Shown: piece by piece, positions 1 through 64,000 of the stretch
Layout of the letters: every line of letters begins with the position of its first letter
How positions within the stretch are numbered: position 1 is the stretch's first letter
DNA from: a virus
Lineage: Duplodnaviria; Caudoviricetes
Direction: 5' to 3' (one strand)
Virus record (IMG/VR): IMGVR_UViG_3300033475_000011
Location: 1 to 64,000 of that record
Length of the DNA stretch: 64,000 nt
The notes under the pieces: generated by a model
Seen by the model: the letters and a program-made list of their open reading frames with translations, nothing else
Told to the model about the DNA's origin: nothing
Database searches by the model: none
Translations under genes and position numbers: made by a program

Positions 1-39
1 GAGCTGGAGCGTCTCGCCCGCTGGGAAGAGACCGGCAGC

Positions 40-714
40 TTGACGATCCAGCGCCTTAACGCCGAACTGGCCGAGCTGAGTGCCCGGTTCGGGCTGTCCG
101 AGGATCGCGGCGACAACCGATGCCCATCCTGCGAGCACCGCATCTCCATGCACGGCGACGAGGGCTGCGTCCAAGAGATCGACCACGGACCCGGCGACGA
201 ACCGTGCTGCTGCCCATGCGCTGTCGAAGTCGACGGCACCGCTCAGGCCCGCGACCAGGCCGGGACCGGGGACACGGCACAACCAGGCGGGGACGTGATC
301 GAGCAGCGCGCCGCCGAGGTCGTCCAGGAAGCCATCTGGCCCGCCCTCCGCGACCAGGTCGACGAGTCCTGGACCTACAGCGAGGTCCGCAACCTGCTCA
401 CGACTAAGGCCGTCGACGCTCTCGCGGCCAACCTCCTGCTCGCCACCCACCCGGAAGGGCCGACCGCTCGTCGCGATCCGCTCACGCGCGAACTCAACTC
501 CAAGATCGTTCACGCGTACACGAGCAAGACGCACAAGCCGGGCATCCCCAGCACGCTGATCCGGGCCCTGATCGAAGAGGGCGTGTTCGCACGCCCAGAA
601 CCCGAACCTGCCCGCCCGGACACCCCAACGGAACCCGGGGGTGTGTTGGAAGACGGGGGCGACGGTCCAACAGACGTTGGGGACACGGACAGCCAGGGGG
701 CCGGGCAATGCTGA
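40..714 (+). CDS. hypothetical phage protein with Cys/His metal-binding motif (true start may lie upstream of the window)
   Basis: CPSCEHRISMH...C...CCPC motif; stop overlaps the next ORF. Confidence 0.6.
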   Translation: MTIQRLNAELAELSARFGLSEDRGDNRCPSCEHRISMHGDEGCVQEIDHGPGDEPCCCPCAVEVDGTAQARDQAGTGDTAQPGGDVIEQRAAEVVQEAIWPALRDQVDESWTYSEVRNLLTTKAVDALAANLLLATHPEGPTARRDPLTRELNSKIVHAYTSKTHKPGIPSTLIRALIEEGVFARPEPEPARPDTPTEPGGVLEDGGDGPTDVGDTDSQGAGQC

Positions 715-1028
715 AGGCTGATCCGCCGAGGCAAGACGTCATCGCGGGACTGATCGACAAGATCAGGGCGTACGACGACCTCACCGGCGACGACCTCGGC
801 CGGGCCGCGATCGCTCTGTCGATCACGGACGCGACTTCGAGCGTTGACGAGTTGGCGTCATGGATCGTGGTGCATCTCGTGCGCGCTGCCCGGGAGCCGG
901 ACTGGCGTCGCATCGCCATCCGCTGCTGGGAGTTGGATGGCCGCGAGGAGATCAGCCGGCAGCTGGAGCCGGGCCAGTTCGGTGCACTCATGGCGGCCGT
1001 GAAAGCCGAGCAGGGGCCACGAGCGTGA
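708..1028 (+). CDS. hypothetical protein
   Basis: Coupled to neighbours; GTGA overlap with the recombinase. Confidence 0.6.
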   Translation: MLKADPPRQDVIAGLIDKIRAYDDLTGDDLGRAAIALSITDATSSVDELASWIVVHLVRAAREPDWRRIAIRCWELDGREEISRQLEPGQFGALMAAVKAEQGPRA

Positions 1029-2311
1029 ACACCACCACTGTCCGCCGATGCGTGCTCTACGCCCGGATCAGCCTCAGCAAAGAAGAATCCGTCTCGGTCG
1101 AACGCCAGCTGACCTCTGCCCGCAAATACGCCGAGGGTCGCGGCTGGCAAGTGATCGGCGAGTTCATCGACGATGGCGTCTCCGCGACCGCCAACCGGCC
1201 CGAGGACCGCAAGGGTTGGACAGCGCTCCTGGCCGCAGACGGCTTCGACGCCGTCGTGATCTGGAAGGTGGATCGGCTCGCGCGGCGGGTGCTGGACTTC
1301 CTTCACGTCGATGACGTGTTGCAGCGACGCGGCGCAGGTCTCGTCGCGGTTGAGGACCCGATCGACATGACCACCCCGATGGGACGTGCCTTCGCAACCA
1401 TCCTGGCCGTGTTCGGCGAGATGGAGGCCGCCGCCATCGGTGCCCGCGTCCGGGCCGCCCGCGCTCACTTGCTCGCCGAGGGTCGCTTCGTCGGCGGCGG
1501 GATCCCCTACGGCTACCTCTCGGCACTGAACCCGGACGGGCCAGGTCGAGTGCTGGTCAAGGACCCGGAGCGTGTCGGCTGGCTTGCTGAGGCGATCGCG
1601 ATGGCCCTTCGGGGAGTCACGGTCAACGCGATCGCCAGCTGGCTGACTGCCCAGGCCGCACCGCTCCCGCGTGGCCGGACACGCAAGACCGGCAGCGTCG
1701 CATGGAGCAATCAGACGGTCAACCACCTGCTGCGCAACCCCATCCTGGCCGGGATGACGCCACGCAATCCGGGCCGGGGCAGGAACACCCGGGACGTCGA
1801 CCCGTTTGCGGTCGTCCGCGACGATAACGGTGACCCGGTCGTGAACGAGACGCTCGCCCTGATCAGCACCGAGGAGTTCACGGCGTTGCAGAACCTCCTC
1901 GACTCGCGTACCAGTCCGCAATCGGTGAAGCGACGCGATCGAGAAAAGACGAGCCCGCTCCTGTCGCGGGTCGCGCACTGTGACGACTGCAACGTATATA
2001 TGTGTCGCGGCACCAATCAAAAACGGCCCGTCCTCTACTGTCCGCGCTGTCGCCAGACACTCGCCCGCACCCCGTTCGATCCCTACCTCATCCGACGGTT
2101 GCTACGGGAACGCGGGCGCGAACCGTACGGCGCGGCGACTGTCCGGGAGTGCTGGAAAGCCCTCGGCACCAACGACGAGGCGCGCCGGGAGATCCTCCTC
2201 TCCCAACTGGACAGCCTCCGTATCCGCCGCGGCGTCGTCGGCCGCTACTTCGACAAGGACCGGGTGCTGCTCCGCTGGCGCACCGCCGAACCCTCTCAGG
2301 AGGCTGCATGA
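1025..2311 (+). CDS. large serine recombinase (resolvase + recombinase + Zn-ribbon domains)
   Basis: LYARIS catalytic Ser motif, DDGVSA, WKVDRLAR, Zn ribbon CDDC...CPRC; GTG start at 1025. Confidence 0.92.
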   Translation: MNTTTVRRCVLYARISLSKEESVSVERQLTSARKYAEGRGWQVIGEFIDDGVSATANRPEDRKGWTALLAADGFDAVVIWKVDRLARRVLDFLHVDDVLQRRGAGLVAVEDPIDMTTPMGRAFATILAVFGEMEAAAIGARVRAARAHLLAEGRFVGGGIPYGYLSALNPDGPGRVLVKDPERVGWLAEAIAMALRGVTVNAIASWLTAQAAPLPRGRTRKTGSVAWSNQTVNHLLRNPILAGMTPRNPGRGRNTRDVDPFAVVRDDNGDPVVNETLALISTEEFTALQNLLDSRTSPQSVKRRDREKTSPLLSRVAHCDDCNVYMCRGTNQKRPVLYCPRCRQTLARTPFDPYLIRRLLRERGREPYGAATVRECWKALGTNDEARREILLSQLDSLRIRRGVVGRYFDKDRVLLRWRTAEPSQEAA

Positions 2312-2538
2312 CCACTAAGAAATGTGGGACATGCGGAGCCGATAAGCCGTTGAGCGAGTTCGATTCAGCGCTCAATGGAAATGGGTACAGATCACTGCGC
2401 AAGCACTGTCGACCCTGCATGAGGATTAGGGACCGCCGCCGATTCGAGAGGACACAAATGCTACGGGAACAATCACGATTGCCATTGCCCACCTATGACG
2501 ACCTGGCGGTTTGGTACGCGGCGGGGTGCCCGCTGTGA
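2308..2538 (+). CDS. small Zn-finger protein (CxxC...CxxC)
   Basis: KKCGTCGADKPLSEF...HCRPC; ATGA overlap. Confidence 0.65.
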   Translation: MTTKKCGTCGADKPLSEFDSALNGNGYRSLRKHCRPCMRIRDRRRFERTQMLREQSRLPLPTYDDLAVWYAAGCPL

Positions 2539-2584
2539 GCGATCCCGCCCGCCAGGAGCCCAGCCAGGACCCCCAGGAGGACAA

Positions 2585-3157
2585 GTGAGCTATCGCAACC
2601 CCATCCACGGCCTCGACTCCGACGCCGAACCGGCCGGCGCGGACGCCGCACGCAGCCTCGCGCCCCGTCGGCCACGCATCGTGTGTATCTGCGGCAGCAT
2701 GCGCTTCCAAGCCCAGATGCTCGACGTATCCGTGGACGAGTCGATCGCGGGGAAGATCGTCGTTCTGCCGCTGGTCAACATGAAGAAGGATCCTCAGCGC
2801 TGGGGCGACGCGGTGTTCACTGCCGCGATGAAAGCGCACCTGGACCGACTGCACCTCGCCAAGATCGACCTGGCGGATGAGGTGCTGATCGTCAACCCGG
2901 GCGGCTACATCGGCGATTCGACGCGGCGGGAGATCTCCTACGCCGAAGAGACCGGCAAGCCGGTGCGCTACCTCGAGGAGCCCAGCCAGGGCACCCCCTT
3001 TGAGGCCGGTGACAGCGTGTCGGCCACCCCAAACGCGTCTCAAAGCGACGAGCCGTGCGATGGCGTGCACGTCGGCGTGGTTGGCGACGACCGCTGCATC
3101 CGCTGCGGAGACGACGGGACCGAGCCCGACCAGGGCGCCGAAACGGAGGACGCGTGA
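2585..3157 (+). CDS. nucleoside 2-deoxyribosyltransferase-like protein
   Basis: IVCICGSMRF...HLAKIDLADEVLIVNPGGYIGDSTRREISYA pattern; GGAGG RBS. Confidence 0.7.
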   Translation: MSYRNPIHGLDSDAEPAGADAARSLAPRRPRIVCICGSMRFQAQMLDVSVDESIAGKIVVLPLVNMKKDPQRWGDAVFTAAMKAHLDRLHLAKIDLADEVLIVNPGGYIGDSTRREISYAEETGKPVRYLEEPSQGTPFEAGDSVSATPNASQSDEPCDGVHVGVVGDDRCIRCGDDGTEPDQGAETEDA

Positions 3158-3327
3158 TGACCAACGATCTCTTCGAGCTTCTCCGCGCGGGCCACGAAGT
3201 ACGCATTACCCGCTGCGAGCGGCACAAGGACTGGATGCGCGACATCACCGCAGACTGCCCCGATCCGTGTCCGGACTGTGTTTACGAACCTATCCGCCCG
3301 GCTACCAGCGAGGAGCCCGAGTCATGA
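3157..3327 (+). CDS. hypothetical protein
   Basis: TGATG overlap, RBS. Confidence 0.5.
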   Translation: MTNDLFELLRAGHEVRITRCERHKDWMRDITADCPDPCPDCVYEPIRPATSEEPES

Positions 3328-3566
3328 GCCACGTCGATTCTTTCAACGAACAAACGGTCCGGTCTTCCGCTGTCCTCGCGGGCGCCCGTGTCGGTGCCAG
3401 CAACAACAGCCAGGAGGAGTTGCGGAAGGCGGCACTGTTCGTGGCCTCGAACGCGGCGGATGCCGATGACTGTCGGCTGCTCCTCGAAGCGCTCGGGATC
3501 CTCGGTCATGGGGTGAAGCATCGCGTGACGGCGCACCGCAGGGTTCGGGTGGAGGAGGCGTCGTGA
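3324..3566 (+). CDS. hypothetical actinophage protein
   Basis: ATGA overlap, RBS. Confidence 0.6.
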   Translation: MSHVDSFNEQTVRSSAVLAGARVGASNNSQEELRKAALFVASNAADADDCRLLLEALGILGHGVKHRVTAHRRVRVEEAS

Positions 3567-3781
3567 TCGGCATCTTCCAGCGCCTCCACCTGTGCAACCA
3601 GCGCCACCCCGACTTCCCGGGTGTGTCGTGTGTCCGGGACTACCACTACGACCGGCACCATGCCGGGGATGGTGTGTCGTGGGTGGATGCGGATCCTCCT
3701 CGCCGCAACGCCGGGGTGTGGTCTGCGTTGATGGCCGCACCGGTGGACGAGATGGCCTTGGCGTTCGGGGAGGACATGTGA
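3563..3781 (+). CDS. hypothetical protein
   Basis: GTGA overlap chain. Confidence 0.5.
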   Translation: MIGIFQRLHLCNQRHPDFPGVSCVRDYHYDRHHAGDGVSWVDADPPRRNAGVWSALMAAPVDEMALAFGEDM

Positions 3782-4029
3782 GCGAGGTGGACGGCGGTAA
3801 CCCGGCCAGGATCCGTGCCCGCGCCGAGGAGATCGCCGCCTACTACCAAGCCTCCGGCCTGACGCCGTTGGAGATGGGCTACGTCACCGTGGCCCTGTGT
3901 CTGTCGGAATCCGCCTGGTATTTGCGTGATGCGGCGGCCCGGGGCCTGTCCCCGGGCCGCCTGCGGGACATGGCGGGCATCCTCCAGTGCCTGGCCGAGG
4001 ATGCCCGCCTCATCGGGGAGATCGCGTGA
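3778..4029 (+). CDS. hypothetical protein
   Basis: GTGA overlap, GGAGG RBS. Confidence 0.55.
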   Translation: MSEVDGGNPARIRARAEEIAAYYQASGLTPLEMGYVTVALCLSESAWYLRDAAARGLSPGRLRDMAGILQCLAEDARLIGEIA

Positions 4030-4355
4030 CAGCCTCACCGATGAGCGAGGCCCAGTTCCAGCGGCGAGTGATCGAGACCGCGAAGTGGTATGGCTGGCTG
4101 GTGCACCACTCGCGGCCAGCCCGGAACAGCGACGGTTCCTGGTCCACACCCATCGACGGTGACCCTGGCCTACCGGATTTGGTGCTGGCCCGCGACGGAG
4201 TTGTGCTCCTGGTCGAGCTGAAGAAGGACAAGGGCCGCCCGTCGAAGGGGCAACTGAAGTGGCTGGCTGCACTCGGTGTGCATGGTCGTTTGTGGCGGCC
4301 GGCGAACTGGGACGAGGCGTTGGCTGAGTTGTCGGCCCAGCGTCGGGCGGCGTGA
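4026..4355 (+). CDS. VRR-NUC / PD-(D/E)XK nuclease
   Basis: SEAQFQRRVI...GLPDLVLARDGVVLLVELK...Q..WL. Confidence 0.85.
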   Translation: MTASPMSEAQFQRRVIETAKWYGWLVHHSRPARNSDGSWSTPIDGDPGLPDLVLARDGVVLLVELKKDKGRPSKGQLKWLAALGVHGRLWRPANWDEALAELSAQRRAA

Positions 4356-4549
4356 TGTCAAAGAAGGACATCCGGAAGCTGGTGCGGAAGCTGAGACGAC
4401 AGGGTTGGGTGGTGGCGATCGCTCGGTCTGGGCCTTGGCGCCTCACGAGCCCGTCGGGGGAGCGCATCACGTGCTCCATGTCCCCGAGTGATCCGCACGC
4501 ATACGCTAACGTCCGCTCCGATGCCAGACGGCTCGGAGCGGACGTATAG
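4352..4549 (+). CDS. HicA-like small protein
   Basis: DIRKLVRKLRRQGWVV..RSGPWRLTSPSG...SPSDPHAYAN; HicA-like size and pattern. Confidence 0.6.
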   Translation: MMSKKDIRKLVRKLRRQGWVVAIARSGPWRLTSPSGERITCSMSPSDPHAYANVRSDARRLGADV

Positions 4550-4557
4550 GGCCTGGG

Positions 4558-5058
4558 TTACGCTGCGACGCTCGCCACGATGCTCTCAACCTCACCGCCA
4601 GACAGGTAGCCATCGTTGTCCCGCAGCGCCTCCGCCACATCCACGATCGCATCCCAGTAGTCCTCCACCAGGTCAGCCGCGAGCTGTTCGGCGTACCCAA
4701 CGTCAATGGTGGAGTGCTCGGTAAGGGTGTCTGCGCAGTTGTAGTCGCCGGTAGCGTTGCCCCTGGCCATTTTCCAGGCCTTCCGCGACCGGTATCCCTG
4801 CTCCATGTACCAGCGGGCCTCGGCGGCCGGGCCGCACATGTCTGACACCATGCGCCGATCGATCCCGTCGGTGTCGTCGGTGTCCGGAATCCACCCGACG
4901 GTGTCGCCGGAGGACGAGATGCCACCCAGTATGCCTCCGCTTACGGACACGCTGACCTCGCGCACTCCAAGTTCGAGCGCGATGTTGGCCACGGCGTGCC
5001 CCGCCTCGTGGTGGGACACGACATGCCACTCCCACTCAAGATCATCGTGTTTTGCCAT
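4558..5058 (-). CDS. stand-alone M41 (FtsH-type) zinc metallopeptidase-like domain
   Basis: HHEAGHAVA, GPAAE, GDY, WDAIVDVAEAL. Confidence 0.75.
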   Translation of the reverse strand: MAKHDDLEWEWHVVSHHEAGHAVANIALELGVREVSVSVSGGILGGISSSGDTVGWIPDTDDTDGIDRRMVSDMCGPAAEARWYMEQGYRSRKAWKMARGNATGDYNCADTLTEHSTIDVGYAEQLAADLVEDYWDAIVDVAEALRDNDGYLSGGEVESIVASVAA

Positions 5059-5069
5059 TGGCGTGCCCC

Positions 5070-5819
5070 TCACGTTGCGATGTGGTGGATGACGGTGAGC
5101 GCCGTGTCCCACACGCCAGGGAGCAGCAACACCCCAAGCGCAGCGAACACGGGGAAGATGACGCGGGATTCGACGGCACCGCCGGTCCGGAACCGCATGA
5201 AGTAGGGCGGCCCGAGCTCCGCCCACGTCTCCCCGGCGATGGGGATCGGGAACAGGAACGGGCAGCCACTCAGGGTGAGCGCGTCGCCGAGGCAGTGCAC
5301 GACACAGCCCACTGTGACAGCGATCCACAGCCAAGGGGCGACACTGTCCAGCACTGTCCCGCCACTGGTGATCGCGATGGCCGCTGCCCCGCCGCCGGCT
5401 GCGAGTGCGATCCATCCCCCGAGGGCCGCGTGTGCGAGCAGTATCCCGAACGCCAACACGGCGAGTACCACCCACCGGCCCGCGAGGTGGGTTCCGAGGG
5501 CGGTGAGTCCGCCGGCGGCCAGTGCGAACACGACAGTGTGGGAGAGATGCCTGTGCTCGCCGGACCAGTCCTCATCTCGTGGCCCTTTCGTCACGGCATA
5601 CAGGGCGCGGGAAGCGCCCCGGAGAGCCCACGACATGGCCCCGGTGATGGGGCCGAGGATTCGGGATGCGGTGGCGCTACCACAGTCGAGATCGGGCAGG
5701 AGCGCGAAACCCGCTACTGTGGTGGCGAAGAGGATGCTGGGCAGCGTGGCCAGCCCGAGCGCGGGCGCGACCGCGAGGCCAGCGCACCAACCGGAGATCC
5801 CGTGCGTCCTGCCCATCAT
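5070..5819 (-). CDS. membrane metal-dependent hydrolase (YdjM/DUF457-like)
   Basis: MGRTH, LLPDLD, HRHLSHT, HCLGDALT; several TM helices. Confidence 0.85.
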   Translation of the reverse strand: MMGRTHGISGWCAGLAVAPALGLATLPSILFATTVAGFALLPDLDCGSATASRILGPITGAMSWALRGASRALYAVTKGPRDEDWSGEHRHLSHTVVFALAAGGLTALGTHLAGRWVVLAVLAFGILLAHAALGGWIALAAGGGAAAIAITSGGTVLDSVAPWLWIAVTVGCVVHCLGDALTLSGCPFLFPIPIAGETWAELGPPYFMRFRTGGAVESRVIFPVFAALGVLLLPGVWDTALTVIHHIAT

Positions 5820-5834
5820 GCCGTCACTCCCTTT

Positions 5835-6005
5835 CTATGCTGCGTCGAGGCCATGTGGCGTGTCGGGGATGAACCGGCGGAACGCCTCGACGATCTGCCG
5901 CGTCTCCCGCAACTCGCCTTGGGCTGTGTCGAGCTGTGCCCGGAGTTGGATGTTCTCCTCCGCCAGGGCCTCGTTCTCCCGGGCCACGAAAAGCGGGTCA
6001 CACAT
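5835..6005 (-). CDS. small coiled-coil protein
   Basis: Coupled chain of leftward ORFs. Confidence 0.5.
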   Translation of the reverse strand: MCDPLFVARENEALAEENIQLRAQLDTAQGELRETRQIVEAFRRFIPDTPHGLDAA

Positions 6006-6192
6006 CGTCGTAGTCCGGTATCGGCCGCACCGACTCGGAGATGACATTCCATACGCCGCCAGCCCCGTCCCGCACCCGCTCACCCTGGCTGGCGTCGTAG
6101 GGCATCAGGGCGCCGATGATGACGGTTCCCATGCGGTCAGGCAGGTGTGCACTCACCAGGGTGCCGGTGGAGATGTCTTCGATGTCACTCAT
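5998..6192 (-). CDS. hypothetical protein
   Basis: RBS and ATGA overlap. Confidence 0.5.
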   Translation of the reverse strand: MSDIEDISTGTLVSAHLPDRMGTVIIGALMPYDASQGERVRDGAGGVWNVISESVRPIPDYDDV

Positions 6193-6398
6193 GCTGCTGT
6201 CTCCTGGATGTTGTGGATGGTGGCCGCAACCTGTGCCCGGAGCAGTTTGTCCCGCTCCAGGGTCACGGCCGCGAGTTTGGTGGTGAGGTCGGCGACCTGG
6301 GTGTCGAGCACGATCTCCCGCCGCTCCAACTCGCCGACCCGTCGGTGTGCTGCTGCGAGGTCTTGGCGGGTGACCTCGCAGCACCGCTGCCCGCTCAC
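6189..6398 (-). CDS. small coiled-coil protein
   Basis: GTGA overlap. Confidence 0.5.
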   Translation of the reverse strand: MSGQRCCEVTRQDLAAAHRRVGELERREIVLDTQVADLTTKLAAVTLERDKLLRAQVAATIHNIQETAA

Positions 6399-6742
6399 CT
6401 CGCGACTCGACTGGGCCTGGCACGCTTCGTTGCGTCAACTGCCCCGATGTGGTCCAGCAGCATCCGCAATTCGCGCAGCGTTCGCGGCTGGTAGCCGCGC
6501 AACCTGAGGAAAAACTCGGGGATGTCGTAGAACGCCTCGAAGGCATCATCGAACATCTTCAGACGCAGGCAGGTCTTCCCGCCAAGTTCGCGCTCCTGTA
6601 CCTCAAACTCCCACTTCGACCCATCCCCGTCGGCGGTCGCCGCGACGAGTATGGACGGAGGCTCGTCTGCGCAACTGGACGCGTACCAGGCTTCCTTGAC
6701 GATGATGTAGGTGAGGGTGCAGTCGTTGTCGATGCGTCGCAT
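6395..6742 (-). CDS. hypothetical protein
   Basis: GGAGG RBS; globular composition. Confidence 0.6.
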   Translation of the reverse strand: MRRIDNDCTLTYIIVKEAWYASSCADEPPSILVAATADGDGSKWEFEVQERELGGKTCLRLKMFDDAFEAFYDIPEFFLRLRGYQPRTLRELRMLLDHIGAVDATKRARPSRVAR

Positions 6743-6745
6743 TGG

Positions 6746-6958
6746 TCAGCCCTCCCACGGCTGGCCGGTGTGGCGGTCGTAAACGGTCACGTCGCTCTGG
6801 CTCACCAGCACGTCCAGAACCTCACCCGGCACGGTGTCCCAGTACTGGCCTAGGTCTCGCTCGACGTACACGTTCCAGTAGCCGCCGACGACCTGCTCGA
6901 CAGAGATCTCCTCGTAGGAGTTCTCGATCTCCTGCGCGAGCGCCAGGATGCTGCTCAT
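6746..6958 (-). CDS. hypothetical acidic protein
   Basis: GGGAG RBS upstream of ATG 6958. Confidence 0.55.
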   Translation of the reverse strand: MSSILALAQEIENSYEEISVEQVVGGYWNVYVERDLGQYWDTVPGEVLDVLVSQSDVTVYDRHTGQPWEG

Positions 6959-6999
6959 CGTTGTTCTCCCTTGCTGTTTGGTGTCGCTTGGTTTGGGCA

Positions 7000-7040
7000 C
7001 CTGGTGTCCGTGCAGTCCCCCGACATGCACGGACACCAGG
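7000..7040. terminator. long hairpin (terminator or processing stem)
   Basis: CCTGGTGTCCGTGCA / TGCACGGACACCAGG 15-bp perfect stem just downstream of whiB. Confidence 0.6.
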
Positions 7041-7043
7041 CAG

Positions 7044-7280
7044 TCAGCGGGTGCGGGTGAGGTTGCGACGTTCCCCAGCGGTGGTGCCACCCCGCACAGT
7101 CCAGTCATCCCGCTCGGCGATCGCACCATCCAGGCACTCCGTCTTCACCGGGCAGCGGTTGCACACTGCCTTCGCATCCGCGATCTGCAACTCCGCCGGC
7201 CCCTCGGTTCCGACCGGGGCGAACAACTCCGGGTCGACATCGCGGCACGCCGCCCTGTTCCGCCAGTTCATCTGTGACAC
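7044..7280 (-). CDS. whiB: WhiB family transcriptional regulator
   Basis: WRNRAACRDVDPELF...AKAVCNRCPVKTECL...GGTTAGERR; four Cys. Confidence 0.93.
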   Translation of the reverse strand: MSQMNWRNRAACRDVDPELFAPVGTEGPAELQIADAKAVCNRCPVKTECLDGAIAERDDWTVRGGTTAGERRNLTRTR

Positions 7281-7386
7281 CTCCTCCGTGTCGTTGGTAT
7301 TGGGAGAGGGTTTTCACGGGCCCTTCGGCCCTGTGCCGGACGCCCACGGCTCCCGCCATGGTCACGTACCCTCACCGGCTTCTACG

Positions 7387-7428
7387 TGCCCGGAGCCGGA
7401 GTCGAACCGGCCCTACGACCATCCGGGC
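7387..7428 (-). ncRNA. tRNA-like minihelix (acceptor stem + TpsiC arm only)
   Basis: GCCCGGA-TGGTCGTAGG-GCCGG-TTCGACT-CCGGC-TCCGGGC-A on the minus strand. Confidence 0.65.
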
Positions 7429-7449
7429 TGTTGATCATCTGCTGTCTGG

Positions 7450-7557
7450 CTACCGCTTCGTCGCCCCCTTCACGGCGTCGTAGACCTTGTCCGCGATCGG
7501 CTTGCCGTCGCGGCCCGCACCACGCGCCGGGCTAGGCTTGGGCTCGTTCTTCGCCAT
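7450..7557 (-). CDS. 35-aa basic peptide MAKNEPKPSPARGAGRDGKPIADKVYDAVKGATKR
   Basis: Strong AAGGAG RBS; read manually, not in ORF track. Confidence 0.5.
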   Translation of the reverse strand: MAKNEPKPSPARGAGRDGKPIADKVYDAVKGATKR

Positions 7558-7649
7558 GTGCTTTCTCCTTCTCGTTTTCCTTGTCGGGCTTCCAGCGCCC
7601 GGGAATCCGGCCGCAACCTGTCGGACGGAAACCTGGGAGCTGAAACCGA

Positions 7650-7862
7650 TCAGTCGTCGATGGCCATCTCCTGCTTGATCACGTCGCTCAGCCGCGCGTG
7701 GAGCTGGGTGGTGAAGTCGAGGTCGGCAGTCTCCTCGTCCAGTACCATCACGAACTCGACCAACTCGTCGTGGTCGAAGATCGTGTCGGTGACCAGCTTG
7801 ACCAGATCGGCCATGGTGATCTGGGTGTGCAGGCTCAGTCGGTAGGTCTTCTCGTCTCCCAC
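7650..7862 (-). CDS. hypothetical acidic protein
   Basis: AAGGAG RBS, GTG start. Confidence 0.55.
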   Translation of the reverse strand: MGDEKTYRLSLHTQITMADLVKLVTDTIFDHDELVEFVMVLDEETADLDFTTQLHARLSDVIKQEMAIDD

Positions 7863-7944
7863 TGCGAACTCCTTGTTGTGTTGGGACTCGTCAGCCCGCT
7901 CTCTTTCGCGGGGACGCCCCACACGAGGCGTTTCGTCCAGACAG

Positions 7945-8181
7945 TCAGCGACGCCGCTCGATCTCCCTGGCCATCCCTTCCGGATGGAGAGCGGAGTTGC
8001 CGTCGTCGCTCGCGAGGTGCCATCCCCGCTTGGTCATCTCTCGCAATGCGGCGGCGACTGCGGCGCGGGCGTACTTCCCGGCAGACAGCGGCTGACCGGT
8101 GTCAGCGACAGCCTGGCGGTCGATGATGCCGTCCGTCGCGGCGTCCACGAGGTATTCGGTGAGTTCGTCTCGCTCGGTCAT
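7945..8181 (-). CDS. hypothetical protein
   Basis: GGAGAAGG RBS. Confidence 0.55.
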   Translation of the reverse strand: MTERDELTEYLVDAATDGIIDRQAVADTGQPLSAGKYARAAVAAALREMTKRGWHLASDDGNSALHPEGMAREIERRR

Positions 8182-8237
8182 TACCTTCTCCAAGGGGACT
8201 CGTCAGGCTGGTCTCTGTTCCAGCGACTTTCGTCCAG

Positions 8238-8408
8238 TCAGAACTTGCGGCCCTCGAACGGGTCCGGGACACCTTCCTCACGCCGTGCCCGCGTCAGCTC
8301 CACAGAGGCTTTGAAGGCGGCATCGAAGCTGCCGTTGCGGTACACGAAGTCGTCACTGGCCTTGTCGAACTTGGCTTTCGCGGCATCGGTCTTCGGGGTC
8401 TTCGACAC
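8238..8408 (-). CDS. hypothetical protein
   Basis: GAGGAGG RBS. Confidence 0.55.
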   Translation of the reverse strand: MSKTPKTDAAKAKFDKASDDFVYRNGSFDAAFKASVELTRARREEGVPDPFEGRKF

Positions 8409-8509
8409 GGTGGGTCCTCCTCGTGGGGAGTGGTGGTGTACGACCAGCATACGGTAGTGCACGCTAGTTCGTCTAGTCCCGTTCCCTGGCGAACCCAGCC
8501 CAAAAATCA

Positions 8510-8535
8510 GGGCCGCCCCTCGAAAGGGACGGCCC
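8510..8535 (-). terminator. intrinsic terminator
   Basis: GC stem around a 4-nt loop, followed by TGATTTTT on the minus strand. Confidence 0.6.
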
Positions 8536-8553
8536 CACCTCGATCAATACTGG

Positions 8554-8991
8554 CTAGCGGGCAGCCTGCGTTGCAGCCACCGCCTCCTCATTCGCCGCCA
8601 TCAACGCTCGCTGCACCTCACCCAACTGCCCCATCACCCGGTCCCGCTCACGGCGAGCAGACACCACACGCTCATCCTCCGGGCCGTACAGGCGATGCAG
8701 ATCCAGCACCACATCCCCCAACCGCAGCGCCTCGTCATGCAGGCGGGCCCGCCGACCCGACAGGTCTTCAGCGTCGGCGTACGCCAGCTCCCGCCGTTCC
8801 ACCGCCCGCATCGACAACTCCCGCAACGCGGCATGCTCGCGCCGCAACCGGCGGGAATACGCCTCGCACGCCGCCCGATGCGCCTCCACCTGCGTCACGT
8901 CCATGGCCAGCACATCCACTACCGCCAGGTACTGCTCCCACTGGTCGTGGGTGCAGGTGTGCGGGTCGGGTAGCTGCACCGTGTCTGCCAT
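8554..8991 (-). CDS. coiled-coil hypothetical protein downstream of traB
   Basis: Helical composition; follows the TraB stop. Confidence 0.55.
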   Translation of the reverse strand: MADTVQLPDPHTCTHDQWEQYLAVVDVLAMDVTQVEAHRAACEAYSRRLRREHAALRELSMRAVERRELAYADAEDLSGRRARLHDEALRLGDVVLDLHRLYGPEDERVVSARRERDRVMGQLGEVQRALMAANEEAVAATQAAR

Positions 8992-9025
8992 GCGGGCCAC
9001 GATACGCGCCACCCAACCGCGACAC

Positions 9026-11242
9026 CTACATCTTGCTGTTCTTCTCCACCGCCGCCCGCAGCTCAACCAGCCGGTAAGCTTCACGTTTCTGCCCGTTGAT
9101 CCTCGGCCTCGGCTCCGCCCTGTACACCGTCACCGCCGCCAGGGCTTTGGAGATGCGCCGCCCACCGGCTGTGGCGTTGGTGGGCCACCCGAGCGTGCCG
9201 GCCAACTCGAGCAGATCCGTGGTCGGCACATACGGGCCATCTCCATAGAGCAGGTCCGAAGCAGCGATCGCCTCGAGCAGGACCCGCGTGTCTTCAGGCA
9301 GGGTGGGGTCGATCCGGCGGACCGGCTGCACCGGTTCAACCGCTGGGTCTGCGGCGTAGAGCGCTTCGAGATTGTCGATCTCCGACTGTCGCGGATCCGT
9401 CTCGGGCGTCTCGTCGCGTCCAGTGACGCCCTCGCCGACTGTCGTCGCCGCCGGCTGACCCGGCACGGTGCGGACCGGGTTCCGGCACAGCAAGTGCAGA
9501 AAGTCCTGCTGGCCCTGCCGCGTCCACCGTTCCGGATAGTAGGTGAGCGATTCAGCGGTCCATTCGTCGATCGGGCCACAGTACTGGGCGTGCTCCACCG
9601 CAGTCTCCCGGATCCTGTCCTGAGTCAAATACAGGCCCTTCGCGAGGACCGGGCGGGAATACCCAGCAAACTCCATGTACAGGGCACCCACCGGGAGGGA
9701 CTCCACGTTGATCCCTGCGGTCTGTGAGTTGAACACGGCGTTCGCGTCGATCGTGCCTGCAGCTTGGAACCCAGCCCGGTAGCTGACCTGGGATTTCATG
9801 TCTCCGCCTTCGGCCCCGAGCATCGACACGGTGCCGCGCTGCGCCAGGAACACCACATGCAGTCCCTCCGATCGACCCAGCCGGATCAGCTTCAATAGCA
9901 GTTGTGCGAATGTGGCGGTCGGGCCCTTGTAGTTGTCCGGGTCTGGGCAGTCGTCAAGGGGGAACCGTTCAGTCGAGTCCAGTAGGTCCGGCGATTCATC
10001 AATGAAGATCACGATCTCGGGGTTTTCGGGGGTGGCATGCCACTTGTCGTCCCCGGTGATGGCTGCGGATTCCTGACGGCGCCGGACCACGGCGATGCTG
10101 TCCATCAGCATCATCCAGCCCTCGTATACGTCGGCCGCCCACCAGTCGATCACTGGTCGATCCGCTTTGCCTTGGAGGAACGGTTGCAGCCATGGCGCGA
10201 ACGCTCGAACAGGTTTCTCCCCGCAGATCATCCACGTCACACAGTCGGTGGATCGGGTGGTCTCATATGCGTGAGCGTTCAGGAAGGTGGTCTTCCCGCC
10301 TGTTGTGCGCCCGGCGACCATGCCATGGGGGTTCTCATGAACGTCCCACCCTAAATTGGTGCCGTCCACCGACACCGCAACCTCGATCGGGTCGTGGATC
10401 GACCGCGGCCCCGCGCGGTGGGGAAGTTCGATCGTTTTCGCCAGCACATCACTGGTGGGCACGATCAGTTCGGACTGGTGCGCGGCGACCGGGTTGGGTT
10501 TGACCTGGATGGACCCGGGACGGATCGGGTATGGGGTGGATCCAGAGGCGATCTTCTCGATCTCCGGGACACGGGCTGCGAGCCCAGCCACGTCAGGGGC
10601 TTTCTTGCCGTGGTTCAATGCCAGCGCGAACCCGTTCGGGAATTTCCGTTCCCCATTGACCCACCCGTCGTCGTTCAGGTCGGTGTTCACAGTGAGGTCG
10701 GGGCAGCCAGCGTCGGCGAGGATCTGTTCAAAGTCGTGCCGCTTTGTCTCGGCCCGTTTCGCGGCCCGCTCAGCCATCTCCTTCGCGTTGCGTTTGTCGG
10801 TCTTCCATCGGCACGCCGCGTACACCGGTCCCAGCAGGGCTGTGCCCGCGAGCAATGCGCCCATGGATCCCCATGACCAGGGGGTGTCGTAGGCGGCCCA
10901 CGTCACCCATGCCCCCGAGGCGGCGGCGGTGCCCATGGCGAACTCGGTGATCCTGCGGCGCCCGAACCGCTGATGTGCCCAGAAGCCGGCCCCGATCACC
11001 GCCGCGGCACTGGCCCCAGCCACGGTGGGCCATGGTAGGTGCGCCAGGTGCACCAAAGCACCAGTCGCGAGAGTGGCTTCGTCGGCATATCCGGTGTGGT
11101 CGAAGCTTTTGGGTGGGGCGCTCGAGTGCAGGAAATGCCGCCGCAACGAATGCGCCTTCGTCGGCCCCGGGGCCCGCGGCGTGCGGGGCTTGGCGGCCTC
11201 GGGGACCGGGGTGGGGGTGGGCTGCTGGGTGGGCGCCGACAT
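9026..11242 (-). CDS. traB: FtsK/SpoIIIE-family DNA translocase, actinomycete TraB-like
   Basis: N-terminal TM helices; Walker A AGRTTGGKTT; Walker B IVIFIDES; LIRLGRSEG..AQR; C-terminal wHTH-like tail (RINGQKREAY). Confidence 0.85.
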   Translation of the reverse strand: MSAPTQQPTPTPVPEAAKPRTPRAPGPTKAHSLRRHFLHSSAPPKSFDHTGYADEATLATGALVHLAHLPWPTVAGASAAAVIGAGFWAHQRFGRRRITEFAMGTAAASGAWVTWAAYDTPWSWGSMGALLAGTALLGPVYAACRWKTDKRNAKEMAERAAKRAETKRHDFEQILADAGCPDLTVNTDLNDDGWVNGERKFPNGFALALNHGKKAPDVAGLAARVPEIEKIASGSTPYPIRPGSIQVKPNPVAAHQSELIVPTSDVLAKTIELPHRAGPRSIHDPIEVAVSVDGTNLGWDVHENPHGMVAGRTTGGKTTFLNAHAYETTRSTDCVTWMICGEKPVRAFAPWLQPFLQGKADRPVIDWWAADVYEGWMMLMDSIAVVRRRQESAAITGDDKWHATPENPEIVIFIDESPDLLDSTERFPLDDCPDPDNYKGPTATFAQLLLKLIRLGRSEGLHVVFLAQRGTVSMLGAEGGDMKSQVSYRAGFQAAGTIDANAVFNSQTAGINVESLPVGALYMEFAGYSRPVLAKGLYLTQDRIRETAVEHAQYCGPIDEWTAESLTYYPERWTRQGQQDFLHLLCRNPVRTVPGQPAATTVGEGVTGRDETPETDPRQSEIDNLEALYAADPAVEPVQPVRRIDPTLPEDTRVLLEAIAASDLLYGDGPYVPTTDLLELAGTLGWPTNATAGGRRISKALAAVTVYRAEPRPRINGQKREAYRLVELRAAVEKNSKM

Positions 11243-11311
11243 GGGGTCTTACTCCTCGACAGAGAGGGCGGCGGTCGACGCGAGTCCGGTCGACCGCCGC
11301 CCGGGGGTTGG

Positions 11312-12751
11312 TCACTGCTGGTTGGACTGCCAGTCGTAGCCGCGCTCGTTCTTCCGGGAGTTGTCCAGACGCTCATGGTCCTGGGCGTTCCGGCGATGCT
11401 GGTCCGACTGGATCAGTGAAGCTTCCTGCCCAACCTGGTTGGCCTGCTTCGACAGCTGCATCAGCCGCTCATACACCGCCGTCTCGTCCGGCATAGCCTC
11501 CAACTGGGCGTTGGCGGCCTGCTTCAGCCCATCTGCCAGGGCGGTGAAAGACCCGGCGATGTCACCCAGGTTGGCGTGCATGCCCTTGAGGTTGCCGATG
11601 TCGTGGCCGGGCTTGGCCATGGCCGCGGCGACCTGCTCAGCGGCGGCGGTGATGCTGCCTCCCCGGCCGCTACCGATCCCACCGCCGCGGGTGGGCACGA
11701 ATGGGGCGTTCGGCTTGCGACGCTCAGGCATCAAATGCTTTCCCACTGGTTGTTCCTTCCGATCTCTCTGTGTCGGGGTATCACGCACCGGTTTGCGCGC
11801 GTCCCGTAGATCCCTCTGCAGTTGTTTCTCGTCGGCCCTGCGTTGTTTCGCCGCGGCTTTGCGATCGGCTTTGGGTACGCGCGGCTCAGTGAAGCGATCC
11901 TTTGTCAGGTTCCCTCGCCCCCAACCAGGGCCTTGTTTGCCGTGGAGTCCCCATTTGAGCGGGTTCAAACGGCTCAGCCGCCCCTGTTTCCTACTCGGCT
12001 TTTTCGAGTTTGGCTGCTTGCGGTCGTTCTTGCTGTTGGTGCGGTTCTTGTTGCGGTTCCCGAGAAGGCGCCCCAACCCGCCCCGGGAACCGGTGCTCGA
12101 CGATCCACGGCTCCGCCCGCCACCGAGTCCTCCCCCGGTCGACCGTCGGCCGCGGCGTCCGAGAGGCCCGGTGCTGGAACCCCGCGACCCCGGGATCCGC
12201 GAAGACCGCGCCTTCGAACCGGTGGTTCCCGGACCCGTGCTCCTGCGGCCAAGACCCGGTATCCGCGATCGGCTGCCAGGTGTGCGCCCCCGGGACAGTG
12301 GGTTGCGCGTCTTGGCAGGTGTGGTTCCGCGGCCTGGGATGCCGGCCCCCCGGGACGGGTTTGCCCTGGATCCGGCGAGTTTGCGCATGAGCCCACCACC
12401 GGCACGGCTACCGCCAGCAGGGCGGCGTGACCCGATGGAGCCGATCCCCCCGTTTCGTCGCCCTCCGCCACCGATGACGCCGTTGCGGCTTGTTCGGGCA
12501 CCGAGCAGCCCGCCACGACTGTTACCGCTGCCACCTCGGCGCGTACTGCCGCGGCGTCGTTTCAAGGCCGCCGAACCCATCGCGCTGGCAGCAGTGGCGC
12601 CCCCGATCGCAGCCGCTGCCCCCCATCCGTAGGTGCCGACCGCGAACAGGGCCGCGTTCCCGCCGATCCCGGCGAGGTGCCCGGCCATGGAGGCACCCAT
12701 GGTCGGCTTGCCACGCGGCGCGGCTCGGTCAGGGGTTGGTGTGGTGGTCAT
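11312..12751 (-). CDS. transfer-region protein: TM hairpin, R/G/S-rich disordered middle, helical C-terminus
   Basis: Directly upstream of traB with RBS; low complexity. Confidence 0.7.
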   Translation of the reverse strand: MTTTPTPDRAAPRGKPTMGASMAGHLAGIGGNAALFAVGTYGWGAAAAIGGATAASAMGSAALKRRRGSTRRGGSGNSRGGLLGARTSRNGVIGGGGRRNGGIGSIGSRRPAGGSRAGGGLMRKLAGSRANPSRGAGIPGRGTTPAKTRNPLSRGRTPGSRSRIPGLGRRSTGPGTTGSKARSSRIPGSRGSSTGPLGRRGRRSTGGGLGGGRSRGSSSTGSRGGLGRLLGNRNKNRTNSKNDRKQPNSKKPSRKQGRLSRLNPLKWGLHGKQGPGWGRGNLTKDRFTEPRVPKADRKAAAKQRRADEKQLQRDLRDARKPVRDTPTQRDRKEQPVGKHLMPERRKPNAPFVPTRGGGIGSGRGGSITAAAEQVAAAMAKPGHDIGNLKGMHANLGDIAGSFTALADGLKQAANAQLEAMPDETAVYERLMQLSKQANQVGQEASLIQSDQHRRNAQDHERLDNSRKNERGYDWQSNQQ

Positions 12752-12753
12752 GG

Positions 12754-13056
12754 CTACATGTACTGGGGCTGGCTGGCGCGGTTGTACTGGCTGGCCTGTG
12801 CCTGGGTCTGCTGGCGTGCCTTTTCCAGTTCGGGCCGGGCAGCCCGGTAGTGGGCGCCGAAAGCGGTGTCAGCGGAGATGCGGGCCCCAGTGATGGCGCC
12901 CAGGATCTCGTCAGCCGCGTCGCTGTCCAGGATGGTGTCATCGGCCAGGAGGTAGTCGCTGGCCTGGGCTGCGATGACAGCGAACTGTTCGGCGATGGCT
13001 TTCCACCACTGGGCGGCTTGTAGGGGTGTGATGGTGGCGGGGTCTGGGCTGGTCAC
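12754..13056 (-). CDS. 100-aa helical protein of the transfer region
   Basis: GGAGG RBS; amphipathic helices. Confidence 0.7.
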   Translation of the reverse strand: MTSPDPATITPLQAAQWWKAIAEQFAVIAAQASDYLLADDTILDSDAADEILGAITGARISADTAFGAHYRAARPELEKARQQTQAQASQYNRASQPQYM

Positions 13057-13096
13057 TGTTTCCTCCGGTTGTCGCTTTCTGTGATCGGCGTGGGTT

Positions 13097-13322
13097 GGGT
13101 GGTCATGATGGGCACGATGGCCGTGGGGATAGGTGTCGGAGCGTGTTTCCGCTGGTGATCAGCTTCGGGGACTGTTCGGCTGGTTTGGGTGGTCATCATG
13201 ACCAAACCGGCGATCTTGTCGTGTTTCCGCAGGTCAACAGTGGTGGTCATGATGGGCAGGCATCCTGACCAACTGCCCATGATGGGCACCCGGGTGGTCA
13301 GGTACGGATGGACATCATGACC
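13097..13322. repeat. cluster of GGTGGTCA(T)/CATGATGGGCA direct repeats
   Basis: Full or partial copies near 13097, 13187, 13242, 13278, 13292 and 13313; overlaps possible ORF 13053..13328 with PIMTT repeats. Confidence 0.7.
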
Positions 13323-13339
13323 AGTCACCGTCAGTCACC

Positions 13340-13525
13340 TCACGTCGTGACGTTCGCGGCGAACGACGCGCCCGCGGACACGATGGATTCGCCCCATCCG
13401 ATGACGGTGGTGACGAGGTCAGCGGCGGTGTGCCCTGCCCGCGAGGGGCTGGAGATGACCCACGCCACCAGACCGATGACGACGATCCAAAACACGATGC
13501 GGGAGAGCGGCCAGTTCGCGGTCAC
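13340..13525 (-). CDS. small membrane protein (Spd-like)
   Basis: One TM helix; GTGA overlap. Confidence 0.65.
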   Translation of the reverse strand: MTANWPLSRIVFWIVVIGLVAWVISSPSRAGHTAADLVTTVIGWGESIVSAGASFAANVTT

Positions 13526-14757
13526 GATGGATTCCCTTCGGGATTAGCGCATTCCCGCCAAGTGCGGGACACGGTGGTACGGGACGTGTTGAGGTCGCGT
13601 GCGATCGCCGCGAAATCAACCTGATCGGGATCTGTGGTTTCGCCCGCGTCCACCCGGCGCGCGTATTCGGCCCGGATCCGGTCGCGTGCGGTCTGTGTGC
13701 GCACTGCCCTCTTCAGGGCCGTGCCGCGGCGCTTGGAGCCCGTGCGCTGAGCCTTCCGTGCACGCTTCGCGACAGGCTTCGAGCCCGTATCTGGGGTGCG
13801 TGCGTTCGTGTCGTCGGGACGCGTGCGCGGCTCAGCGTTTCCGCTGGTCGCATCGTGCGCACGCGCCTTCTCAGACCAGCGCTGCAAGTCCTGTTCGAAC
13901 CCGTGCTCGTCATCGAGGTAGTGGAGGAAAGCAGCAACCTCGCTGTGCACGCTGCCGTCGTCACCTCGAACAGCGGTCAACACACCCCCGTGCGGGGCAT
14001 CGTCGGGGTTGTCGGGCGCACGCTCTTGTGGGCGGTCGGCAGCGGTGTCTTCAGGGGGTGTTCGCACGGTGTCGGCGGTACGTGCCGTGTAGCGCTTCTG
14101 CACCCGTGCACGTAGCGGTGCGGACGCGATGAACCACGCCGCCGAATACCGGATGCCGCGGTAGGTGCGCCACACCCAGATCGTGCGTGCCGCCGTCAAC
14201 GGATGCACCCCGTGGTCCAGCACCATCAGCCCGGCCGTGCGGAACACGCGCCCGATCGCAGACCAACGGATCTCCGTCTCTACCCTCGCCTCAGCGAGCG
14301 TGCGCCCTGTCTTGAGGTGGCGGACCCACAGCACGAACAGGTGCACGGTGTAGGGCAGCGCGACCGACAGGCCACCAGTGACGACACCGCCCATGAGGTC
14401 GCCGTTGAGCACGGTGGCGTGGACCCAGTTCACGACCGCGCTGATCGACGCGAACAGCCACATCGCCCGCACCCACGTCCCGGCAGGGCGGTTGAGGACG
14501 ATCAACACCACGGCCATGAGAGTGCACATCCACACGATTGACTCGGTGGCGATCGGCGTGAACGTCGCCAGGTCCAGCTTCCAGGGGAGCGGGGAGAGGT
14601 CGACGGTCTTGGTGACCATCTTCGCGCGGTAGAACCCGATCTGGGTACCAACCACGACGACAGCGATGACACCTGTGCCGGCGAGGACGAGTAGCGCGAC
14701 GGTGAGCGTGAGTAGCCCGACAGCGAGGCGGTGACCGAAGCTGGACGGCCGGTTCAT
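13522..14757 (-). CDS. DUF2637-like multi-TM plasmid spread protein with C-terminal HTH
   Basis: Four TM helices, ISAVVNWVH, C-terminal FAAIARDLNTSRTTVSR. Confidence 0.75.
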   Translation of the reverse strand: MNRPSSFGHRLAVGLLTLTVALLVLAGTGVIAVVVVGTQIGFYRAKMVTKTVDLSPLPWKLDLATFTPIATESIVWMCTLMAVVLIVLNRPAGTWVRAMWLFASISAVVNWVHATVLNGDLMGGVVTGGLSVALPYTVHLFVLWVRHLKTGRTLAEARVETEIRWSAIGRVFRTAGLMVLDHGVHPLTAARTIWVWRTYRGIRYSAAWFIASAPLRARVQKRYTARTADTVRTPPEDTAADRPQERAPDNPDDAPHGGVLTAVRGDDGSVHSEVAAFLHYLDDEHGFEQDLQRWSEKARAHDATSGNAEPRTRPDDTNARTPDTGSKPVAKRARKAQRTGSKRRGTALKRAVRTQTARDRIRAEYARRVDAGETTDPDQVDFAAIARDLNTSRTTVSRTWRECANPEGNPS

Positions 14758-14945
14758 GGCGCCGTGTCCTCCTCTGCCTTCTTCGGGGCCCATCGTTGGA
14801 CGGTGGTGCGGGGGATGCCTGTCTCTGCTGCGATGGCGTTGAGGGACATGTCCCGGTTACGGAGTTCCTGGATCAGGGTTGGTGCTGTGTCGCGTCCCGC
14901 CCCGAGGTGGCGGAGTCTGTCCAGTAGGTCTTCTGTGGACAGCAT
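14754..14945 (-). CDS. small HTH regulator heading the transfer operon
   Basis: MSLNAIAAETGIPRTTVQRW; ATGA overlap. Confidence 0.75.
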   Translation of the reverse strand: MLSTEDLLDRLRHLGAGRDTAPTLIQELRNRDMSLNAIAAETGIPRTTVQRWAPKKAEEDTAP

Positions 14946-15267
14946 GGTGTGGTCCTCTTCGGGGTTGGGTTGCATGTGGTGATGGTGCCACTACTGGCCC
15001 ATTTCGGGCCACCTCGAATAGGGCGTGAAAACCGACCCGTGCGGGTTGGTTTTAGGTACCTGATCAGCGGTTTTCTGCCGTAAAAATTGGTGTCAAATTC
15101 GTGCCCGTTCGGCCTAGAACCCCAAGCGGCACACCGGAAACCAGCCCGTCGACCATGTCTTGTCGCTACCGGGTGTTATCGTCGGGGCAATGGAAAGGCC
15201 CCGGGAGGCGGACCATCCAACCGCCTGCTACCGGGGCCAATCAAACCGCTAGATAGGAGCGGCTGGA

Positions 15268-15438
15268 ATGAATGATAGCGGAACAAAGATGGGCTCGGTC
15301 CGCTGCGCTTCGTGCGAGCACGAGCCGGGGTTCCATCACGAAGACGGCTGCTGGTTCGGCGTCGCGCAAGGACGCGTGGGAAGCAACCTCGTTTGTCCGT
15401 GCGATGTTACGGCAGCCGAATTCGCGGATGAGTCGTGA
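15268..15438 (+). CDS. 56-aa Cys/His metal-binding protein
   Basis: RCASCEHEPGFHHEDGC...CPC; AGGAG RBS; read manually. Confidence 0.55.
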   Translation: MNDSGTKMGSVRCASCEHEPGFHHEDGCWFGVAQGRVGSNLVCPCDVTAAEFADES

Positions 15439-15532
15439 TGGGGTCTGTTGTGCTTCAGGGGTCTCTGTCTCTCTCGGATGAGGTGGATGACTGGATCACA
15501 GTGCCGGCGCCCGTGGCTACTGAGGAGGCAGC

Positions 15533-15925
15533 GTGAGCCTGTTGGTTGGCGCACTCTTGGCGCACTTGGTAGGGGATTACCTGATTCAGAGCGACTGGAT
15601 GGCGAACGAGAAGACGAAGCGCTGGTGGCCTGCGATCGCACACGCGCTCACCTACGGATTGCCGTTCCTGCTTGTCACCCAGTCACCGTTGGCGTTGGCT
15701 GTCATCGTCGTCACGCATGCCGTGATTGACCACTACCGGTTGGCGCGGCATGTGGTGTGGGCGAAGAACTTCCTCGCTCCCCGCTCCTACTGGCATCCGT
15801 GGGAGGAGTGCAAGGCCACGGGCTATCACCAGGACCGCCCGGCGTGGATGGCTGTTTGGCTGATGATCATCGCTGACAACACCCTTCACATGCTGATCAA
15901 TGTGGCGGCGGTGGTGTGGCTGTGA
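15533..15925 (+). CDS. DUF3307-like membrane protein
   Basis: LLAHLVGDYLIQSDWMA...H..THAVIDH...DNTLH. Confidence 0.85.
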   Translation: MSLLVGALLAHLVGDYLIQSDWMANEKTKRWWPAIAHALTYGLPFLLVTQSPLALAVIVVTHAVIDHYRLARHVVWAKNFLAPRSYWHPWEECKATGYHQDRPAWMAVWLMIIADNTLHMLINVAAVVWL

Positions 15926-16113
15926 TCCCCGCAGCGACCCGTCTCCCGGTCGTCCCCGAGCGCGAGGCCCGGGGCTTGTTCTGGTTCGTGGTCGCGTTCT
16001 CCCTCGTCGCGTCTTATGCGGTGAGGGATCCGTGGATCACGGGTGCGGAGTGGATCGCGGTGATCGGGTTGACGGGTAGGCCGTGGAACCCCTACGAGGA
16101 GGAGGTGCGCTGA
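15922..16113 (+). CDS. small membrane protein
   Basis: GTGA overlap; hydrophobic. Confidence 0.5.
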   Translation: MIPAATRLPVVPEREARGLFWFVVAFSLVASYAVRDPWITGAEWIAVIGLTGRPWNPYEEEVR

Positions 16114-16316
16114 TGGCAGTGGTCATGGAGTGCGACAGGGACGGCTGCCCGTCCCGCAAGGACGCCCGGTCCAAGTCGACAGGCTGGATCCAGGTGTACC
16201 TGATGGACAACGACAGCGAGGACGGGGAGGACGACCCGACGCTGTTCTGCTCGTCCGACTGCCTGTTGCAGCACTTCGCCCGCTTCGAGGTACCGGAGAC
16301 GATCCCCCATGACTGA
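16113..16316 (+). CDS. small Zn-binding protein
   Basis: CDRDGC...FCSSDCL. Confidence 0.55.
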   Translation: MAVVMECDRDGCPSRKDARSKSTGWIQVYLMDNDSEDGEDDPTLFCSSDCLLQHFARFEVPETIPHD

Positions 16317-16704
16317 GTCATCTGGACCGTTCACTGTCGGGACACGCATCTACTGGATCCATGAGGCCAAGTACCCCGCGTTCATGGCCATCACGTTGTT
16401 CGACTACATCTACAACGGAGTGGTGATGTCGACCGGCCCGGCCGTAACCCAGGTGTGGAACGACAACGACAGCAACCCGCGTGACCATCATGCGTTGACG
16501 TTCGCCAACGACAAGATCTGGGCCGATCGCGAGACCCCTGCCCAAATCATCCGGGACAAGAGGCGCGAGGAGAAGGAGCTGCGGCGCGAGGCTGAGGCGT
16601 GGATGGCCAAGGATGACGCTGAACGGGCTGCGGAAAAGGTCCCGTTCGCACCTGGCGGCATCGTGCCTACCCTGAAGCGCCGCCGCTGGTTCACCTGGAT
16701 GTGA
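16309..16704 (+). CDS. hypothetical protein
   Basis: Coupled chain. Confidence 0.55.
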   Translation: MTESSGPFTVGTRIYWIHEAKYPAFMAITLFDYIYNGVVMSTGPAVTQVWNDNDSNPRDHHALTFANDKIWADRETPAQIIRDKRREEKELRREAEAWMAKDDAERAAEKVPFAPGGIVPTLKRRRWFTWM

Positions 16705-16811
16705 TTGTGGCCCCCGGGGCTCTCCCAAACCCCGAGGGCCACTAGCCCCCCGACTGATCGACTCCACGCACGATCTGTGACCACTGTAGTCCATGTGGGT
16801 GGGAGTCGATC

Positions 16812-17678
16812 GTGCAACACGAATGCGGAGTGTCACATTGCGGTATCGGGACCCAAGACCGGATCTGCGGGGTCCATACCCGGGAGTTGACGGGGGCGTT
16901 GCGGGCGCTGTGTGTGGAGCACAGTGGGGGATCCTCCCTGCTTGAGGAGCTGGATATGGTGATCACTAGGCAGGCGAAGATCGTGGGCGCACCCATCGGC
17001 ATCGTGGTGCGTAGCGGTGAAACTCGCCTCCCCTACCACGACCCAGCTAGCGATCTCAGGATCGAGGTATACCGGGAGTTAGCGACCTGGGGTGTCGTGA
17101 TGCTCCGGGAAAACCCGCACCTTGACCGTGTGCAACGCACCCCCATAGCGACCGGAGAGTGGCTGGCCTACAAACCAGGCTTGCTCGCCAACCTGCCCGG
17201 GGTGGAGTCGCTGCACGCCAACCTCGTCCGCCTGCGGCGGGACATCGAACGCATGATTGACCGGCCGGCGACCACCGTCATGCTCGGCATCTGCTCCACG
17301 GTCCTGGAGGACGGCACAGGGTGCCCGAAGCACCTGTACGCGGTGTTGGATGACGAGAACCGTCCCCCGGCGTGGATCCGTTGCCCGCAGTGTGGAGCGG
17401 AGCATGAGGTGTTGGCGAGGCAACAGGCGTTGGTGGCTCAGGGACGTTTGACGGTCGGCACCGCCGCCGAAGTCTCCCGTGTACTGGGGAAGATCGGGAT
17501 CATCATCCCTGCTTCCACGATCCGGTCCTGGGCGCAGAAACGTATCTCCCGGGGCAAGGTGATCGAGCCCCGCATCAAGGCCGTGGAGGCGTCCGCTGAG
17601 TGGCATCCGCTGTACCGGATCGATGATGTGCTGGGGGCGTATTTGAAGGGCTTGGAGAAGAAGGGGAAGGCAGCATGA
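16812..17678 (+). CDS. Zn-binding/HTH actinophage protein (possible late-gene regulator)
   Basis: Cys clusters plus C-terminal HTH ASTIRSWAQK...YRIDDV. Confidence 0.7.
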   Translation: MQHECGVSHCGIGTQDRICGVHTRELTGALRALCVEHSGGSSLLEELDMVITRQAKIVGAPIGIVVRSGETRLPYHDPASDLRIEVYRELATWGVVMLRENPHLDRVQRTPIATGEWLAYKPGLLANLPGVESLHANLVRLRRDIERMIDRPATTVMLGICSTVLEDGTGCPKHLYAVLDDENRPPAWIRCPQCGAEHEVLARQQALVAQGRLTVGTAAEVSRVLGKIGIIIPASTIRSWAQKRISRGKVIEPRIKAVEASAEWHPLYRIDDVLGAYLKGLEKKGKAA

Positions 17679-17884
17679 CTGAAGACGAGAAGCGCGAGGT
17701 CCTCGGGAAATACCTCGAGCGCCTGGCTGCCGAACTACGGCATGCACGCTGGGAGAAGATCGAATTCGAGGTCGATGAGGACAACTGTCTGCGTGAAGAT
17801 CCGTTCACGCTCGACCTCGTTGACACGGGTGACAGGGACATCAAGATCAGCATGAAGCTTCGGGGGGCGACCGACCGTGGATGA
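17675..17884 (+). CDS. hypothetical protein
   Basis: ATGA overlap. Confidence 0.55.
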   Translation: MTEDEKREVLGKYLERLAAELRHARWEKIEFEVDEDNCLREDPFTLDLVDTGDRDIKISMKLRGATDRG

Positions 17885-18188
17885 CCTGATCGCGTTCCTG
17901 CGGGCACGAGTGGCCGAGGACAAGCAGGCGGCCGAAGAACTGTGGCTCCCAGCTGAACTCATGGACACCGTTGCCGACACCAAGCGCGTGCTGGCGGAGG
18001 TGGACTCCAAGAGGAGAATCGTCGAGCACGTTGTGGATTCGATAGCAGGTTGGGACGCGGACGCCGATGAAGGACCGACTGACCGGGCTGACGCGAACTG
18101 CGCGATCACCGACCTGCGACACGTGCTGAAGCTGCTCGCTCTGCCCGACGCTGGGCATCCGGATTACCAGGAAGGCTGGCGTCCGTGA
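17877..18188 (+). CDS. DUF6221-like protein
   Basis: DLIAFLRARVAED...VLAEVDSKRRIV...LKLLALP..GHPDYQEGW. Confidence 0.8.
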   Translation: MDDLIAFLRARVAEDKQAAEELWLPAELMDTVADTKRVLAEVDSKRRIVEHVVDSIAGWDADADEGPTDRADANCAITDLRHVLKLLALPDAGHPDYQEGWRP

Positions 18189-18535
18189 GCGGGGACCTGG
18201 TGTCGCGGCTTCTCGCCGCGATCGACGAGACCGCGGAAAACGCCGTACTGATCCACTCCTGCGACTGCCTCACAACACGGTGGTCCGAAGGACTCGATAG
18301 CTGCGACTGTCCTCAGCCAGATCGTATCCGCCGCCGCTGCGCAGCAGACCGGAAGCTCATCGAAGCGGCCAGCAAGTGGGTCGTAGACATCGACGAGCAC
18401 GGCAACTACAAGCGCCAGCCAGGCGACACCACCGGCGCGCAGGAAGTGACCCTGATCGAGAGCCTGGCCGGGACCTGGCACGGCGTGCTGGAGACACTGG
18501 CCGCTGGCTACGGCATTACCGAGGAGGACAAGTGA
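18185..18535 (+). CDS. DUF6221-like paralog
   Basis: RRCAADRKLIE...VLETLAAGYG. Confidence 0.6.
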   Translation: MSGDLVSRLLAAIDETAENAVLIHSCDCLTTRWSEGLDSCDCPQPDRIRRRCAADRKLIEAASKWVVDIDEHGNYKRQPGDTTGAQEVTLIESLAGTWHGVLETLAAGYGITEEDK

Positions 18536-18741
18536 GCGACAGCATCGAAACCAAGTGCGAGGTCATCGAAGTGACCCGCGAGGACCTGGAGGCGCAGCGT
18601 GCCGAGATCCTGGCCCGCTACGGCATCGAACCGGGCACCAGGATCGCCGAGGAATGCGGCTGCTGTCCCGCGGTGGACATCGGGTGGGGATCCTTCCAGG
18701 GTCTGCGGGACATCGCGTTCCTGCTCGGGGAGGACAAGTGA
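18532..18741 (+). CDS. hypothetical protein
   Basis: GAGGAGG RBS; GTGA overlap. Confidence 0.55.
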   Translation: MSDSIETKCEVIEVTREDLEAQRAEILARYGIEPGTRIAEECGCCPAVDIGWGSFQGLRDIAFLLGEDK

Positions 18742-18747
18742 GCACCT

Positions 18748-18933
18748 GTGGATGAGGTCACCGAGTACGCGATCCGCATGTCCGGTGGCGGCATGCATGT
18801 CCGCAAAGCGCACCCGCAGATCGAACGCATCTTCCCGCTCGCCGAGTGGATGAAGCACACCCAGCGCGATGGCGGCCGGGTGTATCGGCGACGGGTTATC
18901 GTGGTTGAGGACTGGACCGAGGTGACCGAGTGA
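18748..18933 (+). CDS. hypothetical protein
   Basis: Coupled chain. Confidence 0.5.
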   Translation: MDEVTEYAIRMSGGGMHVRKAHPQIERIFPLAEWMKHTQRDGGRVYRRRVIVVEDWTEVTE

Positions 18934-19130
18934 GCATCATCGGGAAGATCGTGGACTGGTTCGACTGTTGGCGTGGCGACCACGACTGGTACACCGAGAC
19001 CCGCAGCGACGGGGTTCTTCTCCGTACCGAACTGTGCAGCGCCTGCGGGAGCCCGCACCCCCAAGCGTTCCAAGCATTGGACTACTCCCGTCCTGCTGAC
19101 CCGGTTGGGGAAGACCCCGAATGCGAGTAG
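18930..19130 (+). CDS. small Cys/His protein
   Basis: CWRGDHDW...CSACG. Confidence 0.5.
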   Translation: MSIIGKIVDWFDCWRGDHDWYTETRSDGVLLRTELCSACGSPHPQAFQALDYSRPADPVGEDPECE

Positions 19131-19602
19131 CCGCCGAAGAGCCTGATGGCCCCGGTCGGCGGCTACCAATACCGGTAGGCGGCGGTGAGTGCGGCGTTCC
19201 GCTCGTCCTGGTCGTCGAGATCCGGCGTGTCTAGCTGGACAAACACTGCGCATCACGCGAAACTGGTAAAGTCCTAGATCGCGTGAACCAGTGATCTAGG
19301 AGCCAGTCTTCCGGAGTTGGTGTGCACGCCACCCGGCAGCGACCTCGGTACTTCTCCTGGTAGCCCGAGGCAACGTGATGGCAGGAGACGAGGCCGCGCG
19401 CTACGGCCAGGAACGAAGCCCCCAGGGCATGGTGAAGAGGCCCGCCGGGTGGATATCCTCCGGCGGGCCTCGCCCCTGACTTCCCGGGCAAGTGACGCTG
19501 CAGTTGGAGCACGGGAATCAAGCCCCCTTGGACGGCCATCCGAGGGGGCTTCTTACTTCCAGCCGTAACCCGTCACCGGCTGGCCATATCAGGGAGGTCC
19601 CC

Positions 19603-19899
19603 ATGGACGAGCTGGCCGAACTGCTCGGGATCGACTACAGCGACCCCGTGCAGCGTCTCGCCCGCGACCTCACCGAGAACGACTACGCCCTGATCGGCAG
19701 CCTGGTCGAGATCCGCAAAGCGAAGGGTCTCACCCGCGCGGACGTAGCCGAACGCATGGGGACAACGGTCGCCGCAGTTGGCGACCTGGAGACCGTCAGC
19801 TCTGACCCGCGCATGTCCATCCTCCGCCGCTACGCCATGGCCGTCGGCGCTCTCATGACCACAACGGTCGCGCCAGTCCACATCGACGCGGCGGCGTAA
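19603..19899 (+). CDS. XRE-family HTH protein (HigA antitoxin-like)
   Basis: LVEIRKAKGLTRADVAERMGTT..AVGDLE...P.MS.LRRYA; GGGAGG RBS. Confidence 0.8.
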   Translation: MDELAELLGIDYSDPVQRLARDLTENDYALIGSLVEIRKAKGLTRADVAERMGTTVAAVGDLETVSSDPRMSILRRYAMAVGALMTTTVAPVHIDAAA

Positions 19900-20040
19900 C
19901 CACCGAGACGGCACACCCCCGACGTTCCCCCACGGGATTCCCGGGACTGGTGTGTCTGCGGCGGCAGCCCGGCATGGTGCCCAGGGAGAGCCTGGGACAG
20001 GGCCCCTTGTCCCCTCATGAAACACCGCGGCTGCCGCCCC

Positions 20041-20238
20041 CTACTTGCCTGGATCAACCCCCAGGCCCTCCAGCAGCGACACCACCCGCTGTTCCTCGGC
20101 ACGTAGCGTCTCCAGCCGGCCAGGATCAGGAAACACCACCTCGGCCCGCTCATACGCGGCGATGGCTGCCCGCAGCTCCCGCAGCCGGCGCATGGTGGCC
20201 TCAACCTGTTGCTGCCTCGTGTACGACACGACCCGCAA
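20041..20238 (-). CDS. hypothetical protein
   Basis: Short helical ORF. Confidence 0.4.
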   Translation of the reverse strand: MRVVSYTRQQQVEATMRRLRELRAAIAAYERAEVVFPDPGRLETLRAEEQRVVSLLEGLGVDPGK

Positions 20239-20365
20239 CCTACCGTGACTACTCTTATTTGACGGTCATTTGCACCCCCGCGGACCCAGGCCACGGAAAC
20301 ACCCTCTGACCTGCGCAAACCTATTTGCACACCTACTTCACTCGTCCTGCCATAAGGGGGTTGAC

Positions 20366-20902
20366 ATGGCCTACAACCCACACAGCAAGGCGAACAACGC
20401 CGAACAGGCTGAGAAGCAGGTCACGGCCTACAACTACCGGCTCCGTGGCCACAGCCTGCGTGAGATCGGGAAGCTGATGGGTGTCTCGCACGAGACGGCG
20501 CGGAAGCTCGTGTCGCTTGAGGCGGATGCGCGTGTGCTGCCGTTGGCGGATGAGCTACGGAAGCAGCAGCTGGACCGGCTGAACGACATGCGTTTGAAGG
20601 CGATGGCTGTCCTGGAGCGGGAGCATGTGCATATCGCTGAGGGCCGGGTGGTTCGGGATAAGGATCCGGAGACGGGCGAGTTTTCAGATCCGATCGTGGA
20701 TGATGGCCCGGTGTTGGCGGCGATTGACCGGTTGGTGAAGATCGAGGATCGCATGTCCAAGCTGCTAGGACTCGACGCGCCTGTTCAGTCGGAGATTGCG
20801 GCGGTGGTGGAGCACAAGCCCACCGAGGTGCTTTCGTTGATCGAGCAGACGCGGGCGAGGGTGGCTGAGGACGAAGCCCGACTTCGCGGTGAGGCGGGCT
20901 AG
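20366..20902 (+). CDS. terS: terminase small subunit (HTH)
   Basis: YRLRGHSLREIGKLMGVSHETAR...AAIDRLVKIEDRMSKLLGLDAP. Confidence 0.75.
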   Translation: MAYNPHSKANNAEQAEKQVTAYNYRLRGHSLREIGKLMGVSHETARKLVSLEADARVLPLADELRKQQLDRLNDMRLKAMAVLEREHVHIAEGRVVRDKDPETGEFSDPIVDDGPVLAAIDRLVKIEDRMSKLLGLDAPVQSEIAAVVEHKPTEVLSLIEQTRARVAEDEARLRGEAG

Positions 20903-20924
20903 AACGCCACCGGGACGACTTCGC

Positions 20925-21116
20925 TCAGCTGCGCTCCCCGTGAAGACTCTTGGACACAAGCTTGGCGCATAGTGCCAGCGCCTCCAGCGGCGTGTTTCCG
21001 TGTTCCACGAACAGCCCGTATAACTCGCCGAGGCCGGAGGCCGGGATGCGCTGGCCATCCTTTGCGATGAAGGTGTAGGGGGCGGCTGCGCCCTGGCCGT
21101 CGGTGCTCTCGGTCAC
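20925..21116 (-). CDS. hypothetical protein
   Basis: Leftward coupled chain, AAGGA RBS. Confidence 0.5.
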   Translation of the reverse strand: MTESTDGQGAAAPYTFIAKDGQRIPASGLGELYGLFVEHGNTPLEALALCAKLVSKSLHGERS

Positions 21117-21289
21117 TGCTGTTCCTTCGCTGCAGGCAGGGGCGGTAGTTGGGTGACGGGTGCCAAGCCTCGCTGTTCGCAGGCTGCGCAGTGTGTGCGG
21201 GGTTCCCCGGTGACGGGGTATCGGGTGAGGTAGATCCGGCCGTCACAGTCGCGGGTGGCGCACTCGGGCCACCGGTTGGTGTCGGTCAC
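21113..21289 (-). CDS. small Zn-binding protein
   Basis: CATRDC...HCAAC. Confidence 0.5.
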   Translation of the reverse strand: MTDTNRWPECATRDCDGRIYLTRYPVTGEPRTHCAACEQRGLAPVTQLPPLPAAKEQQ

Positions 21290-21501
21290 TACAGCCCCCT
21301 GGTCAGTTCGTCGATGCGGGCCACTAGGCGTTCGTTGGCGGCGGCCATGACCTGGGTCCACACGACACCGGGCGACTCATCCTGCAGTCCGTTGTTCAGC
21401 GCTTCAATGACGGTTTGGATCGCCGCTGCGGCGTGCTGGGTGGCGGTCGCCATGCCGGCGAAGGCGGTGCTGAGGTGTGCCGCATAGTTGGTTTCGCTCA
21501 C
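21289..21501 (-). CDS. hypothetical protein
   Basis: AAGGAG RBS; GTGA overlap. Confidence 0.5.
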   Translation of the reverse strand: MSETNYAAHLSTAFAGMATATQHAAAAIQTVIEALNNGLQDESPGVVWTQVMAAANERLVARIDELTRGL

Positions 21502-21674
21502 TGTTGCTCCTTCTTGGTGTTGTAGAGGTCCACTCCGAGTAGCCCGGCCAGGACACGACGCCACAACGGCAGCGTGACCACGTCCGGGTGCTGGCATGGA
21601 CAGTACTTGGCGTACACGCCGCAGCGACGACACAGCTGCGTGTACCACGGATGGCCACTGCCCTGCGGGTTCAC
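21498..21674 (-). CDS. small Cys-rich protein
   Basis: CRRC..CPC; GTGA overlap. Confidence 0.5.
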   Translation of the reverse strand: MNPQGSGHPWYTQLCRRCGVYAKYCPCQHPDVVTLPLWRRVLAGLLGVDLYNTKKEQQ

Positions 21675-21823
21675 GGCTTGTCCTTGCGGGGCTCGTTGGG
21701 GCCGACCCTGGTCCCCTTGTCGCCGTTGCCTTTGGTGCGGGCGATCCCGCACGGCATGTTGCCGGCGATCTTGCCGTACTTGCTGTCGACTACTCCGTAG
21801 GGGCGTTCCTTCTTGGCGGTCAT
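21671..21823 (-). CDS. small basic protein
   Basis: AGGAAGGAACC RBS. Confidence 0.5.
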   Translation of the reverse strand: MTAKKERPYGVVDSKYGKIAGNMPCGIARTKGNGDKGTRVGPNEPRKDKP

Positions 21824-21870
21824 CTTGCTGGTTCCTTCCTTCCATGGGTTGGGGGCTTGTAGCCCGACAC

Positions 21871-22152
21871 TCAACGAGACTCAGGTAGGTCGTCGGCGAT
21901 CTGAAACGCCCGCAACGCCGCATCGGTGAGCCCGTCAGCACGGCGACGATCCGGTGTCGACCATCCACGTGTGCGGCGGATCTCCTCCGCCTCTGCATCC
22001 AACACCTCGCCGAACTTGTTCAGCATGGCCCTGACGGCGTTGCGGACATGGTTGTCGTCCTGGTCTTCCCAGAGGACACGACCGGGGAAGTTGACCGCGT
22101 ACAGGTGCTCCCGTGCTGCTGCCATCATCTGGTCGGCGATGCCCTCGGTCAT
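21871..22152 (-). CDS. hypothetical protein
   Basis: AGGAAGGAACC RBS. Confidence 0.55.
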   Translation of the reverse strand: MTEGIADQMMAAAREHLYAVNFPGRVLWEDQDDNHVRNAVRAMLNKFGEVLDAEAEEIRRTRGWSTPDRRRADGLTDAALRAFQIADDLPESR

Positions 22153-22203
22153 GCGTGTGGTTCCTTCCTGGTCTGGGTAGAAGTCAACGAGACTCAGGCT
22201 GGC

Positions 22204-22437
22204 TCACTCGTACAGGGCCTGGGCGATCTCCGGTGCCCCGTCGTGCACCTTGCGGATCTCGATGCGGATCTCGTCCGAGCCGGCGACGATTACCCCGTCG
22301 AACGAGGCGACGATGGCGATGACCTCTTTGAGGGTCTTGTTCTCGTGGATCTCGATCTCTCCGTCGATGGCTACGACAACGTCGTAGGACGGGTTGATTG
22401 CGTTGGCGATGTCGATGTTCGGGGCGTCCTCGGTCAT
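22204..22437 (-). CDS. hypothetical acidic protein
   Basis: AAGGAG RBS. Confidence 0.55.
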   Translation of the reverse strand: MTEDAPNIDIANAINPSYDVVVAIDGEIEIHENKTLKEVIAIVASFDGVIVAGSDEIRIEIRKVHDGAPEIAQALYE

Positions 22438-22488
22438 CGTGTTCGTCTCCTTTGTGGTGGTCGGGCACTTGAGAGTGGGGTAGCGGCA

Positions 22489-22761
22489 CTACGCGGCAGG
22501 CGCGAGCTTCTCCGCCTTCTTGGCGCACTTCTTGCACAGAGGCAGCTTCTCGAACGGCTTCACCTTGTGTCGGTACTCGCGCTCGGACCGCTCCTCGTGG
22601 AACGACTGGTCGTACACCTGAACCGGATTAGAGTCGGTGCTGCACAGCGCGGAGCCGCTGAACCCGTAGCCGAGAAAGTGCGGCGTCATCCTCGGCGTGT
22701 AGTGCCGCTTGGTCTGGTACCAGTTCGACGCCTCGATCAAGTCGTCGCGGTCGATCATCAT
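22489..22761 (-). CDS. small Zn-binding protein
   Basis: H..G..F...ALC...LCKKC. Confidence 0.55.
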   Translation of the reverse strand: MMIDRDDLIEASNWYQTKRHYTPRMTPHFLGYGFSGSALCSTDSNPVQVYDQSFHEERSEREYRHKVKPFEKLPLCKKCAKKAEKLAPAA

Positions 22762-22967
22762 CGTCGTTCCTTTCCGGGATGCCAACCTTCGGGCATGCGC
22801 TTGGTGGCGTAGGCGAGGAGCCGTCGGGCTGCTTCGGACCAGGAGATGCCGTCCCTGTCGGCGATCCGCTGGATGGCGTCGTGGCCAGTCTTGGCTAGCC
22901 GCACGGCGTAGGACTTGCGTCCCTCGCCTTCGGCGGGTTCTGACGGGGTGGTCTTGCGGTCGTTCAC
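22758..22967 (-). CDS. ribbon-helix-helix regulator
   Basis: SYAVRL...IQRIADRDGISWSEAARRLL. Confidence 0.75.
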   Translation of the reverse strand: MNDRKTTPSEPAEGEGRKSYAVRLAKTGHDAIQRIADRDGISWSEAARRLLAYATKRMPEGWHPGKERR

Positions 22968-22984
22968 CTACCGATTCTAGCACA

Positions 22985-23007
22985 TCCGTATTCAAAGTGA
23001 ATACGGA
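22985..23007. promoter_or_regulatory. palindromic operator
   Basis: TCCGTATTCA-AAG-TGAATACGGA upstream of the RHH gene, next to a TAGAAT -10. Confidence 0.6.
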
Positions 23008-23083
23008 ATCTACCTGGGGAAATGCGGTTTCGGAGTGTCCTTCCGTCACCGGTGGGAGAGAACGATCTTCAGGAGGTGACCTG

Positions 23084-23368
23084 ATGCCCAGTGGTCTCCA
23101 AACCAGCCCCCAAGGCCGCAAGCTCTGGAAGTGGCTGACCGGACCTGAGGGTTTCGCCATGTACTCCGGCAGCCCGCATCCGTGGACCACGTTGCGGGAC
23201 TTCCTCATCAAGCACGGTGTCTCGCCGGCGCAAGCCGATGGGGAAGCCACGAACGTAATGTTGGCGTCCAGCGCCGGCCGCGTCCTGTTCCGCCTGCATC
23301 ACGGCAAACACCAGAGCGGCCCGAGCGCCGGCGAGCAGATCGCCGCCCGGGTCAAGGGCGGCAAGTGA
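23084..23368 (+). CDS. hypothetical actinophage protein
   Basis: AGGAGG RBS; HPWTTLRDFL. Confidence 0.6.
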   Translation: MPSGLQTSPQGRKLWKWLTGPEGFAMYSGSPHPWTTLRDFLIKHGVSPAQADGEATNVMLASSAGRVLFRLHHGKHQSGPSAGEQIAARVKGGK

Positions 23369-23444
23369 AGCCCAGGCCGGTCAAACCCCGGCCCGTGAAG
23401 AGACCCACCAAACCGCGTCCGATCTCGGCACCGCATTGAACGTC

Positions 23445-23474
23445 CCAGCCCGATGGAAGTGGGCTGGGCTTTTT
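23445..23474 (+). terminator. intrinsic terminator
   Basis: CCCAGCCC...GGGCTGGG stem followed by a T-tract. Confidence 0.7.
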
Positions 23475-23536
23475 TGTGCCATCCGGCACGAATCCAACAC
23501 ACCCCGGGATGGGGTGCTCCCTGAAAGGTGGGCGGG

Positions 23537-24031
23537 ATGCCCAAGGAAAACATCAACGACTGGGTAACGGACGGCTTCCGCATGGAGGTCTCGTGGCGGG
23601 CAGAGGAACGTGTCTGCCCGTGCGGCATGGTCTGGGCCGCGGCGGTGGCGACATGCCCTGAGTGCGGCCGGGCGGACGTGCCGGTCACCAGTGGACATGT
23701 GCAGGTCGCCAGCGTGAACCAACACAGCAAGTTCGCATTCAACAAGCTTGACGGGGAACCGGAACCGTTCGACGGATGGCGGGTCACGCTCGACACCGAT
23801 GGGATTGACCGCGCGATCGCGGCACTCGTCCGCGCCCAGAAGATGGCGTTCCCGGACGACACCGAAGACCTGCTCTACGAAGCGTGGGGCATCATCGCGA
23901 ACGCAGGTTGGGACGCGCACCGCCCCAACCTGACGAACCTGGAGAAGTCGCCGGGTTGGCACGAAGCGGCGATCCGGTGGCGCGACCGCTATCACGCGCG
24001 GCTCAGCAGGAACTCGACCGGTGGCCGATGA
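23537..24031 (+). CDS. hypothetical protein with CxC...CxxC motif
   Basis: GAAAGG RBS. Confidence 0.55.
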   Translation: MPKENINDWVTDGFRMEVSWRAEERVCPCGMVWAAAVATCPECGRADVPVTSGHVQVASVNQHSKFAFNKLDGEPEPFDGWRVTLDTDGIDRAIAALVRAQKMAFPDDTEDLLYEAWGIIANAGWDAHRPNLTNLEKSPGWHEAAIRWRDRYHARLSRNSTGGR

Positions 24032-24299
24032 GCGCACAGTGGAGCAGCGTCAAGCTGACGAAGCTCTCGCTGCTGCTATTGACCGTGTAACCCGCGTCTA
24101 CAGCGCACTCGAACCGGCGACTGTGATCACCGGCTGGGTCGTTGTCGGTACCGGGCTCGCCGCTGACGGCTCGGGTGATCTGTACCCGGACTTCGTGCTG
24201 CTTCCCGACAACGGGCGCGGGATGAGCCATGTGCAGATCATCGGGATGTTGCGGGCGGCCTCACTTCGCGTTGAGGCGAGCTACGTGTCCCCGGATTGA
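24021..24299 (+). CDS. hypothetical protein
   Basis: Overlaps the upstream stop. Confidence 0.55.
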   Translation: MADERTVEQRQADEALAAAIDRVTRVYSALEPATVITGWVVVGTGLAADGSGDLYPDFVLLPDNGRGMSHVQIIGMLRAASLRVEASYVSPD

Positions 24300-24394
24300 T
24301 ACCCGTCTCCCGTGGCTTGATCACTGCGGGTTTGGAAGGCCCCGGCGCTCCTCCATGGCGTCGGGGCCTTCGCATTTCATGGAGAGGACACGAC

Positions 24395-25468
24395 ATGACG
24401 CTGTCGGTGAACCCTTCTGCACCCCTGCGTATCTGGATGTGGCTTGCCGATAACAGTGGGTGTGGATGACTCGGCTACTACCGTTGCATCCTCCCCGGCC
24501 ACGCCCTCGTTCAACGGGGGCATCTGGTGGCGATGGATGAGCGCATGCCCGAACGCATCCAAGCCGGCGAAGACGTAGACGTGATCGTCGCCCAACGCAC
24601 GTGTATGCCCGGGCCGACCCAACTGTGGCAGCGCTTGGCCCGCGAGGGCAACGCCAAGCTCGTGTTCGAGCTCGATGACGACCTGTGGAATGTGGAGCCC
24701 CACAACCGGGCCGCACATGAGCTGTATGTGCAGGGTGTGGTGCGGGACCAGTACGGGCGGGTGACGGATCGGGATGTGCCGATCGGCCAAAACCTGATCG
24801 ACAACATCACGGTGGCGGACGTGGTCACGGTGTCCACCGAGCCCCTGGCGGACCTCGTGTCCCGCTGGAACCCCAACGTCCACGTGCTACCGAACTGCAT
24901 CCCCTCCTGGCTGCTCGACCAACCCGCGCCGGCACAGGAGTCGGAGCGGGTCACGATCGGCTGGGGTGGATCCCCGAGTCATACCCGGGACTTCGGCGAA
25001 CTTGCCCGCCCGTTGAAGCGAGTCCTGCAGCGCTTCGGGGATGCCACCGAGTTCCACTGCGTCGGACCGGACTACACCAGCCGTGTCGCCTCACACCGCG
25101 GCCGCACACGGCACGCCAGGTGGTTCGACGGGGTGGAGGACTACCTCCGCGGCATCGACTTCCAGGTAGGGCTCGCCCCACTGCGGCCCTCGACGTTCAA
25201 CGACAGCAAGAGCGATCTCAAGCTGCTGGAACTGGCCGCTCTCGGCATCCCCGCAATCGTCTCACCCACCGGACCGTACGCCCGCGCTATCGCAGCGGGG
25301 GTGCCGGCCCGCACCGCTGCCGACCACAAGGCTTGGGAACGGGAACTCGTCGACCTCATCCAGTCCCCCGCAGACCGGGAACAGCTCGGCAAAGAAGCCC
25401 GCGAGTGGGCCGCGACCCGCGTCATCGACCAGCACGCACGCCTTTGGGAGGCCGCATATGCCGCGTGA
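24395..25468 (+). CDS. GT-B (GT4-like) glycosyltransferase; in-frame TGA at codon 25 (24467-24469)
   Basis: ADVVTVSTEPLA, IGWGGS..H, GLAPL..STFNDSKSDLKLLE.AALGIP; ATG 24395 with GGAGAGG RBS is in frame with ORF 24527..25468. Confidence 0.8.
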
Positions 25469-25552
25469 CCAGTTGAACGTGGTGGAGTGGTGGTCCCGCT
25501 ACTACCGGCTCGTAGTGATCTCCCTGGTGGCTTCGGGAACGTGGGTGCCGCG

Positions 25553-26176
25553 GTGATCCGCCACTACTACCACGTGTACGCCGACGGCCAGTGGCGTGAA
25601 CCGGTGAACGAACACCTCGCCGCGCTCGCCACCATCACGGAACCCATGCACCTGACTGTTGGGGTCGTGGGTGCTGAAGAGCACCGGCATGAGGCGATGC
25701 GGCACATCTCCTCCTACGCCTGGGTTAACCGCTGGGTCGAAGCCGACACTGGGTGGGAACAGGTCACGCTCCAACGCCTACGGGACGACCTGGCGTCGGG
25801 CCACAACAGCCCCGTCCTGTACGCGCACACGAAGGGCGCTTCGGACTGGTCCGAGATCAACGTGGTGTGGCGACAGTCCATGATCCGCCACGTCATCGGC
25901 AGGTGGCAGGAATGCCTCGAGCATCTCCGAACTGTGGACGCAGTGGGCTGTCACTGGCTCACCCGCGAGCAGTGGCCCGGGCTGATCACCACCCCGATCT
26001 TCGGCGGCAACTTCTGGTGGGCCAACCCCAGTTATCTCGAGACGCTGCCGCCTTTGCGCTACGACGATCGGTGGCAGGCCGAAGGCTGGATCGGGATCAA
26101 CAACCCCACCGCCCATGACCTGCTCCCAGGCTGGCCCAGTATCCCCCTGTGCACGGAGGTCTCCAATGCATGCTGA
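25553..26176 (+). CDS. putative glycosyltransferase-like protein (YxHTKG...GNFWW family)
   Basis: VLYAHTKGAS, DAVGC, FGGNFWWA, RWQAEGWIG; coupled through a 32-codon ORF at 25458..25556. Confidence 0.6.
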   Translation: MIRHYYHVYADGQWREPVNEHLAALATITEPMHLTVGVVGAEEHRHEAMRHISSYAWVNRWVEADTGWEQVTLQRLRDDLASGHNSPVLYAHTKGASDWSEINVVWRQSMIRHVIGRWQECLEHLRTVDAVGCHWLTREQWPGLITTPIFGGNFWWANPSYLETLPPLRYDDRWQAEGWIGINNPTAHDLLPGWPSIPLCTEVSNAC

Positions 26177-26669
26177 AGCGCATGACGGTGCGCGCCGCAT
26201 GCTCGCCCTGTCCGGGCTCGACCCCAACGGCACCTACCGTGGTCTCGACCTCGGCGGGGTGGACGTGAACGGCACCGCCCGTGGCCTGTTCCCCAACACC
26301 AGTTGGGTTGGCCTGGACATCACCCCGGGCCCCGGCGTGGACATCGTCGCCGACGCCCGCACATGGGAGCCCACCGAATGGTTCGACGTGGCGCTGTCCA
26401 CCGAACTGCTGGAGCACGTCGCACCGTGGCAGAAGTGCGTCTACACCGCCAGGAAAGCACTCAAGAACGACGGGGTGCTGATCCTCACCTGTGCCGGCCC
26501 TGGCCGCAACCCGCACAACTGCCGTGGACGGGACCAGTTGGACGAGGGAGAGGCATACAATAACGTCGACCCCATCGTCCTCGAACGCGTCCTATCCGGC
26601 CTGTTCGCCGAGTGGCATGTCACCTTCGACGCGACGCATTTCGACTGCTACGCATGGGCGAGGGCATAG
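26166..26669 (+). CDS. class I SAM-dependent methyltransferase
   Basis: GLDLGG, VGLDI.PGPGVDIV, ELLEHV, LK.DGVLIL. Confidence 0.88.
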   Translation: MHAEAHDGARRMLALSGLDPNGTYRGLDLGGVDVNGTARGLFPNTSWVGLDITPGPGVDIVADARTWEPTEWFDVALSTELLEHVAPWQKCVYTARKALKNDGVLILTCAGPGRNPHNCRGRDQLDEGEAYNNVDPIVLERVLSGLFAEWHVTFDATHFDCYAWARA

Positions 26670-26672
26670 GTA

Positions 26673-26852
26673 GTGGAGACGGTTGGGATCAGGGACCTCG
26701 CGGACGAGCTCAATGTCTCGGTGCAGTTGATCAAGGATCTGCTCTACGCTGGGAAACTCAAAGCCGTCGGGAACCGGGTCACGAAAGACTCCGCGGACGA
26801 GTTGCGGTGGCATCTCGCTGCACACAAGGCACTGCTCCAGGGGGACACGTGA
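26673..26852 (+). CDS. small HTH_17/excisionase-like DNA-binding protein
   Basis: GIRDLADELNVSVQLIKDLLYAGKL; read manually. Confidence 0.55.
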   Translation: METVGIRDLADELNVSVQLIKDLLYAGKLKAVGNRVTKDSADELRWHLAAHKALLQGDT

Positions 26853-26983
26853 GCAACCGCGACTTCGGGTAGGGAGTGTGCACGTATGATGCACGACATC
26901 GGAATCCTCCCTGGCGGCTTCGTCATACACCACTCGGTGTGCTGGTGCCGCCGCCCGGAAACAGCCAAACGGAGACAGGACGG

Positions 26984-27526
26984 ATGCGCTACTTCTACGA
27001 TACCGAGTTCCTCGAAGACGGCCGAACCATCGACCTGATCTCCATCGGCATCGTCGCGGAGGATGGACGCGAGTACTACGCCGTGAACCGTGACGCCCCG
27101 TGGAAGCGGATTCGGAAGCACGAGTGGCTGTGCGGAAACGTTGTCCCGACGCTCCCAACTCTGCACGGCGACGCCCGCTTGCACTACGCCAGTCGCGGCC
27201 CGCTCGGCTTGTTGGACTGGCAGCACCCCGCCTTCAAGCGTCCGCAGGCCATCGCGGACCAGGTTCGGGACTTCCTACTGGCTGATGGCGAGTCCGAGCG
27301 GGAGCTGTGGGCCTATTACAGCGCCTATGACCACGTGGCCCTGTGTCAACTGTGGGGCACGATGATGGACCTCCCGGACGGCGTGCCGATGTGGACCCAC
27401 GACCTCATGCAGGCATGGGAGCAGGCTGGGCGGCCGGAGAAGCCCGCTCAGGTCGGCGAGCACAACGCGCTCGAAGATGCACGCTGGAACCAGAAGCTGT
27501 TCAAGGTGTGCGCCGACCATGGATGA
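26984..27526 (+). CDS. DEDD 3'-5' exoribonuclease (Rv2179c/DUF5051-like)
   Basis: YFYDTEFLEDG..IDLISIG, WAYYSAYDHV, HNALEDARW. Confidence 0.88.
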   Translation: MRYFYDTEFLEDGRTIDLISIGIVAEDGREYYAVNRDAPWKRIRKHEWLCGNVVPTLPTLHGDARLHYASRGPLGLLDWQHPAFKRPQAIADQVRDFLLADGESERELWAYYSAYDHVALCQLWGTMMDLPDGVPMWTHDLMQAWEQAGRPEKPAQVGEHNALEDARWNQKLFKVCADHG

Positions 27527-27803
27527 CGAGGACCAGGCCGCTGAACTCGTGATGCCGTTCGTTACGGTCACCAGCCGTGGCGGACCGCACGATGACCAAT
27601 CCTTCACGGCCGGATGGCAGATGGGGTGGCTGTACTGCCACCTTGAGCATGTCGCGCCCATGTTCTACAGCGACACGATTCGCGAGGAATGCCGCGACCA
27701 GGCTGACCTGATCGCCATGAAGTATGGCTACCAGGCGCGGTTCGAGGACGCTGGTGACGAGTGGCTGTTCATGTCCCTGACGCGGGTCGCTGATGGCGAG
27801 TAG
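27519..27803 (+). CDS. hypothetical actinophage protein
   Basis: MPFVTVTSRGGPHDDQSFTAGW. Confidence 0.6.
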   Translation: MDDEDQAAELVMPFVTVTSRGGPHDDQSFTAGWQMGWLYCHLEHVAPMFYSDTIREECRDQADLIAMKYGYQARFEDAGDEWLFMSLTRVADGE

Positions 27804-27901
27804 ATCTGCGCATCACACCCGTCCTGTAGACTGAAGTCAGAACACCGATCACCCCGCAACCCATGTTGGTTGTGGGGTGATCGCATTTCGGGGGTGGCGT
27901 C

Positions 27902-29419
27902 GTGTTCTACCCTCACCCGTTCAACCTGAACACCTACTTGGCCCAGTTCGATCCCCGACTGCTCGCGGATCCTGAAGGCCGGCGCATCTCCACCAGACTC
28001 GACCCAGTCTTGTTCGGGCTGCTCTATGTCCCCCATCACCTTCGAGGCCCAGAGACAGGCGACTCCATCACCTTCTCCGAGTTCCACATCGAACTGGCTG
28101 AGTACGCCCGCGAGCTGGTGAAGCCAATCGGGCGTGTTCCGGCGGAACGGAGAGACGCCTTCATCGCTCCGCGTGGCGTCGGAAAGAGCACGTGGCTGTT
28201 TCTGATCGTGCCGTTGTGGCTCGCCGCGCACGGTCACCGGCAATTCATCGCGGCGTTTGCGAACGCGGCAACGCAGGCGCAAGACCACCTGATGACGTTC
28301 AAGCGCGAGCTGGACAACAACTCGCTGCTGCGCCAGGACTTCCCGGATTTGTGCACGGCCGCTCGACGACCGAAGGGCGCCGCAGTCGCGGACTCCCAAT
28401 CCATGTACGTGTCCGCAAGCAACTTCGTGTTCGCAGCCCGCGGCATCGACTCCGCCAACCTCGGCATGAAGATCGGGGAGCGCAGGCCATCCCACATCAT
28501 CCTCGACGACATCGAAGGCACCGAAGGCAACTACACGCCGACGATGAAGGAACACCGGCTCGCGACGCTGCTGTCCGGCATCCTGCCGTTGAACGTGTTC
28601 GCCTCCGTGACCATGGCCGGCACCGTCGCCATCCCGGGCGCGATCATCGACGACATCGCCGCGAAACAACGCGACGAGGAACACCCAGCTTGGGTGGAGG
28701 ACGAGAACTTCACGCCCCGCTACTACCCGGCGATCGTCACCAACCCGGACGGGACGGAGCGGTCCCTGTGGCCGCAGAAGTGGCCGCTGGAGTGGATGCA
28801 GTCACAGCGCCACTCGCGGCACTTCCAAAGCCAGTACATGAACAACCCGATGGCTGCGGATTCGGCGTTCTGGCGGGGCGAGGACTTCGTCTACCGCGAT
28901 GACATGCCCCTCACTGGCCAGCTGTTGTCGATCGACCCAGCAGTCACATCGAAAGAAAAGTCCGACTACACGGCGCTTGCGGTGATCGGGTTTTCCCGTC
29001 CCGCGATGGCGTGTGTAGTTCGGGACGCTTGGCAAGTTCGGCTTCCACCGGGTGAACCGTTGCGGCGCCGGGTGTTGGAGATCCTGGACGAGTACCCCGA
29101 GATTTTGGGGATCGTGGTCGAGGTCAACCAGGGCGGCGATCTGTGGAAGAACACGGTGTTGCATGACATGCCGTGCCCAGTGCAGACAGTGACCCAGTCT
29201 AGGCCGAAAGAAGAACGTGCCGGCTCGCTGTTGGCGAAGTACCAGCGCGGCCGGGTGTTCCACGCGAAGCGGATCCCCGCCCTTGAGGGTCAGATGATCC
29301 GGTTCCCGCTGGGCACCAACGATGACCTGATCGACGCCGTGGGAACTGGTGTCGACGTGTACTTGAAGACCGACAAGAAGCCTCGCCAGATTCGGCCTCA
29401 GACGGCCAGCTACATCTAG
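27902..29419 (+). CDS. terL: terminase large subunit
   Basis: Walker A APRGVGKST, Walker B IILDDIE, nuclease SIDPA...DYTA...DDLIDA. Confidence 0.93.
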   Translation: MFYPHPFNLNTYLAQFDPRLLADPEGRRISTRLDPVLFGLLYVPHHLRGPETGDSITFSEFHIELAEYARELVKPIGRVPAERRDAFIAPRGVGKSTWLFLIVPLWLAAHGHRQFIAAFANAATQAQDHLMTFKRELDNNSLLRQDFPDLCTAARRPKGAAVADSQSMYVSASNFVFAARGIDSANLGMKIGERRPSHIILDDIEGTEGNYTPTMKEHRLATLLSGILPLNVFASVTMAGTVAIPGAIIDDIAAKQRDEEHPAWVEDENFTPRYYPAIVTNPDGTERSLWPQKWPLEWMQSQRHSRHFQSQYMNNPMAADSAFWRGEDFVYRDDMPLTGQLLSIDPAVTSKEKSDYTALAVIGFSRPAMACVVRDAWQVRLPPGEPLRRRVLEILDEYPEILGIVVEVNQGGDLWKNTVLHDMPCPVQTVTQSRPKEERAGSLLAKYQRGRVFHAKRIPALEGQMIRFPLGTNDDLIDAVGTGVDVYLKTDKKPRQIRPQTASYI

Positions 29420-29435
29420 ACCCAGGGGGTGACCG

Positions 29436-31070
29436 GTGGCTGTCCTGATGGAGCCCGAACCCCAACAGACCGCGGACGAAGACCTTGCCACGGCGTTGAA
29501 GGAGATGCGGCAGTGCCGCCATGGCTATGACAAGGCGGAGGACTACTACTGCGCTGATGTGCCGGAGATTTTCGCGTCCGCTCGCATGCGGCGGGCGATG
29601 CGTCGGAGTGGGATCAACTACCAGTTGAACCTCGCCCGGATTGTGGTCGAGTCGGTGGTTGACCGCCTCGAGGTATCCGCCATCACCTCCGACGACGAGT
29701 CCGGCCCGAATGACCTGATCCAGCAGGTGATGGAGGCCAACAAGTTCAAGTTGCAGGGCACGAACACGTTGCGGAAGGCATGTGAGTTCGGGGACGCCTA
29801 TGTGATCGTGTGGCCGAAGGAGAACGCGACCGCGCCGTACCGGCCTGAGGACATCGCGATCTGGTACCAGGACCCCCGCACCGTCAGGGTGTTCTACTCC
29901 GACGACAATCCGCTTGAGGTGGAGTTCGCGGCGAAGAAGTGGGAAGAGAACAGCCGCACCCGCATCGACCTGTACTACGCGGACCGCATCGAGTCTTACG
30001 TCAGCAAGAAGAACACGAAGGGCAAGCAGGCCGCCGACTTCGAACCCACCACCGGCACCAACCGGGACGACTCGGATGCGGACGAGGACGACGACAACCC
30101 CGCCCACATCACCAAGCACGACTTCGGCCAGGTCCCCGTCTTCCACTTCAAGACCACCGCGGACCAGTACGGGACACCGGAACACAAGGACTTCTTCCCT
30201 GTGACGGACATCATCCACAAGCTCGCAATCTCCCACATGGCGGGTGTGGACTACCAGTCGTTCCCGCAACGCTACGCCCTGATGGACGCCGACAGCGACA
30301 CGTCCGAAGCGGCACGGCTCGACGAGGGCCTGTACTCGTTTGAGATGCAGCAGGGCGGCACCACCGAGGACTACGGCACTGAAGGACGGTCCCAGTTCAA
30401 AGCAGACCCCGGCAGTGTGTGGATGGCGCCCGGCATCAAGGGATTCGGCCAGTTCGATGCAGCGGACCCTGCGAACTTCACGGATCCGATGGAGTTCTAC
30501 GTCCGCATGGGCGCCACCATCACCAACACGCCCTTGCACTACTTCGACCCCACCGGCGATGCCCCTTCTGGGGAGTCGTTGCGGACGGCGGAGGCGCCGT
30601 TCATCAAGAAGGTCGAGAACCGCAAGTTGTCGTTCGGGGACACGTGGCGTGAGGTGTTCCAATTCGTGCTCCAACTCCTGGGCAACGACAAGGCCAAAGT
30701 TGTTGTGCACTGGAAGCCGTCGTCGTCGAGCGATGACGAGTACTCGTGGCAGGTCGCACAGTTGCAGCAAGCCTCCGGCGTGCCGGTGGAACAGACGCTG
30801 TTGGAGCGTGGATACACCGCGGTCCAGGTCGCGGAATGGGAGGAGAACGGCCAGCAGGGGCTACCGCAGCGGGTTTCGTTGCTGTTGCAGGTGTCCCAGG
30901 CCATGGCCAACTTCACCACCGCCACCGCTGGCGGGTTGATCGGCGCCGACCAGGTCAACGGACTTGTGTTGAAACTGCTGGGACAGGCGGTGGACGATGA
31001 CAGCACCAACCCAGACACAGGTGCCGGCGAGCCCACCGACAAGCCTCTCGCCACAGATCGAGCGGCATGA
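29436..31070 (+). CDS. portal protein (SPP1 gp6-like)
   Basis: Follows terL; NLARIVVESVVDRL, G..YG.PE, PSGESLR. Confidence 0.9.
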   Translation: MAVLMEPEPQQTADEDLATALKEMRQCRHGYDKAEDYYCADVPEIFASARMRRAMRRSGINYQLNLARIVVESVVDRLEVSAITSDDESGPNDLIQQVMEANKFKLQGTNTLRKACEFGDAYVIVWPKENATAPYRPEDIAIWYQDPRTVRVFYSDDNPLEVEFAAKKWEENSRTRIDLYYADRIESYVSKKNTKGKQAADFEPTTGTNRDDSDADEDDDNPAHITKHDFGQVPVFHFKTTADQYGTPEHKDFFPVTDIIHKLAISHMAGVDYQSFPQRYALMDADSDTSEAARLDEGLYSFEMQQGGTTEDYGTEGRSQFKADPGSVWMAPGIKGFGQFDAADPANFTDPMEFYVRMGATITNTPLHYFDPTGDAPSGESLRTAEAPFIKKVENRKLSFGDTWREVFQFVLQLLGNDKAKVVVHWKPSSSSDDEYSWQVAQLQQASGVPVEQTLLERGYTAVQVAEWEENGQQGLPQRVSLLLQVSQAMANFTTATAGGLIGADQVNGLVLKLLGQAVDDDSTNPDTGAGEPTDKPLATDRAA

Positions 31071-32064
31071 CCTAGAAGCACTCGCTATGGAGACCGCCGC
31101 TGTTGTGGCGGCCACGGCGGTGCTTCGGGACCAACTGCAAGCCCTGACGCGCGGCTGGCTGTTGGCGTGGCAGAAGACGTTCGGCGATCTCCACGCCAAG
31201 CAGTCTGGTACCCGGCTCGCCGGGTTCATGCAGCGTGTCCAGCGCGACCTCGCTGCGATCCGCTACGACCCGACACCCGCGCTGCTGACCTACATCGATC
31301 GGGCGCAGCGGCTCGGCGTTCGGCAGGGGTTCGCTGAAGCCAATACGAAGCCGATGAAGATGCCGGAGCGTCGTCTTCCACAGCTGTCGCTGGATGCAAC
31401 GCAGGCAGTAGCCAGGGCGCAGGATCGCATCACCACGGCGGCCACTCTCGCGGGCACGGTTCGAGAAGGCTCGTTCACCGCAGTCACTCAGTCCGCGGCG
31501 CCAGCGCAGCAGGCTGCGAACGAGGTCGAACGCACCGCCCGCACGGTCACGAACCAGGCATTGAACGACGGGATTATCCAGGTCGCCGATCACCTTGACA
31601 TGCGGCGGGTTTGGTTGGCCGAGCGGGATGCGTGCCGAACATGTTTGGCCTTGTCTGGCCGCGTGGCTGCTGTCGGCCACGAGTTCCCTAAGGACGCTAC
31701 CTTCGGCGAGAAGCCGCTGGAGTGGGTCCCGATCGGAACTGGCCTGGTCGGTCCTCCCCGACATCCGAACTGCCGCTGTAGATGCTCGCCGTGGAGTGGC
31801 GACGAGCACGACCCGCTCAGCCTTCCCGTCGCGCTGCGGCGCGAGGCTGAGCGTTCGATCCTCAACGGGTACGCGTTGCCGAGTGAGTCGGAGCGTGTCC
31901 GTGCACAGGCCGCTGACCGTTTATTGGCGCGGATCGGCATGGCCAAGGGTTCTCGTTCCCCGTCTGGGTGGCAGGTCCCCCAGTCGGTGAAGGAACGAGC
32001 GGACCGAGCCCTGTCGAGGGGCAGGTTCACCACTGGTCCGGTACCGACGCCGGGCAACAAGTAG
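30997..32064 (+). CDS. head morphogenesis / minor capsid protein (Mu gpF-like)
   Basis: W.AERDACRTC...PPRHPNCRC. Confidence 0.8.
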   Translation: MTAPTQTQVPASPPTSLSPQIERHDLEALAMETAAVVAATAVLRDQLQALTRGWLLAWQKTFGDLHAKQSGTRLAGFMQRVQRDLAAIRYDPTPALLTYIDRAQRLGVRQGFAEANTKPMKMPERRLPQLSLDATQAVARAQDRITTAATLAGTVREGSFTAVTQSAAPAQQAANEVERTARTVTNQALNDGIIQVADHLDMRRVWLAERDACRTCLALSGRVAAVGHEFPKDATFGEKPLEWVPIGTGLVGPPRHPNCRCRCSPWSGDEHDPLSLPVALRREAERSILNGYALPSESERVRAQAADRLLARIGMAKGSRSPSGWQVPQSVKERADRALSRGRFTTGPVPTPGNK

Positions 32065-32143
32065 CACCACCACACCAAAGGGTCGACCGTGACGGTTGGC
32101 CCTTTCCTTATGCGCCCGTGACGGGCAAAGGAGACATGCCGCG

Positions 32144-32764
32144 ATGGCTGACGAGCAGGAAACCCCCACCGAAGAGGACGTGGACATCACCGTCGATGAC
32201 GTGGAAGACGACGCTGCCGAGTCCGAGACGGACACGTCGGCTGAGGACACCCCCGCAGACGAGTGGAAGCCCCCGACCAAGGACGAGTGGGAGAAGCTCC
32301 AGAAGGCGCAGAAGGCCGCGGACGCCAAGGTTAAGCAGTTGAACCAGGAGTCAACGAAGCGGCGGCTGCGCATCAAGGAACTGGAAACCCAGAACGAGGA
32401 CGACGCGGCGAAGGCCCAGCGCGAGGCGTTGGAGGCTGCGCAGGCGCGGTACAAGCCTGTGGTGGCGAAGTCCGCGTTGCTTGAGGCACAGGCCCGCACC
32501 GATCGGGTGGGCGCTTTGATCAAGCTCCTCAACATGGACGCCTTGGAGTTCGACGGCAACGACGAGGTTGTTGGCCTCGACGTTGAGATCGACCGCGTGA
32601 AGTCCGAGTATCCGGAGTTCTTCACCCAGCCCGAGCCTGAGAAGCCGGAACCGGCTCCTGCTCCGAAGCCCGCGCCGAAAGCGGCCGCGGCACCGAAGAA
32701 GCCCGCAAGGGAAGAACCGAAGAGCGCCGGCGCCCTGATTGCCGAGCAGTTGCTCGGAAAGTAA
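32144..32764 (+). CDS. capsid scaffolding protein
   Basis: Acidic N-terminus, coiled coil, P/A/K-rich tail. Confidence 0.85.
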   Translation: MADEQETPTEEDVDITVDDVEDDAAESETDTSAEDTPADEWKPPTKDEWEKLQKAQKAADAKVKQLNQESTKRRLRIKELETQNEDDAAKAQREALEAAQARYKPVVAKSALLEAQARTDRVGALIKLLNMDALEFDGNDEVVGLDVEIDRVKSEYPEFFTQPEPEKPEPAPAPKPAPKAAAAPKKPAREEPKSAGALIAEQLLGK

Positions 32765-32846
32765 TCCACAACTCCGCGAGGAGTTTCTAGCCGCTGCCCG
32801 GGAGGGCGAGCGCTGGACAAACCCATATCTGGGAAAGGAAAACAGG

Positions 32847-33050
32847 TTGTCCGCGACGCCTGACCAATACAAGGCAGTGGCGAAGCAACTCGTTGCGAGT
32901 GCAGCGGATTCGCTAGCTGCTGATCGGTACAGCCGTATGCAGTCACTGCTTCTCTACTACGGGAGCAATTACTCGACATACGACGAGTACCTCGAATTGT
33001 CCGCAGAATACACCGCACTTCAAGCGGTTGCTTCCGATCTTAGGAGCTAG
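32847..33050 (+). CDS. 67-aa helical ORF between scaffold and capsid
   Basis: GGAAAGGA RBS and TTG start; visibly more A/T-rich than flanks. Confidence 0.45.
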   Translation: MSATPDQYKAVAKQLVASAADSLAADRYSRMQSLLLYYGSNYSTYDEYLELSAEYTALQAVASDLRS

Positions 33051-33052
33051 CA

Positions 33053-34003
33053 ATGCCTGTCACTCAGAACAACTACAACCAGTGGATCCCGGTCGAATAC
33101 TCGCCGGATGTCATCCAGCGTGTCAAGCAGATGTCCGCGGTCATCGCGTATGGACAGAACGTGCCGATGTCCACTGAGTCGCGCTCCACCCCGCGGTCTG
33201 GTGGCGTCACCATGGGCGGTATCGCCAAGGGTGGCGACTACGGCCAGGACACCACCACGGCGAATGATGCGGTGTGGCTGTATGCGCAGAAGTACGGTGG
33301 CGCTGTGCCGATCGCCGAGGAAGACTTGAACGACAGCCTCGCTGACATCGTGAACGCGAAGACCAACGACGCGGCCACCTCGTTCGCGAAGCTGTTCGAC
33401 AACTCGTGCCTCGGGGTCACTGCGGCGAAGGCGGCCACGGGGTGGGCGTTCGACTCGCTGTACTACATCCTTTCGCAGTCTGACGCGTCCACCGGGTACA
33501 CCGCGAACGCGAACATCACCCAGACCGCCACGGGCGGCCCGACCCTCACCTACGCCAATACCCGCGCGCCTCTCGCGAAACTGGAGCAGGGCGACTACTT
33601 CGATCCGGGCGGCACCGTGGTGATCGCGCACCCCGCTTTCGCTGACGGTCTCCGTGGTGTGGTGGACAACCAGGGCCGGCCGATCTTCAACGAATCGACC
33701 AACGGTGTTGCTGGCGGTGGCCAGGGCACGACCCCGACCCTGTTCGGTCATCCGCTGCACTTCAGTCTGGGCGCGAAGACCGCCGCGACCCCGACGCCGA
33801 CCCCGACCGGTAACCCGCTCATGATCGTGTGCTCGGCGTCGTACCTGTACGTCGGGAACCGTGAGCCGCTGTCGGTGCAGGCCATCGATGGCAACACCGG
33901 CCTGGGCGCCTTGACAGACACAAGCTACCTCAAGTTCCGTGCCCGTAAGGCTTTCGCGCCTGGTCACGAGAACGCGTTTGCGATCCTGGAGTGGCGTCAG
34001 TAG
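33053..34003 (+). CDS. major capsid protein (HK97-fold)
   Basis: IPVEYS..VIQ, AQKYGG.VPI.EE.L.DS, FRARKAF. Confidence 0.9.
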   Translation: MPVTQNNYNQWIPVEYSPDVIQRVKQMSAVIAYGQNVPMSTESRSTPRSGGVTMGGIAKGGDYGQDTTTANDAVWLYAQKYGGAVPIAEEDLNDSLADIVNAKTNDAATSFAKLFDNSCLGVTAAKAATGWAFDSLYYILSQSDASTGYTANANITQTATGGPTLTYANTRAPLAKLEQGDYFDPGGTVVIAHPAFADGLRGVVDNQGRPIFNESTNGVAGGGQGTTPTLFGHPLHFSLGAKTAATPTPTPTGNPLMIVCSASYLYVGNREPLSVQAIDGNTGLGALTDTSYLKFRARKAFAPGHENAFAILEWRQ

Positions 34004-34066
34004 TCATCGGACGACCGGAGAGCCCTGCAACGAGAGGTTCTCCGGTCCCCGCGAGGGGAGCAACTG

Positions 34067-34519
34067 ATGACTGAATCCAACCAAGCGACGTGGGCCACCA
34101 CTGCGGATGTGCTGACCTTCACCGGGGTGACCGTGACGGACGCCCAGTTGATGGTGGCGGCCGGCACGGTCGATGTGCACGCTAAGCGCACCTACGACGA
34201 CGAGATCCGCGTGGGCAGCCGAGACAAGTACTGGTTGAAGCTCGCAGTGTGCTATCAGGCGGCGTGGCTGTCGATGCAGCCGGACGCGTTCCTGCGGCTC
34301 GATATCACCTCGATGGGCTCGACTCGGTCCGCGACCCAGTTGGGTCCGAATGCGATGACTTTGGGGCCTTTCGCGAAGAAGGCCCTGAAGAACGTCAGCT
34401 GGCTGAAGGGTCGAAGTCTGCATGTGCAGTCCGCGTTCACTGATGGCGTGGGTGTGCTCGGGACGGATCCGCTCTCGTCGGGCTCTGATGACCTGTACCC
34501 GTGGTCTCCCATCGAATAG
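34067..34519 (+). CDS. head-tail adaptor
   Basis: Position and size after MCP. Confidence 0.7.
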   Translation: MTESNQATWATTADVLTFTGVTVTDAQLMVAAGTVDVHAKRTYDDEIRVGSRDKYWLKLAVCYQAAWLSMQPDAFLRLDITSMGSTRSATQLGPNAMTLGPFAKKALKNVSWLKGRSLHVQSAFTDGVGVLGTDPLSSGSDDLYPWSPIE

Positions 34520-34532
34520 GTGGTGATCGCCG

Positions 34533-34868
34533 ATGTACGCCATGGCCACCTGCCTCGCGTCGATCCTGCGCCGCCAGGACAGCGTCGACGAGTACGGGGA
34601 TCCCGCCGGCCAGTATGTGCCGGTCGTGTCAGGGGTGATTGCGTCGATCATCGAGGCCGGGAACACGGTGTTCGATCGGGCGACGCAAACCCCGCGCGCG
34701 GTCCGGTCCATCAACGGCACGTTCCCCTATGGCACTGATGTGCAGGTTGGGGACCGGGTTCGGGACGACACCCACAGCGTCACCTACGTCGTCATGTCCA
34801 CGACGGTGCCACGCACACCGGGATATCAGCCGGATCTGGTGGCGGACCTGAAGAAGGTGACCGACTGA
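34533..34868 (+). CDS. head closure/stopper protein
   Basis: Beta-rich; DEYGD, GDRVRD. Confidence 0.7.
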   Translation: MYAMATCLASILRRQDSVDEYGDPAGQYVPVVSGVIASIIEAGNTVFDRATQTPRAVRSINGTFPYGTDVQVGDRVRDDTHSVTYVVMSTTVPRTPGYQPDLVADLKKVTD

Positions 34869-35203
34869 TGGCCCGCTTCGAAGAAGCCCCCGACTGGCAC
34901 GAGAAGGTCCACGGCTTCAGCCGGGAAACCCTCTCCAACGTCGTCCAGCAGGTGCATGAGATGGCGGACCGGATCGTGCCGGTCGACACAGGGCTGCTCA
35001 AGTCCCGCCTGTATTCACAGGTGGATGTGGACGGGATGTCCGGTGTGGTTGGTGACGACGCCGACTACGCACGTTGGGTCGAAGAGGGTCACCGGGTCGC
35101 CTACAGGGGCGCGGACGGCACGATCCACTACACCGGGACTGTGGTGCCGCCCCAACCGTATCTACGGACCTCGTTGAACTCGGCACGGGTCGAGGGCACA
35201 TGA
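34868..35203 (+). CDS. HK97 gp10-like neck protein
   Basis: PVDTGLLK, YARWVEEG, PQPYLR. Confidence 0.85.
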   Translation: MARFEEAPDWHEKVHGFSRETLSNVVQQVHEMADRIVPVDTGLLKSRLYSQVDVDGMSGVVGDDADYARWVEEGHRVAYRGADGTIHYTGTVVPPQPYLRTSLNSARVEGT

Positions 35204-35652
35204 CCAGGTATGTGACGACCGAGAAGGTCGTTGTCGCCTGGCTCGCCTCTCTGCCGGGGATCACTGCCGCGATGGTGGATCCCCAACTCCCACCGCCCGA
35301 CAGCAACGGGAACCTGTCGTGGGCCGCGTCCGGGTTCATCACCCCATACGGCCTGGGTGGCGCGCCGAACATCTACGTGCCGGTGGCGAAACCCGTGGTC
35401 GGGTTGAAGTGCTGGACCGTGGACCCGACTACCGGTGTGCCGCCGTGGAACAAGGCCGCGAACCTTGCCGAGACGATCCGGGCCGGGTGTTTCACCAACA
35501 GTGACTCCCAGTTCCTGACGATCCCGTACGCCGATTGGGATGCGCGCCTTATCTCCGCATACATGCTGACCGAGCCACGGCGTGCGTTCGGCGACCTCGG
35601 GGACTACGCGTGCTTCGACTGCGAAGTCCAGTTGCACTGGCACGCCCACTAA
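35200..35652 (+). CDS. tail terminator
   Basis: Position before the major tail protein. Confidence 0.7.
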   Translation: MTRYVTTEKVVVAWLASLPGITAAMVDPQLPPPDSNGNLSWAASGFITPYGLGGAPNIYVPVAKPVVGLKCWTVDPTTGVPPWNKAANLAETIRAGCFTNSDSQFLTIPYADWDARLISAYMLTEPRRAFGDLGDYACFDCEVQLHWHAH

Positions 35653-35739
35653 TACCCCGCTGATCGGGGTTTCTTCTCTCTTCACCTCGTTTGGGATCGG
35701 TGCTGCCGATTTCCCATGCCCTCCTGAAAGGAAAGACCG

Positions 35740-36318
35740 TTGGCCGTAAACAATGTGGCGAACGTGCTCATGGGGCCGGCGACCATCTATGTGGGCGCGT
35801 CCGGTGTCATCACCGCGCCCCCCGCCGACTCCGCTGTCAACTCCACCCCGGCTGGATCGGCGTGGACGGACGTGGGCGGCACCGATGGTGGTCTCACCCT
35901 CGAGATCACCCCGAAATTCACCGATTTCTCGCTCGACCAGATCGTGGATACGCCGGGGTCGCGGCTCACGTCGCGCACCATCATGGCGACCGTGACCCTT
36001 GCGGAGGCGACCTTGGCCAACTTGGCCACCGCGCTGAACACCACGATCGGGGCGACCGGCTCTGGGTACGGCACTGTCGAGCCGAACTACGGGCAGTTCG
36101 CCACCCAGGTGCCGTACATCTCGGTGCTGATCGACGGGTGGGCCCCCGCCGGGTCGGTGGCGAACGCCCGCCGCCGCATCTACTTCCCGCGCGCGCTCAG
36201 CACCGGGAAGTTCAGCATCGTGTACGCAAAGGACAAGCAGGTCGGCTACGACGTGCAGTTCCAGGCCTATTACGCCTCTGCCTCGACCGCACCCTTCCAC
36301 ATCGTTGATCAGCAGTAA
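35740..36318 (+). CDS. major tail protein
   Basis: VLMGPATIY, WTDVGGTDGG, VTLAEATLANL. Confidence 0.88.
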   Translation: MAVNNVANVLMGPATIYVGASGVITAPPADSAVNSTPAGSAWTDVGGTDGGLTLEITPKFTDFSLDQIVDTPGSRLTSRTIMATVTLAEATLANLATALNTTIGATGSGYGTVEPNYGQFATQVPYISVLIDGWAPAGSVANARRRIYFPRALSTGKFSIVYAKDKQVGYDVQFQAYYASASTAPFHIVDQQ

Positions 36319-36416
36319 CTCACTGTTCCCCAATCCTCGTGGAGGGGTGGTGTTGTGCCCTCGCAGGCGACATCACCCCTCCACGGGCCCAACCACACTG
36401 CGAGGAGACACAACCG

Positions 36417-36797
36417 ATGCCCGCTGCACGCAAACCCCGAGTCGTCCCCAAGGTCGACGCTGAAGACACGTTCGACCTGGTTGACCTGGACGCACAGAGC
36501 GATGAAGAGCGAAGCGAGTTTGAGCACACGGCACCGCTGTTCACCATCAACGGTGTCACCTACGAAGCGCGCACCACGTTCAGTGCCGGCGAGGCGATGA
36601 CCTACGCCAAAACCGCGCGGGAACGCGGCCTCGACGACGCTGTGTCGTATGCGATGGTCCTCGCGGTCGGGGAGGACGGCTGGCGTGCACTCGTCACCCA
36701 CCCCACCCTCAGCAACGACACGATGTCGATGCTCATCGACCAGGTGGTGATGCGGGTGAACCCGCCGGTGGACACCCCAAAATCCTCGATGCAGTAG
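36417..36797 (+). CDS. tail assembly chaperone (gpG)
   Basis: Between MTP and TMP; ends at a slippery site. Confidence 0.8.
   Translation: MPAARKPRVVPKVDAEDTFDLVDLDAQSDEERSEFEHTAPLFTINGVTYEARTTFSAGEAMTYAKTARERGLDDAVSYAMVLAVGEDGWRALVTHPTLSNDTMSMLIDQVVMRVNPPVDTPKSSMQ
36776..36782 (+). promoter_or_regulatory. -1 programmed frameshift site C CCA AAA
   Basis: The -1 frame reads PKILDAVAGNLWVLDHLDD into ORF ending at 37114. Confidence 0.8.
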
Positions 36798-37114
36798 CCG
36801 GCAACCTGTGGGTGCTGGATCACCTCGATGACGTGCGTTCGGACTTCTCGGTGTTCCATCGGGTCGACGTGATCGAGGAGCTACCGGCACGCCGGTTCTT
36901 CACGTTGGCTCGCCGTCTCGCCCACTATCAGGGTGCGATGCGGAACATCGCCATCGTCGCGGTGCAGTCCACTGATCCGGAAGCCCCACCGCCGGCGCCT
37001 GTTTCGTCGCGTGAACCCGCCAACGATGACGCCATCGCCGCCAGTGTCGACCTGATGGCCATCCACCCCGTGTGGGGCTCGGTCGGCGCCTACGCCAAAG
37101 CACCCGCGGAATAG
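36776..37114 (+). CDS. frameshifted tail chaperone extension (gpGT)
   Basis: RSDFSVFHRV...LAHYQGAM. Confidence 0.75.
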   Translation, partial: PKILDAVAGNLWVLDHLDDVRSDFSVFHRVDVIEELPARRFFTLARRLAHYQGAMRNIAIVAVQSTDPEAPPPAPVSSREPANDDAIAASVDLMAIHPVWGSVGAYAKAPAE

Positions 37115-37131
37115 CCCTTTGGGAGGTCGTC

Positions 37132-40100
37132 GTGCCCGAAGGCGTCGAGATCGGCAAAGCCTATGTGACCGTCAACCTCGACGACCAAACCGCCAGCGAC
37201 TACGCACAGATCCGCACGAATCTGGAGCGGGAAACCCCGGTCACGGTCAAAGCGAAGGTCGTTTTCGACGCCGATCCGCTGGAGGAAACCCGGCGACAGA
37301 CCCGGGACGCGCCCCCCGTTGAAGTGCCGGTCAAGGCGAAGAACCCGATCGACGAAGCATGGCGGACACAGGTCCAGTCGTCGCTCAAGGCCGTCACCGG
37401 ACAGTCTCTCAAGATCCCGGCGACTCCGGACACGGCTGAATATCGTGCCCAGCTGGTTTCGACGATCACTTCGCTTCAGGAGCAGTTGAAGCAGGAGATC
37501 CCTGCGGATCTCGCTGAGGCAGACAGGTTCAAAGCCTCCGTTGAGACACTCGTTCGGGTCACTGAAGAAGAGGTCAATCTCCGCATCCCGGTGGATGTGG
37601 ACACCGACAGTGCGGTGCAGCACTTCCAGGAACTGTCGGATACTGCGGATGAGGAGACGCAGAAGACCGCGTCATCGGTCAACTCGTTGTCGCGGCGTGC
37701 GGCGATCGCGTTTGCCGCCATGTTCCTCGGCATGCCCACTGCGGCCGTCACGGCAACCGCCGCCACTGCCGCTGCTTTGGGTGGGATGGATGCGGCGTTC
37801 ATCGCCGCCGGCGCCGCGGCGTTGCGAAACAACGCCCAAGTGTCGGAGTCATGGCGTGGCCTCGGGGCGAACCTGAAGAGCGAAGCCGCATCATGGGCCC
37901 AGCCCTTGGTGCAGCCGTTCGCCGATTCGGCCGACGAAATCCAGGGCACTGTGGATCGGCTGGGGCCGATGATCCAGGCCGGGTTCTCGAGCAGCGTCCC
38001 TGCAGTGGGGATCCTCACCCAGTCGATCGACGATTTCGCGTCGCGCGCCATGCCCGGGGCGGTGATCGCCACCGAGAACGCGACTGCCCCTCTGCTGGGG
38101 CTGGAGTCAGCGTCCCAGCAGGCCGGTTCGGGTGTCACCGAGTTCTTCCTCAACCTGAGCCAGGGTGCGCAGTCATCGCAGGCGGTGATCTCCACTGCGG
38201 GTGGGATGATCCGGGACTTCGCGTCGTTCGCCGGCACCCTGTTCGCGAACCTCACCAACAACGGTGGCCCATCACTCAACGCGTTCCGCGGTGGGTTGCA
38301 GCAGGTGGAGCAAACCCTGCTGACCATCACCGCCAACGGGTCTGCGGTGTACGGGTTCTTCAACGGCTTCACCTCGAGCGTGTCCGGGATGCTCACCGTG
38401 GTGCGTGCCGCGGCATCGGTGCTGTCGCTCCTCCCGAACGAGGTGACTGGGTTCGCCGGTTCGTTCACCGCCACGTCGGCGATCGCGTCGAAGTTCGGTT
38501 TGGATGTGGGGAACGCGTTCTCCGGCATCAAGCAGAAGATCGACGACGCCGATGGGGCCGGGTCGAAGTTCCGGGCCGGTGTGTCCGGGCTCGTTGAGGG
38601 CGCGTTGAGCCCCGCCACGTTGGCGGTAACTGGCCTGTCGGCTGTGTTGATGATCTTGGGTCAGCACGAGCAGGACGTGGCCGCGCAAACCGCCGCCCAC
38701 ACCGGGCGTGTGCAGGACCTGACGGCGGCTTTGCAGGCATCCAACGGCGCGATCGACTCGAACGTCACCAAAACCGCGGCGATGGCGCTGCAGGATTACG
38801 ACGCCGGAGACGGAAAACGGAACCTGCTCGCCGACGTGAACAACCTGGTCGGCCCGCAGGGTGTCCCGCTCCTCACCCAAGCCTATTTGGGTAACACGGA
38901 CGCACAGGCCCAGTTGGCGCAACAGCTGCAGACCACGATCGCCGGGCACCGCGAGCAGGTGAACATGCTCAACGCGGCGAAGATGCCGTGGGACGACCAC
39001 ATCAAAATGATCGACGGTGTCGTCTACAGCTACGACAACACCGCCCTGTCCGCGCAGCAGCTGTTGAACATCATCGGCGCTGAGGGTGGCACGTTCCAGC
39101 AAGCGTCGTCGAACGCCGGCTTGCTGTCGCAGGCCATCAACGGTGTGTCGGCCGCGAACGTGGGTGCCGCGGTCGCAGGACTCACGGGTACGCAGGCCAT
39201 CCAGTCGCAGCTGTCGGTGTCGAACGCCGCAGCGGCGATCAGTGACCGGCTGCAGCAGGCGTATCAGCAGGAGGTGCAGGCGTCCCAGTCGGTGGCGTCG
39301 GCACAGCACAGTCTCGCCCAGTCGGGTCAGGCTGTGACGAACGCTCAGCACAGTGTGGAGCAGGCCCAGATGGGTGTCGCGTCGGCGTCCCAGGCTGTGG
39401 CGAATGCCGAGCACAGTGTGGAGCAGGCCCAGCGGTCTCAGCAGCAGGCGTTGCAGGGTGTCACCACGGCTCAGAGGTCGTACACGCAGGCGCAGCAGGA
39501 TGCGGTGCAGGCGGAGAACGACCTCAATAAGGCGCGTGAGCAGGCTGTGCAGGACTTGAAGGACCTGCACCTGCAGTTGGCGGACCAATCCGTGTCGGTG
39601 GGGCAGGCTCAGGTGAGCTTGTTCGATGCCCAAAACCAGGCCGCCGGCCTCGGGGTGACTCTGGCGAATGCGCAAGCGGTGTCGTCGCAGCAGATCACCA
39701 CCGCCAACGAGGACCAAGTCAAGGCCGCGCTGAACCTGCTGTCGGCACAGAACCAGCTGAATGACGCCCAAAACCAGAACTCGAAGCTGCAAACGCAGGT
39801 CAACGAAGCCGACGCGGCTGGTGTCGAGGGCGCGGCCGGGGTTGTGGCAGCGAAGAAGGCGTTGGCGTCGGCGAACGACCAGGTCACTGCCGCGGCGCAA
39901 GCAGTGACGCAGGCACAGCAGCAGGTCACCGACGCGAACTGGAACCTACAACAAGCCGACATTGGTTTGGCGAACGCGCACCAGGGTGTTCGGGACGCGG
40001 CGTGGAGTTTGCAGCAGGCCGAGCTTGGTGTGCGGGATGCGCAGTGGAGCCAAAACCAGGCTGCGATCCAGTTGAAAACGTCGCAGATCGCGCTACGTCA

Positions 40101-41352
40101 GGCGCAGGACGCGGCGTCCACGTCACTGGACACGAACACCGCAGCCGGCCGCCAGAACCTCGCTGCCTTGATGAGTCTGTGGGATGCGATCCAGAAGCAG
40201 GGTGGCCCGGTCCAGGACCAGTACAAGAAGCTGGTGGACGAGACCGCGGCTTCGTTCGGTTGGTCCGCTGATCAGGCCGATGCGTATCTGAAGAAGCTGG
40301 GACTGATCCCCGCAGACTTCCGTTACAGCGTCACCGCGGTCGGTCAGGTTGATCTAGGTGCGATCGGGTCGGCGATCAACAGTGTCGCCGGCCAGAACTT
40401 TTGGCACTTCGCCGACGGCGGGCATGTTCGGGGCGCTGGCGGGCCGAAGGACGACAAGATCAATGCGAAGCTGTCGAACAACGAGTTCGTGCAGCCCTCC
40501 GACGCGGTGGATCACTACGGCGTGGGGTTCATGGAGGCGGTGCGCACCAAGACCTACCCGAAGGGTGGGGACGGTGCGTCCCTGCCGGGGTTCGCTACCG
40601 GCGGCTTGGTGAGCATGCTCGACGGTGAGGCTCAGCTGGCGGTCACCGGAACCGCCTACCAGTCCGCGGTGAACGCGCTCGAAGTCGGTGGACTGCCGCA
40701 CCCTCCGGGACTCCCGGCATATGTGCCGCCGGACGCGACAACCGGCGCGATCTCGTATGTTGCCGGGTCTGGTGTTGCCCAGTGGGCTCCGCAGATCCTT
40801 CAGGCCCTGTCGATGCTGGGTCAACCGGCGTCGTGGTTGGGCACGGTTGAGCGGCGCATGGCCCAGGAGTCGGGCGGCAACCCCAACGTCGTCAACAAGT
40901 GGGACAGCAACTGGGCGAAGGGCACGCCGTCAGTCGGCCTGATGCAGGTGATTGGCCCGACGTTCAGGTCCTACGCCGGCCAGTTCGGCGGCACCGGACC
41001 GTTCTCGTACGGGGTGTCGGTTGATCCGCTGGCGAACATCTTCGCCGGCCTCAACTACGCGCTCCACAGGTACGGCAGCCTGTCTGCGCTGAACCGGCCC
41101 GGTGGCTACGACTCGGGCGGGTTCATGCTCGACAACCTGGCACTCAACTCCACCGGGAAACCGGAAATGGTGCTACCACCGGGGTTGACCGACACGATGA
41201 TGTCGATCCACAACATGGTGCAGCAGCAGACCCGGACCACCGGCGGCACGGCGGCCGGGACGCAGGTGTCGGTGAACGTATCGACGGCGGCGACAGACCC
41301 GTACGAGACTGCGCAAGCCACGGCACGCGAAATCGCGTGGGTGCTGCGGTGA
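37132..41352 (+). CDS. tape measure protein with C-terminal lytic transglycosylase domain
   Basis: About 1400 aa, A/Q-rich repeats; QESGGNP...GLMQVIGPTF..Y...DPLANI. Confidence 0.93.
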   Translation: MPEGVEIGKAYVTVNLDDQTASDYAQIRTNLERETPVTVKAKVVFDADPLEETRRQTRDAPPVEVPVKAKNPIDEAWRTQVQSSLKAVTGQSLKIPATPDTAEYRAQLVSTITSLQEQLKQEIPADLAEADRFKASVETLVRVTEEEVNLRIPVDVDTDSAVQHFQELSDTADEETQKTASSVNSLSRRAAIAFAAMFLGMPTAAVTATAATAAALGGMDAAFIAAGAAALRNNAQVSESWRGLGANLKSEAASWAQPLVQPFADSADEIQGTVDRLGPMIQAGFSSSVPAVGILTQSIDDFASRAMPGAVIATENATAPLLGLESASQQAGSGVTEFFLNLSQGAQSSQAVISTAGGMIRDFASFAGTLFANLTNNGGPSLNAFRGGLQQVEQTLLTITANGSAVYGFFNGFTSSVSGMLTVVRAAASVLSLLPNEVTGFAGSFTATSAIASKFGLDVGNAFSGIKQKIDDADGAGSKFRAGVSGLVEGALSPATLAVTGLSAVLMILGQHEQDVAAQTAAHTGRVQDLTAALQASNGAIDSNVTKTAAMALQDYDAGDGKRNLLADVNNLVGPQGVPLLTQAYLGNTDAQAQLAQQLQTTIAGHREQVNMLNAAKMPWDDHIKMIDGVVYSYDNTALSAQQLLNIIGAEGGTFQQASSNAGLLSQAINGVSAANVGAAVAGLTGTQAIQSQLSVSNAAAAISDRLQQAYQQEVQASQSVASAQHSLAQSGQAVTNAQHSVEQAQMGVASASQAVANAEHSVEQAQRSQQQALQGVTTAQRSYTQAQQDAVQAENDLNKAREQAVQDLKDLHLQLADQSVSVGQAQVSLFDAQNQAAGLGVTLANAQAVSSQQITTANEDQVKAALNLLSAQNQLNDAQNQNSKLQTQVNEADAAGVEGAAGVVAAKKALASANDQVTAAAQAVTQAQQQVTDANWNLQQADIGLANAHQGVRDAAWSLQQAELGVRDAQWSQNQAAIQLKTSQIALRQAQDAASTSLDTNTAAGRQNLAALMSLWDAIQKQGGPVQDQYKKLVDETAASFGWSADQADAYLKKLGLIPADFRYSVTAVGQVDLGAIGSAINSVAGQNFWHFADGGHVRGAGGPKDDKINAKLSNNEFVQPSDAVDHYGVGFMEAVRTKTYPKGGDGASLPGFATGGLVSMLDGEAQLAVTGTAYQSAVNALEVGGLPHPPGLPAYVPPDATTGAISYVAGSGVAQWAPQILQALSMLGQPASWLGTVERRMAQESGGNPNVVNKWDSNWAKGTPSVGLMQVIGPTFRSYAGQFGGTGPFSYGVSVDPLANIFAGLNYALHRYGSLSALNRPGGYDSGGFMLDNLALNSTGKPEMVLPPGLTDTMMSIHNMVQQQTRTTGGTAAGTQVSVNVSTAATDPYETAQATAREIAWVLR

Positions 41353-41353
41353 C

Positions 41354-41737
41354 CTATTTGAAATCGGCCAGGTAGGTGGGACACGCGTACGACACCAACA
41401 ACCGAACCACCTCGGTCGCCTGGGCCTTGTACACCTGGGTGGCTGAGGTGATGAGGTCGTCCGTGCTCTGCCCCTGCTCGAGCTTGCCGCAGATGCTGGC
41501 CGCAAGCTTGTCGATTGTGGCCGGGGTGGCGGTGGCGTCGAAGGGCGCGATCTTCGCGTACTCGGTCATCAACTCGGTGCGGCTGATCGGCGCCGGCGCC
41601 GCGGGTTGGTCGGTGAGTGCGGCGATGCCACTGTGATGCCCGGTGAGGGTAGCGGCGAGTGTCACCGCGATGGCGACGACCGCGACCACCACCGCGATGA
41701 TCGCTGCCCCTGTTTTCGCTGTCATACCAGCTAGCAT
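41354..41737 (-). CDS. exported/membrane protein with Cys pair (DUF732-like)
   Basis: N-terminal TM; LAASICGKL...VSYACP. Confidence 0.7.
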   Translation of the reverse strand: MLAGMTAKTGAAIIAVVVAVVAIAVTLAATLTGHHSGIAALTDQPAAPAPISRTELMTEYAKIAPFDATATPATIDKLAASICGKLEQGQSTDDLITSATQVYKAQATEVVRLLVSYACPTYLADFK

Positions 41738-41781
41738 CGCACCCTTTTCGGTCCCGTTACATGCCTGTCGAGTGGGGGTGA

Positions 41782-42675
41782 GTGGTGGCTGATCCTGACT
41801 ACTACCCGTCGTTCACGATCGGGTCGTGGCAGACCGGTGTCATCGACACCAACGGCGTGAGGTGGTGGGCATCGTCTCCGGACTATGCCGACGGGCCGGG
41901 CGTACGGCTGAATCAGACGGACAAGCCTTTCGCCGATGGGGCGTTCCGGATCCGGTCGTTCCGGGCGTCGCGGACGATCACGATCCAGGGTGGTGTGGAG
42001 TGCCCGGACCGGTATAGCGCGGTCCAGGCCGCCAACACGCTGAAAGCGTTGTTTCCAGCGGGCGGCCAGCAGTCGATGTTGGTGGATGACGGGATCGCGA
42101 CCCGTACCTGCACTGTCGAGCTCGCCGCGAACCCCAAGGTCAGCTTCATGGGGCCGGTGTCGTTCGACTTCCAGTTGCCACTCAGTGCGGTGGATCCCCG
42201 CATGTACGACACCGCCACCCTGACTGGCGCCACGACACTGCCGACCCCGGGCGCGACCGGCCTGAACTGGTCCCCGTCCGCCTCAGCCGGCTTGAACTGG
42301 GCACCGTCGGCCACAGGCGGCTTGGACTGGGGATCGGTCTCGAGCAACGGCGCCCTCGCCATGGCCAACCCTGGAACGGCCTCCACTTGGCCCACGTTCA
42401 CCCTGGTCGGGCCCCTGATCAACCCGGTGATCACCGATATCGCGACGGGCCGCACGCTGGCCTACAACGGCACCTTGGTCACCTCCAGCGACTACCTCGT
42501 CATCAACTGCAACCCGTTCAACCGGGGCGTGAAGCTGCAAGGCCAGATCGACCGGTTCCCGCTCATGACATCCGCGAACTGGATGGAAATCGACGCCGGC
42601 GGCTCCCTCACCGTTGCCCTGTCCGGTGCCGGGTCCGGCCAGTTGCAGGCGTCGTGGAACGCGGCCTACTGGTAG
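41782..42675 (+). CDS. distal tail protein (Dit-like)
   Basis: Follows TMP; RTITIQG, FQLPLSAVDP, NPGTASTWP. Confidence 0.8.
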   Translation: MVADPDYYPSFTIGSWQTGVIDTNGVRWWASSPDYADGPGVRLNQTDKPFADGAFRIRSFRASRTITIQGGVECPDRYSAVQAANTLKALFPAGGQQSMLVDDGIATRTCTVELAANPKVSFMGPVSFDFQLPLSAVDPRMYDTATLTGATTLPTPGATGLNWSPSASAGLNWAPSATGGLDWGSVSSNGALAMANPGTASTWPTFTLVGPLINPVITDIATGRTLAYNGTLVTSSDYLVINCNPFNRGVKLQGQIDRFPLMTSANWMEIDAGGSLTVALSGAGSGQLQASWNAAYW

Positions 42676-42686
42676 AGGAGACCCCT

Positions 42687-43844
42687 TTGTCGACGAACGC
42701 AACCATGGTGGCCGCGGACGGCGCGTGGACGTTTCAGTTGCAGAACACCGCGGTCGAGGGCCGCTACAGCATCGGCGCCCTCCTGGGGCAAGCGAACGTG
42801 CAGTCGTCGGCGATCACGCCGATGGTGACGTGGCGGTCCGGAGTCATCCCGTCCTCCTCCTACGCGGGTTTGGTGTTCGACCTGCTGGTGGCCCAAACCG
42901 CTTCCCCATCGCTGTCGGTCATGGTGTACACGGGTGCGTGTGTCATCAACCGCCCTGGTCAGGGCCCGTATCTGTGCTGGAACTCCACGATCAAGACCGT
43001 GACGGTGGATGCTGGGGACGCCACGAACCCGCGCCGTGATCTGATCGTTGCCCGCGTGTATGACTCGGCGATCGGGGACGCATCGACGACGTTCGCGATC
43101 GAGGTTGTCACTGGCACCCCGGCGGCGTCCCCTTCCGATCCGGCGGTGCCGGCGGGGGCGATCCCGCTGGCGCGCATCTCGGTTGGGGTCAACGCTTCGA
43201 GTGTTTCGAGTGCCAACATCGCGAGTCTGCGGAAAAGCACCACCGCCCCTGGCGCGGTGCGGTCCCTGCTCGAGGGTGACTCGACCGCCACGACCACGGA
43301 CGGCTATCTGCAGGGGGAGATGCGGTTCCGTAAGGGCGCCGGGTCGATCCCTGACATGGTGGAGTACTGGGGCTCTGACGGCACGTGGCATTCGTTAACC
43401 CCGCAGGATGTGGTGTGCCGCGTAAACTTCAGCGGATCCGTGACGATCGGGACGCCGGATACGTTCGCCCAAGGCGGATGGTCCGCAGTTGAGGACCCCT
43501 ACGGCATGTTCCACGGCGCACCCGGTGCGGGTACCTACAGCTACGTTCAGATCCCCTCGGACGGCCGGTATCTGTTCTCGTATCACACGTCAATGAATCC
43601 GGGGACTGGCAGTGTCGCGGCGACGATCTCGAAGGGCTCCCCGATCGTCAACAATTCGGTTGCTCGTGACTCGAAACCGGCTGTGACTACTGGTGGGGAT
43701 GGAACGTGGTGTCACGCGTGGCGTGAACTGCCGCTGGTCGCTGGGGACAAGCTGTATTGGGCGAACTGGTCGTCGACGAGCAGCACCATGACCGGCACGG
43801 TGCTGAATATCCCGCAGGAGATGTACGTCCGCAAGGTCAGGTGA
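42687..43844 (+). CDS. minor tail protein
   Basis: PRRDLIVARVYD...IEVVTGTPA..P..P.VPAGAIPLARI. Confidence 0.8.
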   Translation: MSTNATMVAADGAWTFQLQNTAVEGRYSIGALLGQANVQSSAITPMVTWRSGVIPSSSYAGLVFDLLVAQTASPSLSVMVYTGACVINRPGQGPYLCWNSTIKTVTVDAGDATNPRRDLIVARVYDSAIGDASTTFAIEVVTGTPAASPSDPAVPAGAIPLARISVGVNASSVSSANIASLRKSTTAPGAVRSLLEGDSTATTTDGYLQGEMRFRKGAGSIPDMVEYWGSDGTWHSLTPQDVVCRVNFSGSVTIGTPDTFAQGGWSAVEDPYGMFHGAPGAGTYSYVQIPSDGRYLFSYHTSMNPGTGSVAATISKGSPIVNNSVARDSKPAVTTGGDGTWCHAWRELPLVAGDKLYWANWSSTSSTMTGTVLNIPQEMYVRKVR

Positions 43845-43847
43845 GCC

Positions 43848-45005
43848 ATGGCTGACGGCTACTCCGCAGTCATCTACCGCACCACCACCGGGCAGATTGT
43901 CGCGGATATTCCGGTGGCGGATCAGCCGACGTGGACGAGGCAACTCAACCAGGCCGGCTCCATCAGCTCCCTGAAAGTGCTGCCCGGCTCGCCGGGGACA
44001 CCGGACATCACCCGCCTGCGGAACCTCATCGTCCCGAAGGTTTTCTCGGCTGCGGTGTTGTGGGGCGACTACGTGTGCCAGGCCGGGCCGATCTTGCCGT
44101 ATGACGAGGACGACACCTCGAACATGCTGCTCGAGTTCGGTACCGGCAGCTTCTGGAGCATCCTCTCCGACCGGTTGTTGCACCACCCGGATTGGGATCC
44201 CGCGTCGAAGAAGATCACGGATGCGTCCGCGGATCTCACGATCACCGACAGCCTGCCGAACATTGCGCTCACGTTGGTGCGGGGTTCCGTGGCGTGGACT
44301 CACCGCGCTGGGTCAGCGTTGCCGGTGGACATCCCCACCAACTCGACTCCCGCCGGGACCGCGGCCATGACGTACTACGGCTACGACATGGTCAGTGTGG
44401 GGCAGCGGTTGACCGAACTCACCCAGCTCGACAAGGGCCCGGACATCGACTTCCGCCCGTACCTGTACAGCGATGCGACAGGCCGTTATGTGCGGCATGA
44501 GATGCGGGTCGGGCGCGCCTCGGACGGCTATCTGGTGCAGCCAGGCACACCCCCGAAGTTCGACTACGGCTCGAGCTTGCGGGCGGTGAAGATCTCCGGA
44601 GACGGGTCGAGCGTGGCCACTTCGGCGTTCGTGAAGGGCTCCGGGGACCAGTACACGACGCTGTCCGGCTACGCCACCAACACGACCCTGACTGAACTGG
44701 GGTGGCCCGCGGCCGACTTCGTGGACCAGAACCACATCGACGCCACCGACCAGAACCAGTTGACCGGGTGGGCCACCGCGGACCTCGCGCTGCACGGCAA
44801 GGCAACAGAGCAGTGGACCGGGTACGTCGACTCCAACACCGAACCACGGTTGGGCTCCTACGAGCCCGGCACGTTCGGCACCTACAACATCACGGCGCAT
44901 CCATGGCTGCCGGAGGGCGCGTACAGCGTCCGCATCCTCGGCCTTTCCAGTGGCCGCGGGAACGGCGAGGTGATGCACATTCTTGAGGGCAGGGGGCCGT
45001 TCTGA
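43848..45005 (+). CDS. minor tail / baseplate hub protein (ReqiPepy6 gp37-like)
   Basis: TWTRQLNQAGS, GPDIDF. Confidence 0.75.
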   Translation: MADGYSAVIYRTTTGQIVADIPVADQPTWTRQLNQAGSISSLKVLPGSPGTPDITRLRNLIVPKVFSAAVLWGDYVCQAGPILPYDEDDTSNMLLEFGTGSFWSILSDRLLHHPDWDPASKKITDASADLTITDSLPNIALTLVRGSVAWTHRAGSALPVDIPTNSTPAGTAAMTYYGYDMVSVGQRLTELTQLDKGPDIDFRPYLYSDATGRYVRHEMRVGRASDGYLVQPGTPPKFDYGSSLRAVKISGDGSSVATSAFVKGSGDQYTTLSGYATNTTLTELGWPAADFVDQNHIDATDQNQLTGWATADLALHGKATEQWTGYVDSNTEPRLGSYEPGTFGTYNITAHPWLPEGAYSVRILGLSSGRGNGEVMHILEGRGPF

Positions 45006-46741
45006 TGGTCGCGACACCAAACACGGCGCGGGATGGCCTTGCGGCTATGGCGAATCGGATGCGGCAGATGCAGGCCCAAATCGACGCGTTGACCCGGCGT
45101 TTGGGTGGCACGGGGTTGCCGGATGCGACAACGCCGATGATCGTGACGGATCTGGCGGCCGCGGCCCCGGCGAGCGCGGTGTACCAGTCGGACAACACGG
45201 GGATCACGAAGGCCCAGGCGTTGCTGACCTGGACTCCGCCGTCGAATGACGACGGAACCACGATCACCGACGGCAGCCATTTCCAGATCCGGTACCGCAC
45301 CGTGAACCAGACTGTCGCCACGACGTGGGGGGAACTCGCCGCCTACACCTGGGGCGATTTGGCTGCGGGGACGTGGGGTAATCCGCTCAACAAGCAGATC
45401 GGCGACCCACCGGAAGGTGGTGTCGCCCCGCCCGGCACGAACGACGGCGAGTGGCACTACCTGCAAACCGACTTCGACTCGAGCGACTTCCTCGTCAAAG
45501 AGTTGACCCCCGGCGTGACCTATGACTTTCAGATCCGGGCGGTCGACACCTCCGGCAATGCGGGCGAGTGGTCAGCAGTGCAGACCACCACCACCCCCGG
45601 TGATGTGACACCGCCGTCGACCCCGGCGTCTCCTACTGTGGCGGGGTCGAGGATCGCTATCCAGATCACCCACAGCTTGGGCAAGGCTGGCGGCGGTAGC
45701 TTCAACATCGAGTCGGACTTGCACCACCTCGAGGTGCATGCCCAGTACGAGCCCCTTTTCACCCCGAGTGATGCGACGCGTCTGGGGAAGGTGTTGGCCA
45801 ACAACGGCATGATGTTGGCGCAGATCCCAGTCATCCAGACGTTCCCGATCGAGTCCACTGCGCCTGTCTACGTGAAGGTGATCGCGGTGGATGAGGCGGG
45901 CAACAAGTCCGCCCCCTCCCAAGCGGTCGGTGTCACCGCCGAGTTGATCGATGACGCCCACATCTCCGACCTCACCGTCGACAAAGTCACCGCCGGCACC
46001 ATCAACGCCCAGTGGCTCCTTGGCGGATCGATCAAGACGGCTACTACGGGTGCGCGATCCGAGATGGATTCGGGCGGCGTGCGGCTCTACGACCCGACCG
46101 GCGCCAACACAGTCAATCTCGACGCCACCAGCGGCAACGCAACAATCGTCGGCACCCTGAAGACTGGCCAAGACAGCGACCCCCAACGGATCGTGATCAA
46201 CCCCGACCCGAATGGTCTATCCCGCATCGACCTGTACGACGACAGCAGCACCAACCACACGACGCAGGTCCAGTTCGGGACGAACTTCATCCAGCAGTTG
46301 GAGACGAACGGAACCCGTAACGCGAACGGCGGAAAGGTCCAGTGGAGCGACTCGTCCGCCTGGTACGCGTTTCTGAACTCATCGGTCAACTCGTATCTCT
46401 GGCTCAACAACGCTGGTCAAGCCCAGTTGAACGCAAACGGTGCCGCGGTGCTCACGCTCGGGGCCGACGAGTACATCCAGTTGCGAGGGAAGTGGCTCGC
46501 CACCCCGATCAGCGGCCACTCCGCTGTCGTGGTCGGCTTCGGCGACAATGTGAACGCAACCGACGTTGTGTTCAACTACGGGGCAACGATGGCTGACCGG
46601 ATCAACCCGATCTGCTCCGTCTATTCCAGTGACACCACCAAGACATGCGTGATCACCAGCAGCACTGTGACCAATTTCCAGGCATCCGTCAATGCTGGCA
46701 TGCCGAACAGTTTCCACTGGTGGGCATACCGGTCCGCGTAG
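45005..46741 (+). CDS. tail tip protein with fibronectin type III-like domains
   Basis: LTPGVTYDFQIRAVD.SGN...WS; VKVIAVD.AGNKS. Confidence 0.8.
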   Translation: MVATPNTARDGLAAMANRMRQMQAQIDALTRRLGGTGLPDATTPMIVTDLAAAAPASAVYQSDNTGITKAQALLTWTPPSNDDGTTITDGSHFQIRYRTVNQTVATTWGELAAYTWGDLAAGTWGNPLNKQIGDPPEGGVAPPGTNDGEWHYLQTDFDSSDFLVKELTPGVTYDFQIRAVDTSGNAGEWSAVQTTTTPGDVTPPSTPASPTVAGSRIAIQITHSLGKAGGGSFNIESDLHHLEVHAQYEPLFTPSDATRLGKVLANNGMMLAQIPVIQTFPIESTAPVYVKVIAVDEAGNKSAPSQAVGVTAELIDDAHISDLTVDKVTAGTINAQWLLGGSIKTATTGARSEMDSGGVRLYDPTGANTVNLDATSGNATIVGTLKTGQDSDPQRIVINPDPNGLSRIDLYDDSSTNHTTQVQFGTNFIQQLETNGTRNANGGKVQWSDSSAWYAFLNSSVNSYLWLNNAGQAQLNANGAAVLTLGADEYIQLRGKWLATPISGHSAVVVGFGDNVNATDVVFNYGATMADRINPICSVYSSDTTKTCVITSSTVTNFQASVNAGMPNSFHWWAYRSA

Positions 46742-46754
46742 AAGTGAGTGTCGA

Positions 46755-47294
46755 ATGAAAGTGGAATACCACACTGTCAGTCAGGTTACCCAGCTAGGAG
46801 GGGCCCACTGGCAGCTACTCGGTACGCGAACTGAGGATGACGGGACGCAAAGGTCCATCGCCTACCAGTTTCCCGCTGACACGATGGAATGGCGCGCGGC
46901 GGAATACGGTCTGGATCCCGATGCCGACCGGGCCACACTGCTGGACATCGTGATGGCGGAATCCTTGCTGCGTAGCGAGGACTACGACGGCGGCTACCAG
47001 CTGTATGACGCCCCTGACATGACGACTGCCCGCGAGCATCATGTGGCGCGATGCGCAAGAGCGAAGCTGCGTTGCCGGTTATCCACCCGCGGGAAGGATC
47101 ATCTGCTGAACCGGGTCCGAGACGAGTCGCCGATGCATCCGGAGATCCTCTCCATCAAACGCAGCCTGGTTGCCAAGACCCGTGATGAGCATCAGAAGCG
47201 GAGGGCCGCGTTGGTTGAACTCAGCAGTGATGGCCATGAGCATCGCCGGCTGATGGCGTGGCGGGCTCAGCACAATGAAGGGGGTGACGCGTAG
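46755..47294 (+). CDS. hypothetical tail-region protein
   Basis: Position. Confidence 0.6.
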   Translation: MKVEYHTVSQVTQLGGAHWQLLGTRTEDDGTQRSIAYQFPADTMEWRAAEYGLDPDADRATLLDIVMAESLLRSEDYDGGYQLYDAPDMTTAREHHVARCARAKLRCRLSTRGKDHLLNRVRDESPMHPEILSIKRSLVAKTRDEHQKRRAALVELSSDGHEHRRLMAWRAQHNEGGDA

Positions 47295-48205
47295 TGGCAA
47301 CGTCCACGACGCGCTTGGGACTGCGAAAACCAGCCAGCAGTGACGATGTCACTGTCGACACGGACCTGGGCAGCAACTTCGATGCGATCGACGCCGCAGC
47401 GGGATTCACGTCTTGCACCTCCGCCACCCGCCCGTCAGCCCCGTTCGTGGGGCAGGCGATCTACGAGACCGACACCAAGTTGGCCTTCGTGCACAACGGC
47501 ACAAGCCCGGCCTCTGCCGGCTGGGAACGGACCGCGTTCAACACGATCCGCCGTGCCGCATCCACCTCTCCGCCCACGAACATTGTGGCTGGACACGTGT
47601 GGATGGAATCCGACACCCACATCTTGAAAGTGTCGAACGGGACGAACGCCGCATCGGGCGGTTGGGAGTGGCCCTCGATCCCGGTGGTGACAGGCCCGAC
47701 ACCACCGAACCCATGGTCTGGGATGGTCGTGTTCAACCTGTCCGACAACAGGTTATATCGCTATGACGGATCAACCTGGTATCCGCTGCAGCGGCAGGCG
47801 AAATACGCCCGAACCTCGGGTGCACAGGCTGTTTCAGCGAACACCGACACACAGATTGTGTGGCCATCCGCTATCGCTGTCGACAGCCTTGTGACCCCGC
47901 AGGGAACCAACAACGCATACTTCACGATCCAACCCGGCTTGTGGCTCATCGAAGCGTGCGTGCGGCGCTCCGCCGCGGGGGCGATGGACATGTACATCGC
48001 CATGGGGACCACGTTCGCGTCGGCCCCGGACGAGGGAAACACCATCGCCATGGGCGGTACTGGGGCGTTCACGTGCTCGGTGGCGGGCACCGTGAACATC
48101 ACGACGGCAACGAACATCACTGTGGGGGTGTATTCGGCGGCCGCGATCAACATCAACCCGTTCGGTACCAACGCAACACACATTGCCTTCACACGACTGG
48201 GGTAA
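47294..48205 (+). CDS. tail fiber / receptor-binding protein
   Basis: TTRLGLRKP, TRPSAPFVGQAIYETDT repeats, beta-rich head. Confidence 0.75.
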   Translation: MATSTTRLGLRKPASSDDVTVDTDLGSNFDAIDAAAGFTSCTSATRPSAPFVGQAIYETDTKLAFVHNGTSPASAGWERTAFNTIRRAASTSPPTNIVAGHVWMESDTHILKVSNGTNAASGGWEWPSIPVVTGPTPPNPWSGMVVFNLSDNRLYRYDGSTWYPLQRQAKYARTSGAQAVSANTDTQIVWPSAIAVDSLVTPQGTNNAYFTIQPGLWLIEACVRRSAAGAMDMYIAMGTTFASAPDEGNTIAMGGTGAFTCSVAGTVNITTATNITVGVYSAAAININPFGTNATHIAFTRLG

Positions 48206-48212
48206 CAAGGCT

Positions 48213-48509
48213 ATGGCTGTCCGGAACTTCGCTGACCGACCAAACATCCTGCAAGCCGTGTACTGGGACGGCAGCAACCCAGCGGATGTACAAGACCTTC
48301 TCGCCCAGGCGCCGTACTGGACCGGCGTCCAAGACGGCGACATGTGGCACATCTCCGGCAGCAACGAGTTCGACCTTCCTGTGGACTACTGGCTGGTCTC
48401 CGAATCCGCTGGGTACAGCTTGTACTCCAAGTCGGACCAGGACTTCACATTCCAGTACTCGGAAGTCGCCGGTGGTGAACCGTTCTCGTACGGGATCACC
48501 GGCATGTAG
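48213..48509 (+). CDS. hypothetical protein
   Basis: After fiber; aromatic-rich. Confidence 0.6.
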   Translation: MAVRNFADRPNILQAVYWDGSNPADVQDLLAQAPYWTGVQDGDMWHISGSNEFDLPVDYWLVSESAGYSLYSKSDQDFTFQYSEVAGGEPFSYGITGM

Positions 48510-48586
48510 CTGGGTCGAACGAATCTTTCAGGGACATCCATCGGGGGAAGTCCACTCGTAGCACCAACACCTACAAGGGGGACGAG

Positions 48587-48889
48587 TTGGATGTCTTGGG
48601 CATCGGGAGTGCTCTACCAGTAGCAGGACCAGCAGCGATCCTCATCGTGATCATCGGCATCCTGCTTCGCCTATGGCTCAAATCATCGGGCGTGGCGGCC
48701 GCTGAAATCACCCGTGTCCGTGCGTCCTACTCGGCAGAAATCGAGCGGCTCACCAAGGACATCACAGAGCTACGCGAGGCGGTGGACAAACTCAATGCCC
48801 GCGTGGACGAAGAACGTGAACTCCGACGACAAGCCGAAGACAAAGCAGCAGCGGCGCTACGACAACCTGGGGGTTTGGATGCGCAGTAG
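48587..48889 (+). CDS. TM + coiled-coil lysis-associated membrane protein
   Basis: Single TM followed by coiled coil. Confidence 0.65.
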   Translation: MDVLGIGSALPVAGPAAILIVIIGILLRLWLKSSGVAAAEITRVRASYSAEIERLTKDITELREAVDKLNARVDEERELRRQAEDKAAAALRQPGGLDAQ

Positions 48890-49646
48890 GAAAGGGTGGC
48901 TAGCGCTCCTCATCGCCATACTCGCGTTGCTGGCATCCGGGTGGGCCGTGTGGGAACAGGTCTCCACCGCGCGGGCCCAGCACGCCGCCCAGCAGCAGGC
49001 TAAGGATGTGGCAGACCCTGTCGCGGCCCTGTGCGCCTCTGACCCGTCCATCTACGCGCAACTGTCCGCAGACAGCAAAGCGCGGTGGGACCGGGCATGC
49101 TCGAAGGCCGCTGAGGTGCAGAACGCGCCCGCGCCCCAGACTCCCGCCGCGGGCCCTTCTGATAGTCAGGTTGCTGCCGCTGTTGATGCGTGGCTTGCTG
49201 CCCACCCGCCTCCGGCTGGGCAGAACGCCACCCCCGCCATGGTCGCCACCGCCGTGGCCCAGTTCCTCGTGGCCAACCCGCCGGAACCTGGTCGGCCACC
49301 GACCGCAGCGGAGATCGCCACCGCAGCATCCACCTACATCACGGCGCACGCCGACGACTTTCAGGGCCCGGCGGGGAAGAACGCCACCGATACCCAGGTT
49401 CAGGCCGCTGTCTCCGCGTACTGCGGGCAGGACACCGGCCCGTGCCGCGGCCCAGTCGGAGACAAGGGCGACACCGGACCGCAAGGCGTGTCCATCGCCG
49501 ACGTGAACTTCGAACGCGACAACACCGGCACCTGCCAGGTCATCGTGACCCTGCACGACCCGGCGACCGGGAACGACTCGACCGTGACCCACCCGGCGGG
49601 CGACGCGGCCTGCCCAACCACCTCTTCCCAGTCCCCAACCCCCTGA
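48879..49646 (+). CDS. membrane-anchored protein with short collagen-like GxY stretch
   Basis: N-terminal TM; GPVGDKGDTGPQG; Cys pairs. Confidence 0.7.
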   Translation: MRSRKGWLALLIAILALLASGWAVWEQVSTARAQHAAQQQAKDVADPVAALCASDPSIYAQLSADSKARWDRACSKAAEVQNAPAPQTPAAGPSDSQVAAAVDAWLAAHPPPAGQNATPAMVATAVAQFLVANPPEPGRPPTAAEIATAASTYITAHADDFQGPAGKNATDTQVQAAVSAYCGQDTGPCRGPVGDKGDTGPQGVSIADVNFERDNTGTCQVIVTLHDPATGNDSTVTHPAGDAACPTTSSQSPTP

Positions 49647-49656
49647 GGAGTCATCG

Positions 49657-50637
49657 ATGACCGAACCCACTCGTGCCGCCGGCAAGCTTGGGCGCCGCCC
49701 CAACGACCCCGACAAGCCCCGGCTGCGGCTCGCCCCGCGGCTCGACACCACTGTCCCCGCGCCGCCCGCGCTCGTCGACTGGCTCGACAAAGTCCAGTCG
49801 TGGCCCATGTACGCCAACGACCGCTACGGCGACTGCGTCTGGGCCATGATCGGCCACGCCATCGAGGCATACACCACCTACGGCAAGGGCGACACTGTCA
49901 CGATCTCCGAAGCCGATGTGCTCAAGAGCTATAGCGACGTGACCGGGTTCAACCCCGATGATCCGTCCACCGACCAGGGAACCGTCATCCAGGACGCCCT
50001 GAACTACTGGAAGACGACCGGTGTCGGCGGGCATCAGATCAAGGCGTTCGCACAGGTCGACCACACCAACCCGGACGAGGTCAAAGCCGCACTGAACCTG
50101 TTCGGTGTGCTGCTGGTGGGCGTGAACTTCCCCGCTTCGGCGATGGACCAGTTCAATGCCGGCCAGCCGTGGGACGTGCTCGACAACGACGGCGGCATCG
50201 AGGGCGGTCACGCCATCCACGTCGGACACGCCGACACTGACAACGTCACCTACAACCTCGTCACCTGGGGCGCTGTCGAAGGCATGACCTCGGCATGGTG
50301 GGCCGAGTACGTCGAGGAAGCGTGGATCGCGGTCACTGACGACTGGCTGTCCGAGGCTGGTACGAGTCCGGGAGGGTTGGACCTGTATGGGCTCGGTGAG
50401 GACTTGTCGGCGCTGACTGGTGAGCCCAACCCGTTTCCCGCCCCCGAGCCCACGCCGGTTCCTGCACCGACTCCTACCCCTGAGCCTCCGGCCCCGTCGC
50501 CGGAGCCGGTAGACGACCTGGAGGCCGATCAGAAGTTCGCGGGCACTCTGCATCACTTTGTGCGGAACCCGTGGCTGTACAGCCCCCACCACCTCGCCCT
50601 GGTTGCCAGGAAGTGGCTCGACGCCAGGGGGTTGTAG
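49657..50637 (+). CDS. papain-like cysteine peptidase
   Basis: NDRYGDCV (Cys), GGHAI (His), TWG. Confidence 0.75.
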   Translation: MTEPTRAAGKLGRRPNDPDKPRLRLAPRLDTTVPAPPALVDWLDKVQSWPMYANDRYGDCVWAMIGHAIEAYTTYGKGDTVTISEADVLKSYSDVTGFNPDDPSTDQGTVIQDALNYWKTTGVGGHQIKAFAQVDHTNPDEVKAALNLFGVLLVGVNFPASAMDQFNAGQPWDVLDNDGGIEGGHAIHVGHADTDNVTYNLVTWGAVEGMTSAWWAEYVEEAWIAVTDDWLSEAGTSPGGLDLYGLGEDLSALTGEPNPFPAPEPTPVPAPTPTPEPPAPSPEPVDDLEADQKFAGTLHHFVRNPWLYSPHHLALVARKWLDARGL

Positions 50638-51588
50638 ATGAGGTGGGCTGACTACGCAACCGGCCGGCCCCCGGCCGCGGCAGTGAAGGCAGCCGGGTTC
50701 GGCGGGGTGATCCGGTACGTCGGTATCGGTGGTGGGGGCACGCTGCCGTACAAGCGGATCACCGCCGCCGAATACCAGGACCACGTTCGGAACGGGTTGC
50801 AGGTGCTGTTGGTGTGTGAAGCGTCCACCACGGACGCGTGGGGTGGCTACAACGCCGGTGTCACCAACGCCAAGGCAGCCCTCAATGACGCCCGCGCGCT
50901 GAGGATCCCCGACAGTGTCGGTATCGCCGCCGCTGCGGATGCGCACGCAGCGAACCAGGCTCAGATCGATGCTGCTGTGGCCTACGCACGCGGTTTCCAA
51001 GACGTGCTGGGGAAGGCCCGCACCGGCTTCTACGGGTTCTCCGAGACCGTGACCGCTGTCCGCAACGCGGGGATCGGGTCTTGGTACTGGCGGTGTGGCT
51101 CCCAGCCCAGCGCGGCGGAGAAGACCTGGACGCACCTGTGGCAGCGCAACGACGGAACCACGAAGGTCGCCGGGACCACAGTCGACATCAACGAGCAGTA
51201 CATCCCCATCACAGCGCAGGAGGACGACTTGACCCCCGACCAGAGCGCGAAACTGGACGCGATCTACAACCAGCTCACCGGCTCCACCACGACGGGTGAG
51301 TACCCGGGCTGGCCGCAGCTCGACGGCAAAACTGTCGTGGACTACCTGGGAGAACTGCCTGACAAGGTGTGGGACTACCAGCTCAAGACGCCCGGCTGGG
51401 CCGACCCGAACCGTGTGGCCGCGGCTGGCGCGATCGTCGGCAATGCCGATGTGCACACCAACGCCATCCTCGACGCGATCGGGAAGGTCACTGTCGGTGG
51501 TGTCGACGTGAACAGTCTCGCCGCAGCGCTTGTGACCGCGCTCGGCCCAGAGGTGGCTAAGGCCATCGGAGAGAAACTGGTGGCCTGA
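50638..51588 (+). CDS. endolysin, DUF1906/GH25-like glycoside hydrolase
   Basis: AAVKAAGFGGVIRYV, AAADA, TGFYG, LWQ...VDIN. Confidence 0.85.
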   Translation: MRWADYATGRPPAAAVKAAGFGGVIRYVGIGGGGTLPYKRITAAEYQDHVRNGLQVLLVCEASTTDAWGGYNAGVTNAKAALNDARALRIPDSVGIAAAADAHAANQAQIDAAVAYARGFQDVLGKARTGFYGFSETVTAVRNAGIGSWYWRCGSQPSAAEKTWTHLWQRNDGTTKVAGTTVDINEQYIPITAQEDDLTPDQSAKLDAIYNQLTGSTTTGEYPGWPQLDGKTVVDYLGELPDKVWDYQLKTPGWADPNRVAAAGAIVGNADVHTNAILDAIGKVTVGGVDVNSLAAALVTALGPEVAKAIGEKLVA

Positions 51589-51857
51589 TGCTCAACGACA
51601 AACTCATCTCGTGGCTGCGCACCGTACTGCCCTACGCGTGGTCCCTCCTCGTCGCATGGCTCGTGTCGCACGGCCTGCCGCACGAGGTCACGGACTGGCT
51701 GTCCGGCATGGGTGAGCAGATCACCAACCTCGTCATCGCCGGGGTGCTGTACGGTTTCGCCCGCTGGGTGGAGCCGTATCTGCCGGGCTGGCTGAACGTC
51801 CTGTTCTTCGGCAGCCCGGCGACCCCCACCTACCTGGCCGCGCGTAGCGAGGAGTAA
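51588..51857 (+). CDS. holin
   Basis: LRTVLPYAWSLLVAWL; TM helices after the lysin. Confidence 0.75.
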   Translation: MLNDKLISWLRTVLPYAWSLLVAWLVSHGLPHEVTDWLSGMGEQITNLVIAGVLYGFARWVEPYLPGWLNVLFFGSPATPTYLAARSEE

Positions 51858-51862
51858 CCCCA

Positions 51863-52240
51863 GTGGCTGGGTACAGCACTGGGGCGAAAGATGCTGGGGT
51901 CAACGCGATACGGGCGCTGTTGACCTCAAGTGCGGGCTACGTGTCCATGCACACCGGTGACCCGGGCACAACGGGCGCAAACGAAGTGACAGGCCGAACC
52001 GGGTATGCCCGGCAGGGCTCGACATTCCCTGCGGCGAACGGTGGGACTGGATCGCAGGGCGGCCAGGTCGCTGTGCCGATCGGGACTGCCGGGTCGTCGG
52101 TGTCCCTCACCTACTGGGGCCTGTGGACCGCCGCCACCGGCGGTTCATGGGTTACGGGGGGTGCCCTGTCGCAGACCGAGGTTTTCTCGACGGCAGGGGG
52201 CACAATGCAGTTCACCCCCACCCTCGCTGCTGCGGGGTAA
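51863..52240 (+). CDS. tail-fiber-associated protein
   Basis: HTGDPGTTGANEVTG..YARQ. Confidence 0.7.
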   Translation: MAGYSTGAKDAGVNAIRALLTSSAGYVSMHTGDPGTTGANEVTGRTGYARQGSTFPAANGGTGSQGGQVAVPIGTAGSSVSLTYWGLWTAATGGSWVTGGALSQTEVFSTAGGTMQFTPTLAAAG

Positions 52241-52243
52241 GTG

Positions 52244-52627
52244 ATGGCACTCGAAGCCGCATATGCCTTTGACGGCACCGGAACCACAGTGACAGACCTG
52301 TCCGGCAACGGGCGGGACCTGAACCTGACCGGCACAAACGGTGTCCAGGTGTCGGGTGGTCAGACTGGGAACGCGCTCGGCAAGACAGGCACCACCATGC
52401 CAGTCCTACCGAGCGCTGTTCTGGCCGCTTGTCAAACCGATGACCGCACCATCATGTTCGATGACAGCGACTGGCGCACCGTCACCTGGCTGGCCGGTGG
52501 GGTGTTCGGTGTCCTCGTCGGCCCCGATGACGGCATCCTGCTTGCTGCTGGGGTGTGGGACGTGTGGGGTCAGGTCCTGGACAACCCCGAGCATCCGATC
52601 GGCAAGCAGACCATTCGCATCACCTGA
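52244..52627 (+). pseudogene. probable fusion remnant: LamG-like N-terminus plus unrelated C-terminus
   Basis: YAFDGTGTTVTDLSGNG start ends abruptly at RTIMFD. Confidence 0.45.
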
Positions 52628-52719
52628 CCGGCCGCCACCCTCTCTGCTGGCGGCTGTTGATGGCCCCGCGCTCCCCGCTCCCTCCTCAGGCGGGTTGAGC
52701 GCGGGGCCCCTTTCTTGCG

Positions 52720-52748
52720 TTGCGGGCATAGAACACGTGTTCTACCTT
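52720..52748 (+). promoter_or_regulatory. SigA-type promoter overlapped by a LexA-like box
   Basis: TTGCGG-17bp-TACCTT; TAGAAC-ACGT-GTTCTA at 52729-52744. Confidence 0.65.
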
Positions 52749-52754
52749 GTTGGC

Positions 52755-52955
52755 GTGTCCATCCTCGCTCGCCGCACCCCGGACGGGCGTGAGCGCTGGT
52801 TCACCCACCCCGCCGTGCTCCGCAAGCTCGACGGAGACTGGAAAGTCGTGCGTGACCTCACCGAGCAGGAAGAGCGCATCTTTCGACGCTGGGGTGACGG
52901 TCTCCCGCCGGAGCCGGAGCTACCGCGACCCAAAGGTCGCCGGACGCACGGCTAG
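52755..52955 (+). CDS. 66-aa leaderless protein
   Basis: GTG 6 nt after the -10 hexamer. Confidence 0.55.
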   Translation: MSILARRTPDGRERWFTHPAVLRKLDGDWKVVRDLTEQEERIFRRWGDGLPPEPELPRPKGRRTHG

Positions 52956-52956
52956 C

Positions 52957-53433
52957 TCACATCTTCTTGCCGCACCGGGTGCAGCGCCATTCGCCCTTCA
53001 CCTCAGAGTAGGTGTGCCCTCCCACACCGGCGGGGCACGAGTCGTCCTCTGAGACGATCTCGGCGCACACGTCAACAACCTGCTCGCGGGACACCCGGAT
53101 GCTCGCGTACACGGACGAACCCTTCCGCGCTGTCGACCGGTGCACGTTCGCCGGGTGGAGCAGTAGTTCGTTCTGCTTCTGTGCCCAGTCGTCTGCTTCT
53201 TTGCCGACCTCGAGGAGCTGGGCGCGCATCCAGTCGGCCACCTCATCAGGGGATTGGAGCACCGCCACGCTGGGCGTCGCCTTCCGCGCTTCCGCCCCTG
53301 CCCGCTTCCGGTCCCCATCGCGCACGTCACGTCGCTCTACGTATCCCTGCCACATGCGGCACATCATCCCGTGCCGCGCTGAGGTGGTCAACGCCGCGGT
53401 CGACAGATGGGGCGTGTCGGAGGCGGCGGTCAC
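52957..53433 (-). CDS. hypothetical protein with C-terminal C/H Zn motif (start uncertain)
   Basis: CPAGVGGH...CTRC. Confidence 0.5.
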   Translation of the reverse strand: MTAASDTPHLSTAALTTSARHGMMCRMWQGYVERRDVRDGDRKRAGAEARKATPSVAVLQSPDEVADWMRAQLLEVGKEADDWAQKQNELLLHPANVHRSTARKGSSVYASIRVSREQVVDVCAEIVSEDDSCPAGVGGHTYSEVKGEWRCTRCGKKM

Positions 53434-53494
53434 AACATAATCTGTATTATGATTGTGGTTGTAAAACAGAGTTTTGGATCTTGAGGAGATGGCG

Positions 53495-54265
53495 ATGCGT
53501 GACGCGCTAGGCGATCGCATGAAGGAGCAATACGAGAACCGCACCAGATATCTACTCCCGCGTCGCACCTACTCGGTGATCCGGCTCGACGGTAAGGCGT
53601 TCCACACCTACACCCGTGGTCTGCAACGCCCGTACGACCAGCAGCTCATGGACGACATGGCCGCTACTGCTCGCTTCCTGTGCGAGACCATCCAGGGCGT
53701 CGCGCTGGCGTACACCCAGTCAGACGAGATAAGCATCCTGACCGTCGACTTCGGCACCCCGAAGACCCAAGCATGGTTTGACGGGAACGTGCAGAAGGTC
53801 GTGTCGATATCGGCGTCGATGGCCACCGCGAAGTTCAACGCGCTCCGCCCTGGCAAGCTGGCGTACTTCGATTCGCGGGTGTTCACCATCCCCGATCCCG
53901 TTGAGGTCGTGAACTACCTCATCTGGCGACAGAAGGACGCCACTCGCAACTCCATCTCTATGGCCGCTCAGTCCCAGTTCTCGGCGAAGCAGCTCCATGG
54001 CAAGTCCTCCAGTGAGATGCAGGACATGCTGTGGTCGGAGCACGGGATCAACTGGAATGACTACGATCCAAGGTTCAAGCGCGGGACCGTGGTCTATCCA
54101 GAGCGGGTGATCGGGTCCGTAGAGTACGTCGACAAGCGAACTGGCGATACGAGGACTGCCGACAACGTTGAGCGCAGGGTGTGGACCATCGACGCGGCAC
54201 CTATCTTCACACGCGACGCTGACTTCCTAGCCTCCTACCTACCGCAGGCCACGGTGGCGGCGTGA
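53495..54265 (+). CDS. thg1: tRNA-His guanylyltransferase / Thg1-like protein (TLP)
   Basis: VIRLDGKAFH, YTQSDEIS, FDG..QK..S..AS, FDSRVF, Y..WRQ.DA.RNSI. Confidence 0.93.
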   Translation: MRDALGDRMKEQYENRTRYLLPRRTYSVIRLDGKAFHTYTRGLQRPYDQQLMDDMAATARFLCETIQGVALAYTQSDEISILTVDFGTPKTQAWFDGNVQKVVSISASMATAKFNALRPGKLAYFDSRVFTIPDPVEVVNYLIWRQKDATRNSISMAAQSQFSAKQLHGKSSSEMQDMLWSEHGINWNDYDPRFKRGTVVYPERVIGSVEYVDKRTGDTRTADNVERRVWTIDAAPIFTRDADFLASYLPQATVAA

Positions 54266-55341
54266 CCAGCCTCGTCCCCACCTCTCCGGTTCCCGCGCCA
54301 GGTGGCGATGAGGACGGCTGGCGCGACACTCTCCAGCTCGTCGGGCAGTGGCTTGTCGAGTACAGCGGCAACAGCCGCGCCACCTATGCCGACGCCATCG
54401 GCTGGCCCTACACCGCCACCGGCAAATGGCGCGGATACGGCGCAGTCCGGCACTCCCTAGGCTGGCTGTCCTGGTGCTACACCCACAGTTTGCACGTCTT
54501 CGACGCCAAACGCCTACATGTCCTCGCCTGGGTCGATGAACTCAACCATTCGCGCCACCCTGACACCGGGAAACCGCTTTCGAAGCGGTCCCGCGCACAC
54601 ATGGTCGCGACCGCCTCAAGCTTCTACACGTGGTGCATGCGGGAGGGGCACACCGAAGCCAACCCCGTGTCGCTCGTTGACCGGAAGAAGCAGGGACTAC
54701 GGACCAGCAAGGACAAGTCCCCCACCCGTTCCCTGTCCCGCCGCGAGGCGCACGCGATGATCCGCGCAGCCGACGCCGATCCTGTCGAGGCGGTACGAGC
54801 GAGGACCGCGGCACTGATCGCGCTTCTCTTCGAGGTCGGCCCCCGGGTTTCCGAAGTATGCAATGCCACCCTCGCTGACATGTACGTGCAAGACGGCCAC
54901 CGCGTCCTACACGTCGAACTGAAGGGGAAGAAAGACCACGAGTATGCACTACCGGATCCGGTGTGCCGACGTATCGACGCGTACCTAGCATCGCGCCGCG
55001 ACATGGACTTGCTGCCCGCGCGACGTGGCCAGGTCAACCACGCGACCTCGCCACTCTTCGCCACCGCGACAGGGAACCCGATCAGCCGGACCGAGGTGTG
55101 GACACTGATCAACCGTATTGCGAAGCTAGCCGGCATCGACCAGCCGGAGACCGTCCACCCGCACGTTGGCCGCCACACCTACATCACCGAAGCGCGCCGT
55201 CAGGGACGACAAACCGCTGACATTCAAGCTTCGGTCGGGCACGAGTTCGCTTCCACCACGGATCGGTATGGGCTGCACATCATCAATCTGGAGAAGAGCC
55301 CGGCCTACGGTGTCGCTGCCGCGTTCGAGGAGGACGAATAG
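54262..55341 (+). CDS. XerC/D-like tyrosine recombinase
   Basis: GPRVSEV (R), LKGKK (K), HPHVGRH (HxxR), STTDRY (Y). Confidence 0.9.
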   Translation: MTSLVPTSPVPAPGGDEDGWRDTLQLVGQWLVEYSGNSRATYADAIGWPYTATGKWRGYGAVRHSLGWLSWCYTHSLHVFDAKRLHVLAWVDELNHSRHPDTGKPLSKRSRAHMVATASSFYTWCMREGHTEANPVSLVDRKKQGLRTSKDKSPTRSLSRREAHAMIRAADADPVEAVRARTAALIALLFEVGPRVSEVCNATLADMYVQDGHRVLHVELKGKKDHEYALPDPVCRRIDAYLASRRDMDLLPARRGQVNHATSPLFATATGNPISRTEVWTLINRIAKLAGIDQPETVHPHVGRHTYITEARRQGRQTADIQASVGHEFASTTDRYGLHIINLEKSPAYGVAAAFEEDE

Positions 55342-55362
55342 CGCAGGCAGGGCGGAGGGCGT

Positions 55363-55470
55363 CTACTCCCCTTCGGAGTCGGCGTGGTCCTGGTCGATCG
55401 GATCGGGCTCGAACACCTCGCCAGTCTCGAGGTCCCAGATGTCGCCGTTGCTGGACTCGAAGAAGCTCAC
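55363..55470 (-). CDS. 35-aa very acidic peptide
   Basis: MSFFESSNGDIWDLETGEVFEPDPIDQDHADSEGE; GTGA overlap with the upstream ORF. Confidence 0.45.
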   Translation of the reverse strand: MSFFESSNGDIWDLETGEVFEPDPIDQDHADSEGE

Positions 55471-55688
55471 GGCTCCAACTCCCGAGTCGTGGCCTTCTCA
55501 ACATCGGCCGCATACGTGACGAGCTCAGAAGCCAGATCGGTCAACAGGAACCCCAACGTTCGCAGTTCGTCTGCGGGTAGGTGGCCGTGTTCTGCCTGGT
55601 AGTCCAGCATCCGCTGCGCCGCACCACCCATGCCCTTGTTGACCTTCGACAGCATGTAGAGGAGCCGGTACTCCTCGGAGAGGCTCAC
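55467..55688 (-). CDS. hypothetical helical protein
   Basis: GTGA overlap. Confidence 0.55.
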   Translation of the reverse strand: MSLSEEYRLLYMLSKVNKGMGGAAQRMLDYQAEHGHLPADELRTLGFLLTDLASELVTYAADVEKATTRELEP

Positions 55689-55891
55689 CGGGTGCGCCGG
55701 AACGGGATACAGGTCGGGCAGTCGACCAGGCCGCGGATCGCGATGTGGTCGCGGGTGTCGTCCGCGGTGCATCCACATGATGTGGACAAGATCGTGAAAT
55801 CGGGGGATGTGGACAGCCACACCACGTGGTGTCGTACCCCCGCGACCGCGGCGAAGCAGTCCACGGCGCGGCTTTTCACAGCTATCGACAT
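55685..55891 (-). CDS. small Cys/His protein
   Basis: H...CGC...CPTC. Confidence 0.5.
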   Translation of the reverse strand: MSIAVKSRAVDCFAAVAGVRHHVVWLSTSPDFTILSTSCGCTADDTRDHIAIRGLVDCPTCIPFRRTR

Positions 55892-56238
55892 GGTGTCTCC
55901 TGTGGCAGGCCGGTGGGTGCGGGGTAGTCGGGGTCACCCGCACCCACCGGTGTCGAGGCCCGGCCGTCCCGCCCTGGGGCCACCTGGGGGCGTGGCTGCG
56001 GGACGACCGGGGGTAGAGACCATGCGTGTGCCGCCCACTCCTCGGCACACACATGGCAGTCATAGACGGCGGGGGTGGGTCGCCTCGAACCAACGGTGAA
56101 CGTGTCGCCGTCGATGAGTGCGACCGCTTCCCCCGCCGTGGGCTCGGACGGCACGCGCGTCAAGTGCCGGAGCCCATCAATCACTGGCTTGTAGCAGTCA
56201 GGCCATTGGCTGTCGTCGAAGTTCAGGGGGCCGCTCAC
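55882..56238 (-). CDS. Zn-finger hypothetical protein
   Basis: RH...GEAVALIDG...DCHVC. Confidence 0.55.
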   Translation of the reverse strand: MSGPLNFDDSQWPDCYKPVIDGLRHLTRVPSEPTAGEAVALIDGDTFTVGSRRPTPAVYDCHVCAEEWAAHAWSLPPVVPQPRPQVAPGRDGRASTPVGAGDPDYPAPTGLPQETPCR

Positions 56239-56495
56239 ATCTGCCCCCGATCGCGCCGGCCGCGTTCGATCGCGGCGTTCCGCAGATGGGTGATCAGTTG
56301 GACGACGCCGCGATCATCAAGCCGGGTCGGGTCGACTTGATCCCCAACCAGTAGCCCAAGCTCGACGTGACCGTTTTCCCGGAGGAGCACGAGTCTGATC
56401 GGGACGAGGCGTCCGTCCGCGTCGTAGCCGTAGGCGATCCACACCGGGGTATGGCGGGGCTTCGGAGACACGAGAACGCTCCTCCCAGGAGTCAC
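56235..56495 (-). CDS. hypothetical protein
   Basis: GTGA overlap. Confidence 0.55.
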   Translation of the reverse strand: MTPGRSVLVSPKPRHTPVWIAYGYDADGRLVPIRLVLLRENGHVELGLLVGDQVDPTRLDDRGVVQLITHLRNAAIERGRRDRGQM

Positions 56496-56713
56496 TGTTG
56501 GCCGCCCTCCTCGCGTGCTTCGACGAAGGTGTGGGCGTGGGTGACGAGTTCCCGGTCCACGCCGGGCACAAAAATCGCTAGGTGTCGGCCGTCGACGAGG
56601 AGGGCGAAACGGACTCCGTGGTCGGTGCGCAGGCGGCCTGCGACGATCGGGACGGGGTTCCAGGCGAGGTCATAGGCGGTGGCGGACCATGTTTCGATCC
56701 AGTCCGGATTCAC
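56492..56713 (-). CDS. hypothetical protein
   Basis: GAGGAGG RBS. Confidence 0.55.
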   Translation of the reverse strand: MNPDWIETWSATAYDLAWNPVPIVAGRLRTDHGVRFALLVDGRHLAIFVPGVDRELVTHAHTFVEAREEGGQQ

Positions 56714-56764
56714 AGCTTGACCTCCTCCCCAAGGGGGCTAGAGTGGCCACAACGCCAACACTGG

Positions 56765-56863
56765 TGGTTCATGAACCAGTGTGTGGTTCATGAACCACCA
56801 GCGCAATGCTCCATTCGAGTGACACGCGAAGATGTGTCATGAACCGCTAAGCTGTGGTTCATG
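56765..56863. promoter_or_regulatory. tandem TGGTTCATGAACCA palindromic operators
   Basis: Full copies at 56765-56778 and 56784-56797; partial copies near 56837 and 56855. Confidence 0.7.
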
Positions 56864-57706
56864 GCCGGAACCATCAGCGACACCCCAAGGTCGCGACTCC
56901 TCGGAGCTGAGCTGCGCAGACAGCGCATAGATCGCTTCAAGGGGTCCCTGCGAGCCTTCGCTGACGAGATCGGCTACAACCACTCCCTGCTCTCCAAGTG
57001 GGAACGCGGGGAAGTCCTCCCCAGCCTCGAACAGGTCGCCAACATCATCGGCAAGCTCGGGATTGTCGGGGAGGAACGCGACTACATCCTTGAGATGGCG
57101 CGCGCCGCCCGGAACCCCGACTGGCTCACCCCCGGGGTCGACCGGCAAGTCTCAGCTCTCATCGAGTTCGACCGCATCGCAACCCGCATGGTCTCGGTAG
57201 CGCCCCTATTCACTCCGGGGATACTGCACACCGAGGAAGTCGCCCGAGTCGTGCTCGCCAACTCAGGGTTCGACGACGAACAGAACGATCGGATCGTCAC
57301 CACCAGGATGGGCCGCAAGGAAGCCCTCCTCCGAGAGGATCCACTGCGCTACGAGGCCTACCTGGGAATGCGCGCTATCACCAGACCACTCGGTGGCCAA
57401 ACCGTGCATCTGAACCAGCTGCGCTACATCGAGAAAATGTCCGCGCTGGACAATGTCACAGTCCGAGCGATCAACGAGACAGATGACTTCACGCCAGCTG
57501 ACATGGGCGCATTTGTGCTCTACGAACTCCCGGCGGGCGACCCGATTGTGTACTTCGAACACCACCGGTCCTCGATGTTCGCCCCCAAGAAGGACTTGCC
57601 CGCCATGGTGCAGGCTGTGGAGCGAGTCGAGGAGGTTGCGATGAGCCCCGACGCCACTTCGAGGCTCATCGCGGATGTCATCAGAGAGATGGAGACGACA
57701 CAATGA
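56861..57706 (+). CDS. XRE HTH + DUF5753 regulator (WhiJ/Scr1-like)
   Basis: LGAELRRQR, LSKWERGE..P, PG.L.TEE.AR, FVLYE. Confidence 0.9.
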   Translation: MAGTISDTPRSRLLGAELRRQRIDRFKGSLRAFADEIGYNHSLLSKWERGEVLPSLEQVANIIGKLGIVGEERDYILEMARAARNPDWLTPGVDRQVSALIEFDRIATRMVSVAPLFTPGILHTEEVARVVLANSGFDDEQNDRIVTTRMGRKEALLREDPLRYEAYLGMRAITRPLGGQTVHLNQLRYIEKMSALDNVTVRAINETDDFTPADMGAFVLYELPAGDPIVYFEHHRSSMFAPKKDLPAMVQAVERVEEVAMSPDATSRLIADVIREMETTQ

Positions 57707-57915
57707 CGACAGTACCTCCCCCGGGGAAAGATGCGCGGGGATGGCGGAAATCGAGCTTCAGCGGCGAACAGGGCGACTGCGTAGAGGTGCTTGACCTGCC
57801 CGATGGCGGGTTCATGGTGCGAGACAGTAAGGACCTGAACGGGCCGGTTCTGCGATTCACCGCTGGCGAGCGGGCTGCGTTCATCACTGGAGTGAAGGCC
57901 GGCGAGTTCGACTGA
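57703..57915 (+). CDS. DUF397 protein
   Basis: WRKSSFSG..GDCVEV...VRDSKD..GPVL.F....AF..GVKAGEFD. Confidence 0.93.
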   Translation: MTTVPPPGKDARGWRKSSFSGEQGDCVEVLDLPDGGFMVRDSKDLNGPVLRFTAGERAAFITGVKAGEFD

Positions 57916-57962
57916 GACCTGGCGACAGGATGCACCCCCGGGGCTGATGCTCCGGGGGTGTT

Positions 57963-58415
57963 TCAGTTCAGGGCTGCTCCTTGGTTGACCCGCTCGATGA
58001 ACGCGGATGCCTGTTGGAAAAGGTGCCCGGAGACGGTTTTCTGCAGCACGATCCCGGCCGGTCCGGTGATGGTCATGTAGCCGACCCGGTCGTCCAACAC
58101 CTTGTTGCGGCCTTTCTTTGCCCCGAATGCCAGCGGCCCGAGGAGCGCAAACCGGGTGATGGTGTAGCGGCCTGGGTCGCGGTTGATGCTGCCGGTCATC
58201 TGGAAGTCGCCGTGCAGGTAGCCGAGAGGGTAGCCGCGGCGTTGTTGTTTCCCGACGAGGAGTTGGTTTCGGGTGAGTGCCCAGTCGTCGAACCGGTACA
58301 TCACGCCCTGCGCTCGGTCCAGCTTCGCTTGGGTGTTCTGGTTGGTGAGGGAGGCGATGAAGATGGCCACGATGACCACAGCGCCGAGGATGAGGAGGAC
58401 GGCGGTGGGCGACAT
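57963..58415 (-). CDS. membrane-anchored protein (possible superinfection exclusion)
   Basis: N-terminal TM; RYTITRFALLGPLAFGAKK. Confidence 0.65.
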   Translation of the reverse strand: MSPTAVLLILGAVVIVAIFIASLTNQNTQAKLDRAQGVMYRFDDWALTRNQLLVGKQQRRGYPLGYLHGDFQMTGSINRDPGRYTITRFALLGPLAFGAKKGRNKVLDDRVGYMTITGPAGIVLQKTVSGHLFQQASAFIERVNQGAALN

Positions 58416-58613
58416 GGCGGTCTCCTTGTTGTTGGCTTCGCCGGTTCGTCGCCGAGGAGGGTGAGGGTGTTACGAACGGGGCTGCCAGTTCTCCCATTAA
58501 CGTCCCACTTTGGGGCCATATTGGGACCGATCTACACCCACGTAGACCTAAGTTGCATTCGTGAACCCCAACGTAGACCTACGTGCGCCAACGATTCTTT
58601 TCACTAGTGGATG

Positions 58614-58651
58614 AACCGAAGGGTTGTTGGTTCGAGTCCAACCGGGGGAGC
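58614..58651 (+). other. att core: 3' half of a tRNA-Asn(GTT)-like sequence (attP-type)
   Basis: AACCGAAGGGTTGTTGGTTCGAGTCCAACCGGGGGAGC with no 5' half; next to the integrase. Confidence 0.8.
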
Positions 58652-58683
58652 AAAACCCCAGGTCAGAGACCTGGGGTTCTTTC
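58652..58683. terminator. terminator after att core
   Basis: ACCCCAGGTC-AGA-GACCTGGGGT followed by T-rich tail. Confidence 0.75.
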
Positions 58684-58718
58684 ATGTCTCGAACGCGACA
58701 CACCGGTTCTCCCACAAA

Positions 58719-59960
58719 CTACCCACCTTCAGCAGCCCCGGACTCCCCCACCATGCCCTCCAACGCGGACGCCGCCACGTCGTTCGCCGCGAACTTCTTC
58801 CTGTAGTGACGCTCCACCACCGCCACCGTGTTGCCCAACTGGTCGGCGATCATGGTGGTCGGCAACCCGGCCTCCTTCAACACGTCGGTCACCGTCTTGC
58901 GCCACACGTGTGACGTGATGCCCGGGTAGCCGATCTCCACGAACGCCTCCTGCAACCGGTTGATCACAGTCGACGGATCCAGCCACCGGCCCTTGTTTGA
59001 CGGGAAGATCGCCCCACCCCCCGATGCCAGCTTCAGGCGCTGCCACGTCGGAACAGACCACTCCGGCACCCGCAGATCCAGTTCGGGCTCGCCACTCTTC
59101 CGGAGCGGTTCCCGCACGATCCCCTCACCGGTGACCCGAACCAGGTGGTAGCGGACCAGCACCCGCCGGTTCACGGGATCGATGTCGTCGCCGTCGAGGG
59201 CGAGGAGTTCCCCGATGCGCACACCGGTGGAGAGGGCACAGTCATGCACGTCCGGGAGTTTCTTCCACACCCTGGCGCGGCCCCCGAGACTGCGTCCGCG
59301 CTTGTCGTACTGTTTGCGCTCGGCCAGGGCGATGAGCTTGGCCTTCACGTCGGCACGCTCGGTCGCGGTGAGTGCCCGCACCTCCTTCTTCTCCCCCGCA
59401 ACGAGCCGGCCGACCGACTTCACCGGGTTGATCCGCATCGCCTGGTTACGGATCGCATAAGCGCAGATACCGGACAGCACGGCCCGAACCGAGTGGGCTG
59501 AGGAGTAGCTGCGTTCATCCCGCGCGCGCTGGATTAGCCTGTCGAAGCTGCTGGGCATGTGTTCGGCCTCGCGGGCCAGGAGTTCCCCGATGGCGGGTTT
59601 GACCCAGTTCCGCACATAGCCCCCGTACATGCGGACGCTACTTTTGGCCATGCCGCCCTGGTTGGCGACACGGGTAACCTCAGCAAGCCACAGGTCCGCG
59701 ATCGTGGACATCCGGGTGTCGCCGTTGATTGCCCCGGAGGTAGCTTCGTTCGCGAGGATCGTCATGCGATTCTTCAGCGCGTTGACGGCTTTGGTTTTGG
59801 TGGGGCCGGTGCGGCGAACCTCTTTGCGGCTGCCGTCGGCGATCCGCATGTAGGCGCGGGCCTCCCAGCGGGTGTAGGTGGTGCCGTCCCGTTTGTGTCG
59901 GGTTTCGGAGCGGGTGGTGATCTCCCCGTAGCTTCCGATCGGGGTTGGTGGCCTCGCCAT
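58719..59960 (-). CDS. int: tyrosine integrase
   Basis: GVRIGELLAL, SHVWRK, QLGN, RHY; N-terminal arm-binding domain. Confidence 0.93.
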   Translation of the reverse strand: MARPPTPIGSYGEITTRSETRHKRDGTTYTRWEARAYMRIADGSRKEVRRTGPTKTKAVNALKNRMTILANEATSGAINGDTRMSTIADLWLAEVTRVANQGGMAKSSVRMYGGYVRNWVKPAIGELLAREAEHMPSSFDRLIQRARDERSYSSAHSVRAVLSGICAYAIRNQAMRINPVKSVGRLVAGEKKEVRALTATERADVKAKLIALAERKQYDKRGRSLGGRARVWKKLPDVHDCALSTGVRIGELLALDGDDIDPVNRRVLVRYHLVRVTGEGIVREPLRKSGEPELDLRVPEWSVPTWQRLKLASGGGAIFPSNKGRWLDPSTVINRLQEAFVEIGYPGITSHVWRKTVTDVLKEAGLPTTMIADQLGNTVAVVERHYRKKFAANDVAASALEGMVGESGAAEGG

Positions 59961-60349
59961 CAGTCGACAGCCTGCGGCCAGCGGCGCTTCTGTCCCGGTT
60001 CGACTACATCCATGAAGGTCGCGAGGCCGTAGCGTTCCAGAGTTTTGATCATATCGTCTCGTATCTCATCGGAGTGCTTCTCCAGGGCTCGTTCGATGCG
60101 TCTGGAGGTGCGCCTGTGGCTGCCGCGGACGAAGCGGCACACGACGAGTGCGGCCAGGAGGATGACCGCGGACACCCACACAATGATCATGAGGGCGAGC
60201 GTGAAGTTTGAGGCGAGGGGGCGCCAGTCGTTGACCGCCGTGAGCCAGGTGACGAGCCCGGAGAGCAGGGATACGACTGCGGCGAGGACGAACATCTCTC
60301 CAGCAAGACGGTCAGTGAAGGTTGTGTGACGGTGGGTCGTCTTGGACAC
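59960..60349 (-). CDS. two-TM membrane protein in the repressor-int operon
   Basis: Two hydrophobic helices. Confidence 0.65.
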   Translation of the reverse strand: MSKTTHRHTTFTDRLAGEMFVLAAVVSLLSGLVTWLTAVNDWRPLASNFTLALMIIVWVSAVILLAALVVCRFVRGSHRRTSRRIERALEKHSDEIRDDMIKTLERYGLATFMDVVEPGQKRRWPQAVD

Positions 60350-60509
60350 CGGTTTACCCTCCGAAATGGGCGTGTGATGTGTGTCTTACCCGTTTAGGTT
60401 CCCCCCGACTCGCCAGTTTGTTACTACTAGTGACGTTTCGTTCGCCCGTCTGCCGTAGTCGAAATTTCAAGTTGGTCACATCGCGTCATGTTTCGGAGGC
60501 TCGCGAGTC

Positions 60510-60950
60510 CTAGCTCGTTTGGCCATGCTTGCGCTGGTTCTCCTCCATTTTGACCCGCTCAACACCGTTCACCCACGCCGCGACATGATCCATCGACCCG
60601 GTTACCGCATGAATCAGGTCAGCTACCCACAGCATTTCCTCGCGGGTCATGGCCGCGATGTCTTCACGAGTGACAGGCGTTTTCGTCGCTATCCGTAACC
60701 GGGATTCGGGCTTCTTCTCGGGCATCCTCCCCGCGCGGAAGAGGTGATCTGCCGTCCCGGGCTGCCACTTCAGGCCGTCGTCGAGGGCCGCTTTCGTGCC
60801 CGCCCGAATCTGGGTTCGGGTTGCCTTCTCAATGGCCTGCACGGAGTCGAGGGTGATCCCGGCCAGTCTTGCTAGCTCCCTCTGGGAGATGCGGAGCTGG
60901 CCGCGGCGGGCGATGACGGCGTCCGCTAGTGCCTGTGCGTGAGGGGGCAT
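60510..60950 (-). CDS. XRE-family immunity repressor
   Basis: RRGQLRISQRELARLAGITLDSVQAIEK...LDDGLKW.PG. Confidence 0.8.
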   Translation of the reverse strand: MPPHAQALADAVIARRGQLRISQRELARLAGITLDSVQAIEKATRTQIRAGTKAALDDGLKWQPGTADHLFRAGRMPEKKPESRLRIATKTPVTREDIAAMTREEMLWVADLIHAVTGSMDHVAAWVNGVERVKMEENQRKHGQTS

Positions 60951-61090
60951 GCGGGCATGATGGCAGTTTGCTGCTTTCACCGACAGTGAATGACCTGATA
61001 CGTACTGGTTAAACCAGTCTTTGGTAGTGATCAGGCAGCTGCTTTCTGTCCTTGATGACCTGGTTTCTCGACCCCGTTGACCGTTTAGGC

Positions 61091-61119
61091 TTGAAACCAT
61101 GTCAAACCAGGTCTATGGT
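61091..61119 (+). promoter_or_regulatory. early lytic promoter (leaderless)
   Basis: TTGAAA-17bp-TATGGT with ATG 7 nt downstream at 61127. Confidence 0.7.
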
Positions 61120-61126
61120 GACCGGT

Positions 61127-61354
61127 ATGACGGGAACCAACGGAGACCAACGCACCGCCATCGATGGCGACGCCCCGGACCGTCTCGCCTACCGGCTCAA
61201 GGAAGTCGCCACCCTCCTCGGTGTCTCGATCTGGACCGTCCGGACGCTCATCGACAACGGGCAGCTCAAGCACCGCAAAGCGGGCAAATACAACATCGTG
61301 TCCCGCAGCGAGATCGAACGCTACTTGGCCGCGGACGAGAAGCAGTCCGCCTGA
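61127..61354 (+). CDS. excisionase/Cro-like HTH_17 protein
   Basis: AYRLKEVATLLGVSIWTVRTLIDNGQL. Confidence 0.85.
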   Translation: MTGTNGDQRTAIDGDAPDRLAYRLKEVATLLGVSIWTVRTLIDNGQLKHRKAGKYNIVSRSEIERYLAADEKQSA

Positions 61355-61423
61355 CAGAAGAGCGGGCCGAGTGCTGCAACACCCGACCCGCAGAACCCCA
61401 CAACGAGACCTTAGGAGACTCTC

Positions 61424-61765
61424 GTGGAGCAACCCATGCTATCCGACTTCTCATCATTCCACTGGAACGGCGCCGAACTCCACGCCTGGAACCAGGGGGA
61501 CATCGCCGCCCTGGAAGGCGCGGGACGCGGCTCAAACCCCTACAAGTCTGGCCCACTGTTCGACGCGTGGGACCAGGGCTTCCTGGGATTCCCGTTGGCG
61601 TCGCCGGGCCGGCATGACGTGGATGTGATGGACGGCGCGACCCTGCGCACTGTGCCGTCTCTGCGTGCCGAGTTTGGCGCGCATGGCTGGTCGACGGGTC
61701 AGGGTCTGCACCGGAACCGCGAGTGCGACGCCAACACCGGGCAGGAAGCGCAGGTGGCGGCGTGA
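61424..61765 (+). CDS. hypothetical protein
   Basis: AGGAG RBS. Confidence 0.55.
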   Translation: MEQPMLSDFSSFHWNGAELHAWNQGDIAALEGAGRGSNPYKSGPLFDAWDQGFLGFPLASPGRHDVDVMDGATLRTVPSLRAEFGAHGWSTGQGLHRNRECDANTGQEAQVAA

Positions 61766-61962
61766 TCCAGGACGAGGCCGAGCGGATCCGCATCGCTCTC
61801 GCCGATGCCCTCGGCGCCCCCCACACCCTGACCATCGACGAACTCGTCGACTGGGCACGAGAGCTCCGCAGCGAGTTCAGCGCTGTCACTGCCCGCTACG
61901 GAAGGCAGCATCGCCACGTCGTTGACGTGCATCTGCCCGACAACACGGGCGAGGTGGCGTGA
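61762..61962 (+). CDS. hypothetical protein
   Basis: GTGA overlap. Confidence 0.5.
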   Translation: MIQDEAERIRIALADALGAPHTLTIDELVDWARELRSEFSAVTARYGRQHRHVVDVHLPDNTGEVA

Positions 61963-62186
61963 TGAGCAAGGCACGCATCAGCCATGAGGACCTGGAGCTG
62001 GCCGTGAAGGCCCTGGCCGAGGCCCGTGACAAGGAGCTGACTTCCGCGAAGAAATTCCCGCAGTCGGCTTACTGCTGGGAGGCGCGAGCGGAAGGGCTGC
62101 GGCTCGCCATCGCGCTCCTCCACAGACGGAGCCATGGCGCCTACGGCCAGTCCCTCGAAGAGCAGGACGCGGAGGCCGGCAAGTGA
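61959..62186 (+). CDS. hypothetical protein
   Basis: Coupled chain. Confidence 0.5.
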   Translation: MMSKARISHEDLELAVKALAEARDKELTSAKKFPQSAYCWEARAEGLRLAIALLHRRSHGAYGQSLEEQDAEAGK

Positions 62187-62464
62187 TGCCTACTGCTGTC
62201 GAGTCGAAGCCCACCGAGGCGGGCGATGTCATCTCGGACATTTGGGATGGCGCGAAGACCGGTGGAGCACTGTTGGCCGGCGCGTTCGTGGCGGTTGTCT
62301 TCGGACTGAATGCCGTCAACATCGCCGATGGGCTTTTCCCGCATCTGCGGGGCGGGGCACAGTTGACGGTGCAGTCCACTGCCGCCGTGGCGGGGATGCT
62401 CTTCGCAGCTCTTCTGCTGTGGGGTATCTCCCGCCTGGCTCGGGTCCCGGTGGTGCAGCGATGA
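62183..62464 (+). CDS. membrane protein
   Basis: Two TM helices. Confidence 0.55.
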   Translation: MMPTAVESKPTEAGDVISDIWDGAKTGGALLAGAFVAVVFGLNAVNIADGLFPHLRGGAQLTVQSTAAVAGMLFAALLLWGISRLARVPVVQR

Positions 62465-62877
62465 CCACCGTGCAACGCAAACTCCCGTACCGCAGGGTCA
62501 ACAACAGTGAGTCCCGGACCGAGGTAGCCGAGTTTCGCTACAGCAAACAGCTCCCGTTCGAGGTGCATTTGACCTTCCCGGGGGCGATGGTCGGCACGGT
62601 CACGACATGGGTGATGTCGAGGGAACTTCTCATCGAGGGCACCCTTCAGCGCACTGCGGATCCGGATGCCGGTGATGTGCTGGTGCGTGCAGTGGATGAC
62701 CCGCAGGCTGTGGAGATCACGTTACGTCCCCCGGGCTTGATGACTGTGCTGCTGTTCGAGTGGGAACCGTTTACGCAGGCGCTTGCAGAGTCCTGTCGCC
62801 TTGTGGGCTACGGCGAGGAAGCGGCCGTGTTTGACGTGGACATGTGGCTTGCTGGTGAGTTCCCGGGGGTGGCGTGA
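62461..62877 (+). CDS. SsgA-like (SALP) sporulation/cell-division protein
   Basis: AEFRYSKQLPFEVHLTF...TWVMSRELLIEG...GDV.V...EITLR...G.E. Confidence 0.82.
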   Translation: MTTVQRKLPYRRVNNSESRTEVAEFRYSKQLPFEVHLTFPGAMVGTVTTWVMSRELLIEGTLQRTADPDAGDVLVRAVDDPQAVEITLRPPGLMTVLLFEWEPFTQALAESCRLVGYGEEAAVFDVDMWLAGEFPGVA

Positions 62878-63125
62878 TGCGTCCCTTGGTTGTTGTTGTC
62901 GCGGCCTCTGTGGCTGCTGCCGCTGTCGCTGCTGCTGGTGCGCTGTTTCTGCCTGCGGGGCTCGAGGCTGTGCCGGTTGGGTGGCGTGTGGTGCTCATCC
63001 TCATCGCCCTCTACCTCCTGGCACGGGTGGTGTGGATGCTCATCACCGCTGCCCCCTACCTGCCCTTGGCCGTGTTTGAGGCGAACCCGGGCCGGCATCG
63101 GGCGGTGGCGTCATGCCCGCAGTGA
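62874..63125 (+). CDS. membrane protein
   Basis: Hydrophobic. Confidence 0.55.
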   Translation: MMRPLVVVVAASVAAAAVAAAGALFLPAGLEAVPVGWRVVLILIALYLLARVVWMLITAAPYLPLAVFEANPGRHRAVASCPQ

Positions 63126-63334
63126 AGCGCAGGCCGATCACGACCCGGCAGCGGCAAGTCCTCATCCTGCTGTCCGAGGGGCTGTCTTCGGCTGGAATCG
63201 GGCGACGGTTGGGGATCTCGGAGGAGACCGTGGCGATGCACCTTCGTCTGGCTTATGCACGGTTGGGGGCGCGGGGTGGTGCGCATGCGGTGCGGATCTG
63301 TTTCGAGCGCGGGATTTTCGAGGTGACGCGATGA
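63113..63334 (+). CDS. stand-alone LuxR-type HTH regulator
   Basis: ITTRQRQVLILLSEGLSSAGIGRRLGISEETV..HL..AY.RLGA. Confidence 0.88.
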   Translation: MPAVKRRPITTRQRQVLILLSEGLSSAGIGRRLGISEETVAMHLRLAYARLGARGGAHAVRICFERGIFEVTR

Positions 63335-63528
63335 TGCCGCGTCAGTTGCCGGTGCAGGTCGCCACGATCCGCGAGTTCTGCCCCGTGTGCAGCGAGTCGA
63401 AGACTCCTAGCCAGGTGCTGGCAGCGGTGCCCGGTGGTGACGCGTGGGTGCTGGTGCCCTGCCCGCACTGCACCAACCCGTTTCCGCTCCTGGCTGTTGT
63501 GGAGGGGCATCGTGAAAAGGCTTCGTAG
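63331..63528 (+). CDS. small Zn-ribbon protein
   Basis: CPVC...CPHC. Confidence 0.5.
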   Translation: MMPRQLPVQVATIREFCPVCSESKTPSQVLAAVPGGDAWVLVPCPHCTNPFPLLAVVEGHREKAS

Positions 63529-63691
63529 GGCCGCCGTGATTGCTGCAGTGGGCGGGTTCCTCTTCGGCTCCCGTATCGCCGACTGGCTCCGGTGGCTCAC
63601 CGACTCCTACCCGACCGAACAGACAGCTTGGACCGAGGCGGATCAAGACGCCTACGACCAGCACTACCAGAACACGAGGAAGACCAAGTGA
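63512..63691 (+). CDS. small membrane protein
   Basis: GGAGG RBS; TM helix. Confidence 0.5.
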   Translation: MKRLRRAAVIAAVGGFLFGSRIADWLRWLTDSYPTEQTAWTEADQDAYDQHYQNTRKTK

Positions 63692-64000
63692 ACCCGCGTT
63701 ATGACATCAATGGGGTTATGTGGGTCGACGCGGAACCCGTGCGGAAGCATGTCCGTGCACTCATGGCCAGCGGCCTCGGGTGGCAGCGGATAGCGACGAA
63801 GGCCGGTGTCCCTCAATCCACGCTGAGGGCTCTCCTGTACGGCGGCCCGAAACCCCGGCAGTACACGCACATCATGACCGCGAAACGACTGCTCGCCCTG
63901 TCTGTGACTCTCAATGACTTTGCGGGTCGCGCCCAGGTTGATGGGACGATCACGCGTCGGAAACTGGAAGCGTTGATCGCGATCGGCTGGTCGGCACAGA
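63688..64000 (+). CDS. HTH DNA-binding protein (partial, runs off the window)
   Basis: VDAEPVRKHVRALMASGLGWQRIATKAGVPQSTL...TRRKLEALIAIGWS. Confidence 0.7.
   Translation, partial: MNPRYDINGVMWVDAEPVRKHVRALMASGLGWQRIATKAGVPQSTLRALLYGGPKPRQYTHIMTAKRLLALSVTLNDFAGRAQVDGTITRRKLEALIAIGWSAQ

Follow-up and report, generated by a model that had tools for sequence, protein, structure and literature searches.

A conserved tRNA-like minihelix without D and anticodon arms in phage operons, a candidate tRNA-mimic punctuation signal

In mitochondria, as with the mascRNA of the MALAT1 transcript, RNase P and RNase Z are recruited to a tRNA or tRNA mimic within a longer transcript, and the ends of the RNAs on either side are defined in this way. 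This tRNA punctuation leaves human mitochondria with mRNAs that are nearly leaderless. To our knowledge, tRNA punctuation has so far been associated with mitochondria and a few eukaryotic long non-coding RNAs. The part of a tRNA read by RNase P, RNase Z and the CCA-adding enzyme comprises the 12-bp acceptor/T stack, the T-loop, the elbow and the region of positions 73-74. A minihelix made of the acceptor stem and the T-arm, that is, a 12-bp coaxial stack with a T-loop, is the minimal in vitro substrate of RNase P, of the CCA-adding enzyme and of some aminoacyl-tRNA synthetases. According to one report, 12 bp is the length that RNase P measures (PMC4919913). The t-elements of plant mitochondria carry the motif GGTTCRANYCC; mRNA termini fall at their ends, RNase P and RNase Z cleave them, and non-encoded C, CC or CCA are found on them (PMC1920247). 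As for phages, the mycobacteriophage DS6A encodes a 'TLD only' tmRNA gene, the product of which has been proposed to act as an SmpB decoy (Hudson, Lau and Williams 2014, PMC4131195). A 2026 preprint describes three bacterial tRNA-mimic families, skipping-rope, DUF2693-FD and salivarius-1, and the element reported here is not among them.

We analysed a 64,000-nt stretch of viral DNA (hereafter the window), which is the first 64 kb of the 80,751-bp IMG/VR virus record IMGVR_UViG_3300033475_000011. The record encodes a terminase, a portal, a major head protein, a tape measure protein, an endolysin and two tyrosine integrases, which identifies it as a phage, and the element sits in the early arm of this 80.7-kb temperate siphophage. 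The nearest GenBank phage, Saccharomonospora phage PIS 136, is only distantly related. The element is surrounded by small leftward-running genes without known function and by an FtsK-like gene; PHROGs and Pfam assigned no function to the neighbouring early genes. ARAGORN detected neither tRNA nor tmRNA genes in the window or in the whole 80.7-kb record. The features of the locus are as follows.

7557-7450, minus strand: 35-aa ORF with the Shine-Dalgarno sequence GAAGGAG; its TAG stop lies 21 nt ahead of the element
7387 to 7428, minus strand: tRNA top-half minihelix (acceptor stem, 10-nt linker, T-arm and discriminator A), from sequence, minimum free energy (MFE) fold and covariance model R1
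7422 to 7428, minus strand: 5' acceptor strand GCCCGGA, identical to tRNA-Leu positions 1-7
7428-7422 paired with 7394-7388, minus strand: acceptor helix of 7 bp, read from the sequence
7412 to 7421, minus strand: 10-nt linker TGGTCGTAGG with the invariant GGTCG, in the 7+5 register
7411-7407 paired with 7399-7395, minus strand: T-stem GCCGG/CCGGC of 5 bp, the T-arm spanning 7395 to 7411
7406-7400, minus strand: T-loop TTCGACT, an exact match to the family consensus
7386 to 7394, minus strand: 3' acceptor strand TCCGGGC, discriminator A (7387) and the family-invariant C74 (7386)
7318 to 7331, minus strand: small hairpin GGGCC-GAAG-GGCCC with no U-tract after it, in the spacer between the element and the whiB ribosome-binding site
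7044 to 7280, minus strand: whiB (Pfam PF02467, Whib, 1.6e-19)

A preliminary description of the window, based on its letters, had placed the element between the 35-aa ORF and whiB and on their strand, and both the sequence and Pfam bear this out. The likely start of whiB is the ATG at 7271, 8 nt past GGAGGAGG, whereas the listed ORF begins with the GTG at 7280. No close relatives of this WhiB protein were found in IMG/VR.

Read from 7428 to 7387 on the minus strand, the element is GCCCGGA/TGGTCGTAGG/GCCGG/TTCGACT/CCGGC/TCCGGGC/A, 42 bases in all. The sequence, the 7-bp acceptor helix, the 5-bp T-stem, the T-loop, the discriminator A and the lack of CCA are exactly as they had been read initially; CGTAG directly follows on the 3' side, so that no CCA is encoded. 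The MFE fold of the isolated 42-nt stretch is the acceptor/T-arm helix, and all 12 pairs form in each of the three registers 7+5, 6+6 and 5+7. In the 6+6 register, the linker reads ATGGTCGTAG (7422-7413), which is also the linker of the homologues in contigs L130 and L133. The covariance model R1 scores the site at 65.6 bits (E about 4e-13) as its sole match in the genome, a value that is partly circular as the window sequence is one of the 27 training rows, unlike the identity of its linker and loop to those of independent members. A descriptor allowing any perfect 12-bp top half with a GTTCRANYC loop also matched the genome once, at this site, compared with a mean of 0.05 matches per simulated genome. 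The folding-energy z-score of -1.2 is unremarkable on its own in DNA of 65% GC. The significance of the window element thus comes from its tRNA-specific motif and from its homologues, not from its stability. Together with these homologues, the element forms a conserved structured-RNA family, which we describe in the following.

Homologues were collected from IMG/VR with a scan that specified only GCCCGGATGG, a gap of 3-16 nt and GGTTCRANTCC, and therefore did not select for pairing. It returned 45 contigs with 26 distinct sequences. The parts that had been left unspecified, namely the outer T-stem and the complementary 3' strand, complete the stack in 21 of these 26 sequences, as a contiguous stack of 11-12 bp in 18 of them and with one mismatch in the other three. 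The remaining matches are unrelated to the family. Contigs L143 and L161 were discarded as members because what matched there belongs to true tRNA-Leu genes, namely the variable arm and the T-arm. When the linker sequence was used in a second scan, contigs of low GC content (0.40-0.44) were gained, one of which is related to human-faecal phage contigs. In these low-GC members the first acceptor pair is U-A in place of G-C, and ACCA is encoded in three copies. The 15-mer CCCGGATGGTCGYAG alone is unspecific, its extra matches in IMG/VR being mostly unrelated coding sequence, and the whole window element was not found in IMG/VR in exact or near-exact form.

In cultured phages from GenBank, blastn identified the element in the Mycobacterium phages MyraDee and HINdeR, the Gordonia phages Cafasso, Aleemily, ObLaDi, Morgana, MakoManhole and Trine, the Streptomyces phage Dagobah and the Corynebacterium phage StAB. 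The matches in SWU2 and Sheen are only partial. Mycobacterium phage L5 (NC_001335) has a weak variant at 50426-50472 on the minus strand, with a score of 23 bits and the linker CGACGGTTCGCGGTGT; a stoperator-like TTGACAGCCACC follows it directly. No RNA feature is annotated at the element in any of the phage records examined, and at most sites nothing is annotated; in Trine and Morgana, the blastn match overlaps the CDS of a hypothetical protein. With dozens of IMG/VR contigs in addition to the cultured phages, the family is spread over many actinobacterial and other phages.

The members share a continuous 12-bp stack, partitioned as 5+7, 6+6 or 7+5, the linker AUGGUCGYAG, a canonical T-loop, and a purine at position 73 followed by C74. 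We aligned 27 distinct members without gaps (alignment A1). In A1, which was filtered for at least 11 pairs and is thus partly selected for pairing, standard pairs occupy 98.8% of the cells. Compensatory double changes occur in seven of the 12 pairs: acceptor pairs 1 and 4 and, in the T-stem, all but one of the six pairs. Covariation scores 0.434, versus 0.097 after shuffling, and none of 500 shuffles reaches the observed value, with the proviso that these controls leave some of the phylogenetic signal in. When the 3' partner is slid by one to three columns, pairing falls to 40-62%, and RNAalifold on its own predicts the same structure. Covariation among homologues had been proposed at the outset as the test that would separate a functional element from a decayed tRNA or att relic; the stems do covary, while the linker and T-loop are conserved, so that the outcome favours a functional element.

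Variation is indeed concentrated in the stems, as opposed to the conserved GGTCG linker, T-loop and C74. In A1, the invariant or nearly invariant positions are A7, G9, G10, U11, C12, G13 and G16 of the linker, the T-loop UUCGACU with its closing pair G53-C61, and the inner acceptor pairs; pair 3-70 is C-G throughout. The variants recovered by R1 are of the 5+7 or 6+6 type, and the window copy can also adopt 7+5, but the sum of the stems is fixed at 12 bp. Further variants have another GGU-containing linker, AACGGUNCAC, and the second copy of MyraDee has a tiny additional hairpin. The discriminator is A, or G in several members, and C always comes after it. Position N-1 of the members shows no preference for U. 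The linker AUG is ruled out as a start codon, as MyraDee has AAG and other variants have AACGG at this place.

The element also matches parts of tRNA-Leu(UAA). Among the matches listed, its last 25 nt recur unchanged at the 3' end of genuine tRNA-Leu(UAA) genes, in over 120 bacterial genomes, mostly proteobacterial. The same genes start with GCCCGGATGG(T/C), which corresponds to the first 10 nt of the element, or to the first 11 where T is at position 11. The tRNA-Leu-like 5' start pointed out in the preliminary description was therefore correctly recognized. With these shared ends, the element looks like a tRNA-Leu lacking roughly positions 12-60, and the sequence comparison suggests that tRNA-Leu is probably the ancestor of the family. 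As it has no anticodon arm, no long variable arm and nothing of the D arm beyond its start, the element cannot decode. A canonical tRNA gene was ruled out, since ARAGORN reports 0 genes at the window and neither a D arm nor an anticodon arm is present. Using permissive Rfam thresholds on the window, the best match in the tRNA clan was to tRNA-Sec, at 15 bits versus a threshold of 47 bits, with the middle of the model skipped.

Could the element then be a decayed tRNA-Leu pseudogene or an att relic without present function? Its first 10-11 and last 25 nt are those of real tRNA-Leu(UAA) genes, the phage is temperate, and bacterial genomes contain tRNA-Leu 3' fragments typical of integrated elements. 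Six bacterial contigs (L012, L043, L063, L072, L080 and L081) carry such partial tRNA-Leu(UAA) copies, which begin in the anticodon loop or in the variable arm and reach the 3' end. These copies occur with or without a full gene and are the usual footprint of elements integrated in tRNA-Leu. The phage itself has two integrase genes and, separately, a tRNA 3' fragment at 58.6 kb:

54262-55341, plus strand: tyrosine integrase (PF00589, phrog_1), less than 5 kb from the second integrase
58623-58690, plus strand: tRNA 3' fragment, with the T-arm GTTGG TTCGAGT CCAAC and the 3' acceptor strand CGGGGGA G
58719-59960, minus strand: tyrosine integrase (PF00589, phrog_1)

That fragment is followed by a terminator-like hairpin, CCCCAGGTC..GACCTGGGG, with a T-rich tail. 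It is located about 65 nt from the integrase gene on the minus strand and is probably the attP core used for integration into a host tRNA gene. The 42-base element, however, has a 5' acceptor strand, unlike att identity blocks, is 47 kb away from the integrases, the nearest of which are at 54.3 and 58.7 kb, and occurs only once, findings that together rule out that it is an attP or a tRNA 3' fragment. Moreover, the same deletion-like architecture and the same linker are found in dozens of unrelated phages, with compensatory changes. We thus regard a functionless relic as highly improbable.

The placement of the family members relative to genes follows a recurrent pattern. In the IMG/VR loci, the element almost always starts 7-12 nt past the stop codon of an ORF on the same strand. 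These preceding ORFs belong to many unrelated families, for which PHROGs and Pfam yielded no function beyond DUF7447, phrog_1911 and one HNH endonuclease. Downstream, the typical layout is a G-poor, C/A-rich spacer of 20-35 nt, a Shine-Dalgarno sequence and the next start codon. In the cultured phages, the element is found 8 nt after gp89 of MyraDee, 8 nt after gp41 of Trine, 10 nt after gp79 of MakoManhole, 20 nt after gp83 of HINdeR and 33 nt after gp88 of Dagobah. Cafasso has copies 7, 7, 37 and 9 nt after genes 154, 153, 152 and 150, respectively. Gene 157 runs in the opposite direction, and a further copy follows it at 5 nt, on that other strand. This last copy indicates that the orientation of the element is tied to transcription rather than to replication or packaging. 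The window copy fits the pattern loosely. It is intergenic and on the same strand as the genes, but it starts 21 nt past the stop codon rather than 7-12 nt, and the spacer to the likely whiB ATG is 116 nt long and G-rich instead of short and C/A-rich.

A position directly after stop codons is also what one would expect of 3' stabilisers and terminators, and the stems are GC-rich, at about -20 to -24 kcal/mol. The element might accordingly be valued for its structure only, as a very stable hairpin that keeps exonucleases out, shields neighbouring cistrons from one another, or causes transcription to pause or end, its likeness to tRNA being merely inherited from tRNA-Leu and not read by tRNA enzymes. 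Nevertheless, the most conserved parts are the unpaired T-loop UUCGACU, the linker GGUCG, R73 and C74, and the stack is exactly 12 bp. A generic hairpin would not constrain unpaired bases and stack length in this manner. In addition, no U-tract comes after the members, which are followed by CGAC.., CATG.. or A-rich runs, or, for the window copy, by CGTAG. An intrinsic, Rho-independent terminator is ruled out by the lack of a U-tract and of any terminator-like minus-strand site at the element, and a scan for promoter and terminator consensus sequences gave nothing at the element. A role of structure alone appears unlikely to us.

The reading that we favour, to which we give a probability of roughly one half, is by analogy with the processing signals of organelles: the element would be a tRNA mimic that punctuates phage mRNA by way of RNase P and RNase Z. 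The parts of a tRNA that serve in end processing are kept and conserved, those needed for decoding are gone, and the elements are placed one per intergenic gap, which makes punctuation the best-supported mechanism. It is further supported by the existence of homologues and their covariation, the fixed 12-bp sum, the conserved unpaired parts, the ACCA of low-GC members and the precedent of the t-elements. A tRNA-punctuation or mascRNA-like signal had already been put forward for the window copy. The genomic pattern of that proposal stands, with elements on the gene strand, shortly after stops and in several copies per operon; as for its biochemical part, we infer that the element is transcribed as RNA, that RNase P, RNase Z and the CCA-adding enzyme recognize it, and that it affects message stability.

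In the favoured scenario, the window element would be transcribed within the leftward early operon, between the 35-aa ORF and whiB, and its short GG-containing linker would stand in for the D-loop at the elbow. A cut by the host RNase P between 7429 and 7428, on the 5' side, and/or a cut after A7387 by RNase Z or another activity that trims tRNA 3' ends would turn the polycistronic RNA into individual messages, the ends of which would be defined and structured. A mini-RNA of about 42 nt might also be released, which the CCA-adding enzyme could tag. One subfamily (contigs L124, L127, L132 and L149) has the next ATG 2 nt past the discriminator (GGGCA C ATG). In these loci, the mRNA produced by cleavage at the tRNA-like 3' end would have almost no leader, which recalls mitochondria. 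Several findings speak against punctuation, i.e., the loose placement of the window copy and its being alone in its genome, the lack of a U preference at N-1, and the gene-free tandem arrays of Trine and L160, which suit a released RNA at least as well.

Arrays of three to four or more copies, about 100-240 nt apart, are present in Trine, MakoManhole and contigs L160 and L145, and also in L153. In Trine and L160, the spacers of which we read, there are no genes between the copies; the spacers consist of (GGCNN)n pentanucleotide repeats, e.g. GGCACGGCACGGCACGGCGTGGCAAGGCAAGGC. The Trine array (L258, MH271318) covers locus positions 973-1244. The annotated start of Trine gene 40 falls inside the first minihelix, and the true start is probably the ATG that follows GAGAGGA near locus position 1281. 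In L160, a second type of minihelix is interleaved in the array, GCCCT AGAGGCACACA CCCAGG TTCGAGT CCTGGG AGGGC A, at about 3690-3740 and 4200-4250 of the reverse complement (reverse strand).

It is therefore conceivable, if rather doubtful, that the element is excised and CCA-tagged as a free mini-RNA of about 42-45 nt that builds up and functions in trans. As a decoy or sponge, it could titrate a factor that recognises the acceptor end or the elbow of tRNAs, for instance a toxin that cuts or modifies 3' CCA ends, SmpB, EF-Tu, the CCA-adding enzyme or an aminoacyl-tRNA synthetase. Gene-free arrays would make sense for such an RNA, as would the encoded ACCA of the low-GC members and a linker and T-loop conserved beyond what simple processing might need. 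There is precedent in the SmpB titrator proposed for the TLD-only tmRNA of DS6A (PMC4131195) and in the abundant, stable and toxic small RNAs made from early promoters of Cluster A mycobacteriophages, which were not linked to this element (PMC5712189). Conversely, an RNA that acts in trans needs neither the tight placement after stop codons nor one copy per gene in operons, and the window genome has a single copy. The absence of G3:U70 speaks against an alanine or tmRNA identity, and the G discriminator of several members against conserved leucylation (PMC2377443). A73 is a major determinant for LeuRS, the change to G reducing charging 143-fold in Aquifex aeolicus, in which LeuRS charges a minihelix-Leu with A73, unlike the E. 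coli and human enzymes (PMC2377443). Given that determinant, the members with G73 and the inability of E. coli and human LeuRS to charge minihelix-Leu, leucylation is unlikely to be a conserved property of the family.

The DS6A precedent does not extend to homology. The TLD of DS6A is not matched by the family model, R1 finding nothing in this phage, which rules out that the family is the DS6A 'TLD only' tmRNA. At about 28.5 kb on the plus strand of DS6A (JN698994), we noticed a tmRNA-type T-arm and 3' end, GCGAG TTCGATT CTCGC CGGCTCCA, for which ARAGORN makes no call; this site is presumably the published 'TLD only' gene.

Punctuation and a mini-RNA acting in trans are not mutually exclusive. 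It is tempting to speculate, even though we consider it improbable in this full form, that phages of several bacterial groups punctuate their genes with armless tRNA mimics, excised by the enzymes of the host (RNase P, RNase Z and the CCA-adding enzyme), and use the accumulating, CCA-tagged minihelices as decoys for host factors or defence toxins directed at tRNA acceptor ends. Their operons would then be processed like mitochondrial transcripts, and some of the mRNAs would be leaderless.

If tRNA-processing enzymes do cut the elements, many phages would organise their early transcripts by tRNA punctuation. The family occurs in models that are easily handled, including the M. smegmatis phages MyraDee and HINdeR, with a weak variant in L5, Gordonia phages and the Streptomyces phage Dagobah. 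Genome annotation is affected too, as the elements are unannotated and, in Trine, the ORF call of gene 40 begins inside an array. Part of the 'abundant small non-coding RNAs' reported from actinophage RNA-seq may also correspond to these elements. As compact natural, putative substrates of RNase P and RNase Z, they could be used as processing modules in synthetic operons of actinobacteria.

As for previous descriptions, Rfam 15 has no matching model, including for loci with several canonical copies. A search of the literature on minihelices, tRNA-like elements or tRNA punctuation in phages and actinobacteriophages did not reveal a description of the family. The main text of the article on a catalogue of 10,006 viral RNA candidates mentions tRNA-like candidates, none of them recognisable as this element (PMC10690425).

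Compared with the tRNA-Leu(UAA) genes, the element is identical in positions 1-10, the T-arm, the 3' acceptor strand and A73 in many bacterial genes, but it is devoid of about 45 nt. The acceptor/T-arm minihelices used as model substrates are laboratory constructs without the conserved 10-nt linker. The tRNA-like domain of tmRNA similarly combines an acceptor stem, a reduced D-loop analogue and a T-arm with no anticodon arm. It differs from the phage element, which lacks G3:U70, the GCUCCACCA-type 3' end and the P2 helix; neither Rfam nor ARAGORN in tmRNA mode matched the element to tmRNA. With mascRNA and mitochondrial punctuation, the likeness is between the nearly leaderless messages of mitochondria and the phage subfamily with an ATG 2 nt past the discriminator. 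Those signals have full cloverleaf-like folds and operate in nuclei or organelles, whereas the phage element does without D and anticodon arms and is found in bacteriophage operons. The t-elements are likewise tRNA-like structures with a GGTTCRANYCC T-arm inside mRNAs (Forner et al. 2007, PMC1920247). They are organellar and consist of individual degenerate cloverleaves, the processing of which was mapped experimentally; the phage element is one homologous family with a fixed, armless 42-nt design, known from sequence. We know of no sequence relation between the two. While tRNA-like processing signals are thus known from organelles and long non-coding RNAs, a homologous, armless family borne by phages appears to be new.

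Follow-up and report, generated by a model that had tools for sequence, protein, structure and literature searches.

The question raised by the window analysed here (the whole stretch of 64,000 nucleotides, positions 1 to 64,000 of the 80.7-kb record IMGVR_UViG_3300033475_000011) is what an operon of the type used for DNA transfer by Streptomyces plasmids does in the genome of a tailed phage. Terminase, portal, capsid, tail, lysin and integrase genes are aboard the record, and the complete head, tail and lysis modules described in an earlier sequence-only reading were recovered as individual genes (TerL, portal, scaffold, MCP, TMP, minor tail proteins and lysin; Table 1). The carrier is taken to be a temperate tailed phage, so far uncultured, that infects soil actinobacteria, with mycelial growth of the host as an assumption. 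On the evidence of homology and domain architecture, of the structure and synteny of the operon, of its recurrence in phage genomes and of unique repeat clusters, we lean towards the operon being a phage-resident TraB/SpdB-type module for the translocation of double-stranded DNA.

The leftward operon of the sequence-only reading was found with its open reading frames in place, as a single tight unit on the - strand (window positions 8508-14975) that runs from an ATG at 14975 to a strong terminator at 8537-8508. The stop of the 73-aa HTH gene overlaps the start of the 4-TM gene by 4 nt, the 61-aa TM gene (GC3 0.89) overlaps the gene upstream of it by a further 4 nt, and the remaining gaps measure 2-69 nt, bar one of 283 bp. 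A similarly tight, translationally coupled layout has been reported for spd operons (PMC4447253). The gene at 8554-8991 is also part of the operon, an addition to the earlier gene list, because metagenome contig L003 encodes a 52% identical homologue of its 145-aa product immediately after the translocase gene. Family searches with this product gave no match, and none was found for the 100-aa helical protein in Pfam, PHROGs, NCBIfam or PADLOC. Residues 35-62 of the 73-aa protein gave the weak Pfam HTH matches (HTH_IclR, 2e-4; HTH_28; HTH_23).

Table 1. Coordinates of the operon, its candidate cis-acting sites and other phage genes in the window
Feature	Position	Strand	Description
Large serine recombinase	860-2311		Resolvase and Recombinase domains; ~6 kb of other genes between recombinase and operon
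Intrinsic terminator	8508..8537	-	13-bp stem with 9 G-C pairs, 4-nt loop, T-run; immediately after last gene
Helical protein, 145 aa	8554..8991	-	Last operon gene
TraB-like translocase, 738 aa	9026..11242	-	FtsK-type motor
Basic disordered protein, 479 aa	11312..12751	-	Predicted to be membrane-anchored; directly upstream of translocase gene
Helical protein, 100 aa	12754..13056	-	ORF GC3 0.82
Repeat-bearing gap, 283 bp	13057..13339	-	Non-coding; candidate cis-acting site
One-TM protein, 61 aa	13340..13525	-	Hydrophobic segment at residues 3-21
4-TM/HTH membrane protein, 411 aa	13522..14757	-	SpdB2/DUF2637-like by architecture
CGCACG hexamers, ten co-oriented (CGTGCG on + strand)	13598..14304	-	Inside 411-aa membrane-protein gene
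HTH protein, 73 aa	14754..14975	-	First operon gene; candidate regulator; weak Pfam HTH matches
TerL	27902		Head module
Portal	29436		Head module
Scaffold	32096		Head module
MCP	33053		Head module
TMP	37072		Tail module; minor tail proteins also present
GH-like lysin	50638		Lysis module

The assignment of the gene at 9026..11242 to the FtsK family holds: the product matches PHROG 31069 (3e-23) and contains a single FtsK-type alpha/beta motor with Walker A (residues 311-318, GRTTGGKT) and Walker B (410-416, VIFIDE) motifs whose residues are invariant across the translocase family, although the Pfam match is weak (PF01580, 23.3 bits, under the 24-bit cut-off). TM helices are predicted N-terminally at residues 45-119, followed by a long helix at 124-177, and a helical domain occupies the C terminus (645-738). 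Foldseek ranked FtsK motor domains first (E 4e-8), TcpA, a coupling protein of conjugation, second and EccC/EssC third. The protein is far from curated TraB, scoring 24 bits against the 800-bit cut-off of the NCBIfam TraB equivalog; among 61 sampled members of its wider family (1769 representatives), however, plasmid_TraB was matched by 48 (best 2.5e-19), EccCa by 30 and FtsK by 6. The phylogeny that the sequence-only reading had proposed as a check places the translocase on the TraB-like side: a fully supported branch parts all plasmid, phage-plasmid and phage TraB-like proteins, the translocase included, from the FtsK proteins of E. coli and Listeria, so that the tree compares TraB-like proteins with chromosomal FtsK. 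Within it, the translocase family forms a supported clade that includes a protein of the cultured phage PIS 136. These comparisons support a translocase that is TraB-like rather than chromosomal-FtsK-like.

The accessory Spd roles proposed earlier are consistent with protein architecture, but their sequence signals are sub-threshold. In the 411-aa protein, a variable linker joins four TM helices at the N terminus to a C-terminal HTH, and the TM core and HTH are kept in 18 homologues. It had been called DUF2637-like, and 22 of the 30 protein-atlas clusters nearest to it are indeed DUF2637, some with SpdB_N and an HTH, whereas in a six-frame search the DUF2637 HMM gave 18.7 bits (E 6e-5), below the 22.8-bit cut-off. 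The 479-aa basic protein has a Gly/Ala-rich hydrophobic N terminus, a long Arg/Gly/Ser-rich disordered middle and a helical C-terminal domain; in L003, too, the stretch upstream of the translocase gene encodes a conserved version of this C-terminal domain.

The closest parallels to the operon as a whole are found in elements that are both phage and plasmid. The Streptomyces plasmid-phage pZL12 (phage ZL12, NC_013420), which the sequence-only reading had named as a precedent, is described as an experimental precedent for a phage with plasmid-type transfer genes (Zhong et al. 2010, J Bacteriol 192:3747, as cited in PMC3583192 and PMC4487206), and the operon proved syntenic with its tra region and with Streptomyces phage-plasmids. 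Like the present record, pZL12 is a tailed-virion-encoding genome with one TraB-like translocase, and its transfer locus (pZL12-73, -72, -71, which is FtsK/SpoIIIE-like, and -70) encodes in order a membrane protein, a large protein, the translocase and a protein of ~150 aa. Within the plasmid collection, 86-99-kb circular Streptomyces phage-plasmids matched best, for example 'plasmid unnamed2' of S. anulatus NBC_01417 (CP109520.1). There, genes for terminase, capsid, tail, lysin and ParA are present, and an operon for a DUF2637 protein, a small protein, a basic two-TM 690-aa protein, a 716-aa translocase and a 176-aa protein lies ~3 kb upstream of the terminase gene. The order common to all three is membrane protein, (small protein), large basic protein, translocase and 145-176-aa protein; the 411-aa gene stands in the position of the annotated DUF2637 gene of CP109520.1, and the 479-aa protein corresponds in position and composition to pZL12-72 and to the 690-aa protein, with a weak C-terminal match to the latter (E 0.003). 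Profile alignment by hhalign covered the N-terminal membrane region of the translocase in both comparisons (CP109520.1, 99.9%, E 1e-32, 514 columns; pZL12-71, 97.7%, E 2e-12, 466 columns).

Differences from these elements are also apparent. Translocase identity to pZL12 is only ~22%, and comparison of the accessory proteins with those of pZL12 and CP109520.1 gave no significant sequence similarity. According to its description, pZL12 is a ParAB-carrying plasmid prophage, whereas the present record and related phages encode a tyrosine integrase and gave no match to ParA/ParB. The Streptomyces phage-plasmids are annotated as plasmids, with ParA, DnaB, WhiB and type III PKS, and their membrane protein qualifies as DUF2637, unlike the 411-aa protein.

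A further comparison is offered by the TraB-clt-SpdB2 systems of the Streptomyces conjugative plasmids and AICEs pSVH1, pIJ101, pJV1, pWTY27 and pSAM2, which likewise combine one FtsK-like motor, whose N-terminal part lies in the membrane and whose C-terminal domain recognises DNA, with a 4-TM Spd-type partner, short repeated cis words and translationally coupled genes (PMC4447253, PMC3583192). Apart from the distance to curated TraB, the present case differs in that it yielded no Rep, Nudix or GntR (TraR/KorA) gene and that the carrier is an 81-kb tailed phage rather than a 10-30-kb plasmid or AICE.

Repeated words are also present in the operon. The gap at 13057-13339 contains four exact copies and one degenerate copy of the 15-bp dyad TGSYCATSATGRSCA, with four co-oriented TGACCACC included, and these exact copies, all within 13100-13288, are the only ones in the 80.7-kb record. 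A 91-aa ORF at 13053-13328 is probably no gene but a non-coding site, as it has poor coding statistics, a GC content of 59% and carries the repeats; the gap as a whole has 59% GC against 66% for the block. It is a candidate cis-acting site, clt-like or an operator; in the latter role, the dyad units would also suit one or other of the two HTH proteins. A possible second cis signal is the CGCACG stretch, which holds 10 of the 36 genome-wide copies (mean per 1.3-kb window 0.58, sd 1.3); as these ten are spread over the three reading frames (5/2/3), Arg-Thr codons account for only half of them. In the related phages G001 and G002, the arrays lie between the ATPase and TM-HTH genes, with 8 of 11 genome-wide copies of CCGTGACA inside 170 bp in G001, and five forward and two flanking inverted copies of GGGTGA[CAG]A in G002. 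These co-oriented 8-mer arrays look like clt sites and resemble the repeats described for pJV1, pWTY27 and pSVH1 (PMC3583192). Unlike in G001, G002 and the plasmids, the repeat cluster of the present operon is not adjacent to the 3' end of the translocase gene.

A motor of this kind might instead serve host development or segregation, as a phage-borne septal pump of the FtsK/SffA type that does not move DNA from cell to cell but would place phage or prophage DNA in spore compartments or disturb host septation. The small TM protein beside an FtsK-like pump is reminiscent of SmeA-SffA, and the closest folds of the translocase are FtsK motors. Phage ftsK, parB, ssgA and whiB are seen as likely manipulators of Streptomyces development, and the FtsK-like genes in tRNA islands of lytic Streptomyces phages such as Coruscant are treated as development-related, with function not known (PMC10117723; bioRxiv 2024.02.16.580700). 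Since no DUF2637 gene is annotated beside the latter within the 6.6 kb shown, the motor family need not always serve transfer. The best phage-collection match of the translocase (E 2e-20), from Saccharomonospora phage PIS 136, is encoded by an FtsK gene (PIS_041) divergent beside a DUF2637 ORF (PIS_045), and SpdB2 homologues in actinophages phiC31 and VWB have been suggested to aid the spread of phage DNA (Thoma et al. 2015). Three observations make such a septal pump unlikely: in sequence, the translocase family is nearer to the TraB of plasmids than to chromosomal FtsK, the operon is syntenic with the transfer locus of a plasmid-phage, and the genome-unique repeat clusters by the genes suggest that the phage itself bears a specific cis substrate.

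Defence was considered as well, with a membrane HerA/FtsK-type ATPase and its partners expelling or blocking incoming foreign DNA. The sole PADLOC match of the translocase was mad8 (37 bits, E 6e-10), which in the MADS defence system is the ATPase of the MAD7-MAD8 module, and the G001 and G002 ATPases scored similarly (PMC13662399). This match is confined to the generic P-loop region, however, and the operon contains no further MADS component, methyltransferase partner or nuclease, lies away from the immunity region (near the integrase, at ~60 kb) and has cis repeats on the phage's own DNA that exclusion would leave unexplained, making such a role improbable.

Under the favoured translocation reading, the 738-aa protein would form a membrane-anchored, FtsK-type hexameric motor whose C-terminal domain would recognise short words repeated in the phage genome itself, with the dyad/TGACCACC cluster within the operon as the best candidate site. 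The envelope-spanning part might consist of the SpdB2-like 4-TM/HTH protein, the small TM protein and the basic protein with its membrane anchor, and the motor would pump unprocessed double-stranded phage DNA into a neighbouring cell or through the cross-wall of a septum. Binding of DNA at the repeats, assembly of the complex, what is transferred and in which direction, and the timing of expression are elements that we infer. With a Streptomyces-plasmid-type dsDNA pump operon in its genome, the phage may spread without virus particles, and such capsid-independent transfer, suggested by analogy with pZL12, would give the phage or prophage genome a second route of spread within a mycelium, between cells, or both.

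Whether the block is itself a guest in the phage genome was also considered. An independent AICE-like insert, brought in by the serine recombinase or a since-lost integrase, would fit the large serine recombinase ~6 kb left of the operon end and the presence of three recombinases in the record. No direct repeats or att sites bracketing the block were found in searches for them, and searches recovered no AICE-type int, rep, xis, Nudix or GntR gene in the block or next to it, in line with the earlier remark that no AICE Int/Xis/Rep genes flank it; neither its GC content (66.4% vs 64.4%) nor its tetranucleotide usage is an outlier. A distantly related ATPase is paired with a TM-HTH protein both in G001, which shares portal, MCP, tail and integrase genes and a 56% identical TerL with the record, and in G002, a 100% complete genome of 59.7 kb with direct terminal repeats; the pairing occupies a comparable spot between early and structural genes in these related phages and in the phage-plasmids. 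An insert of this kind is thus very unlikely, and 'integrative phage-AICE hybrid', as the element had been called, is not its best description. Because the pairing recurs in G001, G002 and the cultured phage PIS 136, the operon looks like an old phage-lineage module and a long-standing part of the phage genome.

The leftward genes were located where the sequence-only reading had placed them and form a single unit, with 4-nt overlaps between the HTH and TM genes and between the TM and small-TM genes, and spacers of 2–69 nt elsewhere except for a single 283-bp gap. The proposed gene list (HTH, DUF2637-like, small TM, helical and basic proteins and a translocase) holds in its members and positions but lacked the gene at 8554-8991, and its "DUF2637-like" label lies below threshold. 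L003, the metagenome contig carrying a homologue of this extra gene, also retains the C-terminus of the basic protein upstream of the translocase gene. An open frame of 91 aa (13053-13328) is probably spurious, the spot being the 283-bp gap with its GC of 59% and dyad repeats. No promoter was found by a sigma-70 consensus scan, a result that is uninformative for actinobacteria. The positions of the remaining features are collected in the table below.

Features of the operon and of the phage record that carries it
Feature	Position	Remark
Large serine recombinase	860-2311	
Intrinsic terminator	8537-8508	strong, 13-bp stem and T-run; directly after last operon gene
Extra operon gene	8554-8991	homologue 52% identical directly 3' of the translocase gene in L003
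Basic protein	11312-12751	Gly/Ala-rich hydrophobic N-terminus, long Arg/Gly/Ser-rich disordered stretch, helical C-terminal domain
Membrane protein, 411 aa	13522-14757	four TM segments, variable linker, C-terminal HTH
Large terminase	27902-29419	window
Portal	29436-31070	window
Scaffold	32096-32764	window
Major head protein	33053-34003	window
Tape measure protein, 1426 aa	37072-41352	window
Minor tail proteins		window
Lysin, Rv2525c-type glycoside-hydrolase-like	50638-51588	window
Thg1-like gene coupled to Xer-like recombinase	53474-55341	
Tyrosine integrase	58719-59960	
Early/replication region	61-80.7 kb	DnaB, DnaC, helicase, methyltransferases

The translocase (9026-11242) has the traits of the TraB family, namely one motor domain with intact Walker A and Walker B motifs, an N-terminal membrane-association region and a length in the class of about 650–800 aa. 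Walker A (GRTTGGKT) lies at residues 311–318, and G316, K317, D415 and E416 are invariant in the family alignment. N-terminal helices are predicted at residues 45–66, 71–93 and 96–119, with a moderate hydrophobicity that falls under a simple TM threshold; the N-terminal parts of the translocases from the plasmid-phage pZL12 and from CP109520.1, a plasmid of Streptomyces anulatus NBC_01417, align with them. In the AlphaFold2 model (mean pLDDT 66), the three helices lead into a further, long helix and then into an alpha/beta motor; the C-terminal helix/strand domain, predicted at residues 645–738 with pLDDT 80–92, is compact. In TraB proteins, a winged-helix domain at this end recognises 8-bp repeats (TRS) of a clt locus. 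FtsK motor domains headed the Foldseek ranking (E = 4e-8), followed by the pCW3 coupling protein TcpA and then by EccC/EssC. The match to Pfam FtsK_SpoIIIE was slightly under cut-off, PHROG 31069 was matched at 3e-23, and the best NCBIfam model was plasmid_TraB (NF041214) at 24.3 bits, which does not reach its equivalog cut-off of 800. The 13 nearest homologues are all metagenomic and conserve Walker A and B together with many residues along the full length. A profile search against 1.84 billion representatives extended the family to 1769 relatives, mostly of 630–870 aa, that match from the N-terminal region through the motor.

A maximum likelihood tree of 41 rows was constructed and rooted on the FtsK proteins of E. 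coli and Listeria, with fragments, EccC and actinobacterial (Streptomyces) chromosomal FtsK sequences left out. A branch with 100% SH-aLRT support splits all plasmid, phage-plasmid and phage TraB-like rows from the E. coli and Listeria FtsK proteins, and the family of the window translocase forms a clade (95%) within a larger clade (96%) that includes FtsK of the cultured phage PIS 136. The proposal that the motor is of the conjugative type thus came through a tree without EccC, in which the translocase sides with plasmid Tra proteins, away from E. coli and Listeria FtsK. EccC was compared by other means: among 61 sampled members of the wider family, EccCa was matched by fewer (30) than plasmid_TraB (48, best 2.5e-19), with FtsK matched by 6, and in the fold ranking EccC stood lower than FtsK. 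A motor serving host development or segregation is one of the main alternatives, several papers having treated actinophage FtsK-like genes as possibly development-related (PMC10117723; bioRxiv 2024.02.16.580700). A defence or exclusion function is another, and its sole lead is a generic match to mad8, the MADS defence ATPase, at 37 bits. PADLOC matches to mad8 at 33–37 bits were obtained for the window translocase and for the ATPases of two related IMG/VR phages, G001 (L152:7257-9512) and G002 (L153:7638-9599), but these probably reflect generic HerA/FtsK P-loop similarity. Moreover, MADS is an eight-gene operon (mad1–mad8) with a methyltransferase, a kinase and a nuclease, whereas here only mad8 and a trivial mad1 match are seen, with no other components. 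Separately, in the 51-kb provirus G003 (IMGVR_UViG_2867241304_000002), an open frame of 1412 aa at 41838-44186 contains two FtsK-like matches to the family profile; it would be a double-motor form, more EccC-like.

The TM segments, linker and C-terminal HTH of the 411-aa membrane protein are kept in 18 homologues. The DUF2637 model (PF10935) scores 18.7 bits on its TM core, with a cut-off of 22.8, and 22 of its 30 nearest clusters in a protein atlas are DUF2637, some with SpdB_N and HTH domains; hhalign of this TM-HTH protein against single DUF2637 or pZL12-73 sequences gave nothing. SpdB2 homologues in phiC31 and VWB were remarked upon by Thoma et al. (2015), who suggested a role for them in the spread of phage DNA. 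Weak HTH matches in Pfam and PHROGs, besides the trivial PADLOC match to mad1, were found for the 73-aa protein, and the other small operon proteins had no match in Pfam, PHROGs, NCBIfam or PADLOC.

The best translocase matches in the plasmid collection were six circular Streptomyces plasmids of 86–99 kb. One of these, CP109520.1, is plainly a phage-plasmid, its annotation listing a terminase, a major capsid protein, an HK97 gp10-like protein, a 1241-aa ORF of tape-measure size, a tail protein and an amidase lysin, as well as ParA, DnaB, SSB, ERF, RusA, three WhiB genes and a PhlD-type PKS. This combination of genes has been described for pZL12 and pSLE1 (PMC4487206). The PF05065 capsid model gave no match in the plasmids, despite the capsid gene in the CP109520.1 annotation. 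About 3 kb upstream of its terminase, CP109520.1 encodes, in this order, proteins of 500 aa (DUF2637), 88 aa, 690 aa (basic, with two TM segments), 716 aa (FtsK-like) and 176 aa; the window operon has the same order, and alignment of the two translocases spans 514 columns (99.9%, E = 1e-32). The order in pZL12 (phage ZL12, NC_013420) is pZL12-73 (membrane protein, 398 aa), pZL12-72 (766 aa), pZL12-71 (FtsK/SpoIIIE-like, 725 aa) and pZL12-70 (167 aa), with 466 aligned columns between pZL12-71 and the window translocase family (97.7%, E = 2e-12). The C-terminus of the basic protein weakly matches its CP109520.1 counterpart (E = 0.003), and no significant sequence similarity was found between the other accessory proteins and the proteins of pZL12 and CP109520.1, so the correspondence of the accessory genes is one of position and architecture only. 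The annotated 190-bp gap between pZL12-73 and pZL12-72 (L183:3029-3218, from NC_013420) appears to encode a small unannotated protein with the motif LDMDEVAAEL..ALQHIESL, which also occurs in OG582_40770 (88 aa) at the same position in CP109520.1.

Like pZL12, the element unites in a single replicon the structural and lysis genes of a tailed phage and a transfer locus of TraB-like type. Unlike pZL12, with its plasmid maintenance, the window lineage has a conserved tyrosine integrase, and no match to ParA or ParB (PF13614, PF02195) was found in its own record (rated 88% complete), G001 or G002, so the lineage looks integrative. G001 and G002 were the two IMG/VR records found with the profile of the TM-HTH protein. 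The first (74.4 kb) has TerL (52–56% identical), portal, capsid, tail genes and integrase in common with the window record, and the second (59.7 kb), with direct terminal repeats and a completeness rating of 100%, encodes a tape measure protein and an integrase. In both, an ATPase gene (751 or 653 aa) precedes the TM-HTH gene, and profile comparison of these ATPases with the window family, membrane region included, gave probabilities of 88% and 79%, respectively. In the cultured phage PIS 136, the FtsK gene divergently adjoins a DUF2637 ORF.

The claim that the operon sits in a phage with complete structural modules was borne out by the terminase, portal, scaffold, head, tape measure, minor tail and lysin genes. 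The record of 80,751 bp, of which the window is bases 1–64000, is classed as linear with a CheckV completeness of 88%, and its GC is about 65% all along. We argue that the whole record is a single phage genome and not a chromosome with tandem elements, because homologues of the integrase and of 56861-57915, adjacent here, lie at opposite ends of the G001 contig, and because the contigs with close homologues of operon proteins are nearly equal in size (81,635, 81,394 and 81,083 bp for P0001, P0018 and P0021). With homologue contigs of about 81 kb, and with the G001 contig ends joining in conserved synteny, the record may be essentially complete despite its CheckV rating. Two genome-contig scans of 185,579 species genomes found no integrated copy, viral, genome and metagenome collections scanned with the translocase sequence alone or with A1 returned nothing but short or distant loci, and a search anchored on the gene at 16812-17678 found no relatives.

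The sequence-only reading had gone further and called the element a phage-AICE hybrid. An independent insertion of the operon block is the third main alternative, but no direct repeats bracket the block, neither its GC nor its tetranucleotide usage stands out, no int, xis, rep, Nudix or GntR gene of AICE type was found in it or in its immediate neighbourhood, and it is placed equally in the window record and G001, between the early and the structural genes. The observation that AICE Int/Xis/Rep genes do not flank the operon was thus correct. An AICE is compact and has its own Int/Xis, a Rep (RepSA, RepAM or prim-pol type) and Tra and Spd genes within att repeats; no such int, xis, rep or att bounds were found here, the carrier is an 81-kb phage, and the operon looks like an old phage module rather than part of a phage-AICE fusion. 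What stands of the earlier reading is a tailed temperate phage carrying a putative DNA translocation operon of the TraB/SpdB type, which shares both homology and synteny with the transfer locus of the pZL12 type.

The operon also plausibly contains cis sites. The 283-bp gap (13057-13339) carries a 15-bp dyad, TGSYCATSATGRSCA, in four exact copies and a fifth that is degenerate; the dyad is absent from the rest of the 80.7-kb record, and the gap also has four co-oriented TGACCACC words. The membrane-protein gene contains ten CGCACG copies (CGTGCG on the other strand), all co-oriented, out of 36 in the genome. Coding bias alone was rejected as a full explanation for them, because they are spread over all three frames. 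Of the 11 CCGTGACA copies in the G001 genome, 8 lie co-oriented within 170 bp of the spacer between the ATPase and TM-HTH genes; this spacer (L152:9513-9751; G001 49541-49779) is densely filled by co-oriented CCGTGACA/CCGTGAA words that are nearly confined to it. The corresponding G002 spacer (L153:9600-9845; G002 58910-59155) holds an array of five forward copies of the 8-mer GGGTGA[CAG]A, flanked by two inverted copies, and the words are nearly restricted to this spot in the genome. These 8-mer arrays resemble the clt loci of three plasmids, of which pJV1 has nine 9-bp repeats, pWTY27 four copies of TGACACC and pSVH1 an 8-bp TRS (PMC3583192). Either the cluster of dyads and TGACCACC words or the ten CGCACG copies is a plausible counterpart in the window, and the dyads would be equally suited to an operator. 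In PIS 136 (JX006077), more than 40 GGTTCC/GGAACC words are packed into an unannotated gap of 1.3 kb and into the 3' half of PIS_045, the DUF2637 ORF next to the FtsK gene (L162:2400-4050; ~39040-40690); they may form a cis site or, alternatively, a coding repeat of low complexity.

We infer that the operon may transfer DNA, since pZL12 provides an experimental precedent, reportedly set out in a 2010 study. That precedent is already published, and this is not the first sighting of a phage transfer module. To our knowledge, the idea of capsid-free spread has rested on this one study and a remark on SpdB2 homologues in phiC31 and VWB. Added here are an integrative example without ParAB genes from an uncultured lineage, an ATPase/TM-HTH pair that recurs in related phages and in the cultured PIS 136, and specific candidate cis sites located in three phage genomes. 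If the module works as proposed, a temperate phage could spread without capsids, receptors or lysis, and the view of host range, mycelial plaque containment, prophage spread and phage-plasmid evolution in actinomycetes would change. A broader proposition, which we hold tentatively and would sooner doubt than accept, is that a TraB motor, an SpdB-like channel and a clt-type loading site of their own are routine equipment of integrative actinobacterial tailed phages, beyond plasmid-prophages like pZL12, and serve to move their genomes as naked dsDNA between hyphal compartments or cells. If so, entire lineages of actinophages would have had virion-independent transmission since ancient times as a normal feature of their life cycle.

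Three further regions of the window were noted. For the portal (packaging module 27902-31070), the nearest cultured match is Mulchroom, a 14.8-kb Streptomyces satellite phage (37% identity), with the satellite MiniFlayer also matching, and a TerL search of IMG/VR found relatives of at most 48% identity (about 45%), mostly on contigs of <16 kb; together these matches hint that satellites borrowed this module. At 15533-15925, directly across the divergent promoter region from the operon, lies the gene of a 130-aa membrane protein (phrog_6676). It recurs with up to 88% identity in 62 IMG/VR contigs that are otherwise unrelated and share neither neighbours nor synteny, a pattern suggestive of a moron that is both highly mobile and strongly conserved. 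Past the operon terminator, at the far end of the leftward array, 5070-5819 encodes an inner-membrane protein of the YdjM family (Pfam, 8.7e-18).

Follow-up and report, generated by a model that had tools for sequence, protein, structure and literature searches.

A Thg1-like protein gene in the variable slot between a dif-like site and a Xer-like recombinase gene of an actinobacterial phage

Self-contained modules of a recombinase and its site resolve replicon multimers, as Cre/loxP does for phage P1 and XerS/difSL for streptococcal chromosomes. Multimer resolution has also been listed among the functions of phage-plasmids (PMC11652158). Thg1-like proteins (TLPs), for which the Bacillus thuringiensis enzyme BtTLP serves as reference (Rao et al. 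2011, PMC3061083), are known in large Bacillus, Caulobacter, Mycobacterium and jumbo phages (Iyer et al. 2021, PMC7824862), and jumbo phages have been reported to encode a TLP together with other RNA-repair genes (PMC7824862). Here we analyzed a soil-actinobacterial phage in which an intact TLP gene lies between the gene of a Xer-like tyrosine recombinase (Int1) and a 28-bp dif-like site.

The window is the whole stretch of 64,000 nucleotides that was analyzed (positions 1 to 64,000 of IMG/VR record IMGVR_UViG_3300033475_000011), and several searches covered the full record (G000; 80,751 bp, completeness estimated at 88%), of which the missing part could hold a second site or more RNA-repair genes. 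The phage is a temperate actinobacterial siphovirus. An att search found no direct repeats of at least 14 nt linking the Int1 end with the left part of the genome. We read the record as the free phage form and not as an integrated prophage. When circularity was examined, the contig ends did not overlap and the reading frames at both ends did not join. Megablast and blastn searches against cultured phages returned nothing useful.

The TLP and recombinase genes

The features of the locus are the following:

52957 to 53433, minus strand: divergent ORF, function unassigned (start candidates GTG 53433 or ATG 53367/53355; GC3 0.76)
53430 to 53457, no strand assigned: 28-bp dif-like site, TCACAACATAA-TCTGTA-TTATGATTGTG (11-6-11), with its position kept across homologues
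53483 to 53488, plus strand: Shine-Dalgarno sequence GAGGAG of the TLP gene, read from the sequence
53495 to 54265, plus strand: TLP (256 aa), a 3'-5' nucleotidyltransferase by Pfam, PHROG and comparison with 4KGK
54262 to 55341, plus strand: Int1 (359 aa), a Xer-like tyrosine recombinase by PF00589 and catalytic residues

The initial annotation had named the two genes as a Thg1-like polymerase and a Xer-like recombinase, and Pfam, solved structures and motifs all bear out these identities, the first being of the bacterial TLP type. The TLP frame is open from TTG 53474, and ATG 53495, placed 6 nt past GAGGAG, is the likely start codon. The N-terminal catalytic and the C-terminal domains of the Thg1/TLP superfamily both scored over their Pfam gathering cut-offs (Thg1, PF04446, 92.5 bits against 29.2; Thg1C, PF14413, 34.8 bits against 26.3), and the protein matched PHROG 4717 at 4e-84. 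The phage protein matched BtTLP (4KGK) at 3e-57 and eukaryotic Thg1 structures at 1e-13 to 1e-15. The metal carboxylates are present, D32 in IRLDG and D77/E78 in QSDEIS, and align with the motifs of 4KGK; in human Thg1 the metal-binding carboxylates are D29, D76 and E77. At the position of THINNLYN in Thg1 the phage protein reads WRQKDATRNSIS, and it lacks the HINNLYN anticodon-recognition motif. Judged from its sequence, the protein is assigned to the bacterial TLP clade and not to eukaryotic Thg1. By homology, it would supply tRNAs with the 5' nucleotides that they lack, by templated addition, either to repair 5' ends or to provide G-1 of tRNA-His. In the phage it may act in tRNA repair or counter-defence, roles that the initial annotation had conjectured. 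As had been stated for the window, no complete tRNA gene is present: ARAGORN found none there, nor in the remainder of the 80,751-bp record.

Int1 matched PF00589 (Phage_integrase) with 83 bits in Pfam. In an alignment with 25 homologues R195, K221, H301, R304, H327 and Y336 were invariant, which completes the R-K-H-R-H/W-Y set, and the GTG 54262 start is backed by homologues that begin with MTxLVP at the equivalent position. In IMG/VR an alignment-based scan returned matches, whereas a scan with the single Int1 sequence returned nothing. The nearest solved structures are XerD, XerA, a XerC-like recombinase and XerH. XerD, XerC and XerA were also the top-scoring family models, all of them far under their cut-offs (XerD, TIGR02225, 113 bits against 329.6; XerC, TIGR02224, 106 against 335; XerA, 98 against 220), and XerS reached 58 against 267. 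Int1 is thus not XerC or XerD proper, since it misses the equivalog cut-offs, and is called Xer-like instead. Assignment to the XerS, XerH or XerA families acting at a chromosome terminus was likewise rejected, as the XerA and XerS models stay below cut-off and the Int1 module resides on phages and plasmids.

Conservation of site and recombinase around a variable slot

The inverted repeat noted earlier at about 53431-53457 was confirmed, with 11 pairs interrupted by a single bulge and a DNA hairpin z of -2.6. The minus-strand ORF beside it has no Pfam or PHROG match; its high GC3 and a minus-strand promoter-like match that overlaps the repeat are consistent with divergent control of transcription here. 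Hexamers of the -10 type (TATTAT/TATGAT) are found inside the right arm of the site, and the operon transcript is predicted to start near 53458. CATAA-N6-TTATG, the core of the repeat, was counted a single time in the window, where 100 shuffles gave an expectation of 0.00, and ATAA-N6-TTAT exactly once in the 80.7 kb of G000. No second site or half-site was found in 53458-55600 or elsewhere in G000. From its sequence and position, the dif-like site is the probable target of Int1, overlapping the divergent promoter region.

We compared G000 with three uncultured phages of about 100 kb (G001, G002 and G003) and with the Amycolatopsis phage-plasmid pAmyja1, all five genomes measuring 80-100 kb. 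ATAA-N6-TTAT is present once in each of them, where chance predicts about zero occurrences, and in 5/5 it is located 35-41 nt 5' of the first ORF of an operon that ends in the Int1 homologue (41-65% identity for the four relatives). Otherwise the five genomes have hardly any genes in common, and of the few that recur Int1 shows the strongest conservation. In four circular actinobacterial plasmids, whose homologues are 30-38% identical, an 11-6-11 ATAA-type palindrome is found upstream as well, so that each of the nine Int1-family genes examined has upstream of it a site of 11-6-11 layout whose inner arms read ATAA/TTAT. The arm sequences are identical between two recombinases of 78% identity and differ at 65% identity or less. 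As a negative control, seven high-GC loci with unrelated recombinases, from distant IMG/VR records, showed no consistent site of this kind.

These observations bear on the possibility that the inverted repeat is a transcriptional operator or promoter element of the divergent control region only, with Int1 acting elsewhere. The constant spacing to the first start codon in five genomes would suit such a role, as would the promoter-like match over the repeat and the hexamers in its right arm. We consider it very unlikely, because the 11-6-11 geometry and the inner arms ATAA/TTAT together mark a Xer/dif site, arm sequences follow the relatedness of the recombinases and the genome offers no alternative candidate site; in addition, operator and recombination roles are mutually compatible.

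What lies between site and recombinase varies from replicon to replicon. This slot is occupied by the TLP gene in G000 and by five small ORFs in pAmyja1; among the other relatives it is empty in two and contains a DUF6221 gene in one. Two further replicons have three ORFs and one ORF there. The TLP is absent everywhere in the three retrievable Int1-bearing phage relatives (G001-G003). Conversely, none of 161 TLP loci had an Int1 or Int2 relative in the fetched flanks (Int2 being a second integrase of G000, described below); these loci are at 69% TLP identity or less, the closest TLP relatives (70-82%) falling outside the survey, as do Int1 relatives of 66-77%, mostly on Logan contigs. The initial annotation had identified the genes correctly, but thg1 and xer do not form a functional pair that is conserved: the conserved unit is the dif-like site plus the recombinase, not a machine joining RNA repair to recombination, and the TLP is variable cargo.

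Judging by equal contig sizes (110,940 bp and 5,887 bp), two more metagenomic contigs appear to carry a TLP together with an Int1 homologue. The pairing thus seems not to be unique to this genome, and the association may be more than an isolated case, a point that weighs against the reading favoured below. The TLPs concerned (P0009 and P0212) are 97% identical and the Int1 homologues assigned to these contigs by size (P0150 and P0139) 50% identical, which hints at an exchange of cargo.

The overlap of the two genes reported in the initial annotation was confirmed: the TLP stop (TGA 54263-54265) and the Int1 start (GTG 54262) share GTGA. Four-base overlaps are common in G000 (at least 10 of 80 same-strand gene pairs), and Int1-family genes start with [A/G]TGA in 9/9 cases, with or without a preceding gene. 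The overlap is therefore explained by the conserved [A/G]TG-A start of the recombinase, at a junction type that is common in this genome. The TLP gene would be co-transcribed and translationally coupled with Int1, yet its product may act independently, as that of an accessory gene. A mechanistic cooperation of the two proteins, for example with the TLP processing a nucleic-acid end for recombination, is hardly credible. Translational coupling and the possible recurrence of the pair are all that favour it, whereas Int1 homologues with the same kind of site occur without a TLP in G001, G002, G003, pAmyja1 and the four plasmids, TLPs occur elsewhere without Int1, and tyrosine recombinases generally require no nucleotidyl transfer.

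Multimer resolution, integration and gene exchange

Altogether, the reading that we favour, with a probability of about 0.58, is that Int1 and its site form a self-contained module that resolves multimers in the manner of Cre/loxP or XerS/difSL, with the TLP as an independent passenger. The module would consist of the 28-bp dif-shaped palindrome, a short leader and Int1, which is read from the palindrome. A homodimer of Int1 probably occupies the two arms, with strand exchange taking place over the 6-bp centre; with one site per replicon, Int1 would convert replicon multimers to monomers. Autoregulation of the operon by Int1 is also probable, given that the promoter region of the operon contains the site, and the stretch from leader to recombinase would serve as a slot filled by zero to five unrelated genes per replicon. 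A single site is present in 5/5 genomes, and the module is found on circular extrachromosomal replicons. On circular pAmyja1 and the P. broussonetiae plasmid the Int1-family gene is the only tyrosine recombinase, and phage terminase and structural genes are present on pAmyja1 and the S. decoyicus plasmid.

G000 has an integrase of its own, and ParA and ParB were not found in it, two observations that count against a need for multimer resolution in this phage. The integrase region contains the following features:

58600 to 58652, plus strand: fragment of a tRNA 3' end, with T-arm GGTTCGAGTCC and the 3' strand of the acceptor, read from the sequence
58719 to 59960, minus strand: Int2, a classical tyrosine integrase (413 aa; PF00589, PHROG 1)

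The tRNA fragment, next to the gene, is the probable attP core of Int2, and Int2 with this tRNA-type attP (58.6-60.0 kb) probably handles phage integration. Rfam gave only a chance miRNA match on 55.3-61.2 kb. G002 and G003 each have a second recombinase as well, in an open frame of about 425 aa.

That Int1 and its site are instead a second integration system, in which the site is a simple attP for a host dif-like or palindromic site, as for an IMEX element but with a recombinase of its own, and the TLP is expressed in lysogeny from the prophage end, appears doubtful. The site does have the inner arms of predicted actinobacterial dif, its centre is two bases off the dif centre of Actinosynnema and Rhodococcus, an identical 16-bp core occurs in canonical-looking dif sites of low-GC viral contigs, and the weak relatives of Int1 known from cultured phages of Arthrobacter and Gordonia carry integrase annotations. 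Against this, a different integrase, with a tRNA-type attP, is already encoded in G000, and the module occurs on circular extrachromosomal plasmids, in two of them as the sole tyrosine recombinase. The outer arms, moreover, form a palindrome, are specific to a lineage and do not resemble those of host dif, and the centres differ from those of predicted host dif. Predicted Pseudonocardiaceae dif agrees with the phage site only at the inner ATAA/TTATG and partly at the centre (predicted Actinosynnema dif is AATGCCGATAA-TCTACA-TTATGTTAAGT), a partial match that fits the site of an own recombinase and not a copy of host dif.

The variable slot could also point to gene traffic. In one version, the operon is an integron-like capture platform in which Int1, or recombination at the site, inserts or exchanges accessory genes such as the TLP. 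We regard this as improbable. The zero to five cargo genes between site and recombinase and the near-identity of P0009 and P0212 beside divergent recombinases are what one would expect of it, yet the usual mosaicism of phage genomes would account for variable slots just as well, and the co-residence of TLP and Int1 on the two contigs is based solely on identical sizes. Each genome has one site, neither the cargo nor the pair is followed by another site or a hybrid one, and the overlap of cargo and recombinase leaves no space for an intervening one. Integron-integrase models also stay far under their cut-offs on Int1 (22-29 bits against 265-435). For the same lack of a second site or repeat flanking the TLP or the pair, the recombinase-mobilised cassette proposed in the initial annotation is without its key feature. 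Integron, pdif-module and IMEX cassettes, in which cargo lies between two recombination sites, were rejected as classes for this locus. In the other version, which we rate as rather improbable, divergent recombinase modules of actinobacterial phages, phage-plasmids and plasmids exchange accessory genes such as the TLP, which the promoter of the site would express in translational coupling; if so, near-identical TLPs beside recombinases of 50% identity would be a trace of that traffic.

A resolution module with a passenger TLP replaces the apparent coupling of RNA repair to recombination by a simpler, testable picture: a Xer-like module common to otherwise unrelated actinobacterial phages, phage-plasmids and plasmids, whose leader slot carries accessory genes. 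The compact pair of 28-bp site and recombinase is also a candidate genetic tool for high-GC bacteria.

Comparison with described systems

The phage TLP shares with BtTLP (PDB 4KGK/4KGM; PMC3061083) the two-domain architecture, the RxDG/SDE acid motifs and a segment of the WRQxDAxxNSIS type in place of eukaryotic HINNLYN. Unlike BtTLP, it is encoded by a tRNA-less temperate actinophage within a recombinase operon. The phage TLPs of PHROG 4717 ('tRNA-His guanylyltransferase') belong to the same family, with Bacillus phage proteins 44-48% identical; their carriers are mostly large phages, whereas no tRNA genes, RtcB, CCA-adding enzyme or RNA ligase were found in G000. A temperate phage without tRNA genes is an unusual carrier of a TLP and gives a clean background for studying the function of phage TLPs.

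Actinophages with two tyrosine integrases have been described (Arthrobacter cluster FF, PMC13097055; Gordonia phage Bowser, PMC4982277), with the role of the second enzyme left open, and the Int1 module provides a concrete hypothesis for this unexplained enzyme in some of them. G000 shares with Isolde and Jablanski an arrangement in which the immunity region lies between a small recombinase gene read rightward and the gene of a larger integrase. The small integrases of Isolde and Jablanski are only about 28% identical to Int1, and no ATAA-type palindrome was found upstream of either.

Like Int1, the XerS/difSL, XerH/difH and archaeal XerA/dif systems (PMC2958812) combine one recombinase with an adjacent palindromic site that has AT-rich inner arms and a 6-bp centre. 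The Int1 module differs from them in residing on phages and plasmids, in scoring far below the family cut-offs and in allowing genes between site and recombinase. In Cre/loxP of the phage-plasmid P1, a single inverted-repeat site lies upstream of the tyrosine recombinase gene, as it does with Int1, and the Int1 module, like Cre/loxP and plasmid resolution systems, is found on phage and plasmid replicons, including phage-plasmids. Int1, the activity of which is putative, has no detectable sequence kinship to Cre, and its site is arranged as 11-6-11 and not as 13-8-13.

The phage genome and its Thg1-like protein

The whole record (G000) is 80,751 bp long, the window being its first 64 kb, with a GC content of approximately 64%, an estimated completeness of 88% (CheckV) and ends classed as linear (IMG/VR). 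Its predicted layout is that of a temperate actinobacterial siphovirus with 2 tyrosine recombinase genes, Int1 and Int2, and the proteins most similar to its own suggest hosts of Pseudonocardiaceae type.

Features of G000
860-2311, serine recombinase
9026-11242, FtsK/TraB-like gene
27902-29419, terminase
29436-31070, portal
33053-34003, major capsid
37072-41352, 1,426-aa ORF of tape-measure size
49657-51588, endolysin-type genes
53430-53457, dif-like site
53495-54265 (+), Thg1-like protein (TLP)
54262-55341 (+), Int1, Xer-like tyrosine recombinase
58719-59960, Int2, second, classical integrase

Int2 is accompanied, at about 58600-58690, by part of a tRNA (T-arm and acceptor) and a terminator hairpin, as is usual for an attP next to an integrase; the tRNA 3' fragment is likely the attP core. 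In this region (58600-58700) the T-arm is GGTTCGAGTCC; after it and the acceptor strand come a terminator-type hairpin with perfect pairing, CCCCAGGTC-AGA-GACCTGGGG, and a T-run. Because no att-type direct repeats were found in G000 and the tRNA-type attP is intact, the record represents the free phage form and not an integrated prophage. The same phage was assembled 4 times, with identical Int1 and TLPs at least 90% identical. ORFs at the 2 ends (1-80 and 80670-80751) resemble pieces of one Cys-rich protein with no in-frame join; a short stretch is probably missing, in agreement with the completeness estimate.

TLP matches Pfam Thg1 and Thg1C, PHROG 4717 (4e-84) and the Bacillus thuringiensis TLP 4KGK (3e-57), with D32 and D77/E78 within conserved acid motifs and a recognition segment that is TLP-type, not Thg1-type. 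As initially annotated, it is by these matches a bacterial-type Thg1-like protein, likely starting at ATG 53495, which is preceded by GAGGAG. By homology, the G000 protein would be an enzyme of 5'-end tRNA repair and G-1 addition (PMC3061083). TLPs of jumbo phages have been proposed to be part of an RNA-repair counter-defence (PMC7824862). In G000, TLP stands alone: the lack of a tRNA gene noted initially extends across the entire record, and no RtcB, CCA-adding enzyme or RNA ligase was found in it. The TLP operon is likely expressed whenever the replicon is present, and the enzyme might act on tRNAs of the host or on the tRNA-like elements noted elsewhere in the phage genome.

Int1 and its dif-like site

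Int1 is a 359-aa tyrosine recombinase whose N-terminus (V/M-T-x-L-V-P) and 6 catalytic residues are all kept in 25 homologues. Among solved structures its best matches are XerD, XerA, a XerC-like recombinase and XerH, and XerD, XerC and XerA rank on top in NCBIfam, all far under their cut-offs. This agrees with the initial gene call and indicates that Int1 is Xer-like, neither XerC nor XerD. The GTGA overlap between the 2 genes was also read correctly, the TGA stop of TLP lying over the GTG start of Int1. All 9 Int1-family genes inspected start in the context [A/G]TG-A, encoding Met-Thr or Met-Ser (window 54262; L164, L165, L166, L195, L252-L255), and therefore a TGA stop is built in for any upstream frame, even when there is no upstream gene. 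Four-base overlaps are moreover frequent in G000, and this one is nothing special.

The inverted repeat reported upstream of the pair reads as an 11-6-11, dif-shaped site, TCACAACATAA-TCTGTA-TTATGATTGTG, whose CATAA-N6-TTATG core occurs once in the window versus 0.00 expected (100 shuffles). A promoter-like match, TTTACA-17-GATTAT (53437-53465, -), overlaps the site and faces the divergent ORF 52957-53433.

An alignment-based scan of IMG/VR gave 3 good Int1 relatives, on uncultured phage contigs of 97-100 kb: G001 (65% identity), G002 (59%) and G003 (43%, on a contig with direct terminal repeats). A fourth (41%) came from a plasmid collection, on the circular 92.5-kb replicon pAmyja1 of Amycolatopsis japonica, a phage-plasmid as judged by its genes for terminase, portal, tail and lysozyme. 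This replicon (NZ_CP008954.1, L195) also encodes tail tube, tape measure, GH25 lysozyme and ParB-domain proteins and WhiB, and its PLSDB typing is non-mobilizable only. In each of the 5 genomes, G000 included, ATAA-N6-TTAT is present exactly once, always with 35-41 nt between it and the start codon of the first gene in an operon whose last gene is the Int1 homologue; outside this operon the genomes share no more than a few genes, and these are weakly similar. Four more distant homologues (30-38% identity), carried by circular Verrucosispora, Micromonospora, Pseudonocardia and Streptomyces plasmids, all have an upstream 11-6-11 ATAA-type palindrome, which was absent at 7 high-GC loci with unrelated recombinases. 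The arm TGCCTCCATAA is common to 2 recombinases that are 78% identical, and arms differ between more distant pairs. The site thus travels with the recombinase and not with TLP, as would be expected if site and recombinase are a cognate pair.

A variable slot between site and recombinase

Contents of the slot between the site leader and the recombinase start
G000: TLP
G001: none
G003: none
P. broussonetiae plasmid: none
G002: mini-ORF of 13 codons followed by a DUF6221 gene, which again forms a GTGA stop/start overlap with the recombinase gene
pAmyja1: 5 small ORFs
M. zamorensis plasmid: 3 ORFs
S. decoyicus plasmid: 1 ORF

Except for one pair, in 2 Micromonosporaceae plasmids, the slot proteins are mutually unrelated. 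The G002 mini-ORF (MEAIIFIDIAKYA; L165 4595-4636) begins 38 nt past the dif-like site and its stop overlaps the DUF6221 start (ATGA); possible roles are those of a leader peptide and of a coupling device.

The initial annotation proposed a recombinase-mobilised RNA-repair cassette and left the coupling unexplained. The second site that would define such a cassette was not found, and a survey for thg1-xer neighbourhoods detected no Int1 or Int2 relative in the flanks of 161 TLP loci (genomes, IMG/VR and metagenomes; TLPs of at most 69% identity) and no TLP anywhere in G001-G003. From these comparisons, the coupling reads as a variable cargo slot inside a conserved site-recombinase operon. The pair may recur: P0009, a TLP 75% identical to that of G000, and the Int1 homologue P0150 both have a 5,887-bp contig as their only or longest one, while P0212 (a 97%-identical cluster mate of P0009) and the Int1 homologue P0139 are each on a 110,940-bp contig. 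P0139 and P0150 are 50% identical, and if both couples are truly co-resident, TLP would have moved between divergent recombinase modules.

Role of the Int1 module

The phage site was compared with the predicted dif sites of Actinosynnema (AATGCCGATAA-TCTACA-TTATGTTAAGT) and Saccharopolyspora (AGTGCCGATAA-TGTACA-TTATGTTAAGT) (Kono et al. 2011 supplement). The inner ATAA/TTATG is common to these Pseudonocardiaceae sites and the phage site and the centre is similar, whereas the outer arms differ. The 16-bp core with the TCTGTA centre is also found in canonical-looking dif sites of low-GC viral contigs, probably dif-integrating (IMEX-type) elements. Those sites read [G/T][A/T]TTCGCATAA-TCTGTA-TTATGTTAA[A/T]T and so share their centre with the phage site (L214-L216, L233, L235, L237, L238, L241, L246, L249, L251; IMG/VR). 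Integration of the Int1 module at a dif-like host site is thus a real alternative. Int1 is not needed for integration, because G000 has Int2 with its attP-type tRNA fragment and G002 and G003 have a second recombinase (open frame of approximately 425 aa).

We favour the reading that Int1 and its site would resolve multimers. Int1-family genes are also hosted by phage-plasmids, and on 2 circular plasmids they are the sole tyrosine recombinase gene. No ParA or ParB was found in G000, which we count as a weakness of multimer resolution. Int1 probably also autoregulates its operon, since the spacing between the site and the first start codon is constant and the site overlaps promoter-like elements; its binding there could control transcription both ways.

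The cultured Arthrobacter phage Isolde (L256) and Gordonia phage Jablanski (L257) are laid out as G000: their immunity region is flanked by a small tyrosine recombinase gene that reads rightward and, a few genes away, by a larger integrase gene. Jablanski has a 10/11 palindrome, GGTGCAGGTCA-GAGACC-TGATCTGCACC, approximately 110 nt before the second integrase. The Int1 module suggests, in testable form, what the second tyrosine recombinase recorded without explanation in some actinophages may do.

Cre/loxP, XerS/difSL and plasmid multimer-resolution systems are built with a single simple site per replicon that adjoins the gene of the recombinase. The Int1 module has this same design, and it is on this match that multimer resolution is favoured; among the known single-recombinase Xer/Cre-type systems it counts as a new variety.
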